This document shows, in pieces, positions 1 to 64,000 of a DNA stretch of 64,000 nt (position 1 is the first letter of the stretch; the number at the start of each line of letters is the position of its first letter). The notes beneath the pieces are model-generated. The model worked only from the letters and a program-made list of their open reading frames with translations, did no database searches and was not told the DNA's origin. The stretch covers positions 3,162,001 to 3,226,000 of the forward strand of contig JBLDXI010000029.1 in assembly GCA_047495785.1 (NCBI GenBank). The letters run 5' to 3'. Position numbers and translations under genes: made by a program. Origin of the DNA: Lepidodermella squamata. Its lineage: Eukaryota > Animalia > Gastrotricha.

Positions 1-69
1 TTTGGGGTACTTGATCATTTGCTCCATTTCAGCTATTTTCACCTTATCTTATAAGCCTCACTGCTTTAA

Positions 70-3000
70 CTAAAAGAGGGAATCGCTCCTTCTCATCAGC
101 TGCATGAAATCAATCATGAAATGGCCGTGCGCGAAAGTGTTGATGCCATCATCACTGACCCATCGCTTATCATCATAGGGACACAGGGCAACCTTGGAAC
201 TTTGCATCGTAACTAAGTTATGGGAGAATGATCGAATCTGATTGAAATTTATATTGACTACTTTCTTGTTCTTCACGCAATCCCTGTAATGGTCGAATGT
301 CAGCTTCGACTTCACGCCCTGCCGCTTAACTCCCTTCGCCTTTTTTATTTCATCTTTTTCTGAGTACAAAATTGCATAGACCTTGGATCGTGCTCCGGCG
401 AATTCTCGTATTACACGTCCCTTTGCTTCGTCTTTAAATACGCCGTTAGTTTTACAGTTGACAGTTGAGAATAGGAAGTGATCTTTAGGATAATCAGAGA
501 AATCGAATAGGTTTTCGATGGGTTTCATGTCTGTGTAAACGTCTCCAGTTGTGATATGGTAGCACAACGAATCTGTGTCTGTGAAAAGAAGCTTAGCTTT
601 GTCGCCGTACTTTCGTTTGATGACATTGTAGTGGAAGTCGTACATATGCACCTTGGACAAATCCAAAATGGCTGCTCCAACGATAATTGGTCGATCATAA
701 AAGATCTCAGTTTTTGCCATTTCCACGCTGAACAGCTCGTCACTTATCTTCTTAGCGTCCTTGAATGTTGGTTTGTTTACGAGTTTCTGAAGCTTCTTAG
801 GGCAAGTAACCAGTTTTAAGTCAATGCGATTCCGAACGTTCTCACAAGTTTTACCGAAAATGACGTTATTCATCAGTTTGAAAAACCCCTTCTCAAATTC
901 ATTGCTAGCCTCTTTTCGCTTTCGAGTATTGAATGCGATATAGGGCTCGGCCCAATTGCTCTGTTTGAACTTCAAAGCTCGGTGCACCTTTTTCAGAACT
1001 AGACCATTATCAAGAGCTTGCTGTAGCGCGCGATAGTGCATGACGTAATGTTTCTTGTCGTTCAGGTTTTGTGTTAGCTTTTTCACCTTCGCCGGCCTGT
1101 TAAGTCCTAATTGCTTATGCAGATCTTGCATGTGAGGGCTCGGTTCGCAAAGAATATGCTCTGGACAGAACGGATAGTCATTATGTGAGTCATGAAGCCT
1201 TGCAGGATAGTCGATATCAACCTCCAGCATGTACCCGAATTCGTCTTGGTCCCCAAGTGACTTCACAAAATCTTTGGTGATTGTTTCAGGGCCAATCCAT
1301 TCGAAGTCTTTCTGCGGTAACCACTGGGTCATCGCGAAAGAATAAAGAGCGTTGGCGTCCCAATACATTATAAACGATTTCGGAGCATTTGCGTCATAGT
1401 CTGTCATACCCTCGTTATTAGCCTTCGCGTACCTCCCAGGAATAACAGCTATACCGCCTCTTATGCCTTTTTCAACGAATTCAAGCATCTCCTTATTATC
1501 AAAGAGATCCAGTTCAACACGTGTGTATTTCAACATCGCGTCCCAACTTAACCCAGGTGCACCTAAATAATGCGCCGGGTCCAGATCGTAATAGCTTTTG
1601 CAGGTGTCTCGAAAACTGTCAAAACAATCTGCTAACAAGAGAACATCTGTTTTCAAATACAGGTCGTGGTAGTCTTTCAGAGTTTTGCAATTCAGTTTTG
1701 ACCAAACGGCTTGTGCGTGTTCATAATCCTCGTCAGATATAGAAGTTATTTCGATTTTGTTATCATCAAGCGAACAAGAATTTAGTCTGCATGAGAAATG
1801 TGACTTATTCGGTAGCTGAGTTTCATTCAGTTTGTCGAGGCTATCTATATAATCGTACGGATACACTCCCTTACGAAGTAGCAGGGATCTTTGTTCAGTT
1901 GTGAACTTAGAAAGCTGTTCATCAAAATGAGCGAATCTCTTTCCCGATTTTTTCAGATTACTGACTATCTGGTCCAGGCTTTCACTCATAAACTGAAACG
2001 TATCGATAAATCGCAGTTTGCCTATACTAAAACTTAAATACTTTTCCGAGGAATTAGCTATGACGTCAATCGTCAACAGGTTTGGTCTTTTCTTTTTGTC
2101 TTCTTTTTTGAAATTTGCAATCTTTTCTCCATTGATTTCGTTTACTACTTTTCCGGCTGCCTGCATTATCAAGTGCGAATCGTACCCACTCAGGTTATGA
2201 AAAACAACCGGGATGAAAGAATGCTTGAGATTCAAATTCAGATTGCAGGCATTATGAGCAGCTCCCCTGAAACGGCCTGTAAGATGGTCATGATCGCGGA
2301 CTTTATCGTCGCCCAAGGCGCTTCGGCAAACATGGCAGTGCTGTGCATTATCATAACTTTGTTGCTCTTGTTGAGATAACACCATGTCTTTATTGGTTTC
2401 CTGGATAAATGTCCTCAAACTGTATTGCTTTTTAATCAAGAATCTCAGGAACTGCTCCGCACAATTCGCCCCTTCAAACTGCCAATACTTCGAACGGATC
2501 TCAGGTACCTTACTAGCCAGTAAACATCCGAAGGAATTCGCAGCATGGTTCTGATAAATCAAGGACCTACCCTTTTGAACATCGGAATTCGTTAGCGTAG
2601 TCTCCGCATCACAATAGAAAACGAACGGTACTTCAAGCTGCTTGTAGTAATTTTTGAAAATAACTCGGCTACCTTTCGGAGGAAACTTCACTATGACGTT
2701 GCCATTTACTATGCAATTATGCTCTTTAAGCTTTATTTCGCTGTCGAATCCAGTCAGACACTGTAAGCACCAATGCTTTTTGTGCTGATCAGAACTAGGT
2801 AGCAACCGGCTCAAATTTTTTATCCAGCTGAAGTGTGCTATCACCTTAGCACCGTCTCTGAGAGTTGTTCGCAGAAGGTTAACTTCTTGGGCGTAAGGTT
2901 TCTTCGACGCGTAGTATGAAATAAGGCGATGACAACCATCTTTTTCTTTGTATTCAATCACGTTGATCTTTATCCTATTCTGATCTTCAAGATTTGAAAT

Positions 3001-4113
3001 ATCGTTCCACGAAATGGGAAACTTGATACCGTCATGTTTCAGTTCATTTTTAAATAACTTGTACTTGGATGTTTCCTGTGCATTTTTATCTACTGGATGC
3101 AAGCAAGCCAGCATGCTCCAGATTATGCATTCATCGTCGGTGTTTTTAACATTTATAACGGCCTTTTTATCAGCAATGAACTTCGGTGTTGGAATGTAAG
3201 ATCCTGTCCCTAACGGGCAGTAGCTGAAAGCACAAACACGGAGTCGCGAAATGTTTTGGAAGATCCATCCGGAGCCGCGCTGCTCGTAATTCTCAATGGC
3301 ACCACCAAGTTGAGAGAAGTGATGGTCTACAACGCTCCCTATGTCATCATATTTCCTGATAACTGGGGCAGCCTTTACAGCGGAAGACCATTTATGTTCT
3401 GATTTACTATTGTTCTCTTTTTTCCAATTCAAATCAGCGTTAAACACTATTTTGATGTTATCATTTTGCTCTAATTTTTCTTGCACGTAGTTAACAACTG
3501 ATTCCCTAGCCTTTTCGGTAAATAGATGGAAATCACTTCCTGAATTATGAGCTTCAATGTCTAACCTATAAAGGATATTCTTGAAATGCTCGGGATTTTT
3601 CTGCTCATTAAATTCCATATAATTGTTATCCTCAAGAGAGTTAATGCGCTCGATATAATTGTAGCCTTCGGCAATCAACTTGTTGTACGTTGGTCCACCC
3701 CATTTGATGAATTTCAAAGTCTTAGGATTTATGACATGATTTTCTTTCTGCCCTCTGAACACCATTTCACCAGCAGCATTCAAGAAATAGCCATCTTTAC
3801 GCAGCCTCTGATAGTCCTGGCTGCCCCTTTTTATCTTGCTCACACCTCGTTTCATAAGCTGATTATTCGCTTCGTCATAGAAAAACTCCTTTTCAAGTTT
3901 TTTGAAGTTGGACGAACCGATAGAAATATATTTGTTTGTGATAGGATTTAATACTGTTTTCCTTTGGGTTCTCTCGTAAGGCATCCCACCCTTCGTCCAA
4001 CGGTTATCTTTTAATTCAAAACCCTTCCTCAATAGCGCATTGTATGCTCGGCCACCAACCTTAATACGACGACCGTTAGGTCCCATTACATTGGTTTCAC
4101 TGTTGTCGGTCAT
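70..4113 (-). CDS. polB: Protein-primed family B DNA polymerase (pPolB) with inserted endonuclease VII-like Zn domain
   Basis: ExoI FYCDAET, ExoII FHNLSGYD, ExoIII YLKTDV; polymerase motifs YWDANALY, KLMNNVIFGK, FTDTDS; CHVC..VRDHDHLTGRFRGAAHNACNL EndoVII-like insert; 1347 aa uninterrupted. Confidence 0.97.
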   Translation of the reverse strand: MTDNSETNVMGPNGRRIKVGGRAYNALLRKGFELKDNRWTKGGMPYERTQRKTVLNPITNKYISIGSSNFKKLEKEFFYDEANNQLMKRGVSKIKRGSQDYQRLRKDGYFLNAAGEMVFRGQKENHVINPKTLKFIKWGGPTYNKLIAEGYNYIERINSLEDNNYMEFNEQKNPEHFKNILYRLDIEAHNSGSDFHLFTEKARESVVNYVQEKLEQNDNIKIVFNADLNWKKENNSKSEHKWSSAVKAAPVIRKYDDIGSVVDHHFSQLGGAIENYEQRGSGWIFQNISRLRVCAFSYCPLGTGSYIPTPKFIADKKAVINVKNTDDECIIWSMLACLHPVDKNAQETSKYKLFKNELKHDGIKFPISWNDISNLEDQNRIKINVIEYKEKDGCHRLISYYASKKPYAQEVNLLRTTLRDGAKVIAHFSWIKNLSRLLPSSDQHKKHWCLQCLTGFDSEIKLKEHNCIVNGNVIVKFPPKGSRVIFKNYYKQLEVPFVFYCDAETTLTNSDVQKGRSLIYQNHAANSFGCLLASKVPEIRSKYWQFEGANCAEQFLRFLIKKQYSLRTFIQETNKDMVLSQQEQQSYDNAQHCHVCRSALGDDKVRDHDHLTGRFRGAAHNACNLNLNLKHSFIPVVFHNLSGYDSHLIMQAAGKVVNEINGEKIANFKKEDKKKRPNLLTIDVIANSSEKYLSFSIGKLRFIDTFQFMSESLDQIVSNLKKSGKRFAHFDEQLSKFTTEQRSLLLRKGVYPYDYIDSLDKLNETQLPNKSHFSCRLNSCSLDDNKIEITSISDEDYEHAQAVWSKLNCKTLKDYHDLYLKTDVLLLADCFDSFRDTCKSYYDLDPAHYLGAPGLSWDAMLKYTRVELDLFDNKEMLEFVEKGIRGGIAVIPGRYAKANNEGMTDYDANAPKSFIMYWDANALYSFAMTQWLPQKDFEWIGPETITKDFVKSLGDQDEFGYMLEVDIDYPARLHDSHNDYPFCPEHILCEPSPHMQDLHKQLGLNRPAKVKKLTQNLNDKKHYVMHYRALQQALDNGLVLKKVHRALKFKQSNWAEPYIAFNTRKRKEASNEFEKGFFKLMNNVIFGKTCENVRNRIDLKLVTCPKKLQKLVNKPTFKDAKKISDELFSVEMAKTEIFYDRPIIVGAAILDLSKVHMYDFHYNVIKRKYGDKAKLLFTDTDSLCYHITTGDVYTDMKPIENLFDFSDYPKDHFLFSTVNCKTNGVFKDEAKGRVIREFAGARSKVYAILYSEKDEIKKAKGVKRQGVKSKLTFDHYRDCVKNKKVVNINFNQIRSFSHNLVTMQSSKVALCPYDDKRWVSDDGINTFAHGHFMIDFMQLMRRSDSLF

Positions 4114-4205
4114 GATTGTATATATTATACTAAGAAAATAATCTTTAAGTAATTTTCCGCAATTTAAGAAAATCTTATATAGTTTTTTTCTAATGATAAT
4201 ATATA

Positions 4206-4505
4206 ATGACTACAAACCCGATTAAGCAAAGAGGTCGCCCGAAGAAATATCTGACTGAAGAAGAACGCGAGACAGGCTATCGTGATCAGCATCGTATAGC
4301 TTGCAAAAACTACTGGAAGAAAACTATGGAAGTAGTTAGAGCAAGTCGTGGACAGGGAAAATGTCATGAAGTAACTTCACAAATGGAAGGAGCGATCACA
4401 AGTGACAGAATGTGTGAGCCTAAGTCTGAAAACCTTACGACGAAGGATATAGAGGAAATTATAAATCAAATGTTGGCAACAAAACTGCAAAAATTGCTCT
4501 CATAG
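4206..4505 (+). CDS. Small basic protein with AT-hook motif
   Basis: KQRGRPKK AT-hook core; TCTA at 4189-4192, 13 nt before the ATG. Confidence 0.65.
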   Translation: MTTNPIKQRGRPKKYLTEEERETGYRDQHRIACKNYWKKTMEVVRASRGQGKCHEVTSQMEGAITSDRMCEPKSENLTTKDIEEIINQMLATKLQKLLS

Positions 4506-4530
4506 GCTTCACTGTGCGGTCATGATTGAA

Positions 4531-5952
4531 CTAATCCAACAAGTTATCAGCGGGCTCCCAAGTCGGCTTATCATATCCTGCCCATTTGACGTAAACCATT
4601 TCTTTACCTTTAACTTTCTTCCTTCTCAAAATCTTTTCAACCCGGTAAAGGTTTTCTTGCTGTTGGGAAGATTTCTGCAATTCCTGTTCGTAAAAGCTAC
4701 CTACTACTGGTTCACCATCTAGAGCCTCGATTTTATAGGTTCTAGGAATGGTTTCGTTAACCTTGACGACTTTAAGAAGCTCTTCACTCCATGAAGGGTG
4801 GAAACCTTTTTCAAAGGTCTCTTTCAGTCGGCTGATCCTCACTATGTCACCAACAGCGAATTTGGGCTTAAGTAACTTTTTTTCCTCTGATTCCGCGTAC
4901 AAATTGTTGTGAACGATGTGTCTATTCTTTGGATCTATCGCCTGAGTTGGCGTCATTCGAATCGATCTGTGCTTAGTAAGGTTGTACTCTCGAACTAGGT
5001 CATCTAATATTGCAACCCAATTACGTGAGTTGTTAAGTGTAAAGCGTTTCCACATTCTAGTTTTAAGAGTCCTGTTAAACCTCTCGATCATAGGGTTATG
5101 AAAATTTTCATAGGTAGAGTACCGATTCACCTTATTTGCTTTCAACCATTTAGTGAAGATTGAATTATAAAATTCACTGCCCTCATCGACCCAAATATTT
5201 TTAGGCTTTCGTCGGCTTGTCTTGATAACTGATGAGAAGGCATCGAAAACACTTTTTGCGTCTTTTAATTTCAGTGGGACGGCCCACGCATATCTGCTGA
5301 AGCAGCATATCACGGTCAAAATGTACTTATAGCCATTATTGTCATCGGTCAAGTCGTTCATGAAGACAATGTCCATGCCCCATGTGTCGTCAACGTTATG
5401 CACATAAACGCGACGTCTTGGAAACCGCTTTCTTGCGGGTTTATGAAGCTCCTCAGCTAATGTTTCAAACTTCATTTTGCTAACTGTTTCTGATCGCGGC
5501 GCCTCTTGTTTTGTCTTTCGCTTCGGAATTTGTTGCGAGTAGCTAACAGGTTTCCTATCTCGAAGAGCCATGCCTTTCCCTTGCAGATGGTCAGCGATTC
5601 CACCTTCAACGAACGTTTTGTAGACAAATGCTGCCATAGCCCTCTCATAACCACTTTTCGATCGATCACTAGCAATCCTGAGTGCCTTGTCTGCAAGAAT
5701 TCTATCGCTAACGGTGCGTCGCTCTCTGTCTTTGTAAAAGTGATAAGCAGCGTCATGTTCTCTGGCTGCCTCGTCCAACTCATTTATACCTCTGTAGCCC
5801 TGGCTCATTCTTTGAACAAAATGTGTTCCTGGGCCAGCGTAGCTATATGACTGCTTATTGTTATAAGACCCTCCAGGAACGGTTTCTCCTTGAACGGGAT
5901 AACTCGGTAAATGGAATTCCACCGGCAAATTGTTAATTATTCTGTCAAACAT
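4531..5952 (-). CDS. Fusion of parvovirus-type phospholipase A2 domain, retroviral-like (rve) integrase and chromodomain
   Basis: N-terminal YAGPGT Ca-loop and LDEAAREHDAAY...D catalytic motif; integrase DDE in WGMDIV / WVDEGSEF / MIERFNRTLK; C-terminal YRVEKIL...VKWAGYDKPTWEP chromodomain. Confidence 0.93.
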   Translation of the reverse strand: MFDRIINNLPVEFHLPSYPVQGETVPGGSYNNKQSYSYAGPGTHFVQRMSQGYRGINELDEAAREHDAAYHFYKDRERRTVSDRILADKALRIASDRSKSGYERAMAAFVYKTFVEGGIADHLQGKGMALRDRKPVSYSQQIPKRKTKQEAPRSETVSKMKFETLAEELHKPARKRFPRRRVYVHNVDDTWGMDIVFMNDLTDDNNGYKYILTVICCFSRYAWAVPLKLKDAKSVFDAFSSVIKTSRRKPKNIWVDEGSEFYNSIFTKWLKANKVNRYSTYENFHNPMIERFNRTLKTRMWKRFTLNNSRNWVAILDDLVREYNLTKHRSIRMTPTQAIDPKNRHIVHNNLYAESEEKKLLKPKFAVGDIVRISRLKETFEKGFHPSWSEELLKVVKVNETIPRTYKIEALDGEPVVGSFYEQELQKSSQQQENLYRVEKILRRKKVKGKEMVYVKWAGYDKPTWEPADNLLD

Positions 5953-5988
5953 TATTCATTTGGACTTGAAATTCTAAATAAAGAGCAA

Positions 5989-6681
5989 ATGATCAATTGG
6001 GACAGCATCGTTCAATCACAACGACAGGAGTACAAAAATGGATCTCCCTTTTTCCCTCAGCATCCTTCTCGATGTCTTATTATTGGACCGTCCGGGACCG
6101 GAAAGACTTCAGATCTGTTGACAATACTGCATAACTCCTTTTTTCACAAGATCTACTTATATTGTAAAACTCTTGATGAGGACAAGTACGAGTACCTGAT
6201 TAAGCTTCAGAAACAGAAGGAAGACATTCTTTCAAAGCAAGGAATTTCAGTAAACCTTGTTCACTCTTCCAATGACATTTCTGAAGTCATGCCTCTTGAA
6301 GGCCTAGATAAAAGTTACCAGCATGCTTATATATTCGACGATATTTGCATGGAGCAAAAGAGGCTGCAAGAAACACATATCGGTGCAATGTGGATAAGAT
6401 GCCGAAAGTACAACGCGTCAGCTTTTTATCTTTCGCAGTCATATTTTAAGATCCCAAAGACAATTAGGGATAATGCCGATTTTGTTGTGCTGAAGAAGCT
6501 GGCAGACAACAGGGAGCTGAGCATAATTCATCGAATATACGCCCCCTCAATTAAGACAACTGAATTTATTGCCAAGTACAATGAAGCCGTTAGCCTTCCT
6601 CATGGTTCGTTTATCATTGACGGTCAAAGCAAGCCACAGTGTCTTCGACTTAGAGCTAATTACGCTTCAATCTTCGCCTAA
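5989..6681 (+). CDS. A32/FtsK-like DNA packaging ATPase
   Basis: Walker A GPSGTGKT, Walker B YIFDD, RCRKYN and LSQSYFKIPKTIRDN motifs. ATG 5989 preferred over 5911 because it avoids overlap with the integrase and has TCTA 12 nt upstream. Confidence 0.93.
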   Translation: MINWDSIVQSQRQEYKNGSPFFPQHPSRCLIIGPSGTGKTSDLLTILHNSFFHKIYLYCKTLDEDKYEYLIKLQKQKEDILSKQGISVNLVHSSNDISEVMPLEGLDKSYQHAYIFDDICMEQKRLQETHIGAMWIRCRKYNASAFYLSQSYFKIPKTIRDNADFVVLKKLADNRELSIIHRIYAPSIKTTEFIAKYNEAVSLPHGSFIIDGQSKPQCLRLRANYASIFA

Positions 6682-6881
6682 TCATTTTTAACTATTAAAA
6701 ATTAGTTTAAATTATCTATCAAACAGTTTGAATTATCTTGGCTTCACTGATTATCTCCAGTATAAGATGAGTTCAACTGAGCGTTCAATGGGCGATCATT
6801 AGGCGTTCAACAAGCGATCATGTGGCTAACGAGGAGCGACCGCTGGGCGAACAAGGAGCGATTTATTCTAGCCAGAGTGAT

Positions 6882-7925
6882 ATGCCGCTACGCGAATTAA
6901 CAACTGATGAACAAATTCGAATTCTTGAAGATTTAGATAAGCAGGAGAAGATGTACGACCGACACTTGGCCATGGTTAAAGGTGATGTATATGCTTTAAA
7001 GTATAAGCATAGTGTAAATGTTGAGCCCGATCCCCTTACAGCTTTGCAAGAGACTTACAGGCAGATGCCAACTGTGGAGGCAATAAGATCCGTTGCCAAG
7101 GAGCTCAAACAAACAGCAAAGAGAAGCTTACCAACAGCTAATCACCCGCATCACCTAGAAGCGGTATTACCAAAGGCGGAACCGACAACTGAAGAGGCGA
7201 AGGAATCAGTGGAGAACATAGTTTTGAAGAGACATAACTTCCCCACAGCTAAAGAAATTGAAGAGGCTGGGGCTGACCCCGCGCATATTATTGTATCTCT
7301 TTCGCACTATAACAAAAATGTTTTGGGCTCCCAACTAGCTCAGCTCACTAAAAAAGGATACAAAGACTCTCCACAGTATCAATCGATTCAAAATGATATA
7401 CAGATTTTGAAAAACTTCAAGAACTCGTTGCTTGAGACATTTGAGAATCAAAGGGTGCTACTTGAGAAAACTGGTACAGGTATATCCAACAATTATTTGA
7501 AGATTGGTAGGTTTTACGCCAGAAAAGACGACATAAGGCGAGGGGTTTTAAGGATTCGCAAGAAGAATAAAGGTAAAGTGCAAGGTTTAGCCGATATAGA
7601 CATAAGTGATGGTGTCAAACGATTGCTCTTGAAAAGGTACAATCCGAAGGTGAACTTTTCTAAGCAAGACTATGATCAATACCAAAAAATTTGTGAACTG
7701 ACTGGATATCGACCAAAACCCCATTCTAAAATCTGGAACAGAATTTACGTGACTGATGTTGTTGATGCCCAAAAGAGGCTCGTAAACGCGATTGGTGAAA
7801 TCAGAGCGGGAAACAATAACGCTGAAATATATAACGAAGTTGTGAGTATTGCAGATTTTCTTTTGAAGAACAATAGACTGACCAAAGCTGAATACGAAAA
7901 TCTAATAACAGTGGTAAATGGGTGA
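6882..7925 (+). CDS. Conserved Polinton protein of unknown function
   Basis: Long ORF between ATPase and penton; C-terminal RLxxxxGExxAGNNN..NEV..I.D.L motif recalled from Polinton proteins; first ATG at 6882 with TCTA 11 nt upstream. Confidence 0.7.
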   Translation: MPLRELTTDEQIRILEDLDKQEKMYDRHLAMVKGDVYALKYKHSVNVEPDPLTALQETYRQMPTVEAIRSVAKELKQTAKRSLPTANHPHHLEAVLPKAEPTTEEAKESVENIVLKRHNFPTAKEIEEAGADPAHIIVSLSHYNKNVLGSQLAQLTKKGYKDSPQYQSIQNDIQILKNFKNSLLETFENQRVLLEKTGTGISNNYLKIGRFYARKDDIRRGVLRIRKKNKGKVQGLADIDISDGVKRLLLKRYNPKVNFSKQDYDQYQKICELTGYRPKPHSKIWNRIYVTDVVDAQKRLVNAIGEIRAGNNNAEIYNEVVSIADFLLKNNRLTKAEYENLITVVNG

Positions 7926-8658
7926 TCCAATATTTCTGCCTTTGGAATATTACTGCAATAACAGGTCGGACGCCAGCAACGTCATCGATCGTTACCTAAA
8001 TGATAAGATCGATTTCACAAAGCGCAGCATCGCCGTTTCATACATTCACTTTTACGATGTTTTTTATAATGTATCACAGGCTTCAGGTAATAGTAAGCTC
8101 AGATATAAAGATCCAGAAGATGCGACTTTTGAAATTCGATTTCCTGATGGAACCTTCACTTTTCGTGATTATAACAATTATATTCACTTTGTTATGAAAG
8201 GAAACGGCCATTTCAAGACCATCGACGGCTCAGAAGTTTACGGCATAAGCTTATCTGTCAATACTGTTCTGAATAAACTGAGCTTTCGAATTCAACCAGG
8301 TTACGCTCTTCTGATCGAGCATGATGCTACGTCTGAATTTCTAGGTGTAGACAAAGGCGAATTCCGAGCAGATTTTAATGGGCAGCATATTCCTAACATC
8401 ACGATGTCAAATGACTCAATGTTTGTTCACTGTAACGTCGTCAATAATAGCCTAGTCCCGGAGGTTAGTGATGTCATCTTCACCTGTCCGATTAACAAAA
8501 ATTTCGGCCAACACGTTAACATTGTTCCAAATGAGAAACGTTACTTGTCCTGTACGAATGCTAATACACAAAACATAAAAATAACGCTCACCACCCAGGC
8601 TGGTGCACCACTGGAGATGACTGAAAGAAAATGGGGTATTGGTCTTGATATTCGCTAG
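7918..8658 (+). CDS. Minor capsid protein (penton-like, single jelly-roll)
   Basis: FPDGTFTFRDYNNYI and MFVHCNVV...SDVIF...FGQHVNIVP motifs typical of Polinton PX/penton; beta-rich; position in the morphogenetic block. Confidence 0.85.
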   Translation: MGDPIFLPLEYYCNNRSDASNVIDRYLNDKIDFTKRSIAVSYIHFYDVFYNVSQASGNSKLRYKDPEDATFEIRFPDGTFTFRDYNNYIHFVMKGNGHFKTIDGSEVYGISLSVNTVLNKLSFRIQPGYALLIEHDATSEFLGVDKGEFRADFNGQHIPNITMSNDSMFVHCNVVNNSLVPEVSDVIFTCPINKNFGQHVNIVPNEKRYLSCTNANTQNIKITLTTQAGAPLEMTERKWGIGLDIR

Positions 8659-8681
8659 CTTTTTCTAGTTACTTTGTTATA

Positions 8682-8981
8682 ATGAAAAATCGCAGAACAA
8701 AAGCATATGTCGTAGGACGCGGTTACGTAGACATCGCAAGAAATATGCTCGACAAATTGACTGGTGTCTTACCGGTTCAGACTTTAGCCAAATCAGCTCT
8801 ATCAAAGGCAGCGGAAGTTGCCGGTGACAAAATAGGTGCCTATGCCGCAAATAAACTTGCAGACAAAGTGATGCCGACAAAGCCAGCTGAGCGCTCTATT
8901 CAGGCTATTGAGGAGCTTGAGAAGAAAATCAAAAGAGACATCGATAATTACACCGGAACAGGCTTTAAGCTGATACGCTAA
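8682..8981 (+). CDS. Small Ala/Lys-rich amphipathic protein, putative virion core or membrane-active protein
   Basis: Lies between penton and MCP; GxG sites VVGRG and YTGTG flank an amphipathic A/K-rich helix; TCTA 14 nt upstream. Confidence 0.65.
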   Translation: MKNRRTKAYVVGRGYVDIARNMLDKLTGVLPVQTLAKSALSKAAEVAGDKIGAYAANKLADKVMPTKPAERSIQAIEELEKKIKRDIDNYTGTGFKLIR

Positions 8982-9000
8982 ATATCTAATGCCTATTTAA

Positions 9001-10374
9001 ATGCTTCAATCCGAAATAGTGAACTGTCTCTTTGAGAGCCCGACCATAGATGATCGGCAGTTCGAAAGGAAAAGCTGGGCCGAGGTTTGTGCAACAAGTT
9101 TTATACAGGATCAGCCCTCTCAGCCTTCTCGCATTATCTTTTCTACATATAACTTGCGTGAGTTGTTTTTATTGCCGAGGGAAGCCTATATCCAGTTGAC
9201 TGTTGAGTTCCGACGAAACGATAGTCAGGCTTTCAAAGCAACTGACAAGTACGCAATTAGGAACCATGTTATATCCATGTTTGAAACAGTTGAAGTGCAA
9301 GTAGGTGATAATGATAACCAGGTAGAGCAAACACGTTATAACGAACACTGGAGCTCGTTGCTGGGCGTTATTCACTGGTCTGATGACTATGCGCGAAGTC
9401 TTGGGGAAGAATCTCTTTTCGCCAGAGACTACCCAGCCCATGTAAATTATGAAATGACTCCTGAAGTTACAGCAGAAAGTTTCGATCCTGCGAAGAACAG
9501 CTGCAACGAGGGACTACTCTTGAGATCTTTGTATGTTAAGGATCATAAGATGGTTGTCACACTTTACTTAAGGGACATTCCTTTCTTCCAAAATTATTTT
9601 GGGATGTGGACCAAGGCGAGATTTCGTGTGATATTAACACCAAATTACACCAAACCCATAGTCGCAGCCATAGGGAAAAACGATGATTTGCCGGAAGGGA
9701 TGCATTTCCAGATTTCGTCAGCTTATATGTTTATTCCGGAAGTCACATTGATGCCTGAAACTAGAGCACGCATTTTGAAAGCCTTCAATACGGGTCTCAC
9801 GAAACTTTACAAATGGCAATCGCTAGAATGCTTTCAGAGCCCCCAGTTTGCTGTGAATAGTTCATCGGTACAATGGACAATCACATCTGAGATGAAAAAA
9901 CCAAGCTGGCTATATATTGTATTCTTGCAAGACTTCTCAGACGCAGAGTATCAAACAAAACTGACACAAATTTACACTCAGTGGAATATATTCAGCTACT
10001 CTCTCATGATAAACAATAAGGAGGCGTTTGCCGAGGCCAACATGAACTTTTCCCGCTTCAACGCTCACCGGCTCTATAACTATATTAAGGAAAACATGAA
10101 CCATTTCAATGATCGTGAAAGCACGAACACTGGTAGTCAGCTTAGTTACCTTGATTTTTGTCGATTTTACCGTTTCCTGGCATTCAATCTGGAAAGTGTA
10201 GATGCCGGTGCTATATATAATTCACGCGGTGACCAAAGCGTGAGCGTCACATTTAAAGCTAGAATCAGCCCTGTCGATAAGCCATTAGTTATGTTTTGTT
10301 TCATTTTTAGAGAAAAAGAAATAGGCTTCAACTACAAAGACGACAAGCTCGAGATAAGCCTTAACATGCTGTGA
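9001..10374 (+). CDS. Major capsid protein (double jelly-roll, hexon-like)
   Basis: 457 aa beta-rich ORF with LLPREAYIQL, SMFETVEVQV, KPSWLYIVF and YRFLAFNL segments resembling Polinton PY/MCP; syntenic position. Confidence 0.87.
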   Translation: MLQSEIVNCLFESPTIDDRQFERKSWAEVCATSFIQDQPSQPSRIIFSTYNLRELFLLPREAYIQLTVEFRRNDSQAFKATDKYAIRNHVISMFETVEVQVGDNDNQVEQTRYNEHWSSLLGVIHWSDDYARSLGEESLFARDYPAHVNYEMTPEVTAESFDPAKNSCNEGLLLRSLYVKDHKMVVTLYLRDIPFFQNYFGMWTKARFRVILTPNYTKPIVAAIGKNDDLPEGMHFQISSAYMFIPEVTLMPETRARILKAFNTGLTKLYKWQSLECFQSPQFAVNSSSVQWTITSEMKKPSWLYIVFLQDFSDAEYQTKLTQIYTQWNIFSYSLMINNKEAFAEANMNFSRFNAHRLYNYIKENMNHFNDRESTNTGSQLSYLDFCRFYRFLAFNLESVDAGAIYNSRGDQSVSVTFKARISPVDKPLVMFCFIFREKEIGFNYKDDKLEISLNML

Positions 10375-10395
10375 ATTTTCTAACTTAGAATAATA

Positions 10396-10974
10396 ATGAC
10401 TAAATACATTCCATTCGACATTAAACTAACAGAGACCCAGAGAAGAGCATTTCAAAAACCAGGCCAAGTTGTCTTGCGTTTCACAATTGATCAGCTTCTT
10501 GCAGATCCAAATGGTTCCAAGTTGTTGTTGACGCAAAGGCAGATAGATAAAGTAATGAAGAGCAAACAAAGGATGAAAGGGCTTGATATTAAACTGAGCA
10601 AAACTCAGCTCCGGAAGAATCAGTCTGGTGGGTTCCTGTTACCAGCGCTTGCCGCAGCTTCTAAATTTATAGCACCTGTAGCTGTTGCAGCGCTGAGCGG
10701 CCTTGCCAGTTCCCTCGCCAGTACAGCAGCTGACAAGATCGTAGGCAAAGGCGTGTCGCTGACAATACCAAAAGAGGATTTAAATGAACTGCAAAAGGCG
10801 GTTTCGCTTCTGGAATCCCGACAAATTGTGCCTGCTGGCAGTAGTAAGGCAATTAAAAGCCATATAGAGCAACAGGGTGGAGCTTTTATCTTGCCGCTTG
10901 TATCAAGCTTGCTGGGTGCATTCCTTCCGACCTTATTCGGAAAAGGGGTTTACATGCCGTGGGAAAAAAACTGA
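10396..10974 (+). CDS. Adenovirus pX/mu-like core protein with two GG-F/A hydrophobic segments
   Basis: QSGGFLLPALAAA and QQGGAFILPLVSSLLG resemble the adenoviral pX GGFLPAL segment; IVGKG and LFGKG adenain-type sites. Confidence 0.7.
   Translation: MTKYIPFDIKLTETQRRAFQKPGQVVLRFTIDQLLADPNGSKLLLTQRQIDKVMKSKQRMKGLDIKLSKTQLRKNQSGGFLLPALAAASKFIAPVAVAALSGLASSLASTAADKIVGKGVSLTIPKEDLNELQKAVSLLESRQIVPAGSSKAIKSHIEQQGGAFILPLVSSLLGAFLPTLFGKGVYMPWEKN
10965..10974 (+). promoter_or_regulatory. Candidate -1 ribosomal frameshift slippery site A_AAA_AAC followed by TGA
   Basis: Frame-0 codons GAA AAA AAC TGA; the heptamer fits X_XXY_YYZ and the -1 frame is the protease. Confidence 0.7.
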
Positions 10975-11417
10975 TAAATACCGGGTTTTATCCCTTATCC
11001 AATCTTGAGATAACCGAAACTTTGAAGAGGCTCCTCGGAAAAGACTTCAAGGGCTGTTATGCTCGGGACGACCTTCCTGCTACACTTCAACGAGGATATT
11101 ACGTCATTAACCTGGACGATAAAGTTAACCGCGGAAGTCATTGGGTCTCAATGGCTGTGAAGTCGACTGAAATAATCTACTTCGATAGCTTCGGGTTTAT
11201 ATGCCCTAATGAGATCATTAAGCGTCGCGGCAAACGAGTAATTTGGTATTCCACACATGATATACAACATCCTGGCTCTGTTGCATGTGGCTTCTATGCC
11301 ATTTACTTTCTAAGAGAATTAGGTAAAGGTAGGGATAAGTTAGCTATTTTGCTAGACTTCAATAACACCGGGTCACCGCACAATGATGACTTACTGAAAA
11401 ATCTATTGTTAAGCTAG
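10966..11417 (+). CDS. Adenain-like cysteine protease, probably expressed by -1 frameshift from the upstream ORF
   Basis: Catalytic set GSHWV (His), YFDSFG (Asp), IQ..SVACG (Gln, Cys). No in-frame ATG between the TAA at 10854 and the catalytic His. Confidence 0.9.
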
Positions 11418-11419
11418 AT

Positions 11420-11599
11420 ATGTATTGCCTGCATTGTAGGAAAAACACTAAATCAGTGAATGAGCAGCAATTAGCCACTCGTAATAACCGAGCTCTCATG
11501 ACAGGATCTTGTACACTCTGCGGTATGACAAAGTATAAATTCATAAGAATGTTAAAGAGAAACGCCGTCGTAGATAAAAAGGATGCAAGCGTCCGTTGA
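11420..11599 (+). CDS. 59-aa zinc-ribbon protein (DUF5679-like), below the ORF-track cutoff
   Basis: MYCLHCRKNT...RNNRALMTGSCTLCGMTKYKFI; two CxxC pairs; TCTA 14 nt upstream. Confidence 0.75.
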   Translation: MYCLHCRKNTKSVNEQQLATRNNRALMTGSCTLCGMTKYKFIRMLKRNAVVDKKDASVR

Positions 11600-12089
11600 A
11601 GATGAATTGAAGAGACTGATGGATAATTTTGAGAATTCTAAATCAGTGAGAAAGACATTTTCTACCATGCCTTACGTGTATTGCGATGCGTGTGCCACAG
11701 AACTTTTGCTTGACGAAAGGGCGAATTTCAACGTATGCCCAAACTGCGGTTTATGTTATCCATACTGTGAGCACTCCCCGCCATTCAAATTAGTACCTTA
11801 CAAACGAAAATGGCATTTAATGACTGTAATTAAAAAGCGCGGTATAGAAATGCTACCTCCTCAACTTGAGAGGCTGATGTCGAGCTTTATCAAGTTTGAC
11901 TCGGGCTATGCAGAACTCTTTCCCGATCAAAATATGATGCACCTTGACTTTGTTATCAAAGCTCTGGCTCAGGAACATGGATACGACCTTGTGGCACAGA
12001 GCGTACACGTGAAATCGGTTAACGATAAGACGCTGAGGCAATGGCGGAATAAGTATAATCTAGTCATCGCTCATTATGAGATCGAATGA
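11583..12089 (+). CDS. VLTF3-like (poxvirus A2/NCLDV late transcription factor) protein
   Basis: CDAC-x13-CPNCG zinc ribbon followed by YKRKWHL and NMMHLDFVIKAL, resembling the YKR..HF and NFL.Y.YVL motifs of VLTF3. Confidence 0.65.
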   Translation: MQASVEDELKRLMDNFENSKSVRKTFSTMPYVYCDACATELLLDERANFNVCPNCGLCYPYCEHSPPFKLVPYKRKWHLMTVIKKRGIEMLPPQLERLMSSFIKFDSGYAELFPDQNMMHLDFVIKALAQEHGYDLVAQSVHVKSVNDKTLRQWRNKYNLVIAHYEIE

Positions 12090-12735
12090 AATATTCATTC
12101 CAAGTGAATGGTTTGAAAATGCACGACAGGCAGCAATTTATTTGAGGGCAGACGGCAGTACTCCATTCGCGGCAAACCTAAACGCGAATAGCTACTGCAT
12201 CGAAAATTTGGGCGGCCCCGTTTTCGACAACGATGCTGTTAGTAAAAATTGGGTTGAGCGAAGTTGTTTAATGATTCAATCCGATCAGACTGTTGACTTT
12301 AAAAATGCTAGGCTCACGAACATCCATCCACCAATAAATCCAAACGATGGCGCGATTCGGGCTTCCAGATTGATATGCTCTGGCAAGGTTTCTCTTGCGC
12401 GCGAGAATAAGCTAAGTTTTGATAACATGATTTCCGGAATGCCTGAAGTAAGCGATAGCTTAGTGTTTCGGGCAGACGTAACAGCCAGAGTGGAAATGTG
12501 GTTCCGGCTGGACGACAACAGAGCCACATCCTTCACCCTTGATTTCTTCAAAAACAACGGTAACTTGTTCTCGAAATACTTCAACTATAACAATGTTAAT
12601 TTGGAGAGCAGCAATGAATACTGTTCCTTTATAGAGCAATTCCGATTGAATGATAGCTTAACGGTTATTGCAGCAGCTGACGAAAGCATACAACTGTCAT
12701 ACATTTTGATTATTTCTAACCTAAAGAATACGTGA
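12076..12735 (+). CDS. Putative virion fibre/spike protein
   Basis: YLRADGSTPFAANLNAN...IENLGGPVFDNDAVSKNWV and a second LTNIHPPINPNDGA repeat resemble tail-fibre shaft repeats; beta-rich C-terminal head. Confidence 0.55.
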   Translation: MRSNEIFIPSEWFENARQAAIYLRADGSTPFAANLNANSYCIENLGGPVFDNDAVSKNWVERSCLMIQSDQTVDFKNARLTNIHPPINPNDGAIRASRLICSGKVSLARENKLSFDNMISGMPEVSDSLVFRADVTARVEMWFRLDDNRATSFTLDFFKNNGNLFSKYFNYNNVNLESSNEYCSFIEQFRLNDSLTVIAAADESIQLSYILIISNLKNT

Positions 12736-12749
12736 TACATATATTCAGA

Positions 12750-13331
12750 ATGAATGACAACCAGCTAAAAACAGTAGAAAGTATTTACCCCACTGCTCCC
12801 AGACTACAGATGTCTTCTACTCAAGAGTTCAGGCTTGCTGAGCTCCGGCGCCTAAATGATGTTTTCAACACAGAAATATCGAAAAGAAAGAAGCTTTATA
12901 ATAGATATTCCCGTTTTTCGTCAATTTGCAAAGCTACTATTCATGGAATAACGGGCGGCACAACATCGCTTGCGATTGGTGGAATCGCACTACTGTCACT
13001 TGGCCTCCCAACCGGTATCATGTTGGAGATTACTGCAGCTTCGGGCGGCATGGTCATACTTGTTCTCAACCTGCTTGACTTAAAGTTCGAAAGGAAAGCC
13101 GAAAAACATGAAAGAATCGCCACTCTTGCCATGTCGAAAGCCAACTCAATAGGCGACATGATCAAAACAGCCCTGGAAGATAACCACATCAGTGACACTG
13201 AGTATCAGGTTATTATGAGAGAAAACGAGAAATTCCATGATATGAAAAAGTTGCTCCAGAAGAGTTTAAATTGTGATCGCACGCAAATATTTCTTGAGGA
13301 ACTCAAAAAGCATGGTGTGAACGTCCCTTGA
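12750..13331 (+). CDS. Two-TM helical membrane protein of Polinton type
   Basis: Central Gly-rich hydrophobic hairpin flanked by FRLAEL...KLYNRY and KHERIATLAMSKANSI...ALEDNHISDTEY. Confidence 0.65.
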   Translation: MNDNQLKTVESIYPTAPRLQMSSTQEFRLAELRRLNDVFNTEISKRKKLYNRYSRFSSICKATIHGITGGTTSLAIGGIALLSLGLPTGIMLEITAASGGMVILVLNLLDLKFERKAEKHERIATLAMSKANSIGDMIKTALEDNHISDTEYQVIMRENEKFHDMKKLLQKSLNCDRTQIFLEELKKHGVNVP

Positions 13332-13332
13332 G

Positions 13333-13587
13333 CTAGCGAAAAGGCGAGTAAAATATCACACGTTTCTTTGGTGCTCTAACTGCTTTAGCATGATTGCCTT
13401 TGATTTTCGAAGGCTTTTTAATTCTATCCCTATTCACAAAATACCCTAGCAACGCGGCGATTACACTCAATGCAACAAAAATGCGTTGAAGCTGGGTGTT
13501 CGTCCTTAAGCAGTCGATCTGAAGTTCTCTAACAAGCACCTTAATATATGAGATTATTTCTTCTTGGGCACTCGAGTAAGTATTCAT
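13333..13587 (-). CDS. Small single-TM protein
   Basis: ATG-initiated, tightly packed ORF; IFVALSVIAALLGYFV followed by a basic tail. Confidence 0.5.
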   Translation of the reverse strand: MNTYSSAQEEIISYIKVLVRELQIDCLRTNTQLQRIFVALSVIAALLGYFVNRDRIKKPSKIKGNHAKAVRAPKKRVIFYSPFR

Positions 13588-13605
13588 TAAGTATTAAAAC
13601 GATTT

Positions 13606-13941
13606 TTATTTTTCTCGTCGCGCCCTCATTTCAGCTATGAATTTCTCTATATCTGACTTCCTTTTCTGTCGCCGTTCAGACAGCTCAGCTTTGCGCCTCT
13701 GGCTCTGTAACTTACGGTCGTTATCTTCTTTTTCCCTTGCAGTCAGCAAATCGCTGTATTTCTGTTCAATGACAGCCTTCTCGTTCTCCAAAGTCTTAAT
13801 ACGGGTATTTGAGGACTGTCTCTTGAGCGAGGAATACTGATCGCTGATAATCTCAACTTCCTGCTTCAGTTTGTCAATATCTTGATCCTTCTCGTCGACG
13901 ATTTCATCGACCTCTGTGTATGAAAGAAATCCTTTCTCCAT
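13606..13941 (-). CDS. Coiled-coil protein
   Basis: E/K/Q/R-rich heptads; tightly packed with neighbours. Confidence 0.55.
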   Translation of the reverse strand: MEKGFLSYTEVDEIVDEKDQDIDKLKQEVEIISDQYSSLKRQSSNTRIKTLENEKAVIEQKYSDLLTAREKEDNDRKLQSQRRKAELSERRQKRKSDIEKFIAEMRARREK

Positions 13942-13948
13942 GATTATA

Positions 13949-14206
13949 TTATTTACCGAGAAATCTTCTTCTTAGCAGGTAAGCTTCCTTGCCGCCGACA
14001 TGAGAGACATCCTTTGGAATCAGACTAACGTTGATGCCACCGCCCTTCAGCGATGAGACGCGTTGTTGTTTGCCTAAATGATAGTAAATCGTGCCTCTGC
14101 TGAGTCCCACTTCAGCTGCGATTTTATCTACTGTCTTAGAGCTATTCTGATATTCATGGATTGCTTGGCTGATTTTGTCGGGATTTATTACCTTGCGACG
14201 AAGCAT
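13949..14206 (-). CDS. Helix-turn-helix DNA-binding protein
   Basis: TVDKIAAEVGLSRGTIYYHL HTH signature. Confidence 0.7.
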   Translation of the reverse strand: MLRRKVINPDKISQAIHEYQNSSKTVDKIAAEVGLSRGTIYYHLGKQQRVSSLKGGGINVSLIPKDVSHVGGKEAYLLRRRFLGK

Positions 14207-14865
14207 CTTATATTTATTTGAGAAATTAAAATATTTCGATATTTCGATGTTCCATTATTCAAATGTTTGAACGTTCAGTCATATATATGTTGAAATTAAC
14301 AGCGTTGTCGATTTCCTTTTCAAGTGTTCGAACATTTCAAAATTAAAACATTAGAAGGTTCGAATAATTGCTTTATCGAGAAGTTTAGCTTTGAACATCG
14401 CTGGATCAGTAAATAATTATTCTGAATCAGATGAAGGCATGTGAAGTTCTAGGCAAGAACAGATACTTGACAACAGTGGCAGCAGTAAGTTCCGATTTCA
14501 ATTCTTCGTCGCCAACAATTTCTCCACAGACGAGACATACCGCCTCATTGCAAAAGAGGTATATCGAATGTAGGCATATCGAAGCATTCTTCAGTACTTT
14601 GAGATTCAGTTATCAGGATGCTCTCTTGAGTAGTCTCGTCAGGTCCTCGCATCAGTTAGAGAAGACGGATTTCTCTCCAAGAGCAAAAAATGCAACCAAT
14701 TGCAAGAGTAAGCGTGCTTAGGGTGATTACGAATGCAGTGCACAAACGAGCTGACGTTAAATAATTTATCCTCTGCCCTCGATCTAAATCGGTCGATATT
14801 ATCCCGGCAACGAGAGAAAACATGTAGCTGAATCAGCTGGCAGTTTTCTATATACGAAAGTTTTT

Positions 14866-14979
14866 ATGGGATTAGAGTGCCCGTTTTGTAAGCACAGTGA
14901 ATCTACCGTTGAATTAACTGACTGCCTTTCCTGTCCTTACTGCGGCAGAAAATATCCTGTTTCTCCGTTTCAAGTTTGA
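14866..14979 (+). CDS. 37-aa zinc-ribbon microprotein
   Basis: MGLECPFCKHSESTVELTDCLSCPYCGRKYPVSPFQV; TCTA 15 nt upstream. Confidence 0.55.
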   Translation: MGLECPFCKHSESTVELTDCLSCPYCGRKYPVSPFQV

Positions 14980-15037
14980 AAAGCGTTTGAAAATCGTCGA
15001 TATTGCCTTCATAGTTTTCCCATATACAGGTTACGAA

Positions 15038-15169
15038 ATGAATCAGCAACAACCATGCGAACCTTGCGGACCCTGGGGGCCTGGTGGACCTTATGATGGA
15101 GCCCCGAGGACTTGTAGTGGAGCCTACGGACCTGATGGACCTTGTGAACCATGCGGGCCTACTCGTTGA
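15038..15169 (+). CDS. 43-aa Gly/Pro/Cys-rich micro-ORF
   Basis: PCEPCGP at both ends with GPx triplets between; could instead be the antisense shadow of a decayed collagen-like repeat. Confidence 0.3.
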   Translation: MNQQQPCEPCGPWGPGGPYDGAPRTCSGAYGPDGPCEPCGPTR

Positions 15170-15192
15170 TAAAATACGACCAATATTTGACT

Positions 15193-15260
15193 TTTGCCAT
15201 TAATATATTTAAGGAAAATTAATATCTTTGCCATTAAAATATTTAAGAGAAATAAATATC
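15193..15260. repeat. Tandem 34-bp AT-rich repeat, two copies
   Basis: TTTGCCATTAATATATTTAAGGAAAATTAATATC / TTTGCCATTAAAATATTTAAGAGAAATAAATATC. Confidence 0.8.
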
Positions 15261-15918
15261 TGACCGGTCGGAAACCTTGCTACTTACAATGAGACGGCAT
15301 GTCATAGCTTTCCGGTATTTTCTTGGGTATTATTACACAGCACCTCTTCAGTCGCAGTATATCGTTTTATTTGCGTTATGATTATGACTCTTAAGCTAAT
15401 GTTTCATAATGGGGCCTGAAGTAGAGTTAGATTTGAATATTCCAACTGGATAAAAGCGTATATCTAACAACTTATAATTAATGTTCAATGTTCAAATATG
15501 ACTGTAATGATAGGTACAGGCCTTAAGCATATGGATCCAGGCTTGATCCTGTTTCTCGGTTCCCGTTTCAACAGTTCCATTCTCAGCGATGCCCAACAGT
15601 ATTGCCACAGTCATTGCAAACTACCGTGCCCATTATGTCATCCTCCACAATATGTTTGTCTCCAGTATGTTCGCAGTCGTTTCCAGGCATGGTGAACTTG
15701 GTAATTTTTCAAATTAATTCTAAAGGAAACAGTTGACAGCATGTAAAGGGGCTATGATTCGGCAAATTCGGCATAAAATTTCACCGCGAGAGCACACATA
15801 TAGAAGAATCGAACTACCAACCTTGTTCACACACTGGCTCGTCATACATTATGCGTCATCATCGATTTTGAGCAGTGGGTTCGATATAGAGATGACGCAT
15901 TGCAGCAACCGTTAAATA

Positions 15919-16071
15919 ATGAATCAGCGAGAAACAATAGTTTTTATTGACGCGAATTCATTTTATCGGTCTCCCTGCTGCGCCTATATCGAATTCTCTG
16001 CTGAAATACTTAACCGCCTGGACTGTCCTTACTGTCCTAAAAAGGTTCTCGACTCTTCAGGTAAGTATTAA
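15919..16071 (+). CDS. 50-aa zinc-ribbon microprotein
   Basis: ...YRSPCCAYIEF...LDCPYCPKKV. Confidence 0.45.
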   Translation: MNQRETIVFIDANSFYRSPCCAYIEFSAEILNRLDCPYCPKKVLDSSGKY

Positions 16072-16119
16072 AATACCTCAGCCTTTTCCTGGATAACTAT
16101 TTCGAAAACAGCTTGCAAT

Positions 16120-16218
16120 ATGCATGATTGCGGTTGTGATGATCCGGATATTATAAACGATGGAACATTTTATGTATGCCAAAACTGTGGCGCGATTGTT
16201 GGGCAGGTCTACGTATGA
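16120..16218 (+). CDS. 32-aa TFIIB-type zinc-ribbon microprotein
   Basis: MHDCGCDDPDIINDGTFYVCQNCGAIVGQVYV, followed by AATAAA at 16221 and again near 16242. Confidence 0.5.
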   Translation: MHDCGCDDPDIINDGTFYVCQNCGAIVGQVYV

Positions 16219-19200
16219 GGAATAAATTCTATTTTCTGCAAAATAAATAAAACTGTGGTCTGTGGTTTAAACGCTCCTTTAACCCTGCTCCTTTACTCCG
16301 TGTCACTTGAATTTCAATTTAATTTAATTCGGATTATCAGGTCATCTATATCCACCTTAACAGTAGTAGGGGTTCTAAGCTTCTGGACAGGCCAGAAGCG
16401 TGGAATTCCTTCTACTAATCACGCTAGTACTAAACATGCGAAAAACGGAGGGGGTTCGGGGGGGGGGGGGGGGGGGGGTGTCGGAGGGGGTTCGGTTTCA
16501 CAATGAAAAAATACTCCTCCGCCAGTAATGTTACGTAATGTGCTTCACTCACAATGAAAAAACGAGACTCGTTTTTCGACTGGATTTTTTTAATGGCGAA
16601 GCCATTTTATGCTCAGATTATCACCAGTTTTGTCGTGAAAAAAACGCGATTTCAATTTTTGAATTGCGAATATCTAAATGATAATAGATAGGGAAAAGCC
16701 ATGAAAACTAAATGAACAGGCAATGAACAGGTGAAATTACCGAAAATCGATACAAAGAAAAATGAACGACACTGGTAGAAAGCCCTTTACCTGCAATTTA
16801 GGTGGACATAATTATTAAAACCGCCAACCGCCAACAGCTTCCTTCAATGGCAAGTTGTAAAAAGGTACAGTTTTGCTCCAGGGTTTCAACTTTGTCCGCT
16901 AGCTGGTAGAGTCCCTTTTTTATTAGCGATTTGTTGTTGTTGTTGAGAGTTGCTGGTCACATTTTTTCACTCAATAACATTTTTTTCTTATCAAATGGCT
17001 AATTTTAGGCTAATACTTTGGAATGTGCGAAAATCAAGGTGATGAGGTGCGGGAAAAATTATTATCAGGAAAAACCCAGCTTTATACCTGTCTAATTACT
17101 AATTACTAGGTCGATTCAATAGATTTAAAGGTGGACGAAATTGAACTGGCAATAATAGACGGCGAGGTTATTGTGGATTCTGTTCGGCGGTGTTTGGCGG
17201 GCTACAGGCTATAGTGACTCTGTTCTAGATAAGTCAAAAATTAAAATTAGTACAAATTCTTCCAGGATTGCTCAAATATTCTTTCAGAATTCAGAATTCA
17301 AGTGTCAAATTTGAAGATTTAGTTAGGATGAAAATTATTTTCAAAATATTCACATTCCGTGAGCAACTGTATTTATATCCCGTCAACTAAAATGCATTTC
17401 AACGAAATTGGTTTGTTATTTTTTTTTAGAAATTTCTGCCATTGCGGGCGTCAAGGTGGGCGTAGCGCGCAGCGGCAAAACGCTCGGAAGTTTCATAATT
17501 CCATCGATTTCTATACAATTTCAAGTGATTCCATAATTGTAGCCATTATTGATAATTTTAGCCACAGATCATGCACTGAGAGCTGCGGTTATACGGCTTT
17601 GAATAATAATCGATGCAAATCGATATCATACCTGAATAGGGCTCAAACTCGGCCCTAGGATGTCCGATTTTCAAGGACTCGTTAAGCGTAAATGCTAGAA
17701 AACTTGTGAAATGTTGCACACACTGACTGTAATACGTCTGATTAGCGACGGCCAAAAATTACTCATTTTTTAGCCACCTTGAACAGGTCTGAATTCAATA
17801 CGACACGCTTTGGTGATTACGAATTTTGCACTATAATCGATCACGCTATCTACGCGAAACATTAAAAATATGAAACATTACTGTTTTTCAAACCGACTGC
17901 GACGTTTACTCTTTGTTTAAATTACTTCTGATAACAGTTTTAAAATTGTACCAGAAAATTTCGAAAAATAATTTAGCGATAACCTGTGAGTAGGTGATAT
18001 TGAAATTTACGTTATAGCCACGCGTGAGTGGTTTAATTGTATATGAATTTTTTTACGTCCTCTTCGCTACTATTTTATTCGGCTGTGTCAACATTTTCTA
18101 AACATGTCTCATCGCGCAGAAAATAATGCAGAATTTTTTAATCGTTAAAGTTGTGAAATGCGCTACTCATAAAAACTTATCTAACTAATTAACTATTTAA
18201 TTATCTTTTCCTCAAAGTTCGAATCTCTCAGATATTAGCGAACATTATGCCTCGAGATTCCCAACCATGGCTATACTTTTTCCCGCCTTGGAAAAGATTT
18301 AACAAAATGCCTATGAAAAATCATATACCTATCCACTTTTGTTTCTGACTCGACAAATTTTTCGAAGAATTTTTTTCCCAAATAATAAATTCTTGTGCCT
18401 ATTTTGTTATCCAATAAATGTATTCTGATCTCCCCGGTCGTAAAAATTCTCTATCACTATCAACTTTTTTCAATCAGTTTCTTTTCGCGATTTATTTTTT
18501 TTAATTTACCCTTGAATATTGCGGCTTATTGCTCTTTCCCTTGCTCTTCTTTTCTTCAAGTGTTGAGACGCAATTTGGCGTCACTGTACTCGATTTTGAG
18601 GTAACTTTCACTTGAGAAGTCTTCTTGACAGCTGCCGAATGACTCAAAGCTTACTGAATATTAATATCTCGTGGGAAGTATGCGGTATTGCGGGTCCGTT
18701 TTCCTGGACCCAAGAAGGCCCATTTTGGGCCTAAAATAGGCCCAACCCCTATCTTGGGCCCATGGTAGGGTGTCTCAATAAAAGACGGATTTTCTTGCTC
18801 AATATTTCATTTTATTGGCATAGGGCACATTTTAATGGCACATTTATAATTATAATCACAACAAAGGATGAGAAAGTATTCGGCAAGTTTATAAGTTTGA
18901 ATTAAGAGTTGAATCGCTTGTGCCCGGCACATTTTAAAATTATAATCACAACAAAGGATGAGAAAGTATTCGGCAGGTTCATAAGTTCGAATTCAGAGTT
19001 GATACGTTCGAATTCACTCGTCATTCGGCGTACATATTCGGCCAAAACGGCGTACATATATATGTACGAATAGCCACTCTGTTTATTATTTTACGAAATT
19101 TTTCTACCAGCCATGCGATGTGTTTGAATAAATAAGGATAATCCGCAACGCTTTTCATTGATTCTCATTAATTTGCACCTGAAACCATTTTTTTGAATAA

Positions 19201-19445
19201 CTATTAATGGTTGACATTAATGGCCGGGGCTTTCCAGAAATAACTGCAAATGTCGCCTGTCGAAGGTTGCAAACTCGAGTACAAACTGTTATATTAATTT
19301 ATTATGAAAGCAAAAAAATCACGGCTCTCCGCACTGACGTGGTAGATTTAAAGTTTTTCAAGAGACTAAAAACTAAAAACAACGTATTCTCAGGTTTTTC
19401 AGAAACTCGTACCGTTGGTGGATTAATATTTTCCAAAATACAGCC

Positions 19446-21082
19446 ATGTTCATCCGTCTGCTGGGTCGGCTGGTACTGATTTCCTGTTGCGCATGTGAGA
19501 TGATGAGCATTTTTTATTTCTCTATTTTTTACTCTCGTTTTCTCAAGGCAAAATTGCCTACGCAAGAACAACCTCAGCCTCAGCCTCAGCCTCTGGACCA
19601 CTGCGACGGACCACAACTCCGATAAACTGTGCGTTGACTGTTTCGCCAAATTCGGTTGATCTGATTGGACAAGTAACACTCGAATTGAAATCGCCGTGCA
19701 TTTCGCCGAGGGTTCCGACGGAGTGCATTTTCCGCGAGTGTCTGCCTAACGTTTGTTATGAATACGCTGTTCCTATCTCGGGCTTCACAACGCATGCAAA
19801 TGGCGAAACATCATTATGGTGTACCTCGCCGTCATTTCACAGTACCGATGGAACTTTCACGGTTAATGTTGGCGGGTATTCGAACATCCCTTTTTTCAAC
19901 CTGAATGTGACTGAATTGACGGAGCCGCAACTAGTGCTTACAAAACAAACTCCAACCTCGTTGACGTTCAGTTGGCCCAGCACATTTGCCACATCGCGCT
20001 CGGAGCGAGTTAGATTGGAGGCGTTGTGGTTCGATCCTGTGCTAAATAGACTGAGCCCTTTGATGACACTGGCCAGTTCGCTGCCGAATACTGGAAACGC
20101 GACCGTTCAATTGCCTCGCCTACTTCCGCCAATGGTCAATCGAACTTTGCTAGCGACGTCTTCAGTGGTTTTCGTTTTAAAAAAAAGTTCCTCCAGACAA
20201 AAACGTGAAGCGTTTTCGATGTTGCCATCGGTGATATCGTCTTATATACGTCCAGCGCTTGATGTGATGGCCCAGCTTTATTCATACAATGATTGCCGGC
20301 GGCTTATGGATGCGCCTGTCATGAAAGAGTTTTACCGCTGTCCGGTTGATGATGTACCGCCTTGTCCGATAACGGAAACCGAAGCCAAAGAAAATGGTGC
20401 TTTTAAGCAGGAACCGCCAGCGGCCTTCTTCTTTCTAGGGCCTATATACCACCCGGGCGCATCTTCGTCCTTTCGCAGCAAGCCGAATACTCGTAGCCCT
20501 GCCGGCCAGCAATGTACCTATGACTCTTCGGGGAGGTTGCTAACAGAGCCGCCAGCAGGTGGCACCTTCGACTGCGTAAGTCCGGATGTAGATTTCCTTA
20601 AACACCAACTGGTAGATGTTGTGCCCTTTTGGGTGCTGTGCAAATTCTGCACTGGATTGGGACGTTGTGATGATTACTTCAAGAACAGACCGATTTATCA
20701 GCCGAGCCAGCAGCAAATCACGACGGCATCAACTTCAACCACGTCAACCACTTCAACGCTCGTCACGTCAACCACGATGAGAAGTACGACTCAGAAGAAT
20801 ACCACAATTGAATGTGCGTTGGCGCGAGATCCGGCAACACTATGCATTTGCTTCAAGGATGTTTATCCTGTTGGCATTAGAGGTGCACTTGGCTGCAGCT
20901 GCAGATGCCGGCTTGAGGACTGCAGCGTTTCCTATGTAGGCTGTGAGTCATCTTCAGCCCCTTGGCGAATCGATAGGTGTCAAATACCAGGATCGACAGA
21001 GCCATGGCCTATGAATGAAGGCCTTGATGCTAATCTTTGCAAAAAGCTATGGCCAAACAAGCCTGACCCTATCAACGTCTAA
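19446..21082 (+). CDS. Secreted AMOP-domain protein (2 exons: 19446-19494, 19548-21082)
   Basis: Signal-peptide exon joins in frame across a GT-AG intron; AMOP signature PPCP...YHPGA...RS...AGQQCTYDSSGRL; RQKR furin-like site; Thr-rich linker. Confidence 0.8.
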
Positions 21083-21759
21083 TGCTACCATCGATGAATC
21101 AGAGGCAGTTTCTATATTCCAATTTAACCAAGTTCCAACCAATATAACCATATCGCTGAACCATATCGACATAATTAAGCACAAACAACTCATCTTCGAT
21201 TCAAATAACGAATTTTACAACTTAATTATTTTCCCGCATTCACTATGTGGCGAGAACAAGGCTAGTATTCCCACTGGCAATAACACGTTAATAACGATCT
21301 CTAGTTTATTATTTCAATCTAATAATAAAGCCAGTAGGAATACTAGCCTTGTTCTTCTCGCCACACACTATACAGCTGACACACCTTTTCCCAGTTTTTT
21401 TCAGCAATGCACGAATAACCTGGCAAGATATTTTCGCGGCTATATTTAGCGTATTACTCGTACTAACAAATTAGGCATAAAAGCTGGCCGTTGATTCAAT
21501 AAAATAGAAGATGAAATTAACTTCATTTTTAGAGGAACTGGGTGATCGCTTGCTCTTTATACCGCCGAAATATTACAGAAAGACTTCTGTTACACAAATT
21601 GAAATGTACTTTTTGACAATTATAGGGCTGTTGTGCTCATTAGCTATTCCCGGAGCAATCCACTCACCGGGGCAAGAGTCATATTCAGTCCGTTTTAAAT
21701 TCTATTTGTCCATTTTGGTAGTGATTTGGTAGTGGTAGAAGGGCTTGAATAATCGTAAA

Positions 21760-22336
21760 ACCTAGATCAAGTGTGCTGTACCACTTGATTGCTGATGGAT
21801 TGTTCGAATGTTGCCAATCCGCATTCGAAACTTTGTCGTTTCAAATTGTCGTTTCAATTTATTTCAATTGCAAGCGGAAATCGATGAAAAATAGCGATGA
21901 AAAAATTTCGAATTTCTTCGATGTCACGGAATTTCTTCCCCAACCAAACTTCAACCTGAACGCCAGCCATAAACGCAAAGCTGAAGACCGCTCGGATAGC
22001 AAGTGTGCTGTAATAGCTTTCCGTCCAGCTTTCAGTCCATTTTAGAGCCATGACGAAAGCGTAGCTCGAGTAGGCTAGGATTGACAGCAGTGTTAGAGTA
22101 CCAGCCCAAAACAGGTTGGATTCTATGCTAGTTCCAGGCTTGCAGTCAATGTGGATTAGGTCGAACATCACGAGGCTGAATAGCACAAAGGTGCTGTAGC
22201 TCAGAATGCATCGGAGGACGATTGCCAATGCCGGAAATCGCTATCTTCTGTAGCGATAGGTTAGAGGGGCAAACAAAGACTGTTGCATTCTTTCAAACCA
22301 AGCAGAACATTTAGGTATCTCAATGGTTAGGATAGC
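21760..22336 (-). pseudogene. Disrupted paralogue of the adjacent multi-pass membrane family
   Basis: LRCILSY...LAYSSYAFVMA aligns with GRCLSSF...FAYSAYAFGVA of 23450-24481; in-frame TAG at 22241-22243, further upstream stops, and a frameshift near 21850. Confidence 0.6.
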
Positions 22337-23449
22337 TTAGGCTGATTTAGTCGACCTTACTGCTGGTTAACTGTCTCTCAGCCTGTGTTGGCTCCTGTGG
22401 TGGATCCGTCAGCGGTTTCTTCCTGCTCTATTGCAAGGATCTTGATCCGCCAAGGAAGCCGTCGACCGTCACGTTCAGGTATTGGCTGGAACGCTGCCGA
22501 AAGTATGGAACAAATTGGCTGGAACATTTTCCCGGCCGCGAACGGAGCGCTGTCCTCTGCAAAGCTCGGCAGGTCGAGCGGCGTCTATAGGCGCAAGCAA
22601 AATAAGAACCTTTTGCATTTGCCTCGTTATTGATAACTCTCCGATTGAAACTGTCATATAGTTTATTCAGAATTTTACATGAATTGCTTGCATGCATTCT
22701 GAGATATTGATGAAAATTTCTATCACGTATTATTGAACTCATGATTGATTTCTCGGCATCCTTATTGATTTCTCGATGAGCATTCCAGAGTGTAACTCAA
22801 AAACTCAAACTCATTCCTGATGTTTGTCATCCTGCGATTATATCAAGATAGTAACCTATTTCGTAAATACTAATAAGCATAATATTATCTACTTCGCTGT
22901 TGAGTCTTTAGTTTGCTTAGCTTTGGTTTCTAAAAACATCACCTCTGCTCCAGAATCCTATGTTTCGCACATGAACAATTCCATGCAGGGTGAGGTGTCG
23001 CGACACCCCAGCTCCGGGACTCCAACCTGAGGAAGGCTGGAAAAACCCTTTGCTTTCTTCGGCTGGGTCCTAAAAAACAAGTAGAAGACACATCAGCTCC
23101 CGGATCCTACTTCGCACATCGATTCCATGCTTAGATCATGTTTCTAACTGGAACCCCAGTGTTTCATGGCAGTTCTGTTGTTCTCCCCAAGTTCTTATCG
23201 AAAGTTCGGACCTTGGCGGTGAATAGCAACCCAAGAAACCATAGACAGATAATGATAACCAGACCCTTGGCAACCGATGCTATGATTATTCAGTTTCAGT
23301 TTGTGATGTCGTCATACCATTGCATCTTGCGACTCAAGAAATCCTTCCAAGGCTAAAGTTCGAACATGATTTTAACGATTTATTAGACGCATTTCTCCAA
23401 ATTAAATCAATTATGTCTTTGATATTGGATCTTGGGTCAAGTCTTGGTT

Positions 23450-24481
23450 TCAAAAGGCAGAGACGCGAACTCGGTTTTCAATGCGGATGCAGCTGATTCC
23501 CTTGTACAGCCTAGCTCCAAATTCCAGCGTCCAGGCGACCAGTTCCGCAATTATCAGCGCCACAGCAACTGGTTGGAAGTAGAAATGGGTCCTCCGATCA
23601 CCGACCAACATGAATATGATACAACTGATTAGGACAGGAAGTTCGACCAAATGAGAACAAGCCACAAGTTTCACCTCCCAAGCACCACGATACATTGAAC
23701 TATTCGGCAGAATCATCATTCCTATGAGGAAATGCCAGGCTAGAAGTCCAAAGACGATGAAATCAGCTTCAAAAGCCATTGGTTCACATCGAAAAACTTC
23801 CAAACTAACACGGTGAAAGGTTACAATCAACAAGGCCAATAAAGTAAAGGTTGAATGCAGAAGTTTCGAATTTCGGCTCAAATTTTTCGAATAAGCGCAA
23901 AACGTAGCGTTATGAACAGCTAGATTCTGCTCTTGAATATCGACGTCAAACGATTGCTTATAGTTGAAATTGACGAATTGAACCACATGAATGACCAAAC
24001 TTATCACAGTTGAAGTGATCGCCGCTAAGATGCAAAATTTGGACTCCCCGCGAGAGAAGAAATGGAGAAAATTGACTTCAGCAATCAATCCAAGGCCGAG
24101 AGTTACAATGAAAAATGCTTTCAGCCCTATAATATCGATAACATTTCCAGAGGATTGATACTTTAAATTGGTCGCAACTCCAAACGCATAGGCTGAATAT
24201 GCGAAAATGGGAATTAGAACTGCGAAACTCGCCCAAACTTGATGAAGCTGTTCAGCGGCTGAAGATTGCAAGCATCTTTCATTCAACGAGTAGAAAACCG
24301 CAGCTGAGGCAAAGGCGAAACTGACGAAGCTCGATAGGCAACGTCCAGCGTTTGCGCAAATCGCCAGAATCTTCACTCGGTACCTTTCGTAGTAAGGCTT
24401 AGGTCCAGGGAAAATCGGAGCGTCATCGCTTGTCTGTTCCATTCTCGAAAAATACTCAAGATTTTCATAGATACTCGACAT
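23450..24481 (-). CDS. Intronless ~8-TM membrane protein, family member 1
   Basis: About 8 hydrophobic segments; LLAWH and WTLEFGAR motifs shared with neighbours. Confidence 0.75.
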   Translation of the reverse strand: MSSIYENLEYFSRMEQTSDDAPIFPGPKPYYERYRVKILAICANAGRCLSSFVSFAFASAAVFYSLNERCLQSSAAEQLHQVWASFAVLIPIFAYSAYAFGVATNLKYQSSGNVIDIIGLKAFFIVTLGLGLIAEVNFLHFFSRGESKFCILAAITSTVISLVIHVVQFVNFNYKQSFDVDIQEQNLAVHNATFCAYSKNLSRNSKLLHSTFTLLALLIVTFHRVSLEVFRCEPMAFEADFIVFGLLAWHFLIGMMILPNSSMYRGAWEVKLVACSHLVELPVLISCIIFMLVGDRRTHFYFQPVAVALIIAELVAWTLEFGARLYKGISCIRIENRVRVSAF

Positions 24482-24525
24482 TTTACCTCGGGAACAAATA
24501 AAACAGGACTAGACGTATTTTATTG

Positions 24526-25968
24526 TTAGGCACAGCATAAAATATCGCAACAAGTCATGCGGAGAGCAAAGTCTAAAATCCAGACAATAAATGCAGTAGG
24601 ATACAGGAAAAGTAACAAAGAAATCGACTCGGGAATATCGTTCCATAAAGACCTGCCTAAAACGTGTCGATACACTGCCCAACTTAAAACAGAAAGCAGA
24701 CCCAAAACAATGGCTTCAAACGTATAGACAACAATTGCTACGTAAAAATGGTGGATGCTCAAATAACGATTTCGTTGGGGTAAAATTGCGAGGCTCAACA
24801 AAGTATGCCATAGGGTTAGCGAGAAAATAACTGCGAACATTTTCAAATCTTGAAGGTCTGAATCATCTCTGTAGCAAATCGGGTCGAAATTCGATAGAAA
24901 TTCGTATAATCTAGTCAAATTTTCCTCACCGAAAACTGATGTGTCTAAACATTTCTCCGATTGATTATTTCGTATTAAAAATTCCTCCTTAAAATCTCTT
25001 TCAAACGAGTTTGAGAAGCTGTTTAAAATCAAAATGACCATCGCGATTAATCCAAGGGCACAATTTATGGTTTTCATGATTGTTGGGAGGTTCTTAATGT
25101 ATAAGCCCCTTCTGTAGAGCGGTAGGGTGTCTAACTTGCGATTCCCAGGTACGGCTTTAGGTTTCCCGAAGAAACCTGGCCAATTATGGTTGAGGATATC
25201 AAGGAAAATGATAAGAACTGAAACACCTTCGAAACAGAGACCTACAACAGCTGGCCAAAATTTGTCGAGAAAAGGCCTTAAATGATATTTTGATCCATCC
25301 TTTTCCCGGCTAAGGATAACGAATAGGACTGCAGTCGCTGAACACTGAAGACAGGCGTTTGCTAAATATGTGAAAAATAGAGTAACAACTCTTATCTGAG
25401 AGTAGTAACGATCTTCGATTGATAGAAGCGAAAATGAGAAACAGCAATTGAAGAGCACAGCGAAAACACAAAATTTGAGTAAGGACGAGACATTCGACAG
25501 ACATTTAACCTCACAGTCTATTCTCACAGGTTCAAAATCGCCATCTAGGTACTTTTGTTTCGAATTTAGGTTCTGGCAAGCAGCTAGACAGGGCGATGCA
25601 TTGAAATAGTTGAAGGCCGTCGTGAAGGTAAAGGCTAAGGCGAGTAATGCGGCAATGCACGATGCTGTTTTGATAGATTTAGCTTTTTTAGGATTTCGAT
25701 GAACTGGTGGTTCTTGTTCAGCGAAGGTGATGACGGATTCTGTTGAGGTTTTCCGGCTGTCTATTACTGATTCGATGGTTAGGTCTGAAATAGACAGGCT
25801 GCCAGCTGCTGAATCGCCAGAGAATCGATCACGTGGCTGGAGTTCGACTGATTTCCTCATGAAATATCGAAACCAGGAACCGAGATGGTTCGTAGTAAAT
25901 TGTAGCGTTAATGTTGAGAGCCTAGGGAGATTTTGAAAAGCTGTAACTTGGAAATTTTGAGTTACCAT
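24526..25968 (-). CDS. Intronless ~8-TM membrane protein, family member 2
   Basis: LDILNHNWP, LTLWH and WILDFALR motifs; about 8 TM segments. Confidence 0.75.
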   Translation of the reverse strand: MVTQNFQVTAFQNLPRLSTLTLQFTTNHLGSWFRYFMRKSVELQPRDRFSGDSAAGSLSISDLTIESVIDSRKTSTESVITFAEQEPPVHRNPKKAKSIKTASCIAALLALAFTFTTAFNYFNASPCLAACQNLNSKQKYLDGDFEPVRIDCEVKCLSNVSSLLKFCVFAVLFNCCFSFSLLSIEDRYYSQIRVVTLFFTYLANACLQCSATAVLFVILSREKDGSKYHLRPFLDKFWPAVVGLCFEGVSVLIIFLDILNHNWPGFFGKPKAVPGNRKLDTLPLYRRGLYIKNLPTIMKTINCALGLIAMVILILNSFSNSFERDFKEEFLIRNNQSEKCLDTSVFGEENLTRLYEFLSNFDPICYRDDSDLQDLKMFAVIFSLTLWHTLLSLAILPQRNRYLSIHHFYVAIVVYTFEAIVLGLLSVLSWAVYRHVLGRSLWNDIPESISLLLFLYPTAFIVWILDFALRMTCCDILCCA

Positions 25969-26029
25969 GAATATGGATTCCAGTAAGCGAAGTACCGGGG
26001 GAATGGGGTGCCGTACCCACAGATCAAAC

Positions 26030-26301
26030 AGTCACCGTGAAAAGCCTCAAAAAACATTAAGTCTCAAAAAAGCCTCAAAAGACACATAAATGTCTAAACA
26101 GAACACGAAAGACCAACATCCCCCAAATGCTCTCCAAATACCAAATAGACCACAAAAAAATCGAAATTACCAAAAAGCCCCCGAAAATGCCAAAAAACCA
26201 AATAGACCACAAAATAGACCACCAGGAAGACCTAAAAAGACCAGAAAGACCACAAAAGATCAAAGAAAACAAATGACCCTTTGGTCATAAGTTACGGACT
26301 G
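26030..26301. repeat. A/C-rich low-complexity tandem repeat (AAAAGACC-like units), possibly a small non-autonomous element
   Basis: Repeated aaagcc/aaagacc/aatagacc units; weak CAGTC...GACTG ends. Confidence 0.45.
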
Positions 26302-26675
26302 AGTACCCCTGGTTCTAAGATCCTAACATTTCGGAAACTTATGGATTCGCTCACTCTAAATTTGGAGAAGGTTCTGGGAGAATAAATTGAGGAGAACGGA
26401 GCATCGGATATCGGATGTATTTGGAGCATAGAGAACAGAAGTACTTCTGTTCTCTATGATTTGGAGGATTGTTCAAAAAAGATTTCGATTTCGAAAAAGT
26501 ATGAGTCATTGATTACGTTCGAACGCTCAAAATTGTTGAGTTACGGATTTTCCGAAATTTCCAACATTTCACATTGAGCCTTATCCTTCATTGTTTTTCA
26601 TTGCGCGTCAAAAAATCCTCGAGCTTAGAAACAAAAACCGTTTTATTCTCCTGATTTTCGATAAAAACAAAAGCA

Positions 26676-27743
26676 TCAGTGCCTCGTGATAGGAAAAAGA
26701 GTGCTAGTATCGCCCATCCACTGGGCTAAGGCCAGCGTGATAACAACAGGCGCGGCTTGTAGTGCCACTGGAAAGAACATCCAAGCGGAAATTGTCGCAG
26801 CAGACAAAACAATCATGCCAGACACGTAAAATACAAGGCCTAAATGCTTCGTCGCCGAAATTTGTCGAGTGGAAACAGCTGAAATTAGAGCGACTGTCAA
26901 AATGTACTGAAGATAAACCAGCGGCAGGACTAGATAGAAAATCCACCAAATACTATCGTAATCGCCGAAATATGAATCATCAACCGATGTTCCAAAGTAG
27001 AAACTACGGAAGTAGGAATAAGTTGTGAAACTCAGCACGAAAATTAACAAATAGCAATGGTTGCATTTCAGCAGTAACTGCAGCCCATTTTGCCTCCGCT
27101 TTCTCACTATTCTGTCAATATTGATCGGCCAATTTTGGTTAGCAGCTTCGATGAAATGAAGAATGAACTGAAGACCATTAATCCCAATTGTCCAGTTTGA
27201 TATTTGAGGGAGTAATGAGTCTTGGCGTAAATTTTCGTTCCCAAGGCATGTCAAAATAAGGCAAATTAAAGACGTTGCCATTGTGATGAAAACGAAGATA
27301 AAACCAGCCAGAGTAGCTCGAGATTCGATTTTAGGATGGTCGTACTTTGTCTTGAAAACTCGACTGAATGCGAAATGGGTGTAGACTAAGGAAAATGCGA
27401 GGCATAGCCCTATTACAGGATTCAAATGACTGGAATAGCCAAACGCCAATTTGTAGATCAGAACCGTAAAAACGATTGACAAAGAGCATGAAAGGAATTT
27501 CGTTGCAATGCCAAGCCGAGGAGATCGGTGAACTGGGAAAGCTTTCTCGAGAGCTGCTTCATTGCCGATTTTGAAACTTGCGGGATGCGGATCGAGTTGG
27601 AACAGCTTTAGATGCAGCATATCACTGCTTTTTCTCTTCGAAATGAGATTAGGCATATTTCTCAGTAATGTTTTTCGAGTTTCCGTTACGCATTTTATAT
27701 ACGCATCAATTATATGATTCATTTTTTTATTACACGCGAACAT
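26676..27743 (-). CDS. Intronless ~8-TM membrane protein, family member 3
   Basis: FIEAANQNWP motif; about 8 TM segments. Confidence 0.75.
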   Translation of the reverse strand: MFACNKKMNHIIDAYIKCVTETRKTLLRNMPNLISKRKSSDMLHLKLFQLDPHPASFKIGNEAALEKAFPVHRSPRLGIATKFLSCSLSIVFTVLIYKLAFGYSSHLNPVIGLCLAFSLVYTHFAFSRVFKTKYDHPKIESRATLAGFIFVFITMATSLICLILTCLGNENLRQDSLLPQISNWTIGINGLQFILHFIEAANQNWPINIDRIVRKRRQNGLQLLLKCNHCYLLIFVLSFTTYSYFRSFYFGTSVDDSYFGDYDSIWWIFYLVLPLVYLQYILTVALISAVSTRQISATKHLGLVFYVSGMIVLSAATISAWMFFPVALQAAPVVITLALAQWMGDTSTLFPITRH

Positions 27744-27856
27744 CTGCGCATTAAGGTGGGTTTATTTGAATTGCGAACGTAAATAACAGGTAATCATAAT
27801 AAAAATACCGGGCGCGATGATGCATACAGGTAGTTTTATGTTTTTTTGCTGCAACA

Positions 27857-28828
27857 TCAGGTGCGTAGTGTATTCAACGTAGTAAACAATCGGCTAATAA
27901 CACAGTCCAGGAAATCGTTAATAAATAAGTCAATAATCCGGAAAATTAGTTCGATTGCGGCTATGGCTGCTACTGCAGACATTTTCGGTATTTGGCTGCT
28001 TGCCAAATTCAGCAAAATCACAGTTAAAGCCATTAAGATCGTTAATTCTACAATAATTAGCGCGATCCTCAATTTTGGCAAGCGTAACTTGAAGTTGGAA
28101 ATGCCGAAGCAGAACAAACAGTGCCAATTTGCTAAAATAATCGCTAACCAATCGAGGTAAGTGAATTGTTGTGTCCTAAGGCCTGATTTGTCGATTTCGG
28201 ACTTGATTTGAAGAAATTCGATGATTAGTACCGAAATGGCGATAATTAGTGCCAGTAAACAGTGAAAAATCCCGCAAATCTCTTTAGCAACAACTTGGTT
28301 CTTCCCGTTTGATTCCGGCCACTTCCGCGAGAATAATTCGATCAGACACAAAATTAGACTGATTGATAGGAGTAAAGCCATTGAAACAGGCAACGTTAGC
28401 AGCTGTCCATAGTTGAACTTATCCAATCCGTAACTATAGTCAAGTACTAGTGTAATGGCCGGAGCAGCAAGATTGCAAGCTAATGTGGCTAAAAGTACTA
28501 GAATCTCGAATCCAAGGCTCACTCTCGTGATTAAGAACCGATTATTCGAAATCACAAGGCATAGGTACAGCAGACTCCCGATGACGCTTGGTAGTAGCGG
28601 AATCGTAGCTCGGTAACATTCGTCGAAACAACGTAACTTGGCTCCACATTTCGTTAGACACCCGGACTGGTTGATGTAGTCGAAGGCCAGTAGATGGGCG
28701 AGGATAAGTTGCGTAACTGCGATGACAGATTTCACGATTTTGAGGATTACCGAAAAAAACCGATATCGGTAATTATCGGGTTCAAGCGGCGGTATGTCGT
28801 CTGGTTTAGCACGTGTGTTATCTGCCAT
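27857..28828 (-). CDS. Intronless ~8-TM membrane protein, family member 4
   Basis: IELFSRKWP and LANWH motifs; Cys-rich first loop like member 2. Confidence 0.75.
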   Translation of the reverse strand: MADNTRAKPDDIPPLEPDNYRYRFFSVILKIVKSVIAVTQLILAHLLAFDYINQSGCLTKCGAKLRCFDECYRATIPLLPSVIGSLLYLCLVISNNRFLITRVSLGFEILVLLATLACNLAAPAITLVLDYSYGLDKFNYGQLLTLPVSMALLLSISLILCLIELFSRKWPESNGKNQVVAKEICGIFHCLLALIIAISVLIIEFLQIKSEIDKSGLRTQQFTYLDWLAIILANWHCLFCFGISNFKLRLPKLRIALIIVELTILMALTVILLNLASSQIPKMSAVAAIAAIELIFRIIDLFINDFLDCVISRLFTTLNTLRT

Positions 28829-29056
28829 GGTTCAAGTTTATGATGAAGATGGCATAAGAGTTGTGCTTAACGCACGCTCTCTATATGTTACAAAGCGTCG
28901 CGACATGGTAAACAAATTATTGAGCCGGCGCATTGTTTACGATAACGCGATTGTGTACGCAGTATCTATTATTTCAAGCTCACTTCCACTCGGGGAAAAA
29001 ATCAAGTAAATTAAAAGAATAACAAACAAATATATTTTGCGAAGGATGCTGTTTTT

Positions 29057-32000
29057 TTATTTAGTCCTCATGCGCTCGCCAACCGCTGGCCAGTTCAACA
29101 CCAAGGTGGTTACAAAACTGAAAATTAGTGATGATACAGCAGTAACTGCATCGAACGCAAATGGGTGCGGTCTGGCTCCGACTAGAGCTAAACACGTGGC
29201 CAACATCGCCCCTAACGCACCCATCACCGATTTGGCTAGGGGCGCAGCGTCCGGAACTAGGTCACTCGAGCGTGTCGTCATTCTTCTGAGCAGAACGAAA
29301 GCACCCAACGCAAGAAACGGCAGGGTGACACAGGTGATAACAAGCTTAGCGTAGTACAAATCATAGTTACACATCGAAATATACATCAACTCAATCACAG
29401 TGTCCGAAACTAGGTCATAACTCACGAAATTACCCCAATCACCCGTAGCGTTCAATTTCGCAAATATTGCGATGAACACGTTTAGAGCTGAATAAATTAA
29501 GGTGGATAGTATGATGTAGGTCTCCTGTGCCCTCGCGCCACGAATGGCGAGTTCAAATTGCCAATCTTTCCTCTTGACTATTGGCATACATGACCAGAAG
29601 AATAAAACACCGGTAATTAGCGACACGCCCAGGGTGGATAAAACGCAGCGAAGCGTGCAAAGGCTGTCATTTCGACTCGCGACCATAATCACATGAAGAT
29701 CCAATAGAAAACCGCCGATAACCATGATGAAACGAGCGGATGGATAACTCAGGGCGAACCAAGTTTTCTTGAGGAAAATTGTGAGAAGTGCGTGAAAAAA
29801 CGCGCAGATAACTGCGCCTAAAATTAATCCAAGCGCGCCTAATGTCGGAAAATTAAGCTGGATTATTTTATATTCCGACGCATCTTTAGGCGGCTCATTC
29901 TTAGCCCCAGTTCGCCAATCAACCCGGGCGAGTTCAGTGATGCGGAACGTCTCAGGCCGCAGTGATTCGAACCGCTCGTCACGCTTGACTGAAAAAATTG
30001 TTCGAAGGCTGTTGTTGGATAATTGGGCGATTTCCATAGGCTCATTGTCCATTTCAAGCCGCTTCGAGAAATGCGCCCGACCAAATCTTAGGGATGAATA
30101 ATCAACACCCGCCACGCTTGAATTGACGTAATTCGATATTTCAGCCGGCTGATTGCTGAAATCAGATAAAGTTAAATTTTTCTCTGCCATTTGACGCTCG
30201 GCCGAGTCGAGGGCCATAAGCGCCAGTAAGAAGGTGTCGTGGCACCTGTGCCGGTTCATGTAATCAGGCGCGCGTGACCGACTGGTTCTCTCATCGAATT
30301 CACGCTCGAATGAATCTAGGTCATAACCGAGACTCGTCGCGCCGTTATTTCGCGTCGTATCCGCAATAATTCCGATGAAGAAGCACCTCTCCAATTGCTG
30401 CCTTAAAATCTCCCGACTGCAACTGGGAACCAATCTTTCCGGTTCAATGACTTGAAGATCGATGAAAGAAATTGATTGTAATATGAAAACGTAACGTTCA
30501 CCGGTGATTTGTTGAAAATAGGTTTCGCAGAGAAATATAACGACTGGAAACATGTTGTTGATATCGAAAATAATGATACGGGCATCAGATTTTTTTAAGG
30601 TGGCTACAGAGCTCGAAATCAGTCGTTCTTCGGTTGCCTCGAAGAGCGTGACATTGAGAGATCGCTCGATGGCAGCTTTTTGGGTCAATGAACCGATTGC
30701 AAAATCGTAAGATCCATTCATAGACCGAGTTACTATAGCAATTTTTCGCCTAGGAAAAAAAATAAACATTTCGAAATTCAAAATTCAAATTCAAATTCAA
30801 ATTCTAATATTTTTTGAAATTTGTTTAAAAAATTCGAAGTTTACCATTTTCCAATTTTTTCGATGAAAACCATCCTGGCGGCGACAATGAGCTCAGCAGT
30901 TGCGGTTGAGCGGTAAAAGTTCGGATAAATTCGGCGGTTGGCAGTGAGAGCGGGCGATGAGCAGCCGATGCCAACCCCGACAAAGTTGAAATAATGCAGA
31001 ACAGCCGCGATTCTGCGGCATCCATCACTGAAAAGCGGCCCTACAACGATCGGCGCTGGATTTTGAACATTTGATTTCGATTCTAAACAAATTTAAAAAT
31101 TATTTAGAATATTAAATAAATTGAATTTTTGCAACAGGAATATTAAAAAAAATTCAGATCGCAATTTTAAATTTGAGTGACCCTGCTCGTACATATATAT
31201 GTACGCGATTTTTGCTGCTCGTACATATGATATGTACGAGGTTTTGGCTGCTCGTACATATATATGTACGAGATTTTTGCTAGTCGTACATATATTCGAA
31301 TGAAAACTTAGAATTTCAGCCAATCACTCAATTTCGATCCTGGCAAGTTTATTTTTTGAGGGCAAATGCCTCTAACGGGGTTCCACACACCTGCAAATTT
31401 TTTTCCGCCCATCGGTTATGGTTCCTGACATTACCGACTTCGGGTAATTTCGGGTTTCAGGGTGGCTAATAATGGGTATTCAGCCTATGCATGCCAAACT
31501 TTAAGGGCAGGTTGGTCACGCCTCGATGCACATATGGTTAAAATTTGGAACATTTGCGATCAAAATTGATTAACCAATATAATTTCAAAGTTCAGCAGAA
31601 ATGTTTTTGAAATATATGTACGACTAGCAAAAATCTCGTACATATATATGTACGAGCAGCCAAAACCTCGTACATATCATATGTACGAGCAGCAAAAATC
31701 GCGTACATATATATGTACGAGCAGTCATTCCGAATTAAAATTTTGAAATTTTTCTAAAATATGAAATTAAAATATTTACATTTTTCTAAAAAATTAAAAA
31801 AATTGAAATACGAATACAAATTGAAATTTTGGAAATTTAAAATACGAACCTATTGCTTCTCGGTAGAAATCGACCAGATGTGGTATGCTTCTGAAGCCAC
31901 TTGATGATTCATCGCGGAATCTTAGCAGCAAGCGGTAATTCGCTAAAATATCTCGCCTTGAATTCGCTGCATCAGCCGCTATTCGAATGGCAGCCTCGCA

Positions 32001-32141
32001 TAGCTTGCCATCGCGAGGCTCGTACCCGGTATAGGTTACCAGAACTAAGACTGTTAGATTTTTCGACTTGAATGCATCAACCACTAGCAGGTTTGATATC
32101 GCGATCAAATGTAGAGCCGAAGCCGCGGTTTTGAAGTTCAT
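29057..32141 (-). CDS. Class C GPCR, GABA-B receptor-like (3 exons: ~32141-31850, ~31056-30845, ~30750-29057)
   Basis: Signal peptide; AIRIAADAANSRRDILANYRL, CSSPALTANRRIYPNFYRS, W-RKIAIV and LKKSDARIII Venus-flytrap motifs; no Cys-rich domain; followed by a 7TM region. Confidence 0.8.
31183..31724. mobile_element. MITE/foldback element in the GPCR intron with 114-bp inverted arms
   Basis: 31183-31296 is the reverse complement of 31611-31724; arms are built from CGTACATATATATGTACG palindromes; a related unit occurs near 19051-19080. Confidence 0.8.
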
Positions 32142-34627
32142 ACAACGCTGAGATTTATAAACTATACGATTTCCTGTCCAAAAAATACTTTCTAGTTATC
32201 GTCAATTTGTCTAGGCTGTTTTGCTATTAAAAAGAGGAAGAAGGTATGGCTATGCGGGAATGAGCTGCTTCTGTCAGCACTTATCGTATTGCAAATATCG
32301 ATCGATCGATAAGTGAAATTGGACACTGCCAAGTTAGTGCGTCATTCCGGGGTGAAAAAGTCAGACGATTCTAATTGCTTACGAGCACTACAGTCGCTGA
32401 ACGGTCACTTTCGTTTTCGATGATGGAAGGATCAAATTTGTAGAGCACAGAAAACAAACATTTTTCCTATATTGCATACTTAGTCCTGAACCAGAAAAAT
32501 ATGACCCTCCTAGAAATTTGTAAGTAATCAAGAAGATAATAGTGTTTTTCAAAGGTCCATAACCAGCTTTTGCGGAAATTTGAACCAAATGTGAAAAGGG
32601 TCATTTCTGATTTTCCTGCAGAATTTTTCGTTAAATACCTGAATTTTGACATTTTAAAATGCGATTCGCTTTTGGCCAACAATTAATTTTGACGCTAATT
32701 CGCATATTTCAGAGCTTGTGAATTTCAAAATGGGCTCTCAGAATTTAGATCGAAAATCGAAGAAAATTGGGAACCTTGCCAGAGCTGATTTAATAGAAGA
32801 AAAATGTGACATAAAAATTAAATTTTTTAATAGAGTATTTTAATAATTTTCATTTTTTAATAAAAATTTAAAGAATGTATCCCATTTGCCCCTGCTAATC
32901 AGGTAAATGCTCAGCTAAAACGCATCGTCAAATTGTGAATTTTGGTAATTTATTAATGAAAATCGCAAAGTCGAAAAGGATTGGGGATCCATCAAATCCA
33001 GTCAGAATTCCCAAAAAACGGTTTGATACTCTCACTTGAGACGCTAATCAGTTACCTTCATTTGGTCGCGTGAGGATGAAATTTGACCTCAAGAGACATT
33101 TCTTGTGTCACGTGTGTAACCTCGATTATACTTGATGATCAACATTTTTGTCGCTTTTCGTGAGGTCTTCAATTATGGATATTGGGCAACAACTCTGGGA
33201 CACGAGGTTAAATTTTTCCATTTTTTTCAAGTCCAGTGCGAATAAATAATTACGCACCCGAAAAATTGCCCCAAGGTCAGATTGGACGTAAAATTCGTTG
33301 GCGTAAAATCGATTAAAATTAGAGGCCTCTTAAAATGTATGTTACGCAAATTATGATGAATAAATTATTGGCCGTAAATTCCAGAAAAACCGTCAGTTTT
33401 TTTATCGATCATATTATATACGTTTATTTCGTATCAAATACCTACCTAGATAGCCATCATGTAAAACATCCGTATAGTTATATGTATTTTTGTGTTTGTA
33501 ATAAGTATCAATAAGGGCGACAAAAGGGTAATAATTTGTCCGCCCTGATATTATATAGGTAGGTATTATTATTATTTATGTCGCGTGTGCACGTGTCTTA
33601 TTCGTAAATAGCGCCAGGCGCCGCGCCACTCATCGCGTATTTTTCGCCTTCGAAGACAATGCGCCGCGCTTGTTGAGCCGAATAATAAAACACCCTATTT
33701 TTATTGCCATCACCTGATCACTTCGCGTAGAAAAAACCCAGAAACGCATATACGAGGCTGTATTTTTGTCCATGCATTATCCGAATATAGATATAGAGTG
33801 AGAATAGGAACCACGCCGCCCTAATAATTACACTAATTAACCCCTAATTAAATTTAAATTAGACTATTAGTAGAATACATTTTTTTATTTTTCTATGAAT
33901 TTTTCTATCATTTTTTCAGATTTTCCTGAATTTATGCGCGATAAAATATTGCTATAGGTATAACATTAGTTTTTCACGTTCGTGATAAGTAAACAGGGAA
34001 TATACAATTTTACGTTATCTTTCGTTTATTTTCCGCTGTTATAAAAGTGGGGCAGGTATACAAAGAACGCGCGTGCGCAAATTCTGAGACCATCAGGTGC
34101 AGACGGTCAGTGTTAGTTTTTTTTTTGAAACGCTTGTTTCCGGGTCGAGCCATCGTTGTACTACAACGTAGTTCGCAATAATGGAATTCAAATTAATTCT
34201 CCCAAAATGCTCATCACGTGGAGAATTTAAAGCTTTTAATTCAAATATTTTTAATGACGGTCAATTTTGAGATAGATTCCCAGTTTTTAGCGGGTCCAAA
34301 TTAAGCCAAATTGTGAACAAATTAAAAAAATTCTACATTTTCTAGAATTTTTAATAAATTTTCAAAAATTGGAATAAATGACCAATATTCATCGAAACGG
34401 AAAATGTCACCATTACTTTCAGATTTAAGAAAAAATTAAAATAAATCCTAGAATCATCAGCAAATATGAGTTTTTATTTTTTATTTTAATTTATTTTCTA
34501 AATGAAATTAACCAATTTATTAGAAACCTCTCACTTGCATTTTAACTTTGAATTTAAGGCCAATTTCAAGGTTATATTTAGACCATAATTTTTTCTCACA
34601 TTGCTTTTTCAGCTTTTTCTAGAAAAA

Positions 34628-37600
34628 ATGTTTCTTCCATCATATGCGAGCTTTCTGCAATCAGCTTTCATCTTTCAGCTAATCAGCCTTAGAAAATTCG
34701 CCCTCAGCGTCGATTTCTGCATGGCTGATGACATCAACTGCCGCGGCGCCCGCGTCGCCAACGAATACACCGGCTACAACGGCCATATTCGCTACGTTGT
34801 CGACGATGTTATCACCCCGGAAATGTGCCTTCGACTGTCGGAACTCAACCGAAAAGCCGGCAAAAAAGGCGACGGCTACACGTCGGTTAAACGATTCGGC
34901 TCACCTTACTCGGAATTTGAAAGCTTCCGCGGCTTATCGCTAGGTAAAAAATATTATTATGTTTAAAGTTTGTTTCCGAATCCTGAATTTTCCCGATTTT
35001 TCAAAAACATTTTAGATATTATTTCAAAATTTTAACATTATTATGATTACACCTAAAATTAATGTTAACTTGAAACGAAATTATTTTTCGAAATTTTCGA
35101 AATTTTTTGAAATTAAAATTTTGGAATTTTAATCTTAAATTTTTCGGTCCCATAATTTAATTTCAGTGGTGCGGATATTTTTAATTTTTTATCACTAGAC
35201 AACTTGCTCATGATGAATCAGCACGATAAGCAGCGCGCTTCAGATTTCGACGTGAAAATTCTGAGTGAAACGGCTCAATCTGTTCGAAGCGTTGTTCAAT
35301 CGCTGTTTAAAAGCCGCGGCGAGTTGCTATTCAATTACGTTCATTTAGTGTGCCGAGAAGCTGAGCACGTGCCGTCTGATCAGGAACGCGACGCAGCCAA
35401 GGATCTTAGCCATCCGTTGCACGCTGATAACTGCCATTTGCACCACGAAAATGGGACATGTACGCCGTTTGAAATCGCCGAGTTGAACACGCGAAATACG
35501 TCTGCTGTTCTGTTTTTGGGCGATCGATTTGCCGGCGGGCAGTTTTTCTTCGCGAATCGGCCTGATTTGAAGCCGCAGCAGGTTGTGACACCGAAATGTG
35601 GCCGGCTGATTGCGTTCGACGCTGGCGAATATCATGGTGTTGGCGCCGTTACGCAGGTACCTTATTCTGAGATGATTGAAAAAATATTCAGAAAAAATGG
35701 AGGTTTGGCAGTTTTAATGTTAAAAAATCTACAATTCCAGTTGAAAAAATGGATGAATTCGTTTCAATTAATTCTAAATTCCAGAAAATATTTGTTAGAA
35801 TTTTAGCATTTTTTGGATAATTTTCGGGATCGTTCTATCTTCTTGGGAATTATAATCTAGCTACATACCTGGTATACCCTAAGGCTGGTGATATCAGAGA
35901 AGACTGATCAGTGAAATCGATATCGAAAAACCATTGATTGCAATCGGTAACAGAAAAATTAAATTCGTAGGAGCTATAAAATTATGAAACCAAGGATTTA
36001 GGATGAGCCCTTGCCCCTTGCCACACCCTTCTGATAGCATCATGAAAATTCAGTTAATTTTAGGGTGATCAAAAGTGAAAAAGTAATATAATTTCGATTA
36101 TTTTCGATTATTTTCGCATATAATAAACGGGGAAAACTTTTTTTATCCGACCAATGTCTTTTTTTATCCGACCAATGTCTTATTTCATCCGACAACCAAA
36201 AATGTGACTAAAAACATCCGACACGTATGTATTTAAGAGTAAAGTGACTTTATTTATCCGACAACGCTATTCAAGAAAATTAACAGTCACGTGATTAAGC
36301 TGTGTTCAGTCGAGTGTTGCTTCTCGTGCGCCGCTGAGCGGCAACATCGACCGAGCCAACAGCACGACCGCCAGTTGCACCGGCAGAGCCACGGCCACCT
36401 CGGCCTCCACGAGTTCCACGGCCAACACGAGACCCGCGCCCACCACTAGAGCCACGACCGCCACGAGACCCGATGCCACGTCCAACGCTAGAACCTGGAC
36501 CACTACCTCGAGAACCTCGAACACCGCGAGAGCCACGAGATCCTCGGCCACCTCGAGTACCAGAACCTCGACTAACGACGTAATCTTCCTCGACCATCGA
36601 TTCTTCAGACTCCGATGCGGAAGCAGCAGCAGTAGCAGCACGGCGACCACGACGAACTGGCGACGGAAAGTCAGGCGACGGCGTTGGCTCCTTCGCTCGA
36701 TATCCACCTTGCAATTCGACAGGTGAGATGCTCATTCGCTGAACTTCGCCCTCAAGCTCAGTTGTCTCATCGACCTGAAGCGCCGTTCCAACCTTCGCAT
36801 TTCGACCACGTGACGATTTACTCGGAGCAGCCAGCGGCAGAGATCGCAGTTCAGGAGGAATCCGATCGATTTTCAGGCTGTGGCGCAAAGCGATCGCGTG
36901 AACGCAGGGAATCTTCTTAACTCCGACTCGGCAAGAGCATGTCGTTTCCCGGCCAGGCCTCGCCTCCAGAAACCACGCCGAATTCAAAGCTTCAGAAAAC
37001 TGTCCGAGAGACTGGTACTGAGAGTAGTTGAGCGCCCTAATCAATGCGGGATCAGCGTTTCCTGTTGAGATGACGTAGCAGTAGACTTGATCACTTGCCG
37101 GCAAAATCTTGGGTTGATCAGAAGCTAAAAACTGCCAAGCTTGCGTTTTCAACTGTTTCGAAACTGTCGCAACTTCAGCCCAGGCGTCATCGTAGCGGGA
37201 CCAACTCTGGAGCATTTCGTACGCTGTAAGAGTAAGAAAGTTCCGAAGAAGCACCTTCTCCCGATTTGTGAACTCGGCTTTGATGAGCGCATTCAGGCTT
37301 TCCACGCCGTTGTTGGTAGCTGCATATGGCGAAAATCCCTCGTACCAGCCTTGAACGTCGGAGGTCAACCACTGTTTTTCGAAATATTCGACAAAGCTTC
37401 TTGTCTTCGCGTTGTCACGCCATTTGTCGACGAAAAGCTGTCGAAGGTTGTCGAACTCCTCCGAGTCCCGAGCAAGTTGAAGCAGCGAGATGTCACTTCT
37501 TATCTGGAATAAATACGATAGAATGTCGGATAAAAAAGTCATTTTTCGGACACATTACCTTTTGCTTGATTTCCTTCTCAGACTTGTGAATGTGCTTCTT

Positions 37601-39154
37601 GACATTAGCCGACACGTGGTACCAGCACATTGACCTCTTCGCCTTCTTCCAGGCCTTGGCGATTGCGTTCGTTATGTAGTCAGCGCCATCGGCCATGACA
37701 TGGCTGGGATAGAACTCAGGCCGAGCGATCTTTATTCCTATAAAATGACCATGTCGGATAAAAAAGACGTTTGTCGGATGGAATAGCATACCAGAAAAAA
37801 GCTCATCGTACGCTTGCTGATTCTCGTTGGAGGAAACCGACACCATTACCGGGTGACATCGGCGATCGCGATCGGAAGTTGCAGCGACAAGAACCTTGGC
37901 TCTGTCAGGCTGTCGGATGAGCTTGTGCGTGGCATCGACTTGCAAGAAGCCCTTAGAATTGTCGAGGTTCCGTAGAAGTCGAGGAGTTGACAAACAGACT
38001 GAAAAGAGAATGTCGGATAAAAAAGACGTTTGTCGGATGTTTTCATCGTACCTGAGAAAAATGTCGGTTTCGTGTTGATTCGATAGCTAACAACGAACGG
38101 CTGGTCTTCATCTTCAGGCTCTTCCATTCTCGCATCGCACCAGTTTTGCAACTCCACTGTGCCCATCGGTCCGCTCAAATGAATGGCTTCTTCGCGTGAA
38201 AGACCTGTTCGCATTAAGGCTTCGATTCGCTCCTCCCGCCTTATCCGGTACTTCAAGTTTCGGAGTGACTTCAAACCTACTCGCCCTGTGAAATCCCCAA
38301 GCCCTGCATCGCGTATCATCGTTCGAAGCTTCTTCGGTCGAGTGTTCGGGTCCGAATTCTTGACGTAAGCGATCAGCTGAGGTGTTATTCGACGATCAAC
38401 CTCCTTGTGATTGTGCGTTCCACTGAACTCGGCGTTACAGTCGTTGTTGTTGACATGCAACGTGCATCGAACAGGGCAGTGCTCGTAGCCTTTCTTCTTA
38501 TGAAATTTGCATTTGCCATACACCTGCCCTCGCCCATTGCTCACCCGAGTTTTGGTCCAGTTGATGTGAGGGTCGTATCGGCGAAGCCAATCAAGTGACT
38601 GCTGTAGTCCACCCGGTGGAGCTGACGGTCGAACATGCTGATCATATTCATACGTTCTCTTGACAGCAGGATGCTCATCCGCATCTTCCTCGCTGGTTCC
38701 TTCGCTGCGATCTTCTGATTCGCCATCAGATTCGCCATCATCGGATTCGGACTCCGAGGATGAGTAGAGGTTCAGCGGCAAATTTGCCACGAAAACAGAG
38801 AACACAAAAATTAGTGGTAAAAGTGAAAACGCCATTCTCAGATTGATGAAATGAATGGAAAAACATTCCGCTTTTAAAACCTTTGCTGCGCTACAGCTGA
38901 GCCGAAGCTGCGCCATCCACACGCCCGACAGCTTTATTTTGTCGGATGAAAAAAGTCACCCTTGTCGGATGTTTTTAGTCACATTTTTGGTTGTCGGATG
39001 AAATAAGACATTGGTCGGATAAAAAAAGACATTGGTCGGATGAAAAAAGTCACACCCTAATAAACTGATCTTTTTTTAATATTTATGTCCATTTTAGGGC
39101 AAGCGATGTTCTCTGGCTCTGTGGTTCCGAAAAGGCGCAGATCAAACAATCTGA
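34628..39154 (+). CDS. Prolyl 3-hydroxylase (leprecan)-like 2OG-Fe(II) oxygenase (exons 34628-34943, 35199-35656, 39098-39154)
   Basis: HLVCR, HPLHADNC (HxD), PKCGRL, YHGVGAV (His) and GKRCSLALWF (Arg); exons join in frame at GT-AG junctions. Confidence 0.85.
36129..39057 (-). mobile_element. Autonomous MULE (Mutator-like) DNA transposon inside P3H-like intron 2
   Basis: 8-bp TSD TAATAAAC at 36121-36128 and 39058-39065; ~95-bp near-perfect TIRs made of ATCCGAC repeats; encodes a transposase. Confidence 0.92.
36295..38835 (-). CDS. MULE transposase with SWIM zinc finger and RG-rich tail (introns 37999-38051, 37738-37791, 37504-37558; start codon uncertain)
   Basis: VDATHKL, MADGA, CWYHV and TNNGVESLN (DDE plus CxxH); CSC..IPCVH SWIM motif; N-terminal C..H...C...HNH; splicing restores one frame. 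Confidence 0.88.
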
Positions 39155-39563
39155 AAATATCGTAAACAATCGAGTCGAATACTATTTTCAAGTTTGTTTT
39201 TTTTTGCATCAACAAATTCATGATATTTCATCCCGTTTGCATTATTTCTCCAAATGAATTTTGCAAAAAATAAATTGGACAATCTTCATTTGCGTGGAAA
39301 TGTTTTTTTTATTTTTACCGTAAAATCGTTTGGCTTTCATTTTCCGTACCGTTAAAATAGGTTGAAAAGATTTGCTAAAAATGGTGAAATATCTCAAATA
39401 TTTGGTAGAATTTGCTGATAATTTTATATCTTAACAAAACATTCCCATTCCTATGAAATGATTCAAAGCCTGCGTTCATTCCGTGTTTGTGTTATCACTT
39501 CTCAGCCGATAAGAAAAGGTAGCGATGACTCCTTTGTTACTCTAAACAATCATTTTGCATTTT

Positions 39564-40121
39564 ATGGAGACTTTTTATGCCGTTGTACTATTCTTCGGAT
39601 TGGTATTCCAATTCCAGGTGGATGCCATGGATTCCTCTGAAGAATTCGTAACGCCAAGCTATCGAATCGAAAAAGGCTCATATAAGGAAATTGGCAGAAC
39701 ACCAAGTTTTTGGATTCAGGAAGGATTTACAGTGGAAATAGATCCGGAATTCTTCAGGACTCGAGACTGGCAGGGAGAGACGTTAGGAAGACACCCGCCG
39801 CCGATGGCCTTCGAGCAGGGGCCGAGTTTCCCATTCAACCCGGCTTTCTTAATTCCCATCTTCATTTTATTCATAATCATATGTTTCGTTTCTTATTGCT
39901 GTCGGAAGGATACAAAAAAGCATGGCGAAGTGATAGTGATAGCCAGAAGTAATATTCGCAGGCCGCACACAAATCAACGCGCGAATGACCTAGAATGGCT
40001 GGCTGGTCGCAATAACGGTGACCTAGGTCACGTTCAGCCTTTCGAAGCTCCGCCCTCTTATGCTCTATTGCTTATTCATAAGCCAGTGGAAACTAATAAT
40101 AACAACAGCATATCCTTGTGA
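39564..40121 (+). CDS. Type I single-pass membrane protein with PPSY motif (paralogue A)
   Basis: Signal peptide, TM, CC and APPSY; high identity to 44211-44804. Confidence 0.8.
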   Translation: METFYAVVLFFGLVFQFQVDAMDSSEEFVTPSYRIEKGSYKEIGRTPSFWIQEGFTVEIDPEFFRTRDWQGETLGRHPPPMAFEQGPSFPFNPAFLIPIFILFIIICFVSYCCRKDTKKHGEVIVIARSNIRRPHTNQRANDLEWLAGRNNGDLGHVQPFEAPPSYALLLIHKPVETNNNNSISL

Positions 40122-42453
40122 ATCAGAATCAAATATGAATAAGTATCTAACTGGCTGCATTGTGACGCCGAAGTTAGCTGATTGTTGAGCTTTTAATAAA
40201 AAAATTGAGTCTCAAGTAAAATCTGAATGTCAGAAATTGTTGTTCCTGCAGCAAAACCGGCTCATTTTTCGCCTACTGTCCTCATTTACCAAACCATCCT
40301 CAAATACAAAAATTCAGCCTGTAAGACCTATTCCTGCAGGCTGCTCTATTGTTATTTCGCAATTTCGGCGTCACTATGTGAAATAAAATGAAAATAAATA
40401 AATCCGTTTACAGCAGATTTAAAAAATGAAAATTCCACCTTAAAATTATATTTATTCTGAATTCCCGCTATTTCTTATTCGATTGGTGTTAAAACAGCAA
40501 CGTGGGTAAAAAAAAACAAATTTTGCTTCTTATTTTGGTCGAATTGAAAAAATAGTTACAAATTGATGACAAATTCGGGAAAAACTTTCTTCATCGTGAG
40601 TTATCGCTCGTGAAAACAAATCCAATCACTGGAGGCGGTCGATCATTGTTTCGCTTTTGGGCACACCTTCAAAACGTAATCCTATCCACGTAAGGTTTCA
40701 GGCCTGAAATCTAGCCTAATTCGCGCCGGACTAGGTAATTAAGATGTATATGTCGTATCGTATAAGGCAATTTCTTCCAATAGCCGATTGAGACATCTCT
40801 ATGAGCAATCCGAATTGTTCCCAATGTCATTTTCAGTTATTTTAATCATTTTTTTAAATTTGGAAACCAAGCAAGATTACAGAATAGCCCTTCGCCTATC
40901 TAGCAGAGCCCACTTTCCCTAATAACTTGTACCGCATCTGTGTGTTTTATGAGTTTCTAAAAAGCTAGCGCATTTTCACTGTAACTGTCTTCTGGCCTTC
41001 TGGGTCCATTTAAACTCTTTATTAATCAATTAGAAGTCTAATCGATTGGGCTACTCGGGTTCTTTAATATGTGATAGATCATAATTCAATAACCTGAAAG
41101 TTGATGAAAACATCAGTCAAAAAGTAAATTTCCGATTGCTCATTGAGATATCTCTATCGGCCATTGGAGGGATTGCCTTATACGATACGACATATATAAG
41201 CTGAGTAATAAAACATGTGAATACTTGATAATTTCGTCAAGAGAAAAAACTTTCCGGTCTGCTCAAGCACGTGATAATTTCTTGAAACGAAGGTAGTGGC
41301 TGTCACGTTATAAGAAATATTCCTTACAGAGCTTTCAGGTGGGTTAAATAGACTCAGATGTGGCTGTACAGTGTGGTCTGAAAATAGTAAAGGAACGCGC
41401 ATTTCTTCAAATAATTGCGTTTTCAGATAATGATCACGAGGCTAATCAATTTCTTCAATCTATTGATCAACTTCAATTCAATGGCGCACATCTGATTAGC
41501 CAATTTCGAGGGGGAAAAGGAAATCAGTCCTTATAATTTAAAAATCATAAAAACAAAATCGTAATTTGAAATAAGGATTAAGAGAGGAGATGCTATGTTA
41601 AAGAGAAGGTTCCTGGTTGCACCTGCGAAAGATGACCCAAAATATCAAAGACCTTCCCTATATGTAAATAGTTGGCTCCAAGCATAGCCCTGTAAGCAGA
41701 AAAGCCATATTTAGACTAACCCTTACGGAGTCATCGTGCAGGTGGATCTTCGCTAAGCATGTGTCCCTACCGCCAATGTCGCCGAATTGACTAATATTTC
41801 AATGATAAAAAGGCAGATTTTCAGGTCAAGAAATTTTAACGAAGGAAATTTCCCAGGTTCTCAAACTGCTAATAACAAGTTCAACAATACCTTAAAAAGG
41901 CACTTTAAATTCGTCTTCTACTGAAGAATTCCAATTAATTTGGAGTTCAAACATTTCGTAAATACTTTGACGTTTACGTAGAATTAGCTCTTTTTTCCTA
42001 GATTCGCGTCTTCACCTTCACTTACGCCTCACCTCAATAACTAACTAGGCCAGATAATTGAAGGTATGAAAAGGCATATTATTTTTTCTGTCACAAAAAT
42101 GAGTCCTAATAATTGTGCTAGAACATTTCACTTTTTCGAATTTTCTTCCGGGCTTTGGTAAGGGCCCTTCTCTAACTGCGTGTCTCCTTCACGGATATGT
42201 AATTAGGTAACTCTAAACCGCGTTAGTTTATAGCTTCGATAAACAAGTTTCTGAATTCTTTTTAATAAAGTCAATTTCCATTTAAAATAATAATTTTTTT
42301 GAAAATGAAATAAGCTGATGGAGAAAATGAACTCCAACTACTGCGTAGCTACAAGGTCATGTGCCCATCACATGATAACCATAATTCAATATAATTTTCA
42401 ACTACGATTCGAGAATTTCAAGTCGCAGCTTTACTAGTTTCAGACCACACTGT

Positions 42454-43695
42454 ATGGAAATGTCATATTTACGTAGTCTTATAAACAAAAAATCAAAAAG
42501 TAAGCTCGCGATTCTGAAATCCGATCTGCTCCCTTTAGAAAATAGCTTGATATTTCTGCTGATTTCTTACATTTGTTCATCGTCGCTATTTCTTGGACCG
42601 ACAGATGCGTGTGCCTCGACCGCTTCAGAAACCAATGAAGGCCCTAAATTCGTCCCGTTCACAAATCCGCCTGTCCCACCAGCTGCTTGTCAATGCGTGC
42701 CGACAGCAAATATTTGCGACGTCTCGACGAAAAGCTGTGTGCCAAGTAGCAATCCATGCCCAACAAGTCAGACTTGCCAGCGCGAGGTTAATTTTACATT
42801 TTCAAGTTTGCTGTGTGATTCAACACAATTATTAGTCCCAGAATTCTGAAATTTCCGTAACAATTTTTACCATAAAGCAATTCCGGGGTCTTCTATGATC
42901 CTTCAGTTCGCTGAACTCGCCTCTGGGTTTCAGATCTATCGGGAATATCCCCGATACCCGTATGAGAAAGTATTCGTACATTGTTAAGCAGCGTGTAAAA
43001 AATATTAATTGAAATGTATTGCCTCTTTCTATTACCAGGATTCTCTTTTGCTATAATACAGCTCAGTTACAACCTGTGCCAAATTGATACGATCGGCGGC
43101 TCTGGCATATGCCGCAGTAATGTTAGATTCTGTTTGGACAATGGGGGAGCCTGTAGCCTGTTGACCGGTGCGACAGTAAGAGAATGATGACCTTAGTATT
43201 CCTATAATTTGAACGATTTGTGATCTCAGCAAGTGCCAGCGGAGCCCAATACATTCTCTTCTTTCGCAGCGTGCTGCCAAGCGGTCGCAGCTGGCCGCTA
43301 CACCTTCGCCGTTCGGTACGAACACGTGGCGTTCGCGCAGCCAGGGAACACGTTCGCAACAGCTTGCATTGGCGCCGTGACTGCAACGCCTTACCTTGTC
43401 TCTTCAGCCTCAGGAAGCACCGGTAGCTGCGTGAGCTTTCCCCATTCTGCCGCATCTGTAGCTGAGCTACTCGCTTACAACTTGGTAAGTATCTGAGACT
43501 TAGTTTGCAAATAGATCCATGAATGTTCCACTATATAAGGTCACTAAACCACCCCACACACTTGACTATCCAACCTTCGCCGCTTGTTGCCAGGGCATTG
43601 GTGCTGCGCCAGGAGCAGCGATTGCGCCGTCAACAGTTAGACTTTATGGGCTCATTCTCGAGAAATGCACGGCATCGAACGTTAACCTAGACTGA
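42454..43695 (+). CDS. Putative secreted Cys-rich protein, multi-exon (start and first junctions uncertain)
   Basis: Cys-rich exons near 42550-42786, 43066-43175, 43230-43484 and 43541-43695, bounded by GT/AG; FAACCQ occurs twice. Confidence 0.55.
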
Positions 43696-44210
43696 TAGCT
43701 TCATTTGTGATTCATGTGATGTCTGAATCTTTTGCTACTTGGGAGAAAGAAGACAGGGACGTCCATGGTTTAAAAAGTTGCTCTCTGTGAGTCAAACTAA
43801 TCCACCAGGAAAAATCTGTGTTGTAGTTACGGAAATTCGATTTTTTTTATGCCTTACAGCAAGAGAGGTCAAGCAAGAAACCCTGAAAAAGCCACAGAGG
43901 GCACTTTTTGGTCAGGCCTAAAATACCCGAACGTACCCCATAGTTAGAGGATTCTACTTCGCACATTGATGGTCAAAATTTCCCAAAAATTGAAAACTAT
44001 CTAAAATCTAGCGTAGTTAACTGAATGTTGAGCCTTTATTAAAAAATCGAAGTACAATGAAATGATTCACAGCCTCCATTCTATCCGTGTTTACTGTTGC
44101 TATCATTTCGCGGAAAAGCTGATAAGAAAAGCTAATCTGTATGGCATATTTGCTATGAATCCTTTGCTATTCTACCATACGAACCTAGTTTGTAACTATA
44201 ACTTCACGTT

Positions 44211-44804
44211 ATGGAGACTTTTTATGCCGTTTTACTACTTTTCGGATTGGTATTCCGACTCCAGGTGGATGCCATGGATTCCTCTGAAGAATACGAAACG
44301 CCAAGCTATCGAATCGAAGATTCATCTGAAGAAATGGTCAGAACGCCAAGTTATCGAATGCAGCAAGGATTTTCCGCCTATAAAACAATCAGGCCATTTG
44401 CGTTTGAAATAAACCCGGAATTACTCAGGACTCGAGACTTGTTCAAAGAACATTTAGAAAGCAGCGGGCTGATCATCATCAAACAGGAGGCGACATTCCC
44501 ATTCAAGCCGGTTTTCGGAATTCCCATCTTCATTTTCTTCCTAATCTCAGCTTTTGTTATTTATTACTATCGAACGCATCGACGAACACCTGGAAGAGCG
44601 ATAGCCAGAAATAATAATCGTAGAAGGCCGGTGCCGCCCTCTAATCAACACGCGAGTGACCTAGAAAGGCTGGCTGGTCGCAATAACGGTGACCTAGGTC
44701 ACGTTCAGCCTTACGACGCTCCGCCCGCTTATGATACATTGCTTATTCATAAGACAGTGGAAACTAATAATAACAGCAGCCTTGAAAATCAGACTCAAAG
44801 GTGA
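44211..44804 (+). CDS. Type I single-pass membrane protein with PPAY motif (paralogue B)
   Basis: METFYAVLLLFGLVF..MDSSEE and LAGRNNGDLGHVQP..APPxY shared with paralogue A; flanking DNA also similar. Confidence 0.8.
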   Translation: METFYAVLLLFGLVFRLQVDAMDSSEEYETPSYRIEDSSEEMVRTPSYRMQQGFSAYKTIRPFAFEINPELLRTRDLFKEHLESSGLIIIKQEATFPFKPVFGIPIFIFFLISAFVIYYYRTHRRTPGRAIARNNNRRRPVPPSNQHASDLERLAGRNNGDLGHVQPYDAPPAYDTLLIHKTVETNNNSSLENQTQR

Positions 44805-45045
44805 AATAATAGTTATCAAACTGGCTGAAATAAAAATAAAAATTCCATCTTTAGTGGTTTTTTATTTAATAAAAAAATTCCACCTTAACATAAAATGTAT
44901 TCTTTTACTGTTTTTCTTCGATTAGTGTTTGAATAACGGAGCGAGTAAGAGCAAAATTGGACATTAATTTGGTCGTGCTGAAAAATTGGTGACATTTGAG
45001 TGGAATAAATTACACTGTATTTAGGCGATATTTTATCGCTTTTTT

Positions 45046-48000
45046 CTACAGGATAACAAAGGATTCGCACAGAGCGCTGATGAAGGCTCGTCCGGCTTCA
45101 GGTGTTCCGTAGGCCTGGCACGGTAAATCAGCCCAGCCTATAGTTCCAGCGTCATTTTTCATGAAGGCAACACAGTCCTAAAATTGCAAAAAATTCAGCA
45201 ATTTTTCCGATTTTTTCCCGATTTTTTACTAACCTGACTTCCACCGAATGCGTTATCCGGTTGACCGGGTAGGAAACCGCCCTGGTTTCGGTTCTGAAAG
45301 CCATCGATCCAGTTGAATGAATTGCTGCCACGGCTTGGCCGCCTAAGACCAATCCAAGCTCGCCCGACAACGAAGCTCAAATCTAAAATAATTTTCTCAA
45401 TTATTCGAAAAATAATGAAAAATCGTTCAAACCGATATTTTTGAATATGAATTCGTTTTCAGTGCTGGATTTCAGGGTGGCTAGTGTGCCTTTATTAGCC
45501 GCACATGCTTGACTGGCTGTTTCGTATGAATAGTTGCCTTTGACGAGGAAGAAGGATTTTCTCATTACGAGGGGCAGCGGCAAATTGTTCGTGCTATGAG
45601 GCATTAGAGGCTGGAAAAATAAAAAAAATTGAATATAATTGTAAGCAAAAAATATTTAAATATCAAAATAGAAATGATTTGAAATTTTTGATATAATTGA
45701 TAAACTAAAAAATCCTCCTTAAATTTCAAAATTAAAAATTTTAATCAAATTCTGAAATTTCAAATTTTCAAAGTTTTTAAATTTTAAAATTAAAATTTCA
45801 AATTTTTTACAATGTCGCAGTAATTTGATGAAGCAGCTTGGACGTCAGAATCCGGGCCAGTCCTCGTTAGGGTTTCACACAGCGCCCCGGCCGGTAATTT
45901 GCGCCCATTAACTAGGGCATCGCAACGAGCCGGGTTCCAGCCGTTCTCCTGCATGGTCACGCAATCTTGGCCGCTTCGGGACGCACTCGCCGGGTCGCCG
46001 ATCCACGTCGCAAAGGTGAAAGGCACGCCTGGCATGAGTGGCGTGTCCCACTGCCACGCGTTGGGCTGGTTCGGAATGCGTTTGGCACCGAGCCAAAGTT
46101 GACCGATCCAGAATTTACCATCCTGATACCCCGGAACTGTATTCCAGTCTAAATTTATTTTTAAAAAATTTGAAAATTAAAATTGAGAATTTTTGAAATT
46201 TTACCAATCCTATGTCGAACTATGTGGTCTTCCGAGGCTGAATTGAAGGTGGCTAGGGTTCCATTTCGGATCCTGCACGCCGCATTGGCCTGGTCGTAGT
46301 TAAACTCGCCGAAAACCAGCCAAAAACACTAATTCGATTTGTTTAGGATTTTTCAGGAATTTTAATTGAATTTTTCAAACCTTGACATGGCTGATATCCA
46401 TGGGAGCTGACGGCGGCGTGGCTTGGCCATTAATTTTCGAAAACAACACACCAATAATGACTGCTGATAAACTTGCTGAGATCATTCTTCTCATTTTGGA
46501 AAAATCTAAAATTTAATTCATTTTTTTTTAATTTTTCAGAAAAAATTGTGATTTTAGGATTAATGTCTCTTAGAGCCATTCGATGCCGTATTGGCATAGA
46601 GCAGCGAAGCAATCGTCCTTCATTTCGTCCCAATCAGCTATCTCGCCATTTTCATCTGGCATCAGGCACCGAAAATCTTGAACCCCGATCAAACCAGTCT
46701 AAATTTTGAAAAATTGTCAAAAAATTAAATAAAGCAATGCCAACAAAAAATTCTGTAGTAAATGCTACTCGTGTGGGGGAGAAAACGTGTCTATCTTTCA
46801 ACAAGGTAAAACCATTAGTTAGCATAAGAGTTAGCTAGGTAAGTTGCTTACAAGAAGCTTTGAGAATTTTCTATTCATTTTTATCAAATTATTTCAAAAT
46901 TTAATTTGAATTTTTTGAAAGAAACAATTTTTTTACCTCTTTGTCCTTGGCTATAGCCGAGCATTTTTCGATGCCAACATTTGGAGCCGGTCGCCCTGGT
47001 AAAAATGGGAAATAATTAAGAGGGGTGCCGTCAAGCCACAGAAAAGCTGCCGCTATGCCGTCTTCATCGATAGGTGACTTGTAGCCATCAGGATGGCGCC
47101 TCAAACCGATCCAATAGCCGTTATTCTCAAAGGTCATGAATTTCGGCTCGTTTCGCAAGAGTTGGTACTCGGTAATCGAAGAAACAACTGCAAGTGATGA
47201 ATTGAGGCACCTGAAAAATTTGAAAAAAATAGATTGAAAAGGCAGCTATAAAATTTGAAGTTCGAAATTGTAATTTAAAAATTTAAAAATACTTAAAGAA
47301 CAATATTTGAATTTTAAAAAAATTTTAAATTTCAAACCTCAAAAAAATTAAAAATTTTGAAATTTTGAAAAATTTGAATTCTTTAAAAATGTATTTTGAT
47401 TTTAAATTCGGAAAATTTTCCTTACCTTGTTCCTATGTCTGGAATTTGTCGGCAAGCGACCTGAGCTTCTTCCCACGTGAACAGCCCCTCAACCGTGAAA
47501 AAGTGTTTGCGAACATATCCCGGTATCGAAACAATACTCTTCGCCTCAGGCGCGGATGGCAGTAATAAAACCTTGCAAAAGTTCATTTCATCAATAACCG
47601 ACGGTACGAATTTCGGTATCGGCAGGTCGTAGGTGGTTGTCTGGCATAGCACGCCGGCCGTTCGGTTGGTGATGCATGACGAGGCCACGAGGCCACGTGA
47701 CCTACTGACCATGCAGTTCAACGGGCCGAGTTTAGTGACTGAGTCTTCGTTAGGTAGAATTGCGTCTTTGAACTGATCGAGGTCGATTGGGGTGCTGTCG
47801 ATCCAGGTGAACGCTCTGTTGGGCGAGTCACGGTAGAGACCGGTCCAGAGTTGGCCGATCCAGTTATCGGTACCTTTGAACCCCGGCACTCCATCCCAAT
47901 CTATAGAGCAAATTGACGGAATTTTAAGGTGGCAAAAATTAGAGTAAATAAACCGATGATGTCAAAGGGCTACTTTCAAATATTTTGTCGGTTTTTATAC

Positions 48001-48701
48001 CAAAATAAAATTCAGAAAATTCTCTCTCGATCGAATACAGGGTTAATAATTGAAAAAATTATTTGAAAGAAATTGTGCGCGCACACTTAAATTTAAGCGT
48101 GTAAAATGTCCCCACACACAATTGACCCACAAATTTTAGTGTGTGCGTGAAAATTTTCCCCATTAATTTTTTCGCTCAGCAACCTTATACTCGATCGATA
48201 GAGAATTTTCTGAATTTTATTCTGGTATCAAAGCCGAAAGATTATTCGAAAATAGCCCTTTGACATTGTTCACTTTTCCAGGAAATATTGCAATTTTCTA
48301 AATTTTGCTGCTAAATTATAACATTTTAGAATTAGTAACTTCGACTTGAACTGATTTTTTGAAACAATGTCTCAAGGATTAAAATTTTATTGCGAACCTA
48401 TTTGTGACATAACAGCGTGATATTCGCTATTCGACCGGAAAACAGCCACCCTGGCACCACCTTTTGACCGGCAAGCCGCCTTAGCCTCGTCCAGCGAGCT
48501 GACACTGGCTGCCAGGACGAAATAGCAGTCGACAAATGACAAGTCATACGTCACCTTAGCCGCAACTTCCGCCTTAATCGGCAGCGTAGCCGGGTCTTTC
48601 CGCGCGAAAAAACTAGGCGTTGTAGTGTCATTCGATTCTTGGCACAGGGCCAATTTAACGAAAATTAGCTTAATAACTGCCGATAAAATGGCTGGAAGCA
48701 T
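45046..48701 (-). CDS. Secreted C-type lectin with four CTLDs, multi-exon
   Basis: Signal peptide; four sets of A..AC...LA, W(T/I/L)G(L/A), WxDG, CV..WxxxxC and ALCE motifs. Confidence 0.85.
47959..48266. mobile_element. MITE in lectin intron
   Basis: ~85-bp imperfect TIRs ATGTCAAAGGGCTA...TAGCCCTTTGACAT. Confidence 0.75.
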
Positions 48702-49340
48702 TTTTCTTTGCCGGGAAAGCAAAACGAATGTTTACGCCAAACCATCAGGTGTGTTGTTTACCTGGGGCTTTTTTCTCCTCTAATTCGCCGCTTAAACAAA
48801 CACGAAAAGTGCGTTCGGATAATCTCGGTTAATTGACATTTTTTATAGGTATCACATTTCACTGATGGTTTTGGGAAGGTGAAAAACTCTTGAAAATTTG
48901 TCATATTTTCGTATCATCCGAGTACCGAAATTTTTACCCGGTTATTTACCCGTTCGGTTCATCAAGTGCAAATAATTGGGAAATTTAATTTCTGCGATTT
49001 TATAACTTTTATTTCATTTTATTTTGCCACGTTAAAAAAAACGAATAATTTACTGTCGCAGCATTGAAAAATGAAAAGACGCTTGAAAATAATTGAGAGG
49101 GTAATAGGCCTTTAATGGCAAAATTTGTTAAGAAAAATGCTTTCATACCTGTGTGTTATTTAAAACAAAGGAAACATGTTCAACATCTCACAGATAAGAT
49201 GCGCAAAAAAGAGCGGCTGCAATTGTGTTTATTGGCGCCAACTCGCTAAAATTTGCGCATGCATGCATGACGGATGGCTGAGTGAGAAAACGTTTGTCTC
49301 AAATTTCAGCGGGATTACATATTTTTTCGACGAGGAAAAA

Positions 49341-52300
49341 ATGAGAATATTTTTTCTACTAGGATCAATATTTTTTGCTGATCTGGTATCAGCGATTTTT
49401 TACCACGGTAATTTGAAAATTAAGGTGGATTTTTTTAATATTTTTTTCAATTTTTTCAAAGCAAACGATCCATGCAATTTGATACCACAAGACTTGCTTC
49501 GGTCACAGCTCTGCTGTAATGGAACTGTTTACGCCGACCCGCCTTTTATTTATACCTGCTGCTATGATTTCGTGTGCTATCGAGTCAACAACATGCCAGT
49601 CAATGTTCGCTCCATTTTTTCAATTTGCGAATTTCAATTTTCAATTTGCATAATTATGAAAAATTGATTAATGACTATTTTATTCGTATTTAAATTAATT
49701 ATTTAATTGATTTCGCTTGATTTCGCGTGATTTTGAAAAAATCCAAAAAAAATTTAATTTTAATTTTTAATTTTTTTAAAATTTCAAATATTTCGGTGTG
49801 GCGACAATTCCGGTCGCGACTTTTGCGTCCCTAAACTTTGCGTCCCGACTATTCCGCCCAAAAACATTTCAGCCCAAATTTGTCAACGACAAATACGCGC
49901 GCGACAATTGAGCCAATAAGCACGACATTTGAGCTAGCGACTTATACGCCCACGACATTTGAGCTCGCGACAAGAACGCCAACGACACAAGAGCCCAGGT
50001 AAATATTAATTAATTAATTTAATAGGTTCAACTTGAGAAATGCGACATAGGCGATGAGGGCAAAAGAACAAATTTTTGCCATAAGTTCTGTCGGTAAATT
50101 AATAGCAAGAGGACATTTATTAACATAGAGATCAAAGTTCGATCTCATTGCTCGCTAATAACGAAAGTAGTACAACCGAATTGCGAATTGCGAATGGAAT
50201 TGCTATAATCTCGAAGTGATTAGTTAAGCATAGTCGAGCAGAGAAGGAGATGCGGCAGTTTGCAAGGTTAGGCCGCGGGCGTTAAGGTCGCGAGCGTTAA
50301 GCTCGTGAGCTGAAAAGCCGCGTTCTTTTCTCAGATAAAAATTATTTTCTTCGCGTCATCAACGCCCCTAAGTGTTTATCATGAAATTCGGAAAATTATT
50401 TTCAAGTCTTGGCTGAAATGTCGTTGGCGGAATAGTCGCTGGCTTTAATGTCTTGGGCGGAAAAGTCGGGACGTAAAGTTCACCAGCGGAATTGCCGGGA
50501 CGGAAATGTCACACGACCAATATTTCAAATCTTAATTTTTCAATTTTTTTATAAATGTTTTCGAATTTTTTATACAGCCTGAAATTCTTCATGCGATTAG
50601 CCGTTACGTTCCGGCAACGAAACCCGAGCTGGCTTCGGGCAGTAATGGCGCCCCACCTGGGGTGCCTCCAACACTGGGTGTCTACACGCCACCCGACTAC
50701 GACGCTTACCAACCATCACGGCTGTTTCATCCAGTTTCAAACGAATTCATCCCGACTGATAATTCAACAGCGGAGAAACCGAAAGATTCAGTCACCCTGA
50801 AAATGGTTAATGCAACAACCATAGCTACGACCTTAGCCGCCGGGTCAGGGTCCAGCACACATCAACCCACAACTCGGAAACACGTGATTGTTCATCATGT
50901 TAAATCGGCTGCAAGTATCGGAAATAGCAATGCGACCTTGAAAAATAACTCGGAGGTTAATTCTGGCTCGGGAGGATACCAAGCGTTGGACCAGGCGGGT
51001 CAAATCCAACTTCAGCAACAACAGCAGCAACAACAAATGGAGAGTGGCCCATACCAAGTGCCATTTGGGAATTTTAACCCATTTTCTATGCCACAGCAAA
51101 GCAATCCTCTCAATGTACGTTAAAAATGTTACATAAATTCGGAAAAATATTCAGTAAAATTAAAAAAATATCCCAAAATTTTTTTAAATATCAAATTTTT
51201 TAATTTCAAAAGTTCAAAATCCGAAGATCAGAATTTGAGAGGTGATTTTTGGAATTTTAGTTTAATTTTTTATATTTTAATTTCAGTCCTATTATGTCCG
51301 GAATCAAGGTCCAGTTCACCAATATTTTCTACCGGTAAGTTTAAATAAGCTTTCTCATTGATTTTTGAATGAAATTTTCAATTTTAACGAAATTTTTCCA
51401 GATGGGAAAGCAATTTTGGAATCCTATTCATTCGATGTTGCACAATTTTGCCTCGCAAGATATAGCTGGGCCAATTCTTCAGCAAGCAGCTGGAGAAACC
51501 ACGGAAATTCCCGAAAATCATCCCCAATTAGGAACAACTAAATTGAACCCTCAATTCGCGAACGGATTTTTCCAACACGCGAATTTGATGCAATTTATTC
51601 AAAGCATGTTCCCGAAAGAGGTACCTATTGACGTAGCCACGACCTCGGCTACAACAGAAAAAACTGCTACTACGACCACTACTGCAGAGATTTCGACAAC
51701 TACGAAAAGTTCGAATAATGACCCGAATTTGTGTGATGGGATCAATTTAGGGTTGCTACAACAAGCTAACCCGAGTTTGGCCTGTTGTGCTAAAACGGTG
51801 ATTTACGACTCGAGGCTGTATTCGTGTATCGAATCCACGACTGAGGGCAGCACAACTTCGACCACAGCATCGCCGAGATTGGTCAAAATTACAACAACCG
51901 CGGGAAATCCTGTAAAAACCGAAAATTTAACAACTTCGACCTTGAAGCCGCAAATCGAAATTGCTGAAATTTTATCTGAACCTATGGCTGGATTTTCGTC
52001 GAATTCCATTAACGAGAATCAAGGTGAATCAAGTGTTGGGAAAATTGCTGAAATGGAAATTGCGGCTGGTAGTGATGCTGATAATAGAAATAGCAGCAGA
52101 AGTCCGACTGTCCCGTTGAATCCGGCTAGGAGATCGGCGAAAAATTCGGCGGCGGCGCAAATCACCAACAACAAATTACCGGCTGATTTTGTACAGCTAA
52201 CTTGCGGAGTAAGAATTTAACAAATTAAAGCAGCTATTATAGACAGAAAATCTCGAAGATCCAAAACCTAAAACAAAATTTAAAAAATTTAAAAAATTTT

Positions 52301-52905
52301 GAAAAATTTAAAAATTAAATTTTGGTAATTTTTTTTAATTTTATTTTAAATTTTACTCCTCGAAATTCAGTTAATTTCAATTGAATCTTTATTTTTAATT
52401 GATTTATTGATGATTCCTGAAATTATTTTTGTTTCCTAAATTTCAGTCTCTGAAATTTGAGGTTTAATTTTTAGTGTCAATTATGAGGTCATTTTTTGAG
52501 GGCGTTCAGAGCTGAAACTATTATTTTAATGGGCATATGCTCGACATTTTTTAATTAAAAGACAATTTCGCGTAAATTTTTATCATTTCCGATTTGTGAT
52601 GATTTATTTTAATTTTTCTCCAGATCCATGAATATTACATTGACCCGTCGATATCGGTCAAATTTGCGTGTTGTGGCGATGCCGTGTTCGACGTGACAAC
52701 CGAGCTGTGCGAACACGTCTGGGGCATGTACTACGCCATGGCAGCGGTGCCAATCGACGAAAAGGCCCAGCAGCAACAACAACAACAGCCAGGAAAATCA
52801 GCAGAGAAAAATGGCCAGCCAAAATCTCCGGCCCGTCTCGATTGCAGCGAGTTGAAGACTTACATCTTCGGAAGCCCAACAGCTGCTGCTAAATTTAGCT
52901 GCTGA
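49341..52905 (+). CDS. Secreted protein with di-Cys (galaxin-like) motifs and Thr/Gln-rich spacers, multi-exon
   Basis: Signal peptide MRIFFLLGSIFFADLVSA; CCNGTVY..YTCC and CCAKTVIYDSRLYSC; GT-AG bounded exons. Confidence 0.6.
49795..50518. mobile_element. Non-autonomous MULE-like element in an intron
   Basis: 8-bp TSD AATATTTC at 49787-49794 and 50519-50526; GGT-initiated imperfect TIRs with ~15-bp CGAC-containing subrepeats. Confidence 0.8.
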
Positions 52906-53477
52906 AAAAATATTCAATTAATCTTCAATTAAAAATAATAAAAAAGCAGAAAATTTGAGGTTTTCGAATAAACTAAAAAAACAGAATTCTATGACGTAAT
53001 AGCAGGCATTAAAGCATTCTATAAAGTGTCACATAAGTAACGCAAGCAAAGAAAATACACGGAAAAGGGTTCAGCTCTAAAATTATAAGACAAATTAATA
53101 TAAAATCTAAAATTATAAAATTATAAGCCACACCTCATGACCAGAAAAATTGAAAATTTCACGAAAGCAGTAATCAAGTATGTCACTTGTAAATAGAATA
53201 AAAAAAAGAAATTTGGAGGAATTTGATCCAACCAGGTAAAAACCGAAAATTACCGAAACAGTTACCATCGTTGTTTTCCGGTAAATTTTTTATTTCTTCG
53301 GATAAATCGTGGATAAAAGATCAAATAGTCTCAGGGTTTAATTTGAAAAAAATTTAAAATTGCCTGAAATCGCGAAAAAGATTCTCATTATCCCGTTCGA
53401 TTTATCATTGCTTTGATGCAGAGGTCGGGCTGAATTTTATTTGATGGGATATGGGATTAAAAAAGTCTGGAGAAATT

Positions 53478-54998
53478 CGGTAAAATTCCGAAAATTACCC
53501 AACGAGTTACCGGGTTTCCCGGGTTTTCTCTGGTAAATTTTTATTTCTTCGCTTAAATCGCGCATAAAAGATGGAATATCATGTTCTCAGAATATTTAAT
53601 AAGAATAGCAGTCACATAAAAGAATGCTTTGGCCCAGCAAAGTCCGACTCAGCTCCATATAGGAAGTGTTTCACTGCTACATTCACTTGGCGTTATAGTT
53701 TTTTTAATAGTCAATGGGGCGCACTTTGGCCATGGCTATGTCAAAACCAGAACTTGCAAATCGAGCTACCTCTGCTTCAGCCTCGCGCGCCGCATCGCCG
53801 TTGATTTGCTCTGCCGATACAGCCAATAAAACAGCCTGTAAAATGAAATGAATGGTATCATGACAATTGATGTCAGCCTGCAGGCGTGAAACTAACCATC
53901 ACAACCAAAGTGAGAATAAGAATGAATTTGTTCATGTTAGCGCTATAAAGTCAAACGAAAAGTGAAAATTTGCCGCTCGACCTTTTGCGCCTTTATTCAT
54001 TCGCTAAACTTCGCCAACTGTTCAAACTCGAGTTTTGGGAATACCGATGCGAGTTAAAGACGGAGGCGAGGTGACATCGCTAGAATATTATGAAAAATTT
54101 AGCGGCTTGTTTACACATGAAGCCGGCGAAATAATAAAATGCCATGTTACTGGCTTGCCAACAAATGCAAAATGAAAAATGCTATTCCGGCATGTGCGTT
54201 ACATATGTCGTTACATATGGGTCAAATCATGATAATCATTTCGAGAAAAAAAAATATCCAACTTGAAATTTGACGGAAATGATTGAGAACAAAAGAACGA
54301 GTCGGAAAACTCACGCTGGAAACTTGAGAAATTAATTCGAAGCAATTTTCTTTAAGCAGGATCTTTTCACAAAATGCGCGTTGTTAAACCAACCAATTTT
54401 CTGAAAAAAATTTCTCCGTCTGAACTACTTCGAATCGGACTGTCCGGGTCTCAAAATTGCAAAGGTTTGGGCCGATGTGCGCATAGCCATAAACAACACT
54501 GTAACAGATAGGAAGCAAGCGATCTTTCTATAATAGTGAATTTATTCCAGCTATTATTGCATAAGCGCGGCACGCGACCTATTTTTTGATCACCCAACGC
54601 CCATTATTAATTTTTTTTCTAAAATCGACAGACCAAAAATACTCCCTTTTCAAATTTTTGAGCTTCGGCAGGTAAATACTAGATTTCGTGGTCTATCAAA
54701 TGAGCCCAGGTAGATCTTGAAGGCTCGCATGGTTAATATTCAAGAATTTCTTTAAAACAGCTGTTTTGGGAGATTTTCGGCCATTTTTCTGCAGCGGTTG
54801 GCTCTCATCCGGTAATTCTTTGAAAATTCTATGAAAATCATTTTGTAGGAAATTCAACTAATTTTTTTAAAATTAAACCTGCTATGGGAGCATATTCCAT
54901 CTTTTATCCGCGATTTAACCGAAGAAATAAAAAATTTAACGTAGCAAACCCGAAAAACACCGATTGTAACTAGTTCGGTATTTTCGGAATTTTACCCG
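53478..54998. repeat. Inverted pair of a ~110-bp dispersed repeat (53478-53585 / 54887-54998); other copies near 53235, 61813 and 62170
   Basis: GGTAAAATTCCGAAAA...TTTATTTCTTCG.TTAAATCGCG.ATAAAAGATGGAATAT occurs in both orientations. Confidence 0.7.
53704..53935 (-). CDS. 56-aa secreted prepropeptide (exons 53935-53897, 53835-53704), not in the ORF track
   Basis: A 61-nt GT-AG intron joins MNKFILILTLVVM to AVLLAVSAEQINGDAAREAEAEVARFASSGFDIAMAKVRPIDY*. Confidence 0.7.
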
Positions 54999-55006
54999 AT
55001 TTGACC

Positions 55007-55721
55007 AAAGGAGGAGGGCCAGTAAGTGGCAAAATCAGCCTATAAATAAAAATAAGTGAAACTAATTTTCAATGAAATATAGCAGTCTGAAGCTTCAGAA
55101 TTAGTGGTCAGAGATGTGACAGGGCACTTTGGAGCAGGTGTGAAAATTACCTGAAAGTGTGCCTAAGCGCAAAACGCCATTTTCAACTAAAACCTGTCAA
55201 CTTTGCGGCTGGAATTTAATGTCAAGAAATCCTTGAACCTACAAGATTTTTACATCAAACGACGCGAAATTTAGCAAGGAATCTAAATCAGTCAAGAAAA
55301 TGTAAGTTCGGCGACGGCAAAGTATTAAAAATTGAAAAAACCGATCGCGGTGTTTCCTATAAAAAATTCCTATTTTCGCTAGTTTTTCACCTACTTTTTT
55401 AATTCAAAATTATTATTCAAATTAATACCAAATATTAATACTGATATTTTATTTGAAATTTTTGTCGCAGGAAATCGCGTTTTAAACTTTGAGGGGTTTT
55501 GAATTTCGCGCGGTTACATGTGACCAGAGATGTTTGTACGCGTTCTTGTGAACAACGCCAAATAGTATCAACTTCTCAGAATTTTCAAGCGCCACCTGAG
55601 CATCCTGTCGCTCTCGGACTTTTTTCGATCAGTCATTTTCATTAATCAGTAATTACTAAAATTAGTTTCAGTTCTTTTACACCTTTGGCGGATTTTACCT
55701 GCCGACCAGCCCTCCTCCTTT
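55007..55721. mobile_element. Degenerate MITE-like element
   Basis: AAAGGAGGAGGGC...GCCCTCCTCCTTT termini plus inner GAAACTAATTT/AAATTAGTTTC. Confidence 0.5.
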
Positions 55722-56230
55722 TTTTGAATCCCATCAACAAGTGACATACTTGATTACGATTCCCATGAAATTCTGCATTTTCTCTAACATTTTTCTGGCC
55801 ATGAGAAGTGACTTCGTTTCGCATCTCAGGGTTTATGAACCATTTACCGTGTATTTTCTCTGATTGGGACAATTAATTTCTTGTGTGAGAAATCACTGAT
55901 TATCGGTAATCAATTATCGATTTTCCATTATCGAAACAAGCTAAATTTATTATTTAACCACCTTGAGATGCGCCATGTTTCAAATTATATTTATAGTGGC
56001 TTGGCTTATTTTTCAAGAACACGGTTTTTAAGGGAAAAAATTCAGTGAAGTGCCAGGTAATATCTCTTTAACAACAAAAAAGTTTTTCACGTTACGGAAA
56101 TGTTTCTTATCTCTACGAAATTCGCGATAAAGAACAACAGCACTTCCTTATCAGAACACTGAAAACTAGAGCCTCAGTTCATCGGCATTCTCTCAGTTTC
56201 TTCAATATATTTGAATCATCAGGAAAAATT

Positions 56231-56917
56231 ATGCTGAAAATCTTTATTTCATTCATTTTCCTCTCAATTTTTATTGAAATTTCTGCTGCATGGCTAACGC
56301 CAAGTAATGGTGAAAATGGTGAAGATGAGGACGATTTTTTCGGACGAACAATCGACCCTTATGATGCTTACCGGAATTACCCGGCGGAATTCCGCAATAA
56401 AAACCTGCCAACCCTGGTTCAAAGTTTAAACACGAACGAGGAGGCTAGTTTTCAATTCAAACGAATTTACACCGTGCCAGTCTTGCTGTTAATCGCCCTA
56501 TTTGCTGGGCTATTAAAATATTTCCTGCGTATGGTCACAAATTCGGATAGAAGGTCATCGTCTAGCGGCAATGGTAATAATGCCAGCCTGCGTTTTGGCG
56601 ACCCAGACGCGCGCGAGAGGCTGATTTATAACGATGACCCAGTTTTCGACCGGCGTCAGCTTTTATTTGGCCATTTAGACGAAGCTCCGCCCCATTTTTC
56701 AACACTCGATTTCTCGAATGAATCATCATCGCAACGTGGTGAAAATAATGCAGCCAGTCCGTCGAGGAGTCTTCCCGTTTCTGGGCTAAATTCAATTCCA
56801 GAACACATTTTAGACAAACCGCCGACCTATGACGAGGCTTTGCAGCAGATTTTGCCGCCATCACCCACAACTCCGCCTGGCAATAATAACAATCAGCAGC
56901 TTATTAGTGATCAATGA
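56231..56917 (+). CDS. Type I membrane protein with PPTY motif
   Basis: Signal peptide, TM VPVLLLIALFAGLL, cytoplasmic APPHF and KPPTYDEAL. Confidence 0.75.
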   Translation: MLKIFISFIFLSIFIEISAAWLTPSNGENGEDEDDFFGRTIDPYDAYRNYPAEFRNKNLPTLVQSLNTNEEASFQFKRIYTVPVLLLIALFAGLLKYFLRMVTNSDRRSSSSGNGNNASLRFGDPDARERLIYNDDPVFDRRQLLFGHLDEAPPHFSTLDFSNESSSQRGENNAASPSRSLPVSGLNSIPEHILDKPPTYDEALQQILPPSPTTPPGNNNNQQLISDQ

Positions 56918-57459
56918 TCGAAGCACTCGTTTAAAAAAAATCAATAATTTAACAGTATTTTTCATGATGGAAATAAAATATGGTCACATTTTTGAGACAA
57001 TTTTTTAATTAATTTTTGAGGATTCGGCGGAAATTTTGGGACATCGGGCTGAACTGAATGATGAAGCAATGATTTTTATAATATTTCGATTCATTTCAGT
57101 TGAATTATGGAAGAAGCTTGAATTACCGGCGATTTTATCGAAAAAATTGTCAGATAAATCGGATTATTTTTTTTTAGCTTCAAATCGTTGTTGTTGTGGC
57201 CGTCAGCTGATCTTTTAGCACGCGACTAAAAAAAGCGAGTAGGCTTTGATGAATGAACAAAAAAATCGCACGATTCATTCCTGCTTTTTTTCGTTCGTTT
57301 GAACAACATTATCGATCTTATCAATTTCTTATCAATGCGAATTCTCTAGGTAAGAAATTTTGTTCAGTCGAATGATCGAGTTTGAAAGGCTAGAAGCTAA
57401 TCATGAAATAGCATTGAATCTTTTTGAACCTTTCTTTAAGCTGGTTCTTTTTGTTAGGA

Positions 57460-58701
57460 ATGGCACCATTTTACGAAATTCTACTAGTAATTTCACTGTT
57501 TATTGCCTCAAGTGCTTCGAAATCAGGAAAAGTTACCGTTTACTACAAAGCTTTTATGAGATCCAAATTCTGTGAAGCGGATTCTTCAACGCTGGAAATC
57601 TACGCCAGCTTGGAAAAAGCAGTTCATTGGCACGACGAAACACCTACCTGGGACATGACAGTTTGCACGGAATCAATCGACGGCAAATCGAGGATTGACC
57701 TCAAGTGCTCAATTCCTGGCTGTAACGTGACTTCACCTCTGGCTTCAGACCTCGAAGAAGAGCAGCGTTTCTTGGACAAAAATTGCCCTCGAAATGGCCC
57801 GATTTACTTCGGAGATTTCATGAAGGAATTCCAGTTGAAATCTGATAAAGTCTTTTCCAAAATCTTCTACGAAAGGAGTGGTCAACAAAGCTTGATTATG
57901 CTACGCAACCAGAGCTTGGAATGGGTTGGTTTGCTTGTCGAAGATGATCCTGGCTTCGCGCATTGCTACGGCGAGGAGACCTTTGAAGTGTTCGAAGATC
58001 GGAAGCTATTACCTTTGGCTAAGATGGAGCAAAAAGATCCTGATGATTATTCATCGGTGGTTTACTTCATCATGCGTATGCTAGACACATTCGAAGATCT
58101 GTATTGTGAGTTTTTGACCTAGTTTCAGACAATCGATTATCCTTGCCATTTTTCAGCTATCGATCGGCATGAAATCAACGTGAAGTTGGCACAGGATTCC
58201 AAAGCTCGACACGACCTTCTGGTTATGATGGAATACTACTCCCCAGCTTCAATTGTTACGACCTTCGCTGTTCTGATTATTCTTCTCGCGGTGATCATCA
58301 CGATTCCTCTGAGCTGCATCGTGCTTTCAATCCTATTGCCATGCCAGGATCCGGATTGGCGAGCTTATTGCTGCTACTTCTTTTGTTGCAAAGAGACTCG
58401 TGCAACCGAAATCCGAACTGCTTCTCGAATGGTCGATACAGAAAATGGGCAAGAGATCAGATGTCTCAAGGTTGGATCTGAAAATGGAGGCAGTGGAAGA
58501 ATCAAATCTATCTACCCGGGAATTCCACGGCAGGAAATGGAACTTATCCAAGCCATTACCGCAAGTATCAATGCTCGTTTCTCGGCATCTAAAGCTGGAA
58601 AAGATTCCGATGGCTATGAACAAGCTAACATGGGACTGCCTAGTGCTCCTCCGATGGAAGTTGCCGATTCCTTATCGCCGTATGCAACTGCAAGGCTTTG
58701 A
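57460..58701 (+). CDS. Type I membrane protein with Cys-containing ectodomain, juxtamembrane Cys cluster and PSAPP (2 exons)
   Basis: Intron ~58106-58156 joins the two ORFs; HCYGE motif; paralogous to the next gene. Confidence 0.75.
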
Positions 58702-58858
58702 AACTTTTTTGATCTGAACCTTGTCTCAATGTTCGTAGATCAAGGGAATTCAAATGTCCCTTTCAGTATGAATCTTCCAATGATGAAAGATGAATACTGA
58801 TCAATTGCAAGTGATTGAATTTCAATTTTTATGCTTTGTTAGTTTCCTACTCCTTAAA

Positions 58859-60361
58859 ATGATTAATTTGATAACATTGTTCCTGATTTTGGGGGTGCTG
58901 GAGTCAATCTCGAGTGGCGAGATCAAAATCTACCTTCGAGGTTCTGCCTTGGCTGAAAGTTGCACCGGCAAGTTGGGGTTTTTCAGCATTTCCGCAAGCC
59001 AGAAAGATTCTGGTCGAAATTTGATTAAAATGCATAACGGCAATTTCAAGCAGCGAGTATCAATCTGCTCAGGTTATGTTGCTGAAAGCACTGGCGTAAA
59101 CTCCGAGCTTCGATGGGACGTGCCACCAATTTTGCTGAACTGCTCCCTTCCGAGTTGCCCGAATTACTTCAATTTTTCACCCCGAAAGTTGATGCCTCGA
59201 AAGTGCGACTTCCAAGGCCAGCGAGATATATCCGGCGATTTTTTCACTGAGAAATTTGGTTTTCACCATCTCATCTACCAAGTTGGCTCTGACGGATCGG
59301 GACATGCGTTTAAACTCGATATTTTTGAATATGCTGACCTTGCTGAATTTGAGGATCCTTTGTTTCAACATAGCAATGTGGTTCAATGTTACGGCGAACT
59401 GGTTCTCAAAACAACAGGTAGGCGGCTGCGTGGCCGTGTGGATAAAAAGACGACAATAAAGCTCATAAGCTCAGGCGTTGACTCGGACGAGGCGAAAATC
59501 AATGTGCGGAAAAATCGAGGCGAAGCTGAGACAACCATAGAGAACGTAGTGAGCTCATCTACGTTCTCTATGGTGAGAACTAATATTTCGATTTCCGAGC
59601 TCCCATGGCACATTCGAACCTCAAAAGTTATCCTTGATCGATTGGAGAAGTACTTCAGTGAGTTCTTTTTCCTTTTTACAAGAAAAGAAAAATTTAGAAA
59701 ATTAAGACGGATTTTTTAGCTTTAATTTTCCCGGGTTCGGTTTCACATTCCTTATTTTGTTTAATTGTTCGCAGCTGGTAAGGAGATCGAACCTGATTTA
59801 AGCTCATGGGGTTCGACTGCTATGAGCTACGGCGTAGAAGCTCACTTTGCTTTCGCAATGGGATGTCTCGTGGTGTTATGCGTTATCTTATGCCTTCCAA
59901 TTTGCTTTATGGCCTGTTGTTGCCCGCAACATCTCAAAACTCGACGCCGTTCTCGAAAAACTATGCGATCCATCCGAACTGGTGTGAGACTTGGCAAAAT
60001 GCTTGGCAGCTTGGTTGGCGGTGACGATTTCATGGATTCCGATGATGACGATAGTGACGACTCAGATTCCGGATCATCCGACAGCTCTTCATCTTCGGAA
60101 GAAGACGAGAACGTCGCTACGACTTCTTTTACGGTCCATTCTCGCGGGAAGAAGCGAAGAGGAAATAAGCGGTGGGGGGCTCATCATGGCTATCCATCTT
60201 ACAATCCAGCTGCGATGTACCCGCCTCATCCTCATCCTCAAGGTCCGATCTTTTCGACTATGGTCGCCCCGTCGGCTCCAATGGCACCGTTTACTACGCT
60301 GCCTCAGTATCAACATGATACTAGCTTTATCCAAGCTCCTTACCAGCCTGGTCCGATTTAA
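58859..60361 (+). CDS. Type I membrane protein, paralogue of the preceding gene (2 exons)
   Basis: QCYGE motif, same intron position, TM followed by CCC, acidic Ser tract and PSAP. Confidence 0.75.
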
Positions 60362-60467
60362 GACTTGGCAAGATGCCAAAACAATCCTAAATGAACTGTG
60401 ATCTGTGAACAAGAACTCCCACAATGCAATTATTTTCAATTTATTTTTGTCTTTAATTAGGATTATA

Positions 60468-61293
60468 TTATTTTGTTGATTGAATTATTGGTTCTGAACT
60501 GCGCTTTTGTGTTCTCGGTCTGGCCGATGATTGCTTGTAAGTTGGCATTTGCAGGAAATACTCGCGATGATACGTCGCAATATGGCCGTGCATCGCATGG
60601 AATTGCCTGTAGCCTTTGAAGCAAACCGGGCAGGCGAATTTATACAAATCGCTATGGATCAGTTCGTGGTTCTTCAAACTGAAATGAAAAAAAATCATTA
60701 AAATTTCAATTTTTTGTGAATATTTTTTTAATTAGGATTTTTTGGTTAAACACTCACCTGCACTTATAGAAGAACTTTTTATCGCAGGTACTGCAAGCGT
60801 AGATTCTCGACTTGCCATGTTCTTTGGCCACGTGTCGATTTCGAACAACTTCCTGCTTGAATTGAAGCCCGCAAACTTCACAGCCGAACAGCCGTTGCTC
60901 ATTGAAGTGAGTCCGGCGCATGTGAACCTCCATAGCCCAATCAGCTTTGAAAACCTTGGAGCAAAGCGGGCACGCCACATCATCGCTTGACATCACAATT
61001 TTCGGCTTGGGATTGACGGTTTGCGATGTTGAAGATTCTTCACTGACTGGCGGAGAAGTTGGATTCGGCGAGCTGGAGCTTGGCGCAGGGGAAAATTGTT
61101 CATAATTCGAACAGCCAGGCTGCTCTTGCAAGTACTGGAAATCTGGAGTTGGCAGCCTGCTTTCTTGGCTAATTGCAGGCTGGTACGCAGGATGGCCATG
61201 GAAGTGAACGGCATGGTCGTAGAGTTCGAAATTGCTGTCGAAAAACAGCCCACATTCGTTGCAGATAACCTCTCCGTAATATTGTGCTGCCAT
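60468..61293 (-). CDS. C2H2 zinc-finger protein (5 fingers, 2 exons)
   Basis: CNEC..H...H, CPLC, CEVC, CSTC (completed by splicing as CSLKNHELIH) and CPVC. Confidence 0.88.
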
Positions 61294-62630
61294 TATAAGC
61301 TAATGCAAGTTTAGTTAACTTTTATTCTCTTCTTCGGTCTAAACCTCACAGAATGAACGAAGCACATACTCATATACATACGAGGCTGGGGTGGATGAGA
61401 TTTATTTTTAAGTAATTAACAACTGTCATGCGTTTTTTTTGTTGCGTTAATAAACAACTGCCACGGCGAGTGGGCACCTTCACGCAGCGTCAAGCTATAC
61501 AGCCCGCGCCTATGTAATTTTCTTTCCAAAAAGTTGATCTATCTTCTCTGCCGCTTTTTGTATGCTTCATTTGATGTGTTTTCGCCATTTTTTGATATTT
61601 TTACTAAAAAAAACAGCACGTTACGCTGAGTGGTTTGCATCAACACAATGAGCAGTAGAATTCACCACGAATCACTGCGAAATTCTTTACCCCTAAATTT
61701 GGCAACCTAGGAAAAAGGAAAGTCCGAATTAAGAGGCGGCTGTTAGAAAATAAACAATAGGCTATGGAACTCTTCATTTGGAATAAAAAAACCCGAGAAG
61801 CTCTGTTAAACCGAGTAAAACCGAAAATTACCGAAAATCGGGTTTTCCCGGGTTTTTCAATTTCTTCGGCGAATTCGCGGTAAAATTCATTTCGCATGTC
61901 AGATTTTTTTTTTTTGGGGGGGGGGGGGGGGGGGTAAAAAAAACATAACTTGTCTGGAAAACTGAATGCTAATGCGGTGGCATTTTCCGGCTGAATTTGT
62001 AGACTCTCCTTAATCAAAATTATAAAAATCAATTGTTTCGAGCAGAGTTCCTTGTAGTGCTTAGCAGTTACGAAACTCAAGTTACAGTTGCCAAGTAGTT
62101 AGCTACAGATTGTCTTATTAGTAACGCAATCGTGGCTACTGAATTACCTATCGTCAGTACTTACATTGGAGAAAACAGAAAACCCGAAAAAACCCGATTT
62201 TCGGTTTCTACCCGGTTCCAGAGAAAAGCGAAGTACCGAAGTACCGAATTACCGCTAGGGATCGTAGGGATCATCCCTAGGAGTTCCATCGGTCCGCAAT
62301 GTGAACTCGGTCAAAGACCAAATGGGGACCCTTATATGTCGATTCGGCTTATCCTTGCCAGTTCTGCTGTCCTACTACGCTCTATGCCCGGTTCGATTAT
62401 TCCCGATCACAATCTCCAAACTTTCTGAGCTTTTTGATACATCTCTTCGGTATGGCCTGGTCTAAATGGAAAAACTCTAACGATATATTCCATAGAACTT
62501 TAATCATAAGGTGGCAAAATCGTATTTATTCATTTGGAAGAAATTAGCGAAGCCATGCTCGCAACATAGGAAGCTCTATTAATTGTCTAAACTAAGGAAG
62601 TCTTTCTTTTGCATCAATTTGATAGATTTA

Positions 62631-62981
62631 CTAATGTTCCTCAGGATGCCAGACGAACGATTTCGTCGGTTTCATCGTTGATCGAGACTTGTTAGCTTGC
62701 GACGGCATAGGTTTAAGATCGCTGAGTGCAATTGCAGCTCCCTCAGTTTCCGTTCCTTCGTCGATGAACTGGTGAACAGCAGCACGCGGGGCTTCGACAA
62801 CGCCGAGGGGTAGGATCTCGCGTTGATACACGTCGTTGATGATCTCGGACATGCCGGTGTAGAGCGCGCATAGACCGCATAAGACACCATCGGAGCCTGC
62901 GATGATCTTGACAACACGGGATGCTTCTTTTTCTTCACGATAAGCCAAAAAGTCTGCGACCGCAAGCAGGACAAACAGAAT
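62631..62981 (-). CDS. Last exon of a GPR1/FUN34/YaaH (SatP) family acetate transporter
   Basis: LLAVADF...IIAGSDGVLCGLCALYTGMSEIINDVYQREILPLG matches the C-terminal TM pair of the family; preceded by a TTTTCACAG acceptor. Confidence 0.7.
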   Translation of the reverse strand: MLFVLLAVADFLAYREEKEASRVVKIIAGSDGVLCGLCALYTGMSEIINDVYQREILPLGVVEAPRAAVHQFIDEGTETEGAAIALSDLKPMPSQANKSRSTMKPTKSFVWHPEEH

Positions 62982-63404
62982 CTGTGAAAACGAAAGCAAT
63001 TATTGAATTTTGAAATCGAACTGAGAAGAAGAACGAAACATAGAAATATGCTAAGAAGTGTCTCATAACAAACCGAAAAGTTAATTCCAGTAAAAATGGT
63101 ATTGCTCTGAAACGTTCTCATGGCCAAATTGTATTTGTCAACAATTCTAAGGGGTTCAGGGGATGCAGATCAAGATTTTGAATCCTGTTTGTCGCTATAG
63201 CTCTCGTCTTTAAGACCGTGCGGAAATAGGTTAAAATAGACCTATTCTCCCAGCTGAATTCAGCCGATAACCGATAAGTAACCTAAGTTCTGTATCCCAT
63301 ACTTTCAACCTTGAATTCTATGAAAGTTCCTGAACTATCCTAACTCCCAACCAACCAATATTAGAACCCTGAACCTAGGATTTTTTATTTTAGCTACAAG
63401 GTGT

Positions 63405-63810
63405 CCTAAGCTACGTAGAATAATTATCGATGCTGGGTTCCAAGACGGCTGATATCGGGAAAATCACTGATTGGTAAAATCGATACTTTGAATCGATATC
63501 GACTCTATAGGATGAAGTATAATTCGTAAACTGACCGCTCATAGCTCGGATTACCCGTAATATGACCGTCTATCGGTTTGGCAAGATAACAAAAAATGTG
63601 AGATTCTAGTGAAGACTAGAAGCTCGATGAATAAAAACCAGACCCGATTAGGAATTTTTTTCTGGTAGTCTATTTTTCGACCGATATTAATACCCACGCT
63701 GAACATTGGATTCTTCATTTTCACTTTATGTTGCCCTAAGCTATGTGGAAAAATTATCGACGATAGGTTCCAAGCCGTTTGATATCGGAATTGATACTTG
63801 GAATCGATAC
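63405..63810. repeat. Diverged direct repeat, two copies (~63405-63500 and ~63735-63810)
   Basis: CCTAAGCTAyGT.GAA.AATTATCGA...GGTTCCAAG...TGATATCGG...GAATCGATA. Confidence 0.6.
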
Positions 63811-64000
63811 GCGTTATGTTGCGATCGATCGGTTAGGCATGATAATACCAAAGTAATTGACAATTGACAAAATGACAAAATGAAACTCGAAGCTCCATAT
63901 TTGGGAGTTTCAGTGTCTCAAATTTAGACTTGGAACCCTGAGATCAGCTTTTTCAAGCCACGTAAATTCGAGATTTCTTGGTGAAAATATTCAAATAAGC

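Follow-up and report, generated by a model that had tools for sequence, protein, structure and literature searches.

Most genes of the Maverick/Polinton element in the window, by which we mean the whole 64,000-nucleotide stretch of Lepidodermella squamata DNA analysed here, are preceded at a short and narrowly limited distance by a two-part signal, TCT-N10-TA(TA), which is larger than the TCTA tetramer noted in a preliminary description and which, judging from its sequence properties, is very probably a promoter. The best explanation, to which we assign a rough probability of 0.45, is that the signal is a compact late promoter of the nucleocytovirus type read by a helper. The preliminary description had proposed a virus-type programme driven by a co-infecting virus or by the element's own VLTF3-like factor; a virus-type promoter in front of each gene is upheld because of the fixed spacing, the strand specificity, the second element and the bias toward capsid-module genes in relatives, whereas the readers named there stay at the level of proposals. 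A re-check of the coordinates reproduced all eleven TCTA sites with their distances to the start codon (gaps), as well as the one-mismatch variants before the integrase and HTH genes, and it added the variants before the polymerase gene and a 111-aa ORF. The features are as follows, with +13 and +14 counted from TCT.

70..4113, minus strand: probable pPolB-type DNA polymerase (PolB), 1347 aa
4132..4135, minus strand: TCTT variant before PolB, gap 18 nt, with TATA at +13; mirrors the promoter at 4189
4189..4192, plus strand: TCTA, gap 13, before a 99-aa AT-hook-like ORF, 4206-4505 (AT_hook E=0.038, weak)
4531..5952, minus strand: fusion of PLA2-like, rve integrase and chromo domains (Pfam)
5969-5966, minus strand: TCAA variant before the integrase fusion, gap 13
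5973..5976, plus strand: TCTA, gap 12, before the A32 packaging ATPase (start 5989, stop 6681)
6867..6870, plus strand: TCTA, gap 11, before a 347-aa ORF, 6882-7925
7901..7904, plus strand: TCTA, gap 13, inside the 347-aa ORF, before a putative penton-like ORF, 7918-8658
8664..8667, plus strand: TCTA, gap 14, before a 99-aa ORF, 8682-8981
8985..8988, plus strand: TCTA, gap 12, before the major capsid protein, 9001-10374; TAAATG at +13
10379..10382, plus strand: TCTA, gap 13, before a putative core-protein-like ORF of 192 aa, 10396-10974
10965..10971, plus strand: slippery heptamer A_AAA_AAC, in frame, at the end of the 192-aa ORF
11402..11405, plus strand: TCTA, gap 14, inside the protease frame, before a DUF5679 ORF, 11420-11599 (E=1e-13)
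11583..12089, plus strand: VLTF3-like ORF, 168 aa, without an upstream motif
12059..12062, plus strand: TCTA, gap 13, inside the VLTF3-like ORF, before a 219-aa ORF, 12076-12735
12715..12718, plus strand: TCTA with TA at +14, gap 13 to a GTG; next ATG at 12750 (193-aa ORF)
13958..13961, minus strand: TCTC variant before a 111-aa ORF (13941), gap 16, TATA at +13
14220..14223, minus strand: TCTC variant before the HTH ORF (14206; Pfam), gap 13
14847..14850, plus strand: TCTA, gap 15, without YA at +13/+14, before a 37-aa ORF, 14866-14979, zinc-finger-like by weak Pfam matches
16362..16416, plus strand: strong hairpin close to where the element probably has its right end, -35 kcal/mol (z -6.1, equalled in 0/200 shuffles)

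Position alone makes the tetramer special, since its density is equal in the element and the host flank (3.04 per kb; between 1 and 16450, 54 occurrences on the plus strand and 46 on the minus strand). At a gap of 11-15 nt TCTA precedes 10 of 24 candidate starts, which were chosen after the finding was known, against 8 of 563 other ATGs of the element (Fisher 6e-11), 2 of 122 among those other ATGs that are A/T-rich and, on the host side, 19 of 1477 ATGs, the last being a weak control. In 2000 dinucleotide shuffles the count of ten was attained by no 4-mer containing C or G in any 5-wide window, and by an A/T-only 4-mer in three shuffles. With the starts of an automatic ORF caller, TCTA stood at gap 10-17 in 7 of 17, matched by none of 1000 shuffles, and the motif was found at 0 of 33 host-side ATG ORFs, again a weak control as these are mostly not true gene starts. 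The positional enrichment over controls that had been named as a check is thus present, and chance was rejected as the origin of the positioning. Nine of the ten ATG genes behind TCTA encode at least 59 aa, the 14866 ORF being the exception, and the last 25 bases at TCTA-bearing starts hold 15-22 A/T. Four sites (7901, 11402, 12059 and 12715) do lie within the coding frames of upstream genes, where they are read as AAT CTA in three and TCT AAC in one. At 12715 the TCTA stands as described, but the GTG start at 12732 was rejected as unnecessary, since the first downstream ATG, at 12750, can serve. The ATPase start at 5989 is backed by close homologs, which mostly begin MINW/FD. The poly(A) signal AATAAA within 200 nt of the gene end was scarce and non-discriminating (5/21 genes).

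The second part of the signal is clearest in relatives, in whose pooled starts the peak position of TATA is +13 from TCT in each of the gap classes between 12 and 26 nt (35/118, 45/90, 40/76, 29/59 and 24/74), so that the TATA is tied to TCT and not to the ATG. No peak of TATA stands 25-35 nt before TCT in these pooled starts, and the reading as an upstream TATA box was rejected. In the window, 11 of the 13 TCTs linked to a start have YA at +13/+14, 0-6 nt upstream of the start codon, against 136 of 574 other TCTs (p=9e-6); the TATA is eroded at 8 of 11 TCTA sites. The signal is strand-specific: across 731 starts TCTN was counted 245 times at gap 10-17 and 56 times at 28-35, against 59 and 96 for its reverse complement. 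The promoters of PolB and the AT-hook-like ORF form an inverted repeat of 23 nt (83%), and the penton-like and capsid genes both have a TAAATG start. By analogy, the layout fits the core-plus-initiator plan of nucleocytovirus late promoters. In the accessible part of one account, the late promoters of poxviruses and ASFV consist of a core followed by a TAAAT or TATA initiator, and, as here, the two parts are at fixed spacing with the initiator at or adjoining the ATG (PMC5294985); their core is a run of T, whereas that of this element is TCT, and this element encodes no RNA polymerase. TCT(A) would be the core element, with transcription predicted to start at the A at +14/+15, to leave leaders of 0-6 nt and to give each gene its own mRNA.

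The motif is not peculiar to this animal element and is widespread in its aquatic relatives. Of 100 related virus contigs, 52, or about half of the aquatic relatives, show enrichment of TCT ahead of starts, and 38 have no enrichment at p<=0.05, among them the Maverick-type loci L073, L074, L146 and L148. The fourth base varies, TCTC and TCTT occurring besides TCTA, and the match to Cafeteria roenbergensis virus (CroV) therefore comes down to only 3-4 bases in A/T-rich DNA. The element in the window has a host-like GC of about 41%, and most relatives with the motif have a higher A/T content. Among relatives the motif accompanies capsid-module genes (ATPase 36/98, penton-like 23/51, capsid 24/46) and is rarer elsewhere (pPolB 1/8, primase-helicase-like 0/9, GIY-YIG-like 2/42), while a cluster tentatively labelled recombinase-like has it in 10/25, so that assignment to a "late" class appears to be a tendency only. 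An animal-type Polinton fragment, L067, carries TCTA at gap 10-17 before 4 of 5 genes. The one contig assigned to a giant-virus MAG (L081/L083) lacks the motif (1 of 23) and was rejected as support. The scan of relatives detected neither an RNA-polymerase nor a VLTF3 gene.

The element shares the rve integrase (PF00665, E=1.2e-11, plus the chromo domain), the A32 packaging ATPase (PF04665, E=3e-9), the double jelly-roll type of capsid, the C5-like protease, the PLA2 domain and DUF5679 with Maverick/Polinton group 2 (alpha-type adintovirus module, Polintoviricetes), and its gene set is common to loci L147 and L148; it differs from the group in fusing PLA2 to the integrase and in having a VLTF3-like gene. 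In the literature consulted no promoter motif is reported for this group or for Mavericks. The ATPase clusters with Polinton-type ATPases with support of 90 (FastTree; long branches flagged). The Polinton-type family PF21738 matched 29 of 39 aligned capsid members and not the window protein on its own, and searches of the PDB with capsid profiles A1 and A7 brought up no solved capsid at E<=1. The capsid forms a distinct clade with 3 representatives below E 1e-30, and its nearest relatives, 51-72% identical, come from metagenome or read assemblies. In the PolB ORF, Pfam matched the Endonuclease VII insert alone and not the polymerase domain; the ORF is 32-45% identical to polymerases of Polinton-like contigs, its homologs being full-length, and it was named a polymerase partly from what we take to be the catalytic motifs. 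No second copy was found by blastn, and the left end lies outside the window. The element is not a virophage by taxonomy, although it may function like one.

Two genes lack the motif, as the preliminary description had stated. The protease frame, up to 11417, is open in -1 with no ATG before the conserved N-terminal motif, and the lack of TCTA is likely explained by access through a -1 frameshift; the protease would then be made from the core-protein mRNA. It matches Peptidase_C5 (E=2.7e-4, narrowly under the curated cut-off) and 62 related proteases by tblastn. RNA structure 3' of the slippery heptamer was not significant (z 0.47 and -0.60). The other gene, the 168-aa ORF, is probably VLTF3-like, given an Atlas score of 0.95 (Pox_VLTF3 clusters in 27 of 30 matches; 209/256 features) and an A2L zinc ribbon (PF08792, E=0.0086, below cut-off); Pox_VLTF3 (PF04947) was unmatched in Pfam, a sequence search gave zero homologs, and the predicted fold is poorly modelled (pLDDT 46.7). 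A homolog was absent among the 1884 ORFs of 150 related loci (best E=0.95; partial loci and an insensitive search), and no VLTF3 Pfam match was found in 146 + 53 proteins of 19 loci, which are also partial. Because these searches of relatives turned up no such gene, it is probably not the general reader of the motif, which weakens that role in the preliminary description while leaving the VLTF3-like identity probable; the protein might be an accessory factor at most.

The likeness to the late motif of CroV and mavirus, claimed from the outset, agrees with the literature as far as the accessible text goes (PMC8547959, PMC5294985). There, TCTA is given as the late motif of CroV, and EMALEs respond to CroV only if they carry it (PMC8547959, PMC10945749); the portion available of another report gives TCTA only for CroV and ChlorV, two protist viruses (PMC13196603). 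CroV, ChlorV and mavirus (EMALE type 4) have in common with this element the tetramer, the A/T-rich flanks, the closeness to the start codon and the preference for capsid-module genes, and in the accessible parts of these sources a second element at +13 is unmentioned (PMC8547959, PMC13196603, PMC5294985). Unlike the mavirus virophage, the carrier here is a Maverick in an animal genome, and its capsid is of Polinton type. The CroV late motif lies 11-20 nt from the start. The loci with capsids of ~600 aa, which carry the motif oftenest, are probably Gosseviruses, protist-infecting Polintoviricetes (group described in 10.64898/2026.06.19.733378). Their capsid is homologous to the Maverick type (HH 99.7%) with zero matches to solved virophage capsids, and the protease is present; they are unlike this element in that most are without pPolB and their hosts are protists. 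Gossevirus capsid genes in cultured chrysophyte transcriptomes, as given in the text available (PMC7805220), fit helper-free transcription. Gezel-14T (PgVV) and the entomopoxvirus-associated PLVs are small elements that encode a capsid and either depend on a large DNA virus or occur in association with one; Gezel-14T differs in its early AAAATTGA motif. Insect Maverick-related elements are contained in entomopoxvirus occlusion bodies according to a report in whose accessible text the words "promoter" and "motif" are absent (PMC11296320).

That the transcription machinery of a helper large DNA virus, supplied by co-infection, reads the promoter is a tentative proposal with slightly less than an even chance. 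That an animal element has the motif in common with aquatic relatives whose hosts are presumably unrelated counts for it, as does the lack of VLTF3 and RNA-polymerase genes in the scan of relatives, whereas the element's own VLTF3-like gene lacking the motif is what an autonomous early-to-late cascade would predict. Such autonomy belongs to the main rival, rather unlikely in our estimate, in which the nuclear host RNA polymerase II acts with factors of the element (VLTF3-like, HTH and zinc-ribbon). The VLTF3 likeness of the 168-aa ORF, its lack of the motif, and the variants before PolB, the integrase and HTH, which suit an early class, all favor it, and to our knowledge nucleocytoviruses lacking their own RNA polymerase retain VLTF3. 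Against it stand the absence of VLTF3 homologs in the 150 loci and the unmatched Pox_VLTF3, and we know of no canonical polymerase II layout with a core 13 nt before the start. In its favor, too, some PLVs replicate without a helper, according to the accessible part of one paper (PMC10945749). Polymerase II alone might instead use TCTA as a degenerate YYANW-like initiator at the transcription start, with a leader of 12-16 nt. This we consider improbable: CTAAT, CTAGT and CTATT presumably match the loose initiator consensus, but a TATA peak at -25 to -35 is absent, the TATA at the fixed +13 is unexplained, and host-side ATGs are unenriched, weak as that control is.

About as improbable is a promoter that was active in a protist-infecting ancestor and is unused since a recent arrival in the animal genome. 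The provenance of the nearest relatives from metagenome and read assemblies and the single copy with one end in the window agree with such a passenger, but 11 sites retain exact TCTA within DNA whose GC resembles that of the host, the ORFs are intact, and the animal-type fragment L067 has the same tetramer. A signal at the RNA level, whether branch point, trans-splice acceptor or translation enhancer, is very improbable. We take TCTAAC and TCTAAT to look like branch points, and TTTCAG acceptors abound in the host flank; nevertheless, AG is absent before the ATG at 2 of 10 sites, YAG is missing at 4 of 10, the AG position is variable, the distance from TCT to TATA is independent of the ATG, and TCTC and TCTT are also used. 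Of the splice and trans-splice signals, which had been set out as a way to refute the motif, the former was rejected and the latter is disfavored; an origin of CTAA/CTAG in stop codons was also rejected, no site forming an upstream stop.

If the helper-read promoter is the right reading, such elements may borrow the transcription machinery of a giant virus, and the finding bears on the mode of Maverick transcription and on the autonomy of these elements. The accessible text of a recent study states that no Maverick virions have yet been observed (10.64898/2026.06.19.733378), and the virophage-first hypothesis, as far as the source available sets it out, derives Mavericks from virophages sharing promoters with giant viruses (PMC10328495). 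A broader proposal, which we consider doubtful, is that TCT-N10-TATA is the ancestral late promoter of Polintoviricetes, identical with the signal read by the CroV polymerase, and that animal Mavericks keeping it are integrated satellites of as yet undiscovered animal-infecting nucleocytoviruses and not autonomous transposons of the nucleus. Should host polymerase II read the signal, it would represent a new kind of compact promoter whose mRNAs have almost no leader. The start base predicted for each gene can be tested by 5'-end mapping and reporters, and the signal serves as a sequence tag with which Mavericks and PLVs can be classified by their kind of promoter and helper viruses sought.

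DNA of close relatives was unrecovered with the capsid alignment, single PolB, single ATPase and PLA2 queries and the phage collection. In P0008, a Ser-Asn pair in the N-terminal extension is a weak hint of the motif in the element's own clade; with TCT as the Ser codon, it would place a TCTA at gap 14.

The signal before the gene starts of the window's Maverick is real, conserved and promoter-like, and is better defined here than in the preliminary description, whose TCTA coordinates and gaps (the nucleotides between motif and start codon) all proved correct. TCTA is equally dense in the element and in the host flank, at 3.04 per kb each. Of 24 candidate starts, a list compiled after the motif was known, 10 have it at a gap of 11-15 nt (automatic calling gives 7/17), against 8/563 other ATGs of the element, 2/122 A/T-rich other ATGs and 19/1477 host-side ATGs, and in 2000 shuffles no C/G-containing 4-mer ever reached a count of 10. 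Two variants had been overlooked, TCTT before PolB and TCTC before a 111-aa ORF; the PolB and AT-hook promoters are divergent and near mirror images of each other. The genes belong to a Maverick/Polinton with intact ORFs that spans window positions 1 to ~16,430, its left end lying outside the window.

Genes and domains of the window element
Polymerase (PolB), 1347 aa
4531-5952, minus strand, fusion of a PLA2-like domain in front of an rve integrase and a chromo domain
A32 ATPase
C5-like protease and DUF5679

As for its capsid, PF21738 is present in 29 of 39 aligned members among the relatives. The PLA2 domain, fused to the integrase here, is a separate gene in the related loci L074, L143 and L147, and PolB contains an inserted zinc domain of the Endonuclease VII-like type both in the window (residues 588-626) and in the related locus L001.

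Capsid-alignment, single-PolB and single-ATPase scans found no close relatives with DNA, and 150 more distant loci were collected by ATPase and PolB alignments. A set of 621 non-redundant upstream regions, drawn from 63 loci, gives a TCTN maximum at gaps of 12 and 13 (40 and 49, versus 2-12 at gaps 20-41), with TCTC, TCTA and TCTT each enriched. With duplicates removed and 8 or more ORFs required, 100 loci remained, of which 52 show TCT enrichment at p<=0.01 and 62 at p<=0.05, while 38 do not; the 50 excluded loci were short or duplicate. Members of the most numerous classified group encode a capsid of ~600 aa that is a homolog of the Maverick-type one and matches no solved virophage capsid; they often encode a protease as well. 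We infer that these loci are Gosseviruses, which the accessible part of 10.64898/2026.06.19.733378 describes as protist-infecting Polintoviricetes. In this group TCTN stands before 245/731 starts, while a control window holds 56, and the excess is confined to the sense strand. Among the 10 Maverick-type loci the motif is patchy (pooled, 27/109 versus 10.3 expected): it is strong in L001 (9/18) and in the animal-type fragment L067, where TCTA precedes 4/5 starts, and enrichment is not significant in L073, L074, L146 and L148. L147 and L148, the nearest to the window in gene content, have weak or absent TCT and start contexts that are often TATAAAAATG or TAATAAAAAATG, and L073, an IMG/VR contig, carries another repeated upstream motif (T-run, ATATTGCTAATATA) before ~8 genes. 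With several gene labels inferred, the motif favours capsid-module genes in relatives (ATPase 36/98, penton-like 23/51, capsid 24/46, protease 14/55) and is scarcer before pPolB (1/8), primase-helicase-like (0/9) and GIY-YIG-like (2/42) genes, although a recombinase-like cluster (10/25) runs counter to this bias.

TCT is only one half of the signal. In relatives, TATA lies within the last 13 nt upstream of 914/1351 starts versus 383 in shuffles, and its offset from TCT is fixed at +13 over TCT-to-ATG gaps of 12 to 26 nt, so the two elements are tied to each other and not to the start codon; no TATA peak was found 25-35 nt upstream of TCT. In the window, with +13 taken from relatives and two offsets permitted after inspection, a pyrimidine-A stands at +13 or +14 of 11/13 start-linked TCTs versus 136/574 other TCTs (p=9e-6), or 74/270 when these are A/T-rich. 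Its A, 0-6 nt upstream of the start codon, would be the transcription start. Within reach of our literature search, a TCTA-type promoter signal is new for Mavericks: the literature searched, outside which lay most subscription papers and the original reports on Cafeteria roenbergensis virus (CroV) and its virophage mavirus, describes no promoter motif for Mavericks or Gosseviruses, and a search for a Polinton TCTA promoter matched only a paper on mavirus-like elements (EMALEs).

Which machinery reads the signal can be argued from its likenesses. TCTA is the CroV late motif, common to mavirus-type EMALEs, and only EMALEs of that type are reactivated by CroV, according to PMC8547959 and PMC10945749; the late promoters of poxviruses and ASFV are said in PMC5294985 to combine a core with an initiator located at the ATG, like the two-part signal. 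The 168-aa ORF of the window (11583-12089) is probably VLTF3-like, its Pfam match being weak and its fold model poor; a search of the 150 loci, with 1884 ORFs in all, gave no homolog, and the VLTF3 Pfam has no match in 199 proteins from 19 loci. Copies in relatives may have gone unnoticed, given that the loci are incomplete and that the Pox_VLTF3 profile does not recognise even the window protein. That an animal element and aquatic viruses share the signal, and that no factor of their own came to light, suggests that the reader comes in trans, and we tentatively favour reading by the transcription machinery of a helper virus (probability roughly 0.45).

Against a helper stand the shortness of the motif match, a contig binned with a giant virus without the motif and, as far as the accessible texts go, the report of TCTA solely in two protist viruses (PMC13196603), the presence of Gossevirus capsid genes in cultured chrysophyte transcriptomes (PMC7805220) and the independence of some Polinton-like viruses from helpers (PMC10945749). 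That host Pol II reads the signal together with factors of the element is rather unlikely; that it is a host initiator is improbable, that it is a relic if anything less probable, and that it acts as an RNA signal very improbable indeed. A virophage-like lifestyle of the window Maverick is plausible as a testable hypothesis.

Two apparent exceptions concern starts. In the window, no ATG stands ahead of the conserved N-terminal motif of the protease, whose frame opens in -1 where a 192-aa gene ends with an in-frame heptamer; the L074 and L146 proteases likewise lack such an ATG, and L073 has the heptamer, yet its protease has an ATG.

In-frame slippery heptamers closing the gene that precedes the protease, whose frame is -1
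Window, 10965-10971, A_AAA_AAC
L073, 14380, A_AAA_AAC
L074, 11804, T_TTT_TTA
L146, 7414-7423, A_AAA_AAA

Nearly all other proteases of the 63 examined begin at an ATG of their own. Judged from sequence, a programmed frameshift likely reaches the protease in four Maverick-type elements, which would explain why the window protease lacks a promoter; no stimulatory RNA structure was found at the slippery site. L148, flagged as a fourth case, was rejected for pattern mismatch. Such a frameshift may already be in print, as the visible part of PMC11071296 contains 'adintovirus', 'ribosomal frameshift' and 'slippery'. The other exception dissolves: the TCTA at 12715 had been paired with a GTG start, but transcription from +15 would make 12750 the first ATG, and the GTG is unneeded.

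Near the likely right end of the element, a strong hairpin (16362-16416, z -6.1) begins with AGTAGT, a Polinton terminal sequence. Tiny CxxC ORFs cluster in 14866-16218 (14866, 15919 and 16120, plus strand; 15690, minus strand), 14899-14942 and 15991-16034 are 70% alike, and a 34-nt tandem repeat occupies 15193-15260. The flank looks animal, given an AMOP domain, a prolyl 3-hydroxylase 1 homolog (E=1.6e-18) and frequent TTTCAG acceptors. It also holds a MULE transposase with a SWIM finger (36295-38955, minus strand), split among several frames. Within 24526-28831 and 39546-60361 lie several long multi-membrane ORFs, of which the one scanned, 24526-25968, has no Pfam match, together with a series of short genes that look like single-pass membrane proteins, two of them (39546 and 44202) clearly paralogous.

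What the first reader, a model, noticed from the sequence alone, without database searches (positions are those of the whole stretch)
10930..11030. Retrovirus-style -1 frameshift appears to fuse the pX-like core protein to the maturation protease
Seen: the core-protein ORF ends TGG GAA AAA AAC TGA, placing A_AAA_AAC (10965-10971) in correct phase directly before the stop. The protease is in the -1 frame, has no ATG upstream of its catalytic His and no TCTA motif. Downstream sequence can pair (TTATC/GATAA and CGG/CCG, ~10982-11015). An adenain-type site LFGK/G lies a few residues before the shift. Known: A_AAA_AAC is an established -1 frameshift heptamer used at retroviral gag-pro junctions. 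Inference: the protease is made sub-stoichiometrically as a transframe fusion, packaged via the core protein and released by self-cleavage, a Gag-Pro logic in a dsDNA element.
Basis: partly seen in the sequence, partly recalled or inferred. Interest (0 to 1): 0.87.

Follow-up and report, generated by a model that had tools for sequence, protein, structure and literature searches.

The report
Polinton frameshift fuses core to protease
In this animal Polinton (a virus-like DNA transposon) the capsid-maturation protease has no ATG start of its own and overlaps the end of the core-protein gene at a conserved slippery run of A's, so it is likely made as a minor core-protease fusion by a -1 frameshift, as retroviruses make Gag-Pro.

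Summary
Observation confirmed. The core ORF ends in an in-phase A_AAA_AAC plus stop. The protease is in the -1 frame, has no ATG before its catalytic His, and lacks the TCTA motif that precedes 9 of the 11 other plus-strand genes. It is not an assembly error: three variant contigs from two runs bridge the site without indels. It is conserved: 11 of 11 closest core homologs end KN, KK or KI; a likely same-contig homolog pair fits only the -1 layout; two distant loci keep an A-run and -1 phase in DNA. Best reading: -1 ribosomal frameshift (0.62). Rivals: polymerase slippage (0.15), non-AUG start (0.13). Not supported: the RNA stimulator (no better than shuffles) and conservation of the exact LFGK/G site. 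Packaging and self-release are untested. Partly anticipated: a 2024 preprint's supplement lists unexplained 'PLA2X-Adenain' fusions in four adintoviruses; its main text names only penton and hexon-adenain shifts. The scan's earlier notes held no Polinton case, only two phage analogues.

The parts
10379..10382 (+). TCTA motif 17 nt before the core ATG; putative promoter/initiator shared by most plus-strand genes, absent before the protease
   Evidence: function inferred
10396..10974 (+). Core (pX/Macc-like) protein ORF, 192 aa, ending PWEKN-stop
   Evidence: pX likeness is weak (Atlas Adeno_PX cluster score 0.85, family on 20% of members); no fold match
10933..10947 (+). LFGK/G, fits the adenain motif (M/I/L)xGxG; G-x-G conserved, P4 residue not
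   Evidence: motif as cited in bioRxiv 10.1101/341131
10959..10961 (+). GTG in the protease frame, in a GCC-GTG-G context (rival non-AUG start)
10965..10971 (+). In-phase slippery heptamer A_AAA_AAC within G-A7-C, directly before TGA (10972-10974)
10982..11016 (+). Weak possible hairpin; not above chance
10971..11417 (+). Adenain-type cysteine protease, 148 aa, in the -1 frame (His57, Asp72, Cys106); no ATG before His57
   Evidence: Pfam Peptidase_C5 E 2.6e-4; model pLDDT 90.5; Foldseek to adenovirus proteinase 1nln E 1.4e-7
9001..10374 (+). Major capsid protein (double jelly roll)
   Evidence: Atlas 0.97 to a DJR-like cluster
7918..8658 (+). Probable penton/minor capsid protein
   Evidence: size and position only; no Pfam hit; inferred
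5989..6681 (+). Packaging ATPase (A32-like)
   Evidence: Pfam Pox_A32 E 3.8e-9
4531..5952 (-). PLA2-like domain + rve integrase + chromodomain
   Evidence: Pfam
70..4113 (-). PolB-like ORF, 1346 aa, with an endonuclease VII-like stretch
   Evidence: polymerase motifs read by eye; no Pfam B2 hit and no PDB sequence hit

Best explanation
The protease of this Polinton has no ATG start or TCTA motif of its own and is likely made from the core-protein mRNA by a -1 ribosomal frameshift at A_AAA_AAC just before the core stop codon, which would give a minority 340-residue core-protease fusion. Shown: the layout, its integrity in other sequencing runs, and its conservation in relatives. Inferred: most ribosomes stop at the UGA and make the 192-aa core protein, while a small fraction slip and read on through the 148-aa protease. 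With no strong RNA structure, the rate is probably low, and a pause at the adjacent stop codon may help. Further inferred and untested: the core part carries the protease into assembling capsids, and cleavage at the conserved G-x-G site a few residues upstream of the junction frees it.
For: No indel in 3 bridging contigs from runs X1 and X3. 12 of 19 variant letters in the protease region are synonymous in the protease frame, against 4 and 2 in the other frames, with no new stop. 11 of 11 closest core homologs end KN (7), KK (3) or KI (1); terminal KN in 12 of 150 homologs vs 5 of 505 background ORFs; the residue before KN can be coded by a codon ending in A in 20 of 20. P0037/P0005 (same source and contig length) are compatible only with the -1 layout and force A_AAA_AAY. 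5 of 6 full-length close protease N-termini fit a close core tail in -1. L111 and L113 show core, in-phase A_AAA_AAA and -1 protease in DNA; in L113 the -1 frame opens only at the A-run. The N-terminal part that no ATG could supply is conserved and forms the first helix and strands of the fold. Ten in-frame core-protease proteins exist in the database. A_AAA_AAC is among the shiftiest heptamers for mammalian ribosomes (PMC5009743) and is the gag-pro site of MMTV, BLV and HTLV (PMC3835772).
Against: No stimulatory structure above chance in the window, L111 or L113. Two close relatives imply poor eukaryotic heptamers, A_AAA_AAG (P0002) and A_AAA_ATY (P0003), while keeping a run of A's. An NTG codon lies at the Pro-Trp junction in most of the close clade, and in this copy it is a GTG in good context. 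In L111 and L113 an internal ATG lies before the catalytic His, though after the conserved LSN motif. About 90 of the 110 distant protease loci (counted by eye) have their own Met and none shows this layout. In one large clade, stop-at-the-run (11), fused (14) and other (5) forms coexist, so its native state is unresolved. Homolog counts are not phylogenetically independent. No raw reads, RNA reads or protein data cover the junction.
Confidence: 0.62

Rival explanations
1. Transcriptional slippage: RNA polymerase stutters on the A-run, so a fraction of core mRNAs are read normally into the protease frame. The same fusion results, by a different mechanism.
For: Every relative examined keeps a run of six or more A's, even where the heptamer is imperfect (P0002, P0003); L111 and L113 have longer runs; no RNA stimulator; the site resembles the potyvirus GA6 slippage motif (PMC7618844, search listing only).
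Against: Slippage does not need the run in codon phase or ending in AAC/AAT, yet KN-stop dominates. Seven A's is short for a cellular polymerase (own knowledge).
Confidence: 0.15
2. The protease has its own, often non-AUG, start overlapping the end of the core gene (GTG 10959, or CTG overlapping the stop), reached by leaky scanning, re-initiation or a separate transcript. No fusion is made.
For: GTG in a GCC-GTG-G context. 6 of 9 close homologs were called from the same NTG-G position. A relative in PMC11071296's supplement (AdintoBK011000) has its adenain annotated from a Met at a comparable overlapping Trp codon.
Against: No TCTA motif upstream. The NTG follows from a conserved Pro-Trp pair and is missing in P0039 (Pro-Phe), L111 and L113, which keep the K-run. 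3 of 9 close homologs were called only from an internal Met. The ATA at 10974 is changed in all 3 bridging contigs. This model does not predict KN-stop.
Confidence: 0.13
3. Splicing joins an upstream exon to the protease frame, as for adenovirus and adomavirus late genes.
For: Adomavirus late ORFs use splice acceptors (bioRxiv 10.1101/341131). A pyrimidine-rich tract precedes the AG at 10944-10945.
Against: The best nearby donor-like site, at 10844, is altered at both G and T in run X3. No joint was seen in this region (contigs only, and the probable RNA run does not cover the junction). Splicing does not explain the conserved KN-stop.
Confidence: 0.05
4. The genes are normally one in-frame ORF, and this copy carries a homopolymer error or a disabling mutation.
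For: In-frame fusions occur among database proteins.
Against: Three divergent contigs from two studies have the same run length; 11 of 11 close homologs end at this point.
Confidence: 0.03

Closest known systems
'PLA2X-Adenain' fusions annotated in Alpha adintoviruses (Buck et al. 2024 preprint, PMC11071296, supplementary protein file)
   Same: A pX-like core protein fused to adenain. For Adinto12800 and Adinto3309 both the short and the fused protein are listed, and Adinto3309's short form ends KN-stop. Several other PLA2X genes there end in KN or a K-run next to an adenain that lacks an N-terminal Met.
   Different: Seen in 4 entries of a cut file and not discussed in the main text, which names only penton and hexon-adenain shifts predicted with KnotInFrame. 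The core here has no PLA2 domain (that domain is on the integrase). No conservation analysis or test is reported in the parts I read.
Beta- and deltaretrovirus gag-pro -1 frameshift (MMTV, BLV, HTLV)
   Same: Same heptamer; structural precursor upstream and protease in the -1 frame (PMC3835772).
   Different: dsDNA element and cysteine protease; no strong pseudoknot or stem-loop found; frameshifting shown experimentally there, not here.
Adenovirus and adomavirus adenain
   Same: Same fold and the same type of G-x-G motifs in a core precursor.
   Different: The adenovirus adenains seen in the supplement begin with their own Met as separate genes.
-1 frameshifts in dsDNA phage genes (lambda gpG/gpGT)
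   Same: A dsDNA virus sets a protein ratio by a -1 shift (PMC5009743; PMC7618472).
   Different: Bacterial ribosome; tail chaperone rather than maturation protease.

Membership tests
Programmed -1 ribosomal frameshift site | In-phase X_XXY_YYZ heptamer | tested here: met
   A_AAA_AAC 10965-10971
Programmed -1 ribosomal frameshift site | Downstream ORF in the -1 frame, open from the site and under selection | tested here: met
Programmed -1 ribosomal frameshift site | Site and phase conserved in relatives | tested here: met
   two close relatives have imperfect heptamers
Programmed -1 ribosomal frameshift site | Stable 3' stimulatory RNA structure a few bases downstream | tested here: not met
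   no better than shuffles in the window, L111 or L113; long-range or protein-dependent stimulators not tested
Programmed -1 ribosomal frameshift site | Shift occurs on the ribosome (transframe product from an unaltered mRNA) | not testable with these tools
   no raw RNA reads or proteomics; all runs are contigs
Polinton / adintovirus | rve integrase with C-terminal chromodomain | tested here: met
Polinton / adintovirus | Packaging ATPase, adenain, double jelly-roll capsid protein | tested here: met
Polinton / adintovirus | Type B DNA polymerase with N-terminal OTU-like domain | tested here: inconclusive
   1346-aa ORF with polymerase-like motifs by eye; no Pfam B2 or OTU hit, no PDB hit
Polinton / adintovirus | Terminal inverted repeats | tested here: inconclusive
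   none found in 1-20000; the left end probably lies outside the window
Adenovirus pX-like core protein | Homology to pX, or presence in virion cores | tested here: inconclusive
   Atlas lead only, 0.85; no Pfam, PDB or fold match
Gag-Pro-like polyprotein | Protease packaged as a fusion and released by self-cleavage | not testable with these tools
   motif fit only; P4 residue not conserved in 10 of 10 homologs

The most novel reading that the evidence does not exclude
A conserved -1 ribosomal frameshift is the general way a broad set of animal Polintons/adintoviruses, and some polinton-like viruses, express their maturation protease: a Gag-Pro-like precursor in a eukaryotic dsDNA virus lineage, working without a classical RNA stimulator. 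It would mean that many database annotations of these proteases (from internal Mets, or as frameshifted pseudogenes) are wrong and that intact elements are undercounted.
Probability: 0.45. Interest if true: 0.8.

Novelty: new variant of a known kind. Interest (0 to 1): 0.62.

Why it matters
A 2023 review describes -1 frameshifting as mainly an RNA-virus phenomenon, also seen in some phages, mobile elements and a few cellular genes (PMC7618472); a conserved case in a eukaryotic dsDNA virus lineage would extend that. It offers a concrete answer to how Polintons dose and package their protease. It changes how 'intact' copies are recognised, since a stop plus a frame change at this junction is the normal state. 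It can be tested with an ordinary reporter assay.

Tried and rejected
No whole genome is held, so other genomic copies could not be read directly. No RNA holder was listed; X2 is only guessed to be RNA and its contigs stop near 10791, which says nothing about protease expression. X4 laid nothing. Locus searches: viral contigs with the protease, P0263 and P0204 confirmed nothing; the metagenome and viral scans with alignment A1 gave 110 distant loci, none with the window's layout; genome contigs gave 2 loci that I did not examine; phage records gave no match. DNA of the close homologs was never obtained, so their junctions are inferred from protein ends. ATA 10974 as a start was rejected. Core fold searches gave nothing meaningful (best Z 5.0, rmsd 2.4, 52 aligned). 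Proteases called as MTLPPHPL or MTPHPL could have true ATG starts or TTG gene calls; unresolved without DNA. Literature searches found no main-text description of a core-adenain frameshift; subscription papers are not covered, and three supplementary archives of PMC11071296 were too large to read and may annotate more such shifts.

Full report
Context. The first 14-16 kb of the window is a Polinton/adintovirus-type element: a PolB-like ORF (70-4113, minus strand), a PLA2-integrase-chromodomain ORF, an A32-like ATPase, a double jelly-roll capsid protein, a 192-aa basic core-like ORF and an adenain-type protease. Beyond it lie host-like genes, one with an AMOP domain. No whole genome is held.

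The core ORF (ATG 10396) ends TGG GAA AAA AAC TGA, with A_AAA_AAC at 10965-10971 in phase. The protease frame is -1, and its first ATG (Met61) follows catalytic His57. The 148-aa product folds confidently (pLDDT 90.5) and matches adenovirus proteinase (E 1.4e-7); residues 8-56 are conserved and structured, so they must be translated. TCTA lies 15-18 nt before the ATG in 9 of the 11 other plus-strand ORFs (10 of all 179 ATGs in 4150-13400, about 2.6 expected from its frequency), and none lies between 10661 and 11175. This suggests, by inference, that the protease has no transcript of its own.

It is not an error. Of 4 runs laid, X1 gave two contigs across the site (depth 708 with 9 substitutions; depth 231 with 4) and X3 gave one (7 substitutions), all with 0 gaps; X2 did not reach the site and X4 laid nothing. 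These are contigs, not raw reads, and X1 may be related to the source sample. Of 19 variant letters in the protease region, 12 are synonymous in the protease frame, against 4 and 2 in the other frames, and none makes a stop.

It is conserved. Among 267 core homologs, the 11 closest end KN (7), KK (3) or KI (1). Terminal KN occurs in 12 of the 150 hits against 5 of 505 background ORFs (binomial p 4e-8, not corrected for relatedness), and in all 20 KN-ending proteins the preceding residue can be coded by a codon ending in A. Close protease homologs begin xGxKKL or similar. P0037 and P0005 share source and contig length; their ends are compatible with 6 codings in the -1 layout, all A_AAA_AAY, and with none in +1. 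Five of six full-length protease starts fit a core tail in -1, but two imply A_AAA_AAG and A_AAA_ATY, which are poor eukaryotic shift sites. In DNA, L111 and L113 (core homologs) show an in-phase A_AAA_AAA near the core end and a -1 protease with no ATG until after its conserved LSN motif; in L113 a stop closes the -1 frame immediately before the A-run. Against generality: about 90 of 110 distant loci have a protease with its own Met and none has this layout (counted by eye), and only 1 of the 7 new loci examined has it. Ten in-frame core-protease proteins were found. In one clade, 11 stop at the K-run, 14 are fused and 5 are otherwise (biased by a protease query). Most lie on very long contigs and may be decayed copies or homopolymer errors, so they show that the fusion is reachable, not what the native state is.

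What is not supported. Downstream folding is no better than shuffled sequence; a simple pseudoknot search was matched by 15, 12 and 12 of 40 shuffles for the window, L111 and L113. LFGK/G fits the adenain motif cited in bioRxiv 10.1101/341131, but 0 of 10 close homologs have M/I/L at P4, although all keep G-x-G. The core's pX likeness is only a lead (nothing).

Mechanism. I favour a -1 ribosomal shift on the core mRNA (0.62), because an in-phase KN-stop is what a tandem-slippage site predicts and what the rivals do not. Polymerase slippage on the A-run (0.15) gives the same fusion and fits the missing stimulator and the imperfect heptamers. A non-AUG start (0.13) has a well-placed GTG, but the codon follows from Pro-Trp and is lost in relatives that keep the run. 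Splicing (0.05) and artefact (0.03) are unlikely. Some form of core-protease fusion therefore stands at about 0.8. Low abundance, packaging through the core part and release at G-x-G are inferred by analogy only.

Prior work, and what I saw of it. PMC11071296: passages and section 16 predict -1 shifts for penton and hexon-adenain. Its supplementary protein file (cut at 4 million characters; searched; part 29 read) has 4 'PLA2X-Adenain' entries, two beside their shorter PLA2X; three archives were unreadable. PMC8502044: passages and sections 7 and 8 define PLA2X and do not mention this shift; its supplement search found nothing. PMC5009743, PMC3835772, PMC7618472, PMC5803895, 10.1101/341131 and 10.64898/2026.07.28.741253: passages only. 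PMC7618844: search listing only. Nine searches found no main-text account of a core-protease shift in Polintons. Earlier scan notes held no Polinton case.

Verdict. The feature is real, conserved and very probably a programmed frame change. It was anticipated in a supplement but, in what I could search, not described or tested. New variant of a known kind; interest 0.62.

Noticed in passing
window 4150-13400: TCTA sits 15-18 nt before the ATG of 9 of 11 plus-strand genes; a similar TTTCTA lies upstream of the core gene in L111 and L113. Possibly an element-specific promoter or initiator giving very short leaders.
   Followed up: partly
window 4531-5952: A PLA2-like domain is fused to the N-terminus of the integrase rather than to the core protein; a 'PLA2-integrase' is also listed in PMC11071296's supplement.
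   Followed up: partly
window 1-14000 vs 19055-20000: In run X1 the element's contigs have depth of about 600-1000 against 42 for the flanking contig; suggests many copies or free virus, but contig depth is no copy number.
   Followed up: no
window 14193-15720: Run X2 (guessed RNA) has contigs up to depth about 300 with poly(A)/poly(T) loose ends at 14193, 15274 and 15455: possibly short, highly expressed transcripts near the element's right end with no long ORF.
   Followed up: no
L011:918-2027, L057:1529-2539, L062:5203-6468, L064:2611-3903: Distant adenain-like proteases fused in frame behind a 200-270-aa domain with a lipase-like serine motif, read by eye.
   Followed up: no
window 11420-11599: A 59-aa cysteine-containing ORF (Pfam DUF5679, E 1e-13) starts 3 nt after the protease stop and has its own TCTA.
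   Followed up: partly
core homologs P0193-P0289: A subclade ends in DF, NF, KF or IF before the stop, beside proteases called as MTLPPHPL; possibly a second, U-rich slippery junction or a stop-start overlap. No DNA was available.
   Followed up: partly
window 14899-14942 and 15991-16034: A 70%-identical 44-nt repeat in the right-end region, which seems to hold short Cys-rich reading frames.
   Followed up: no
window 19499-30784: Host-like ORFs: an AMOP-domain protein, a receptor-like protein with a weak ANF_receptor hit, and several multi-transmembrane ORFs without a Pfam hit where tested.
   Followed up: partly
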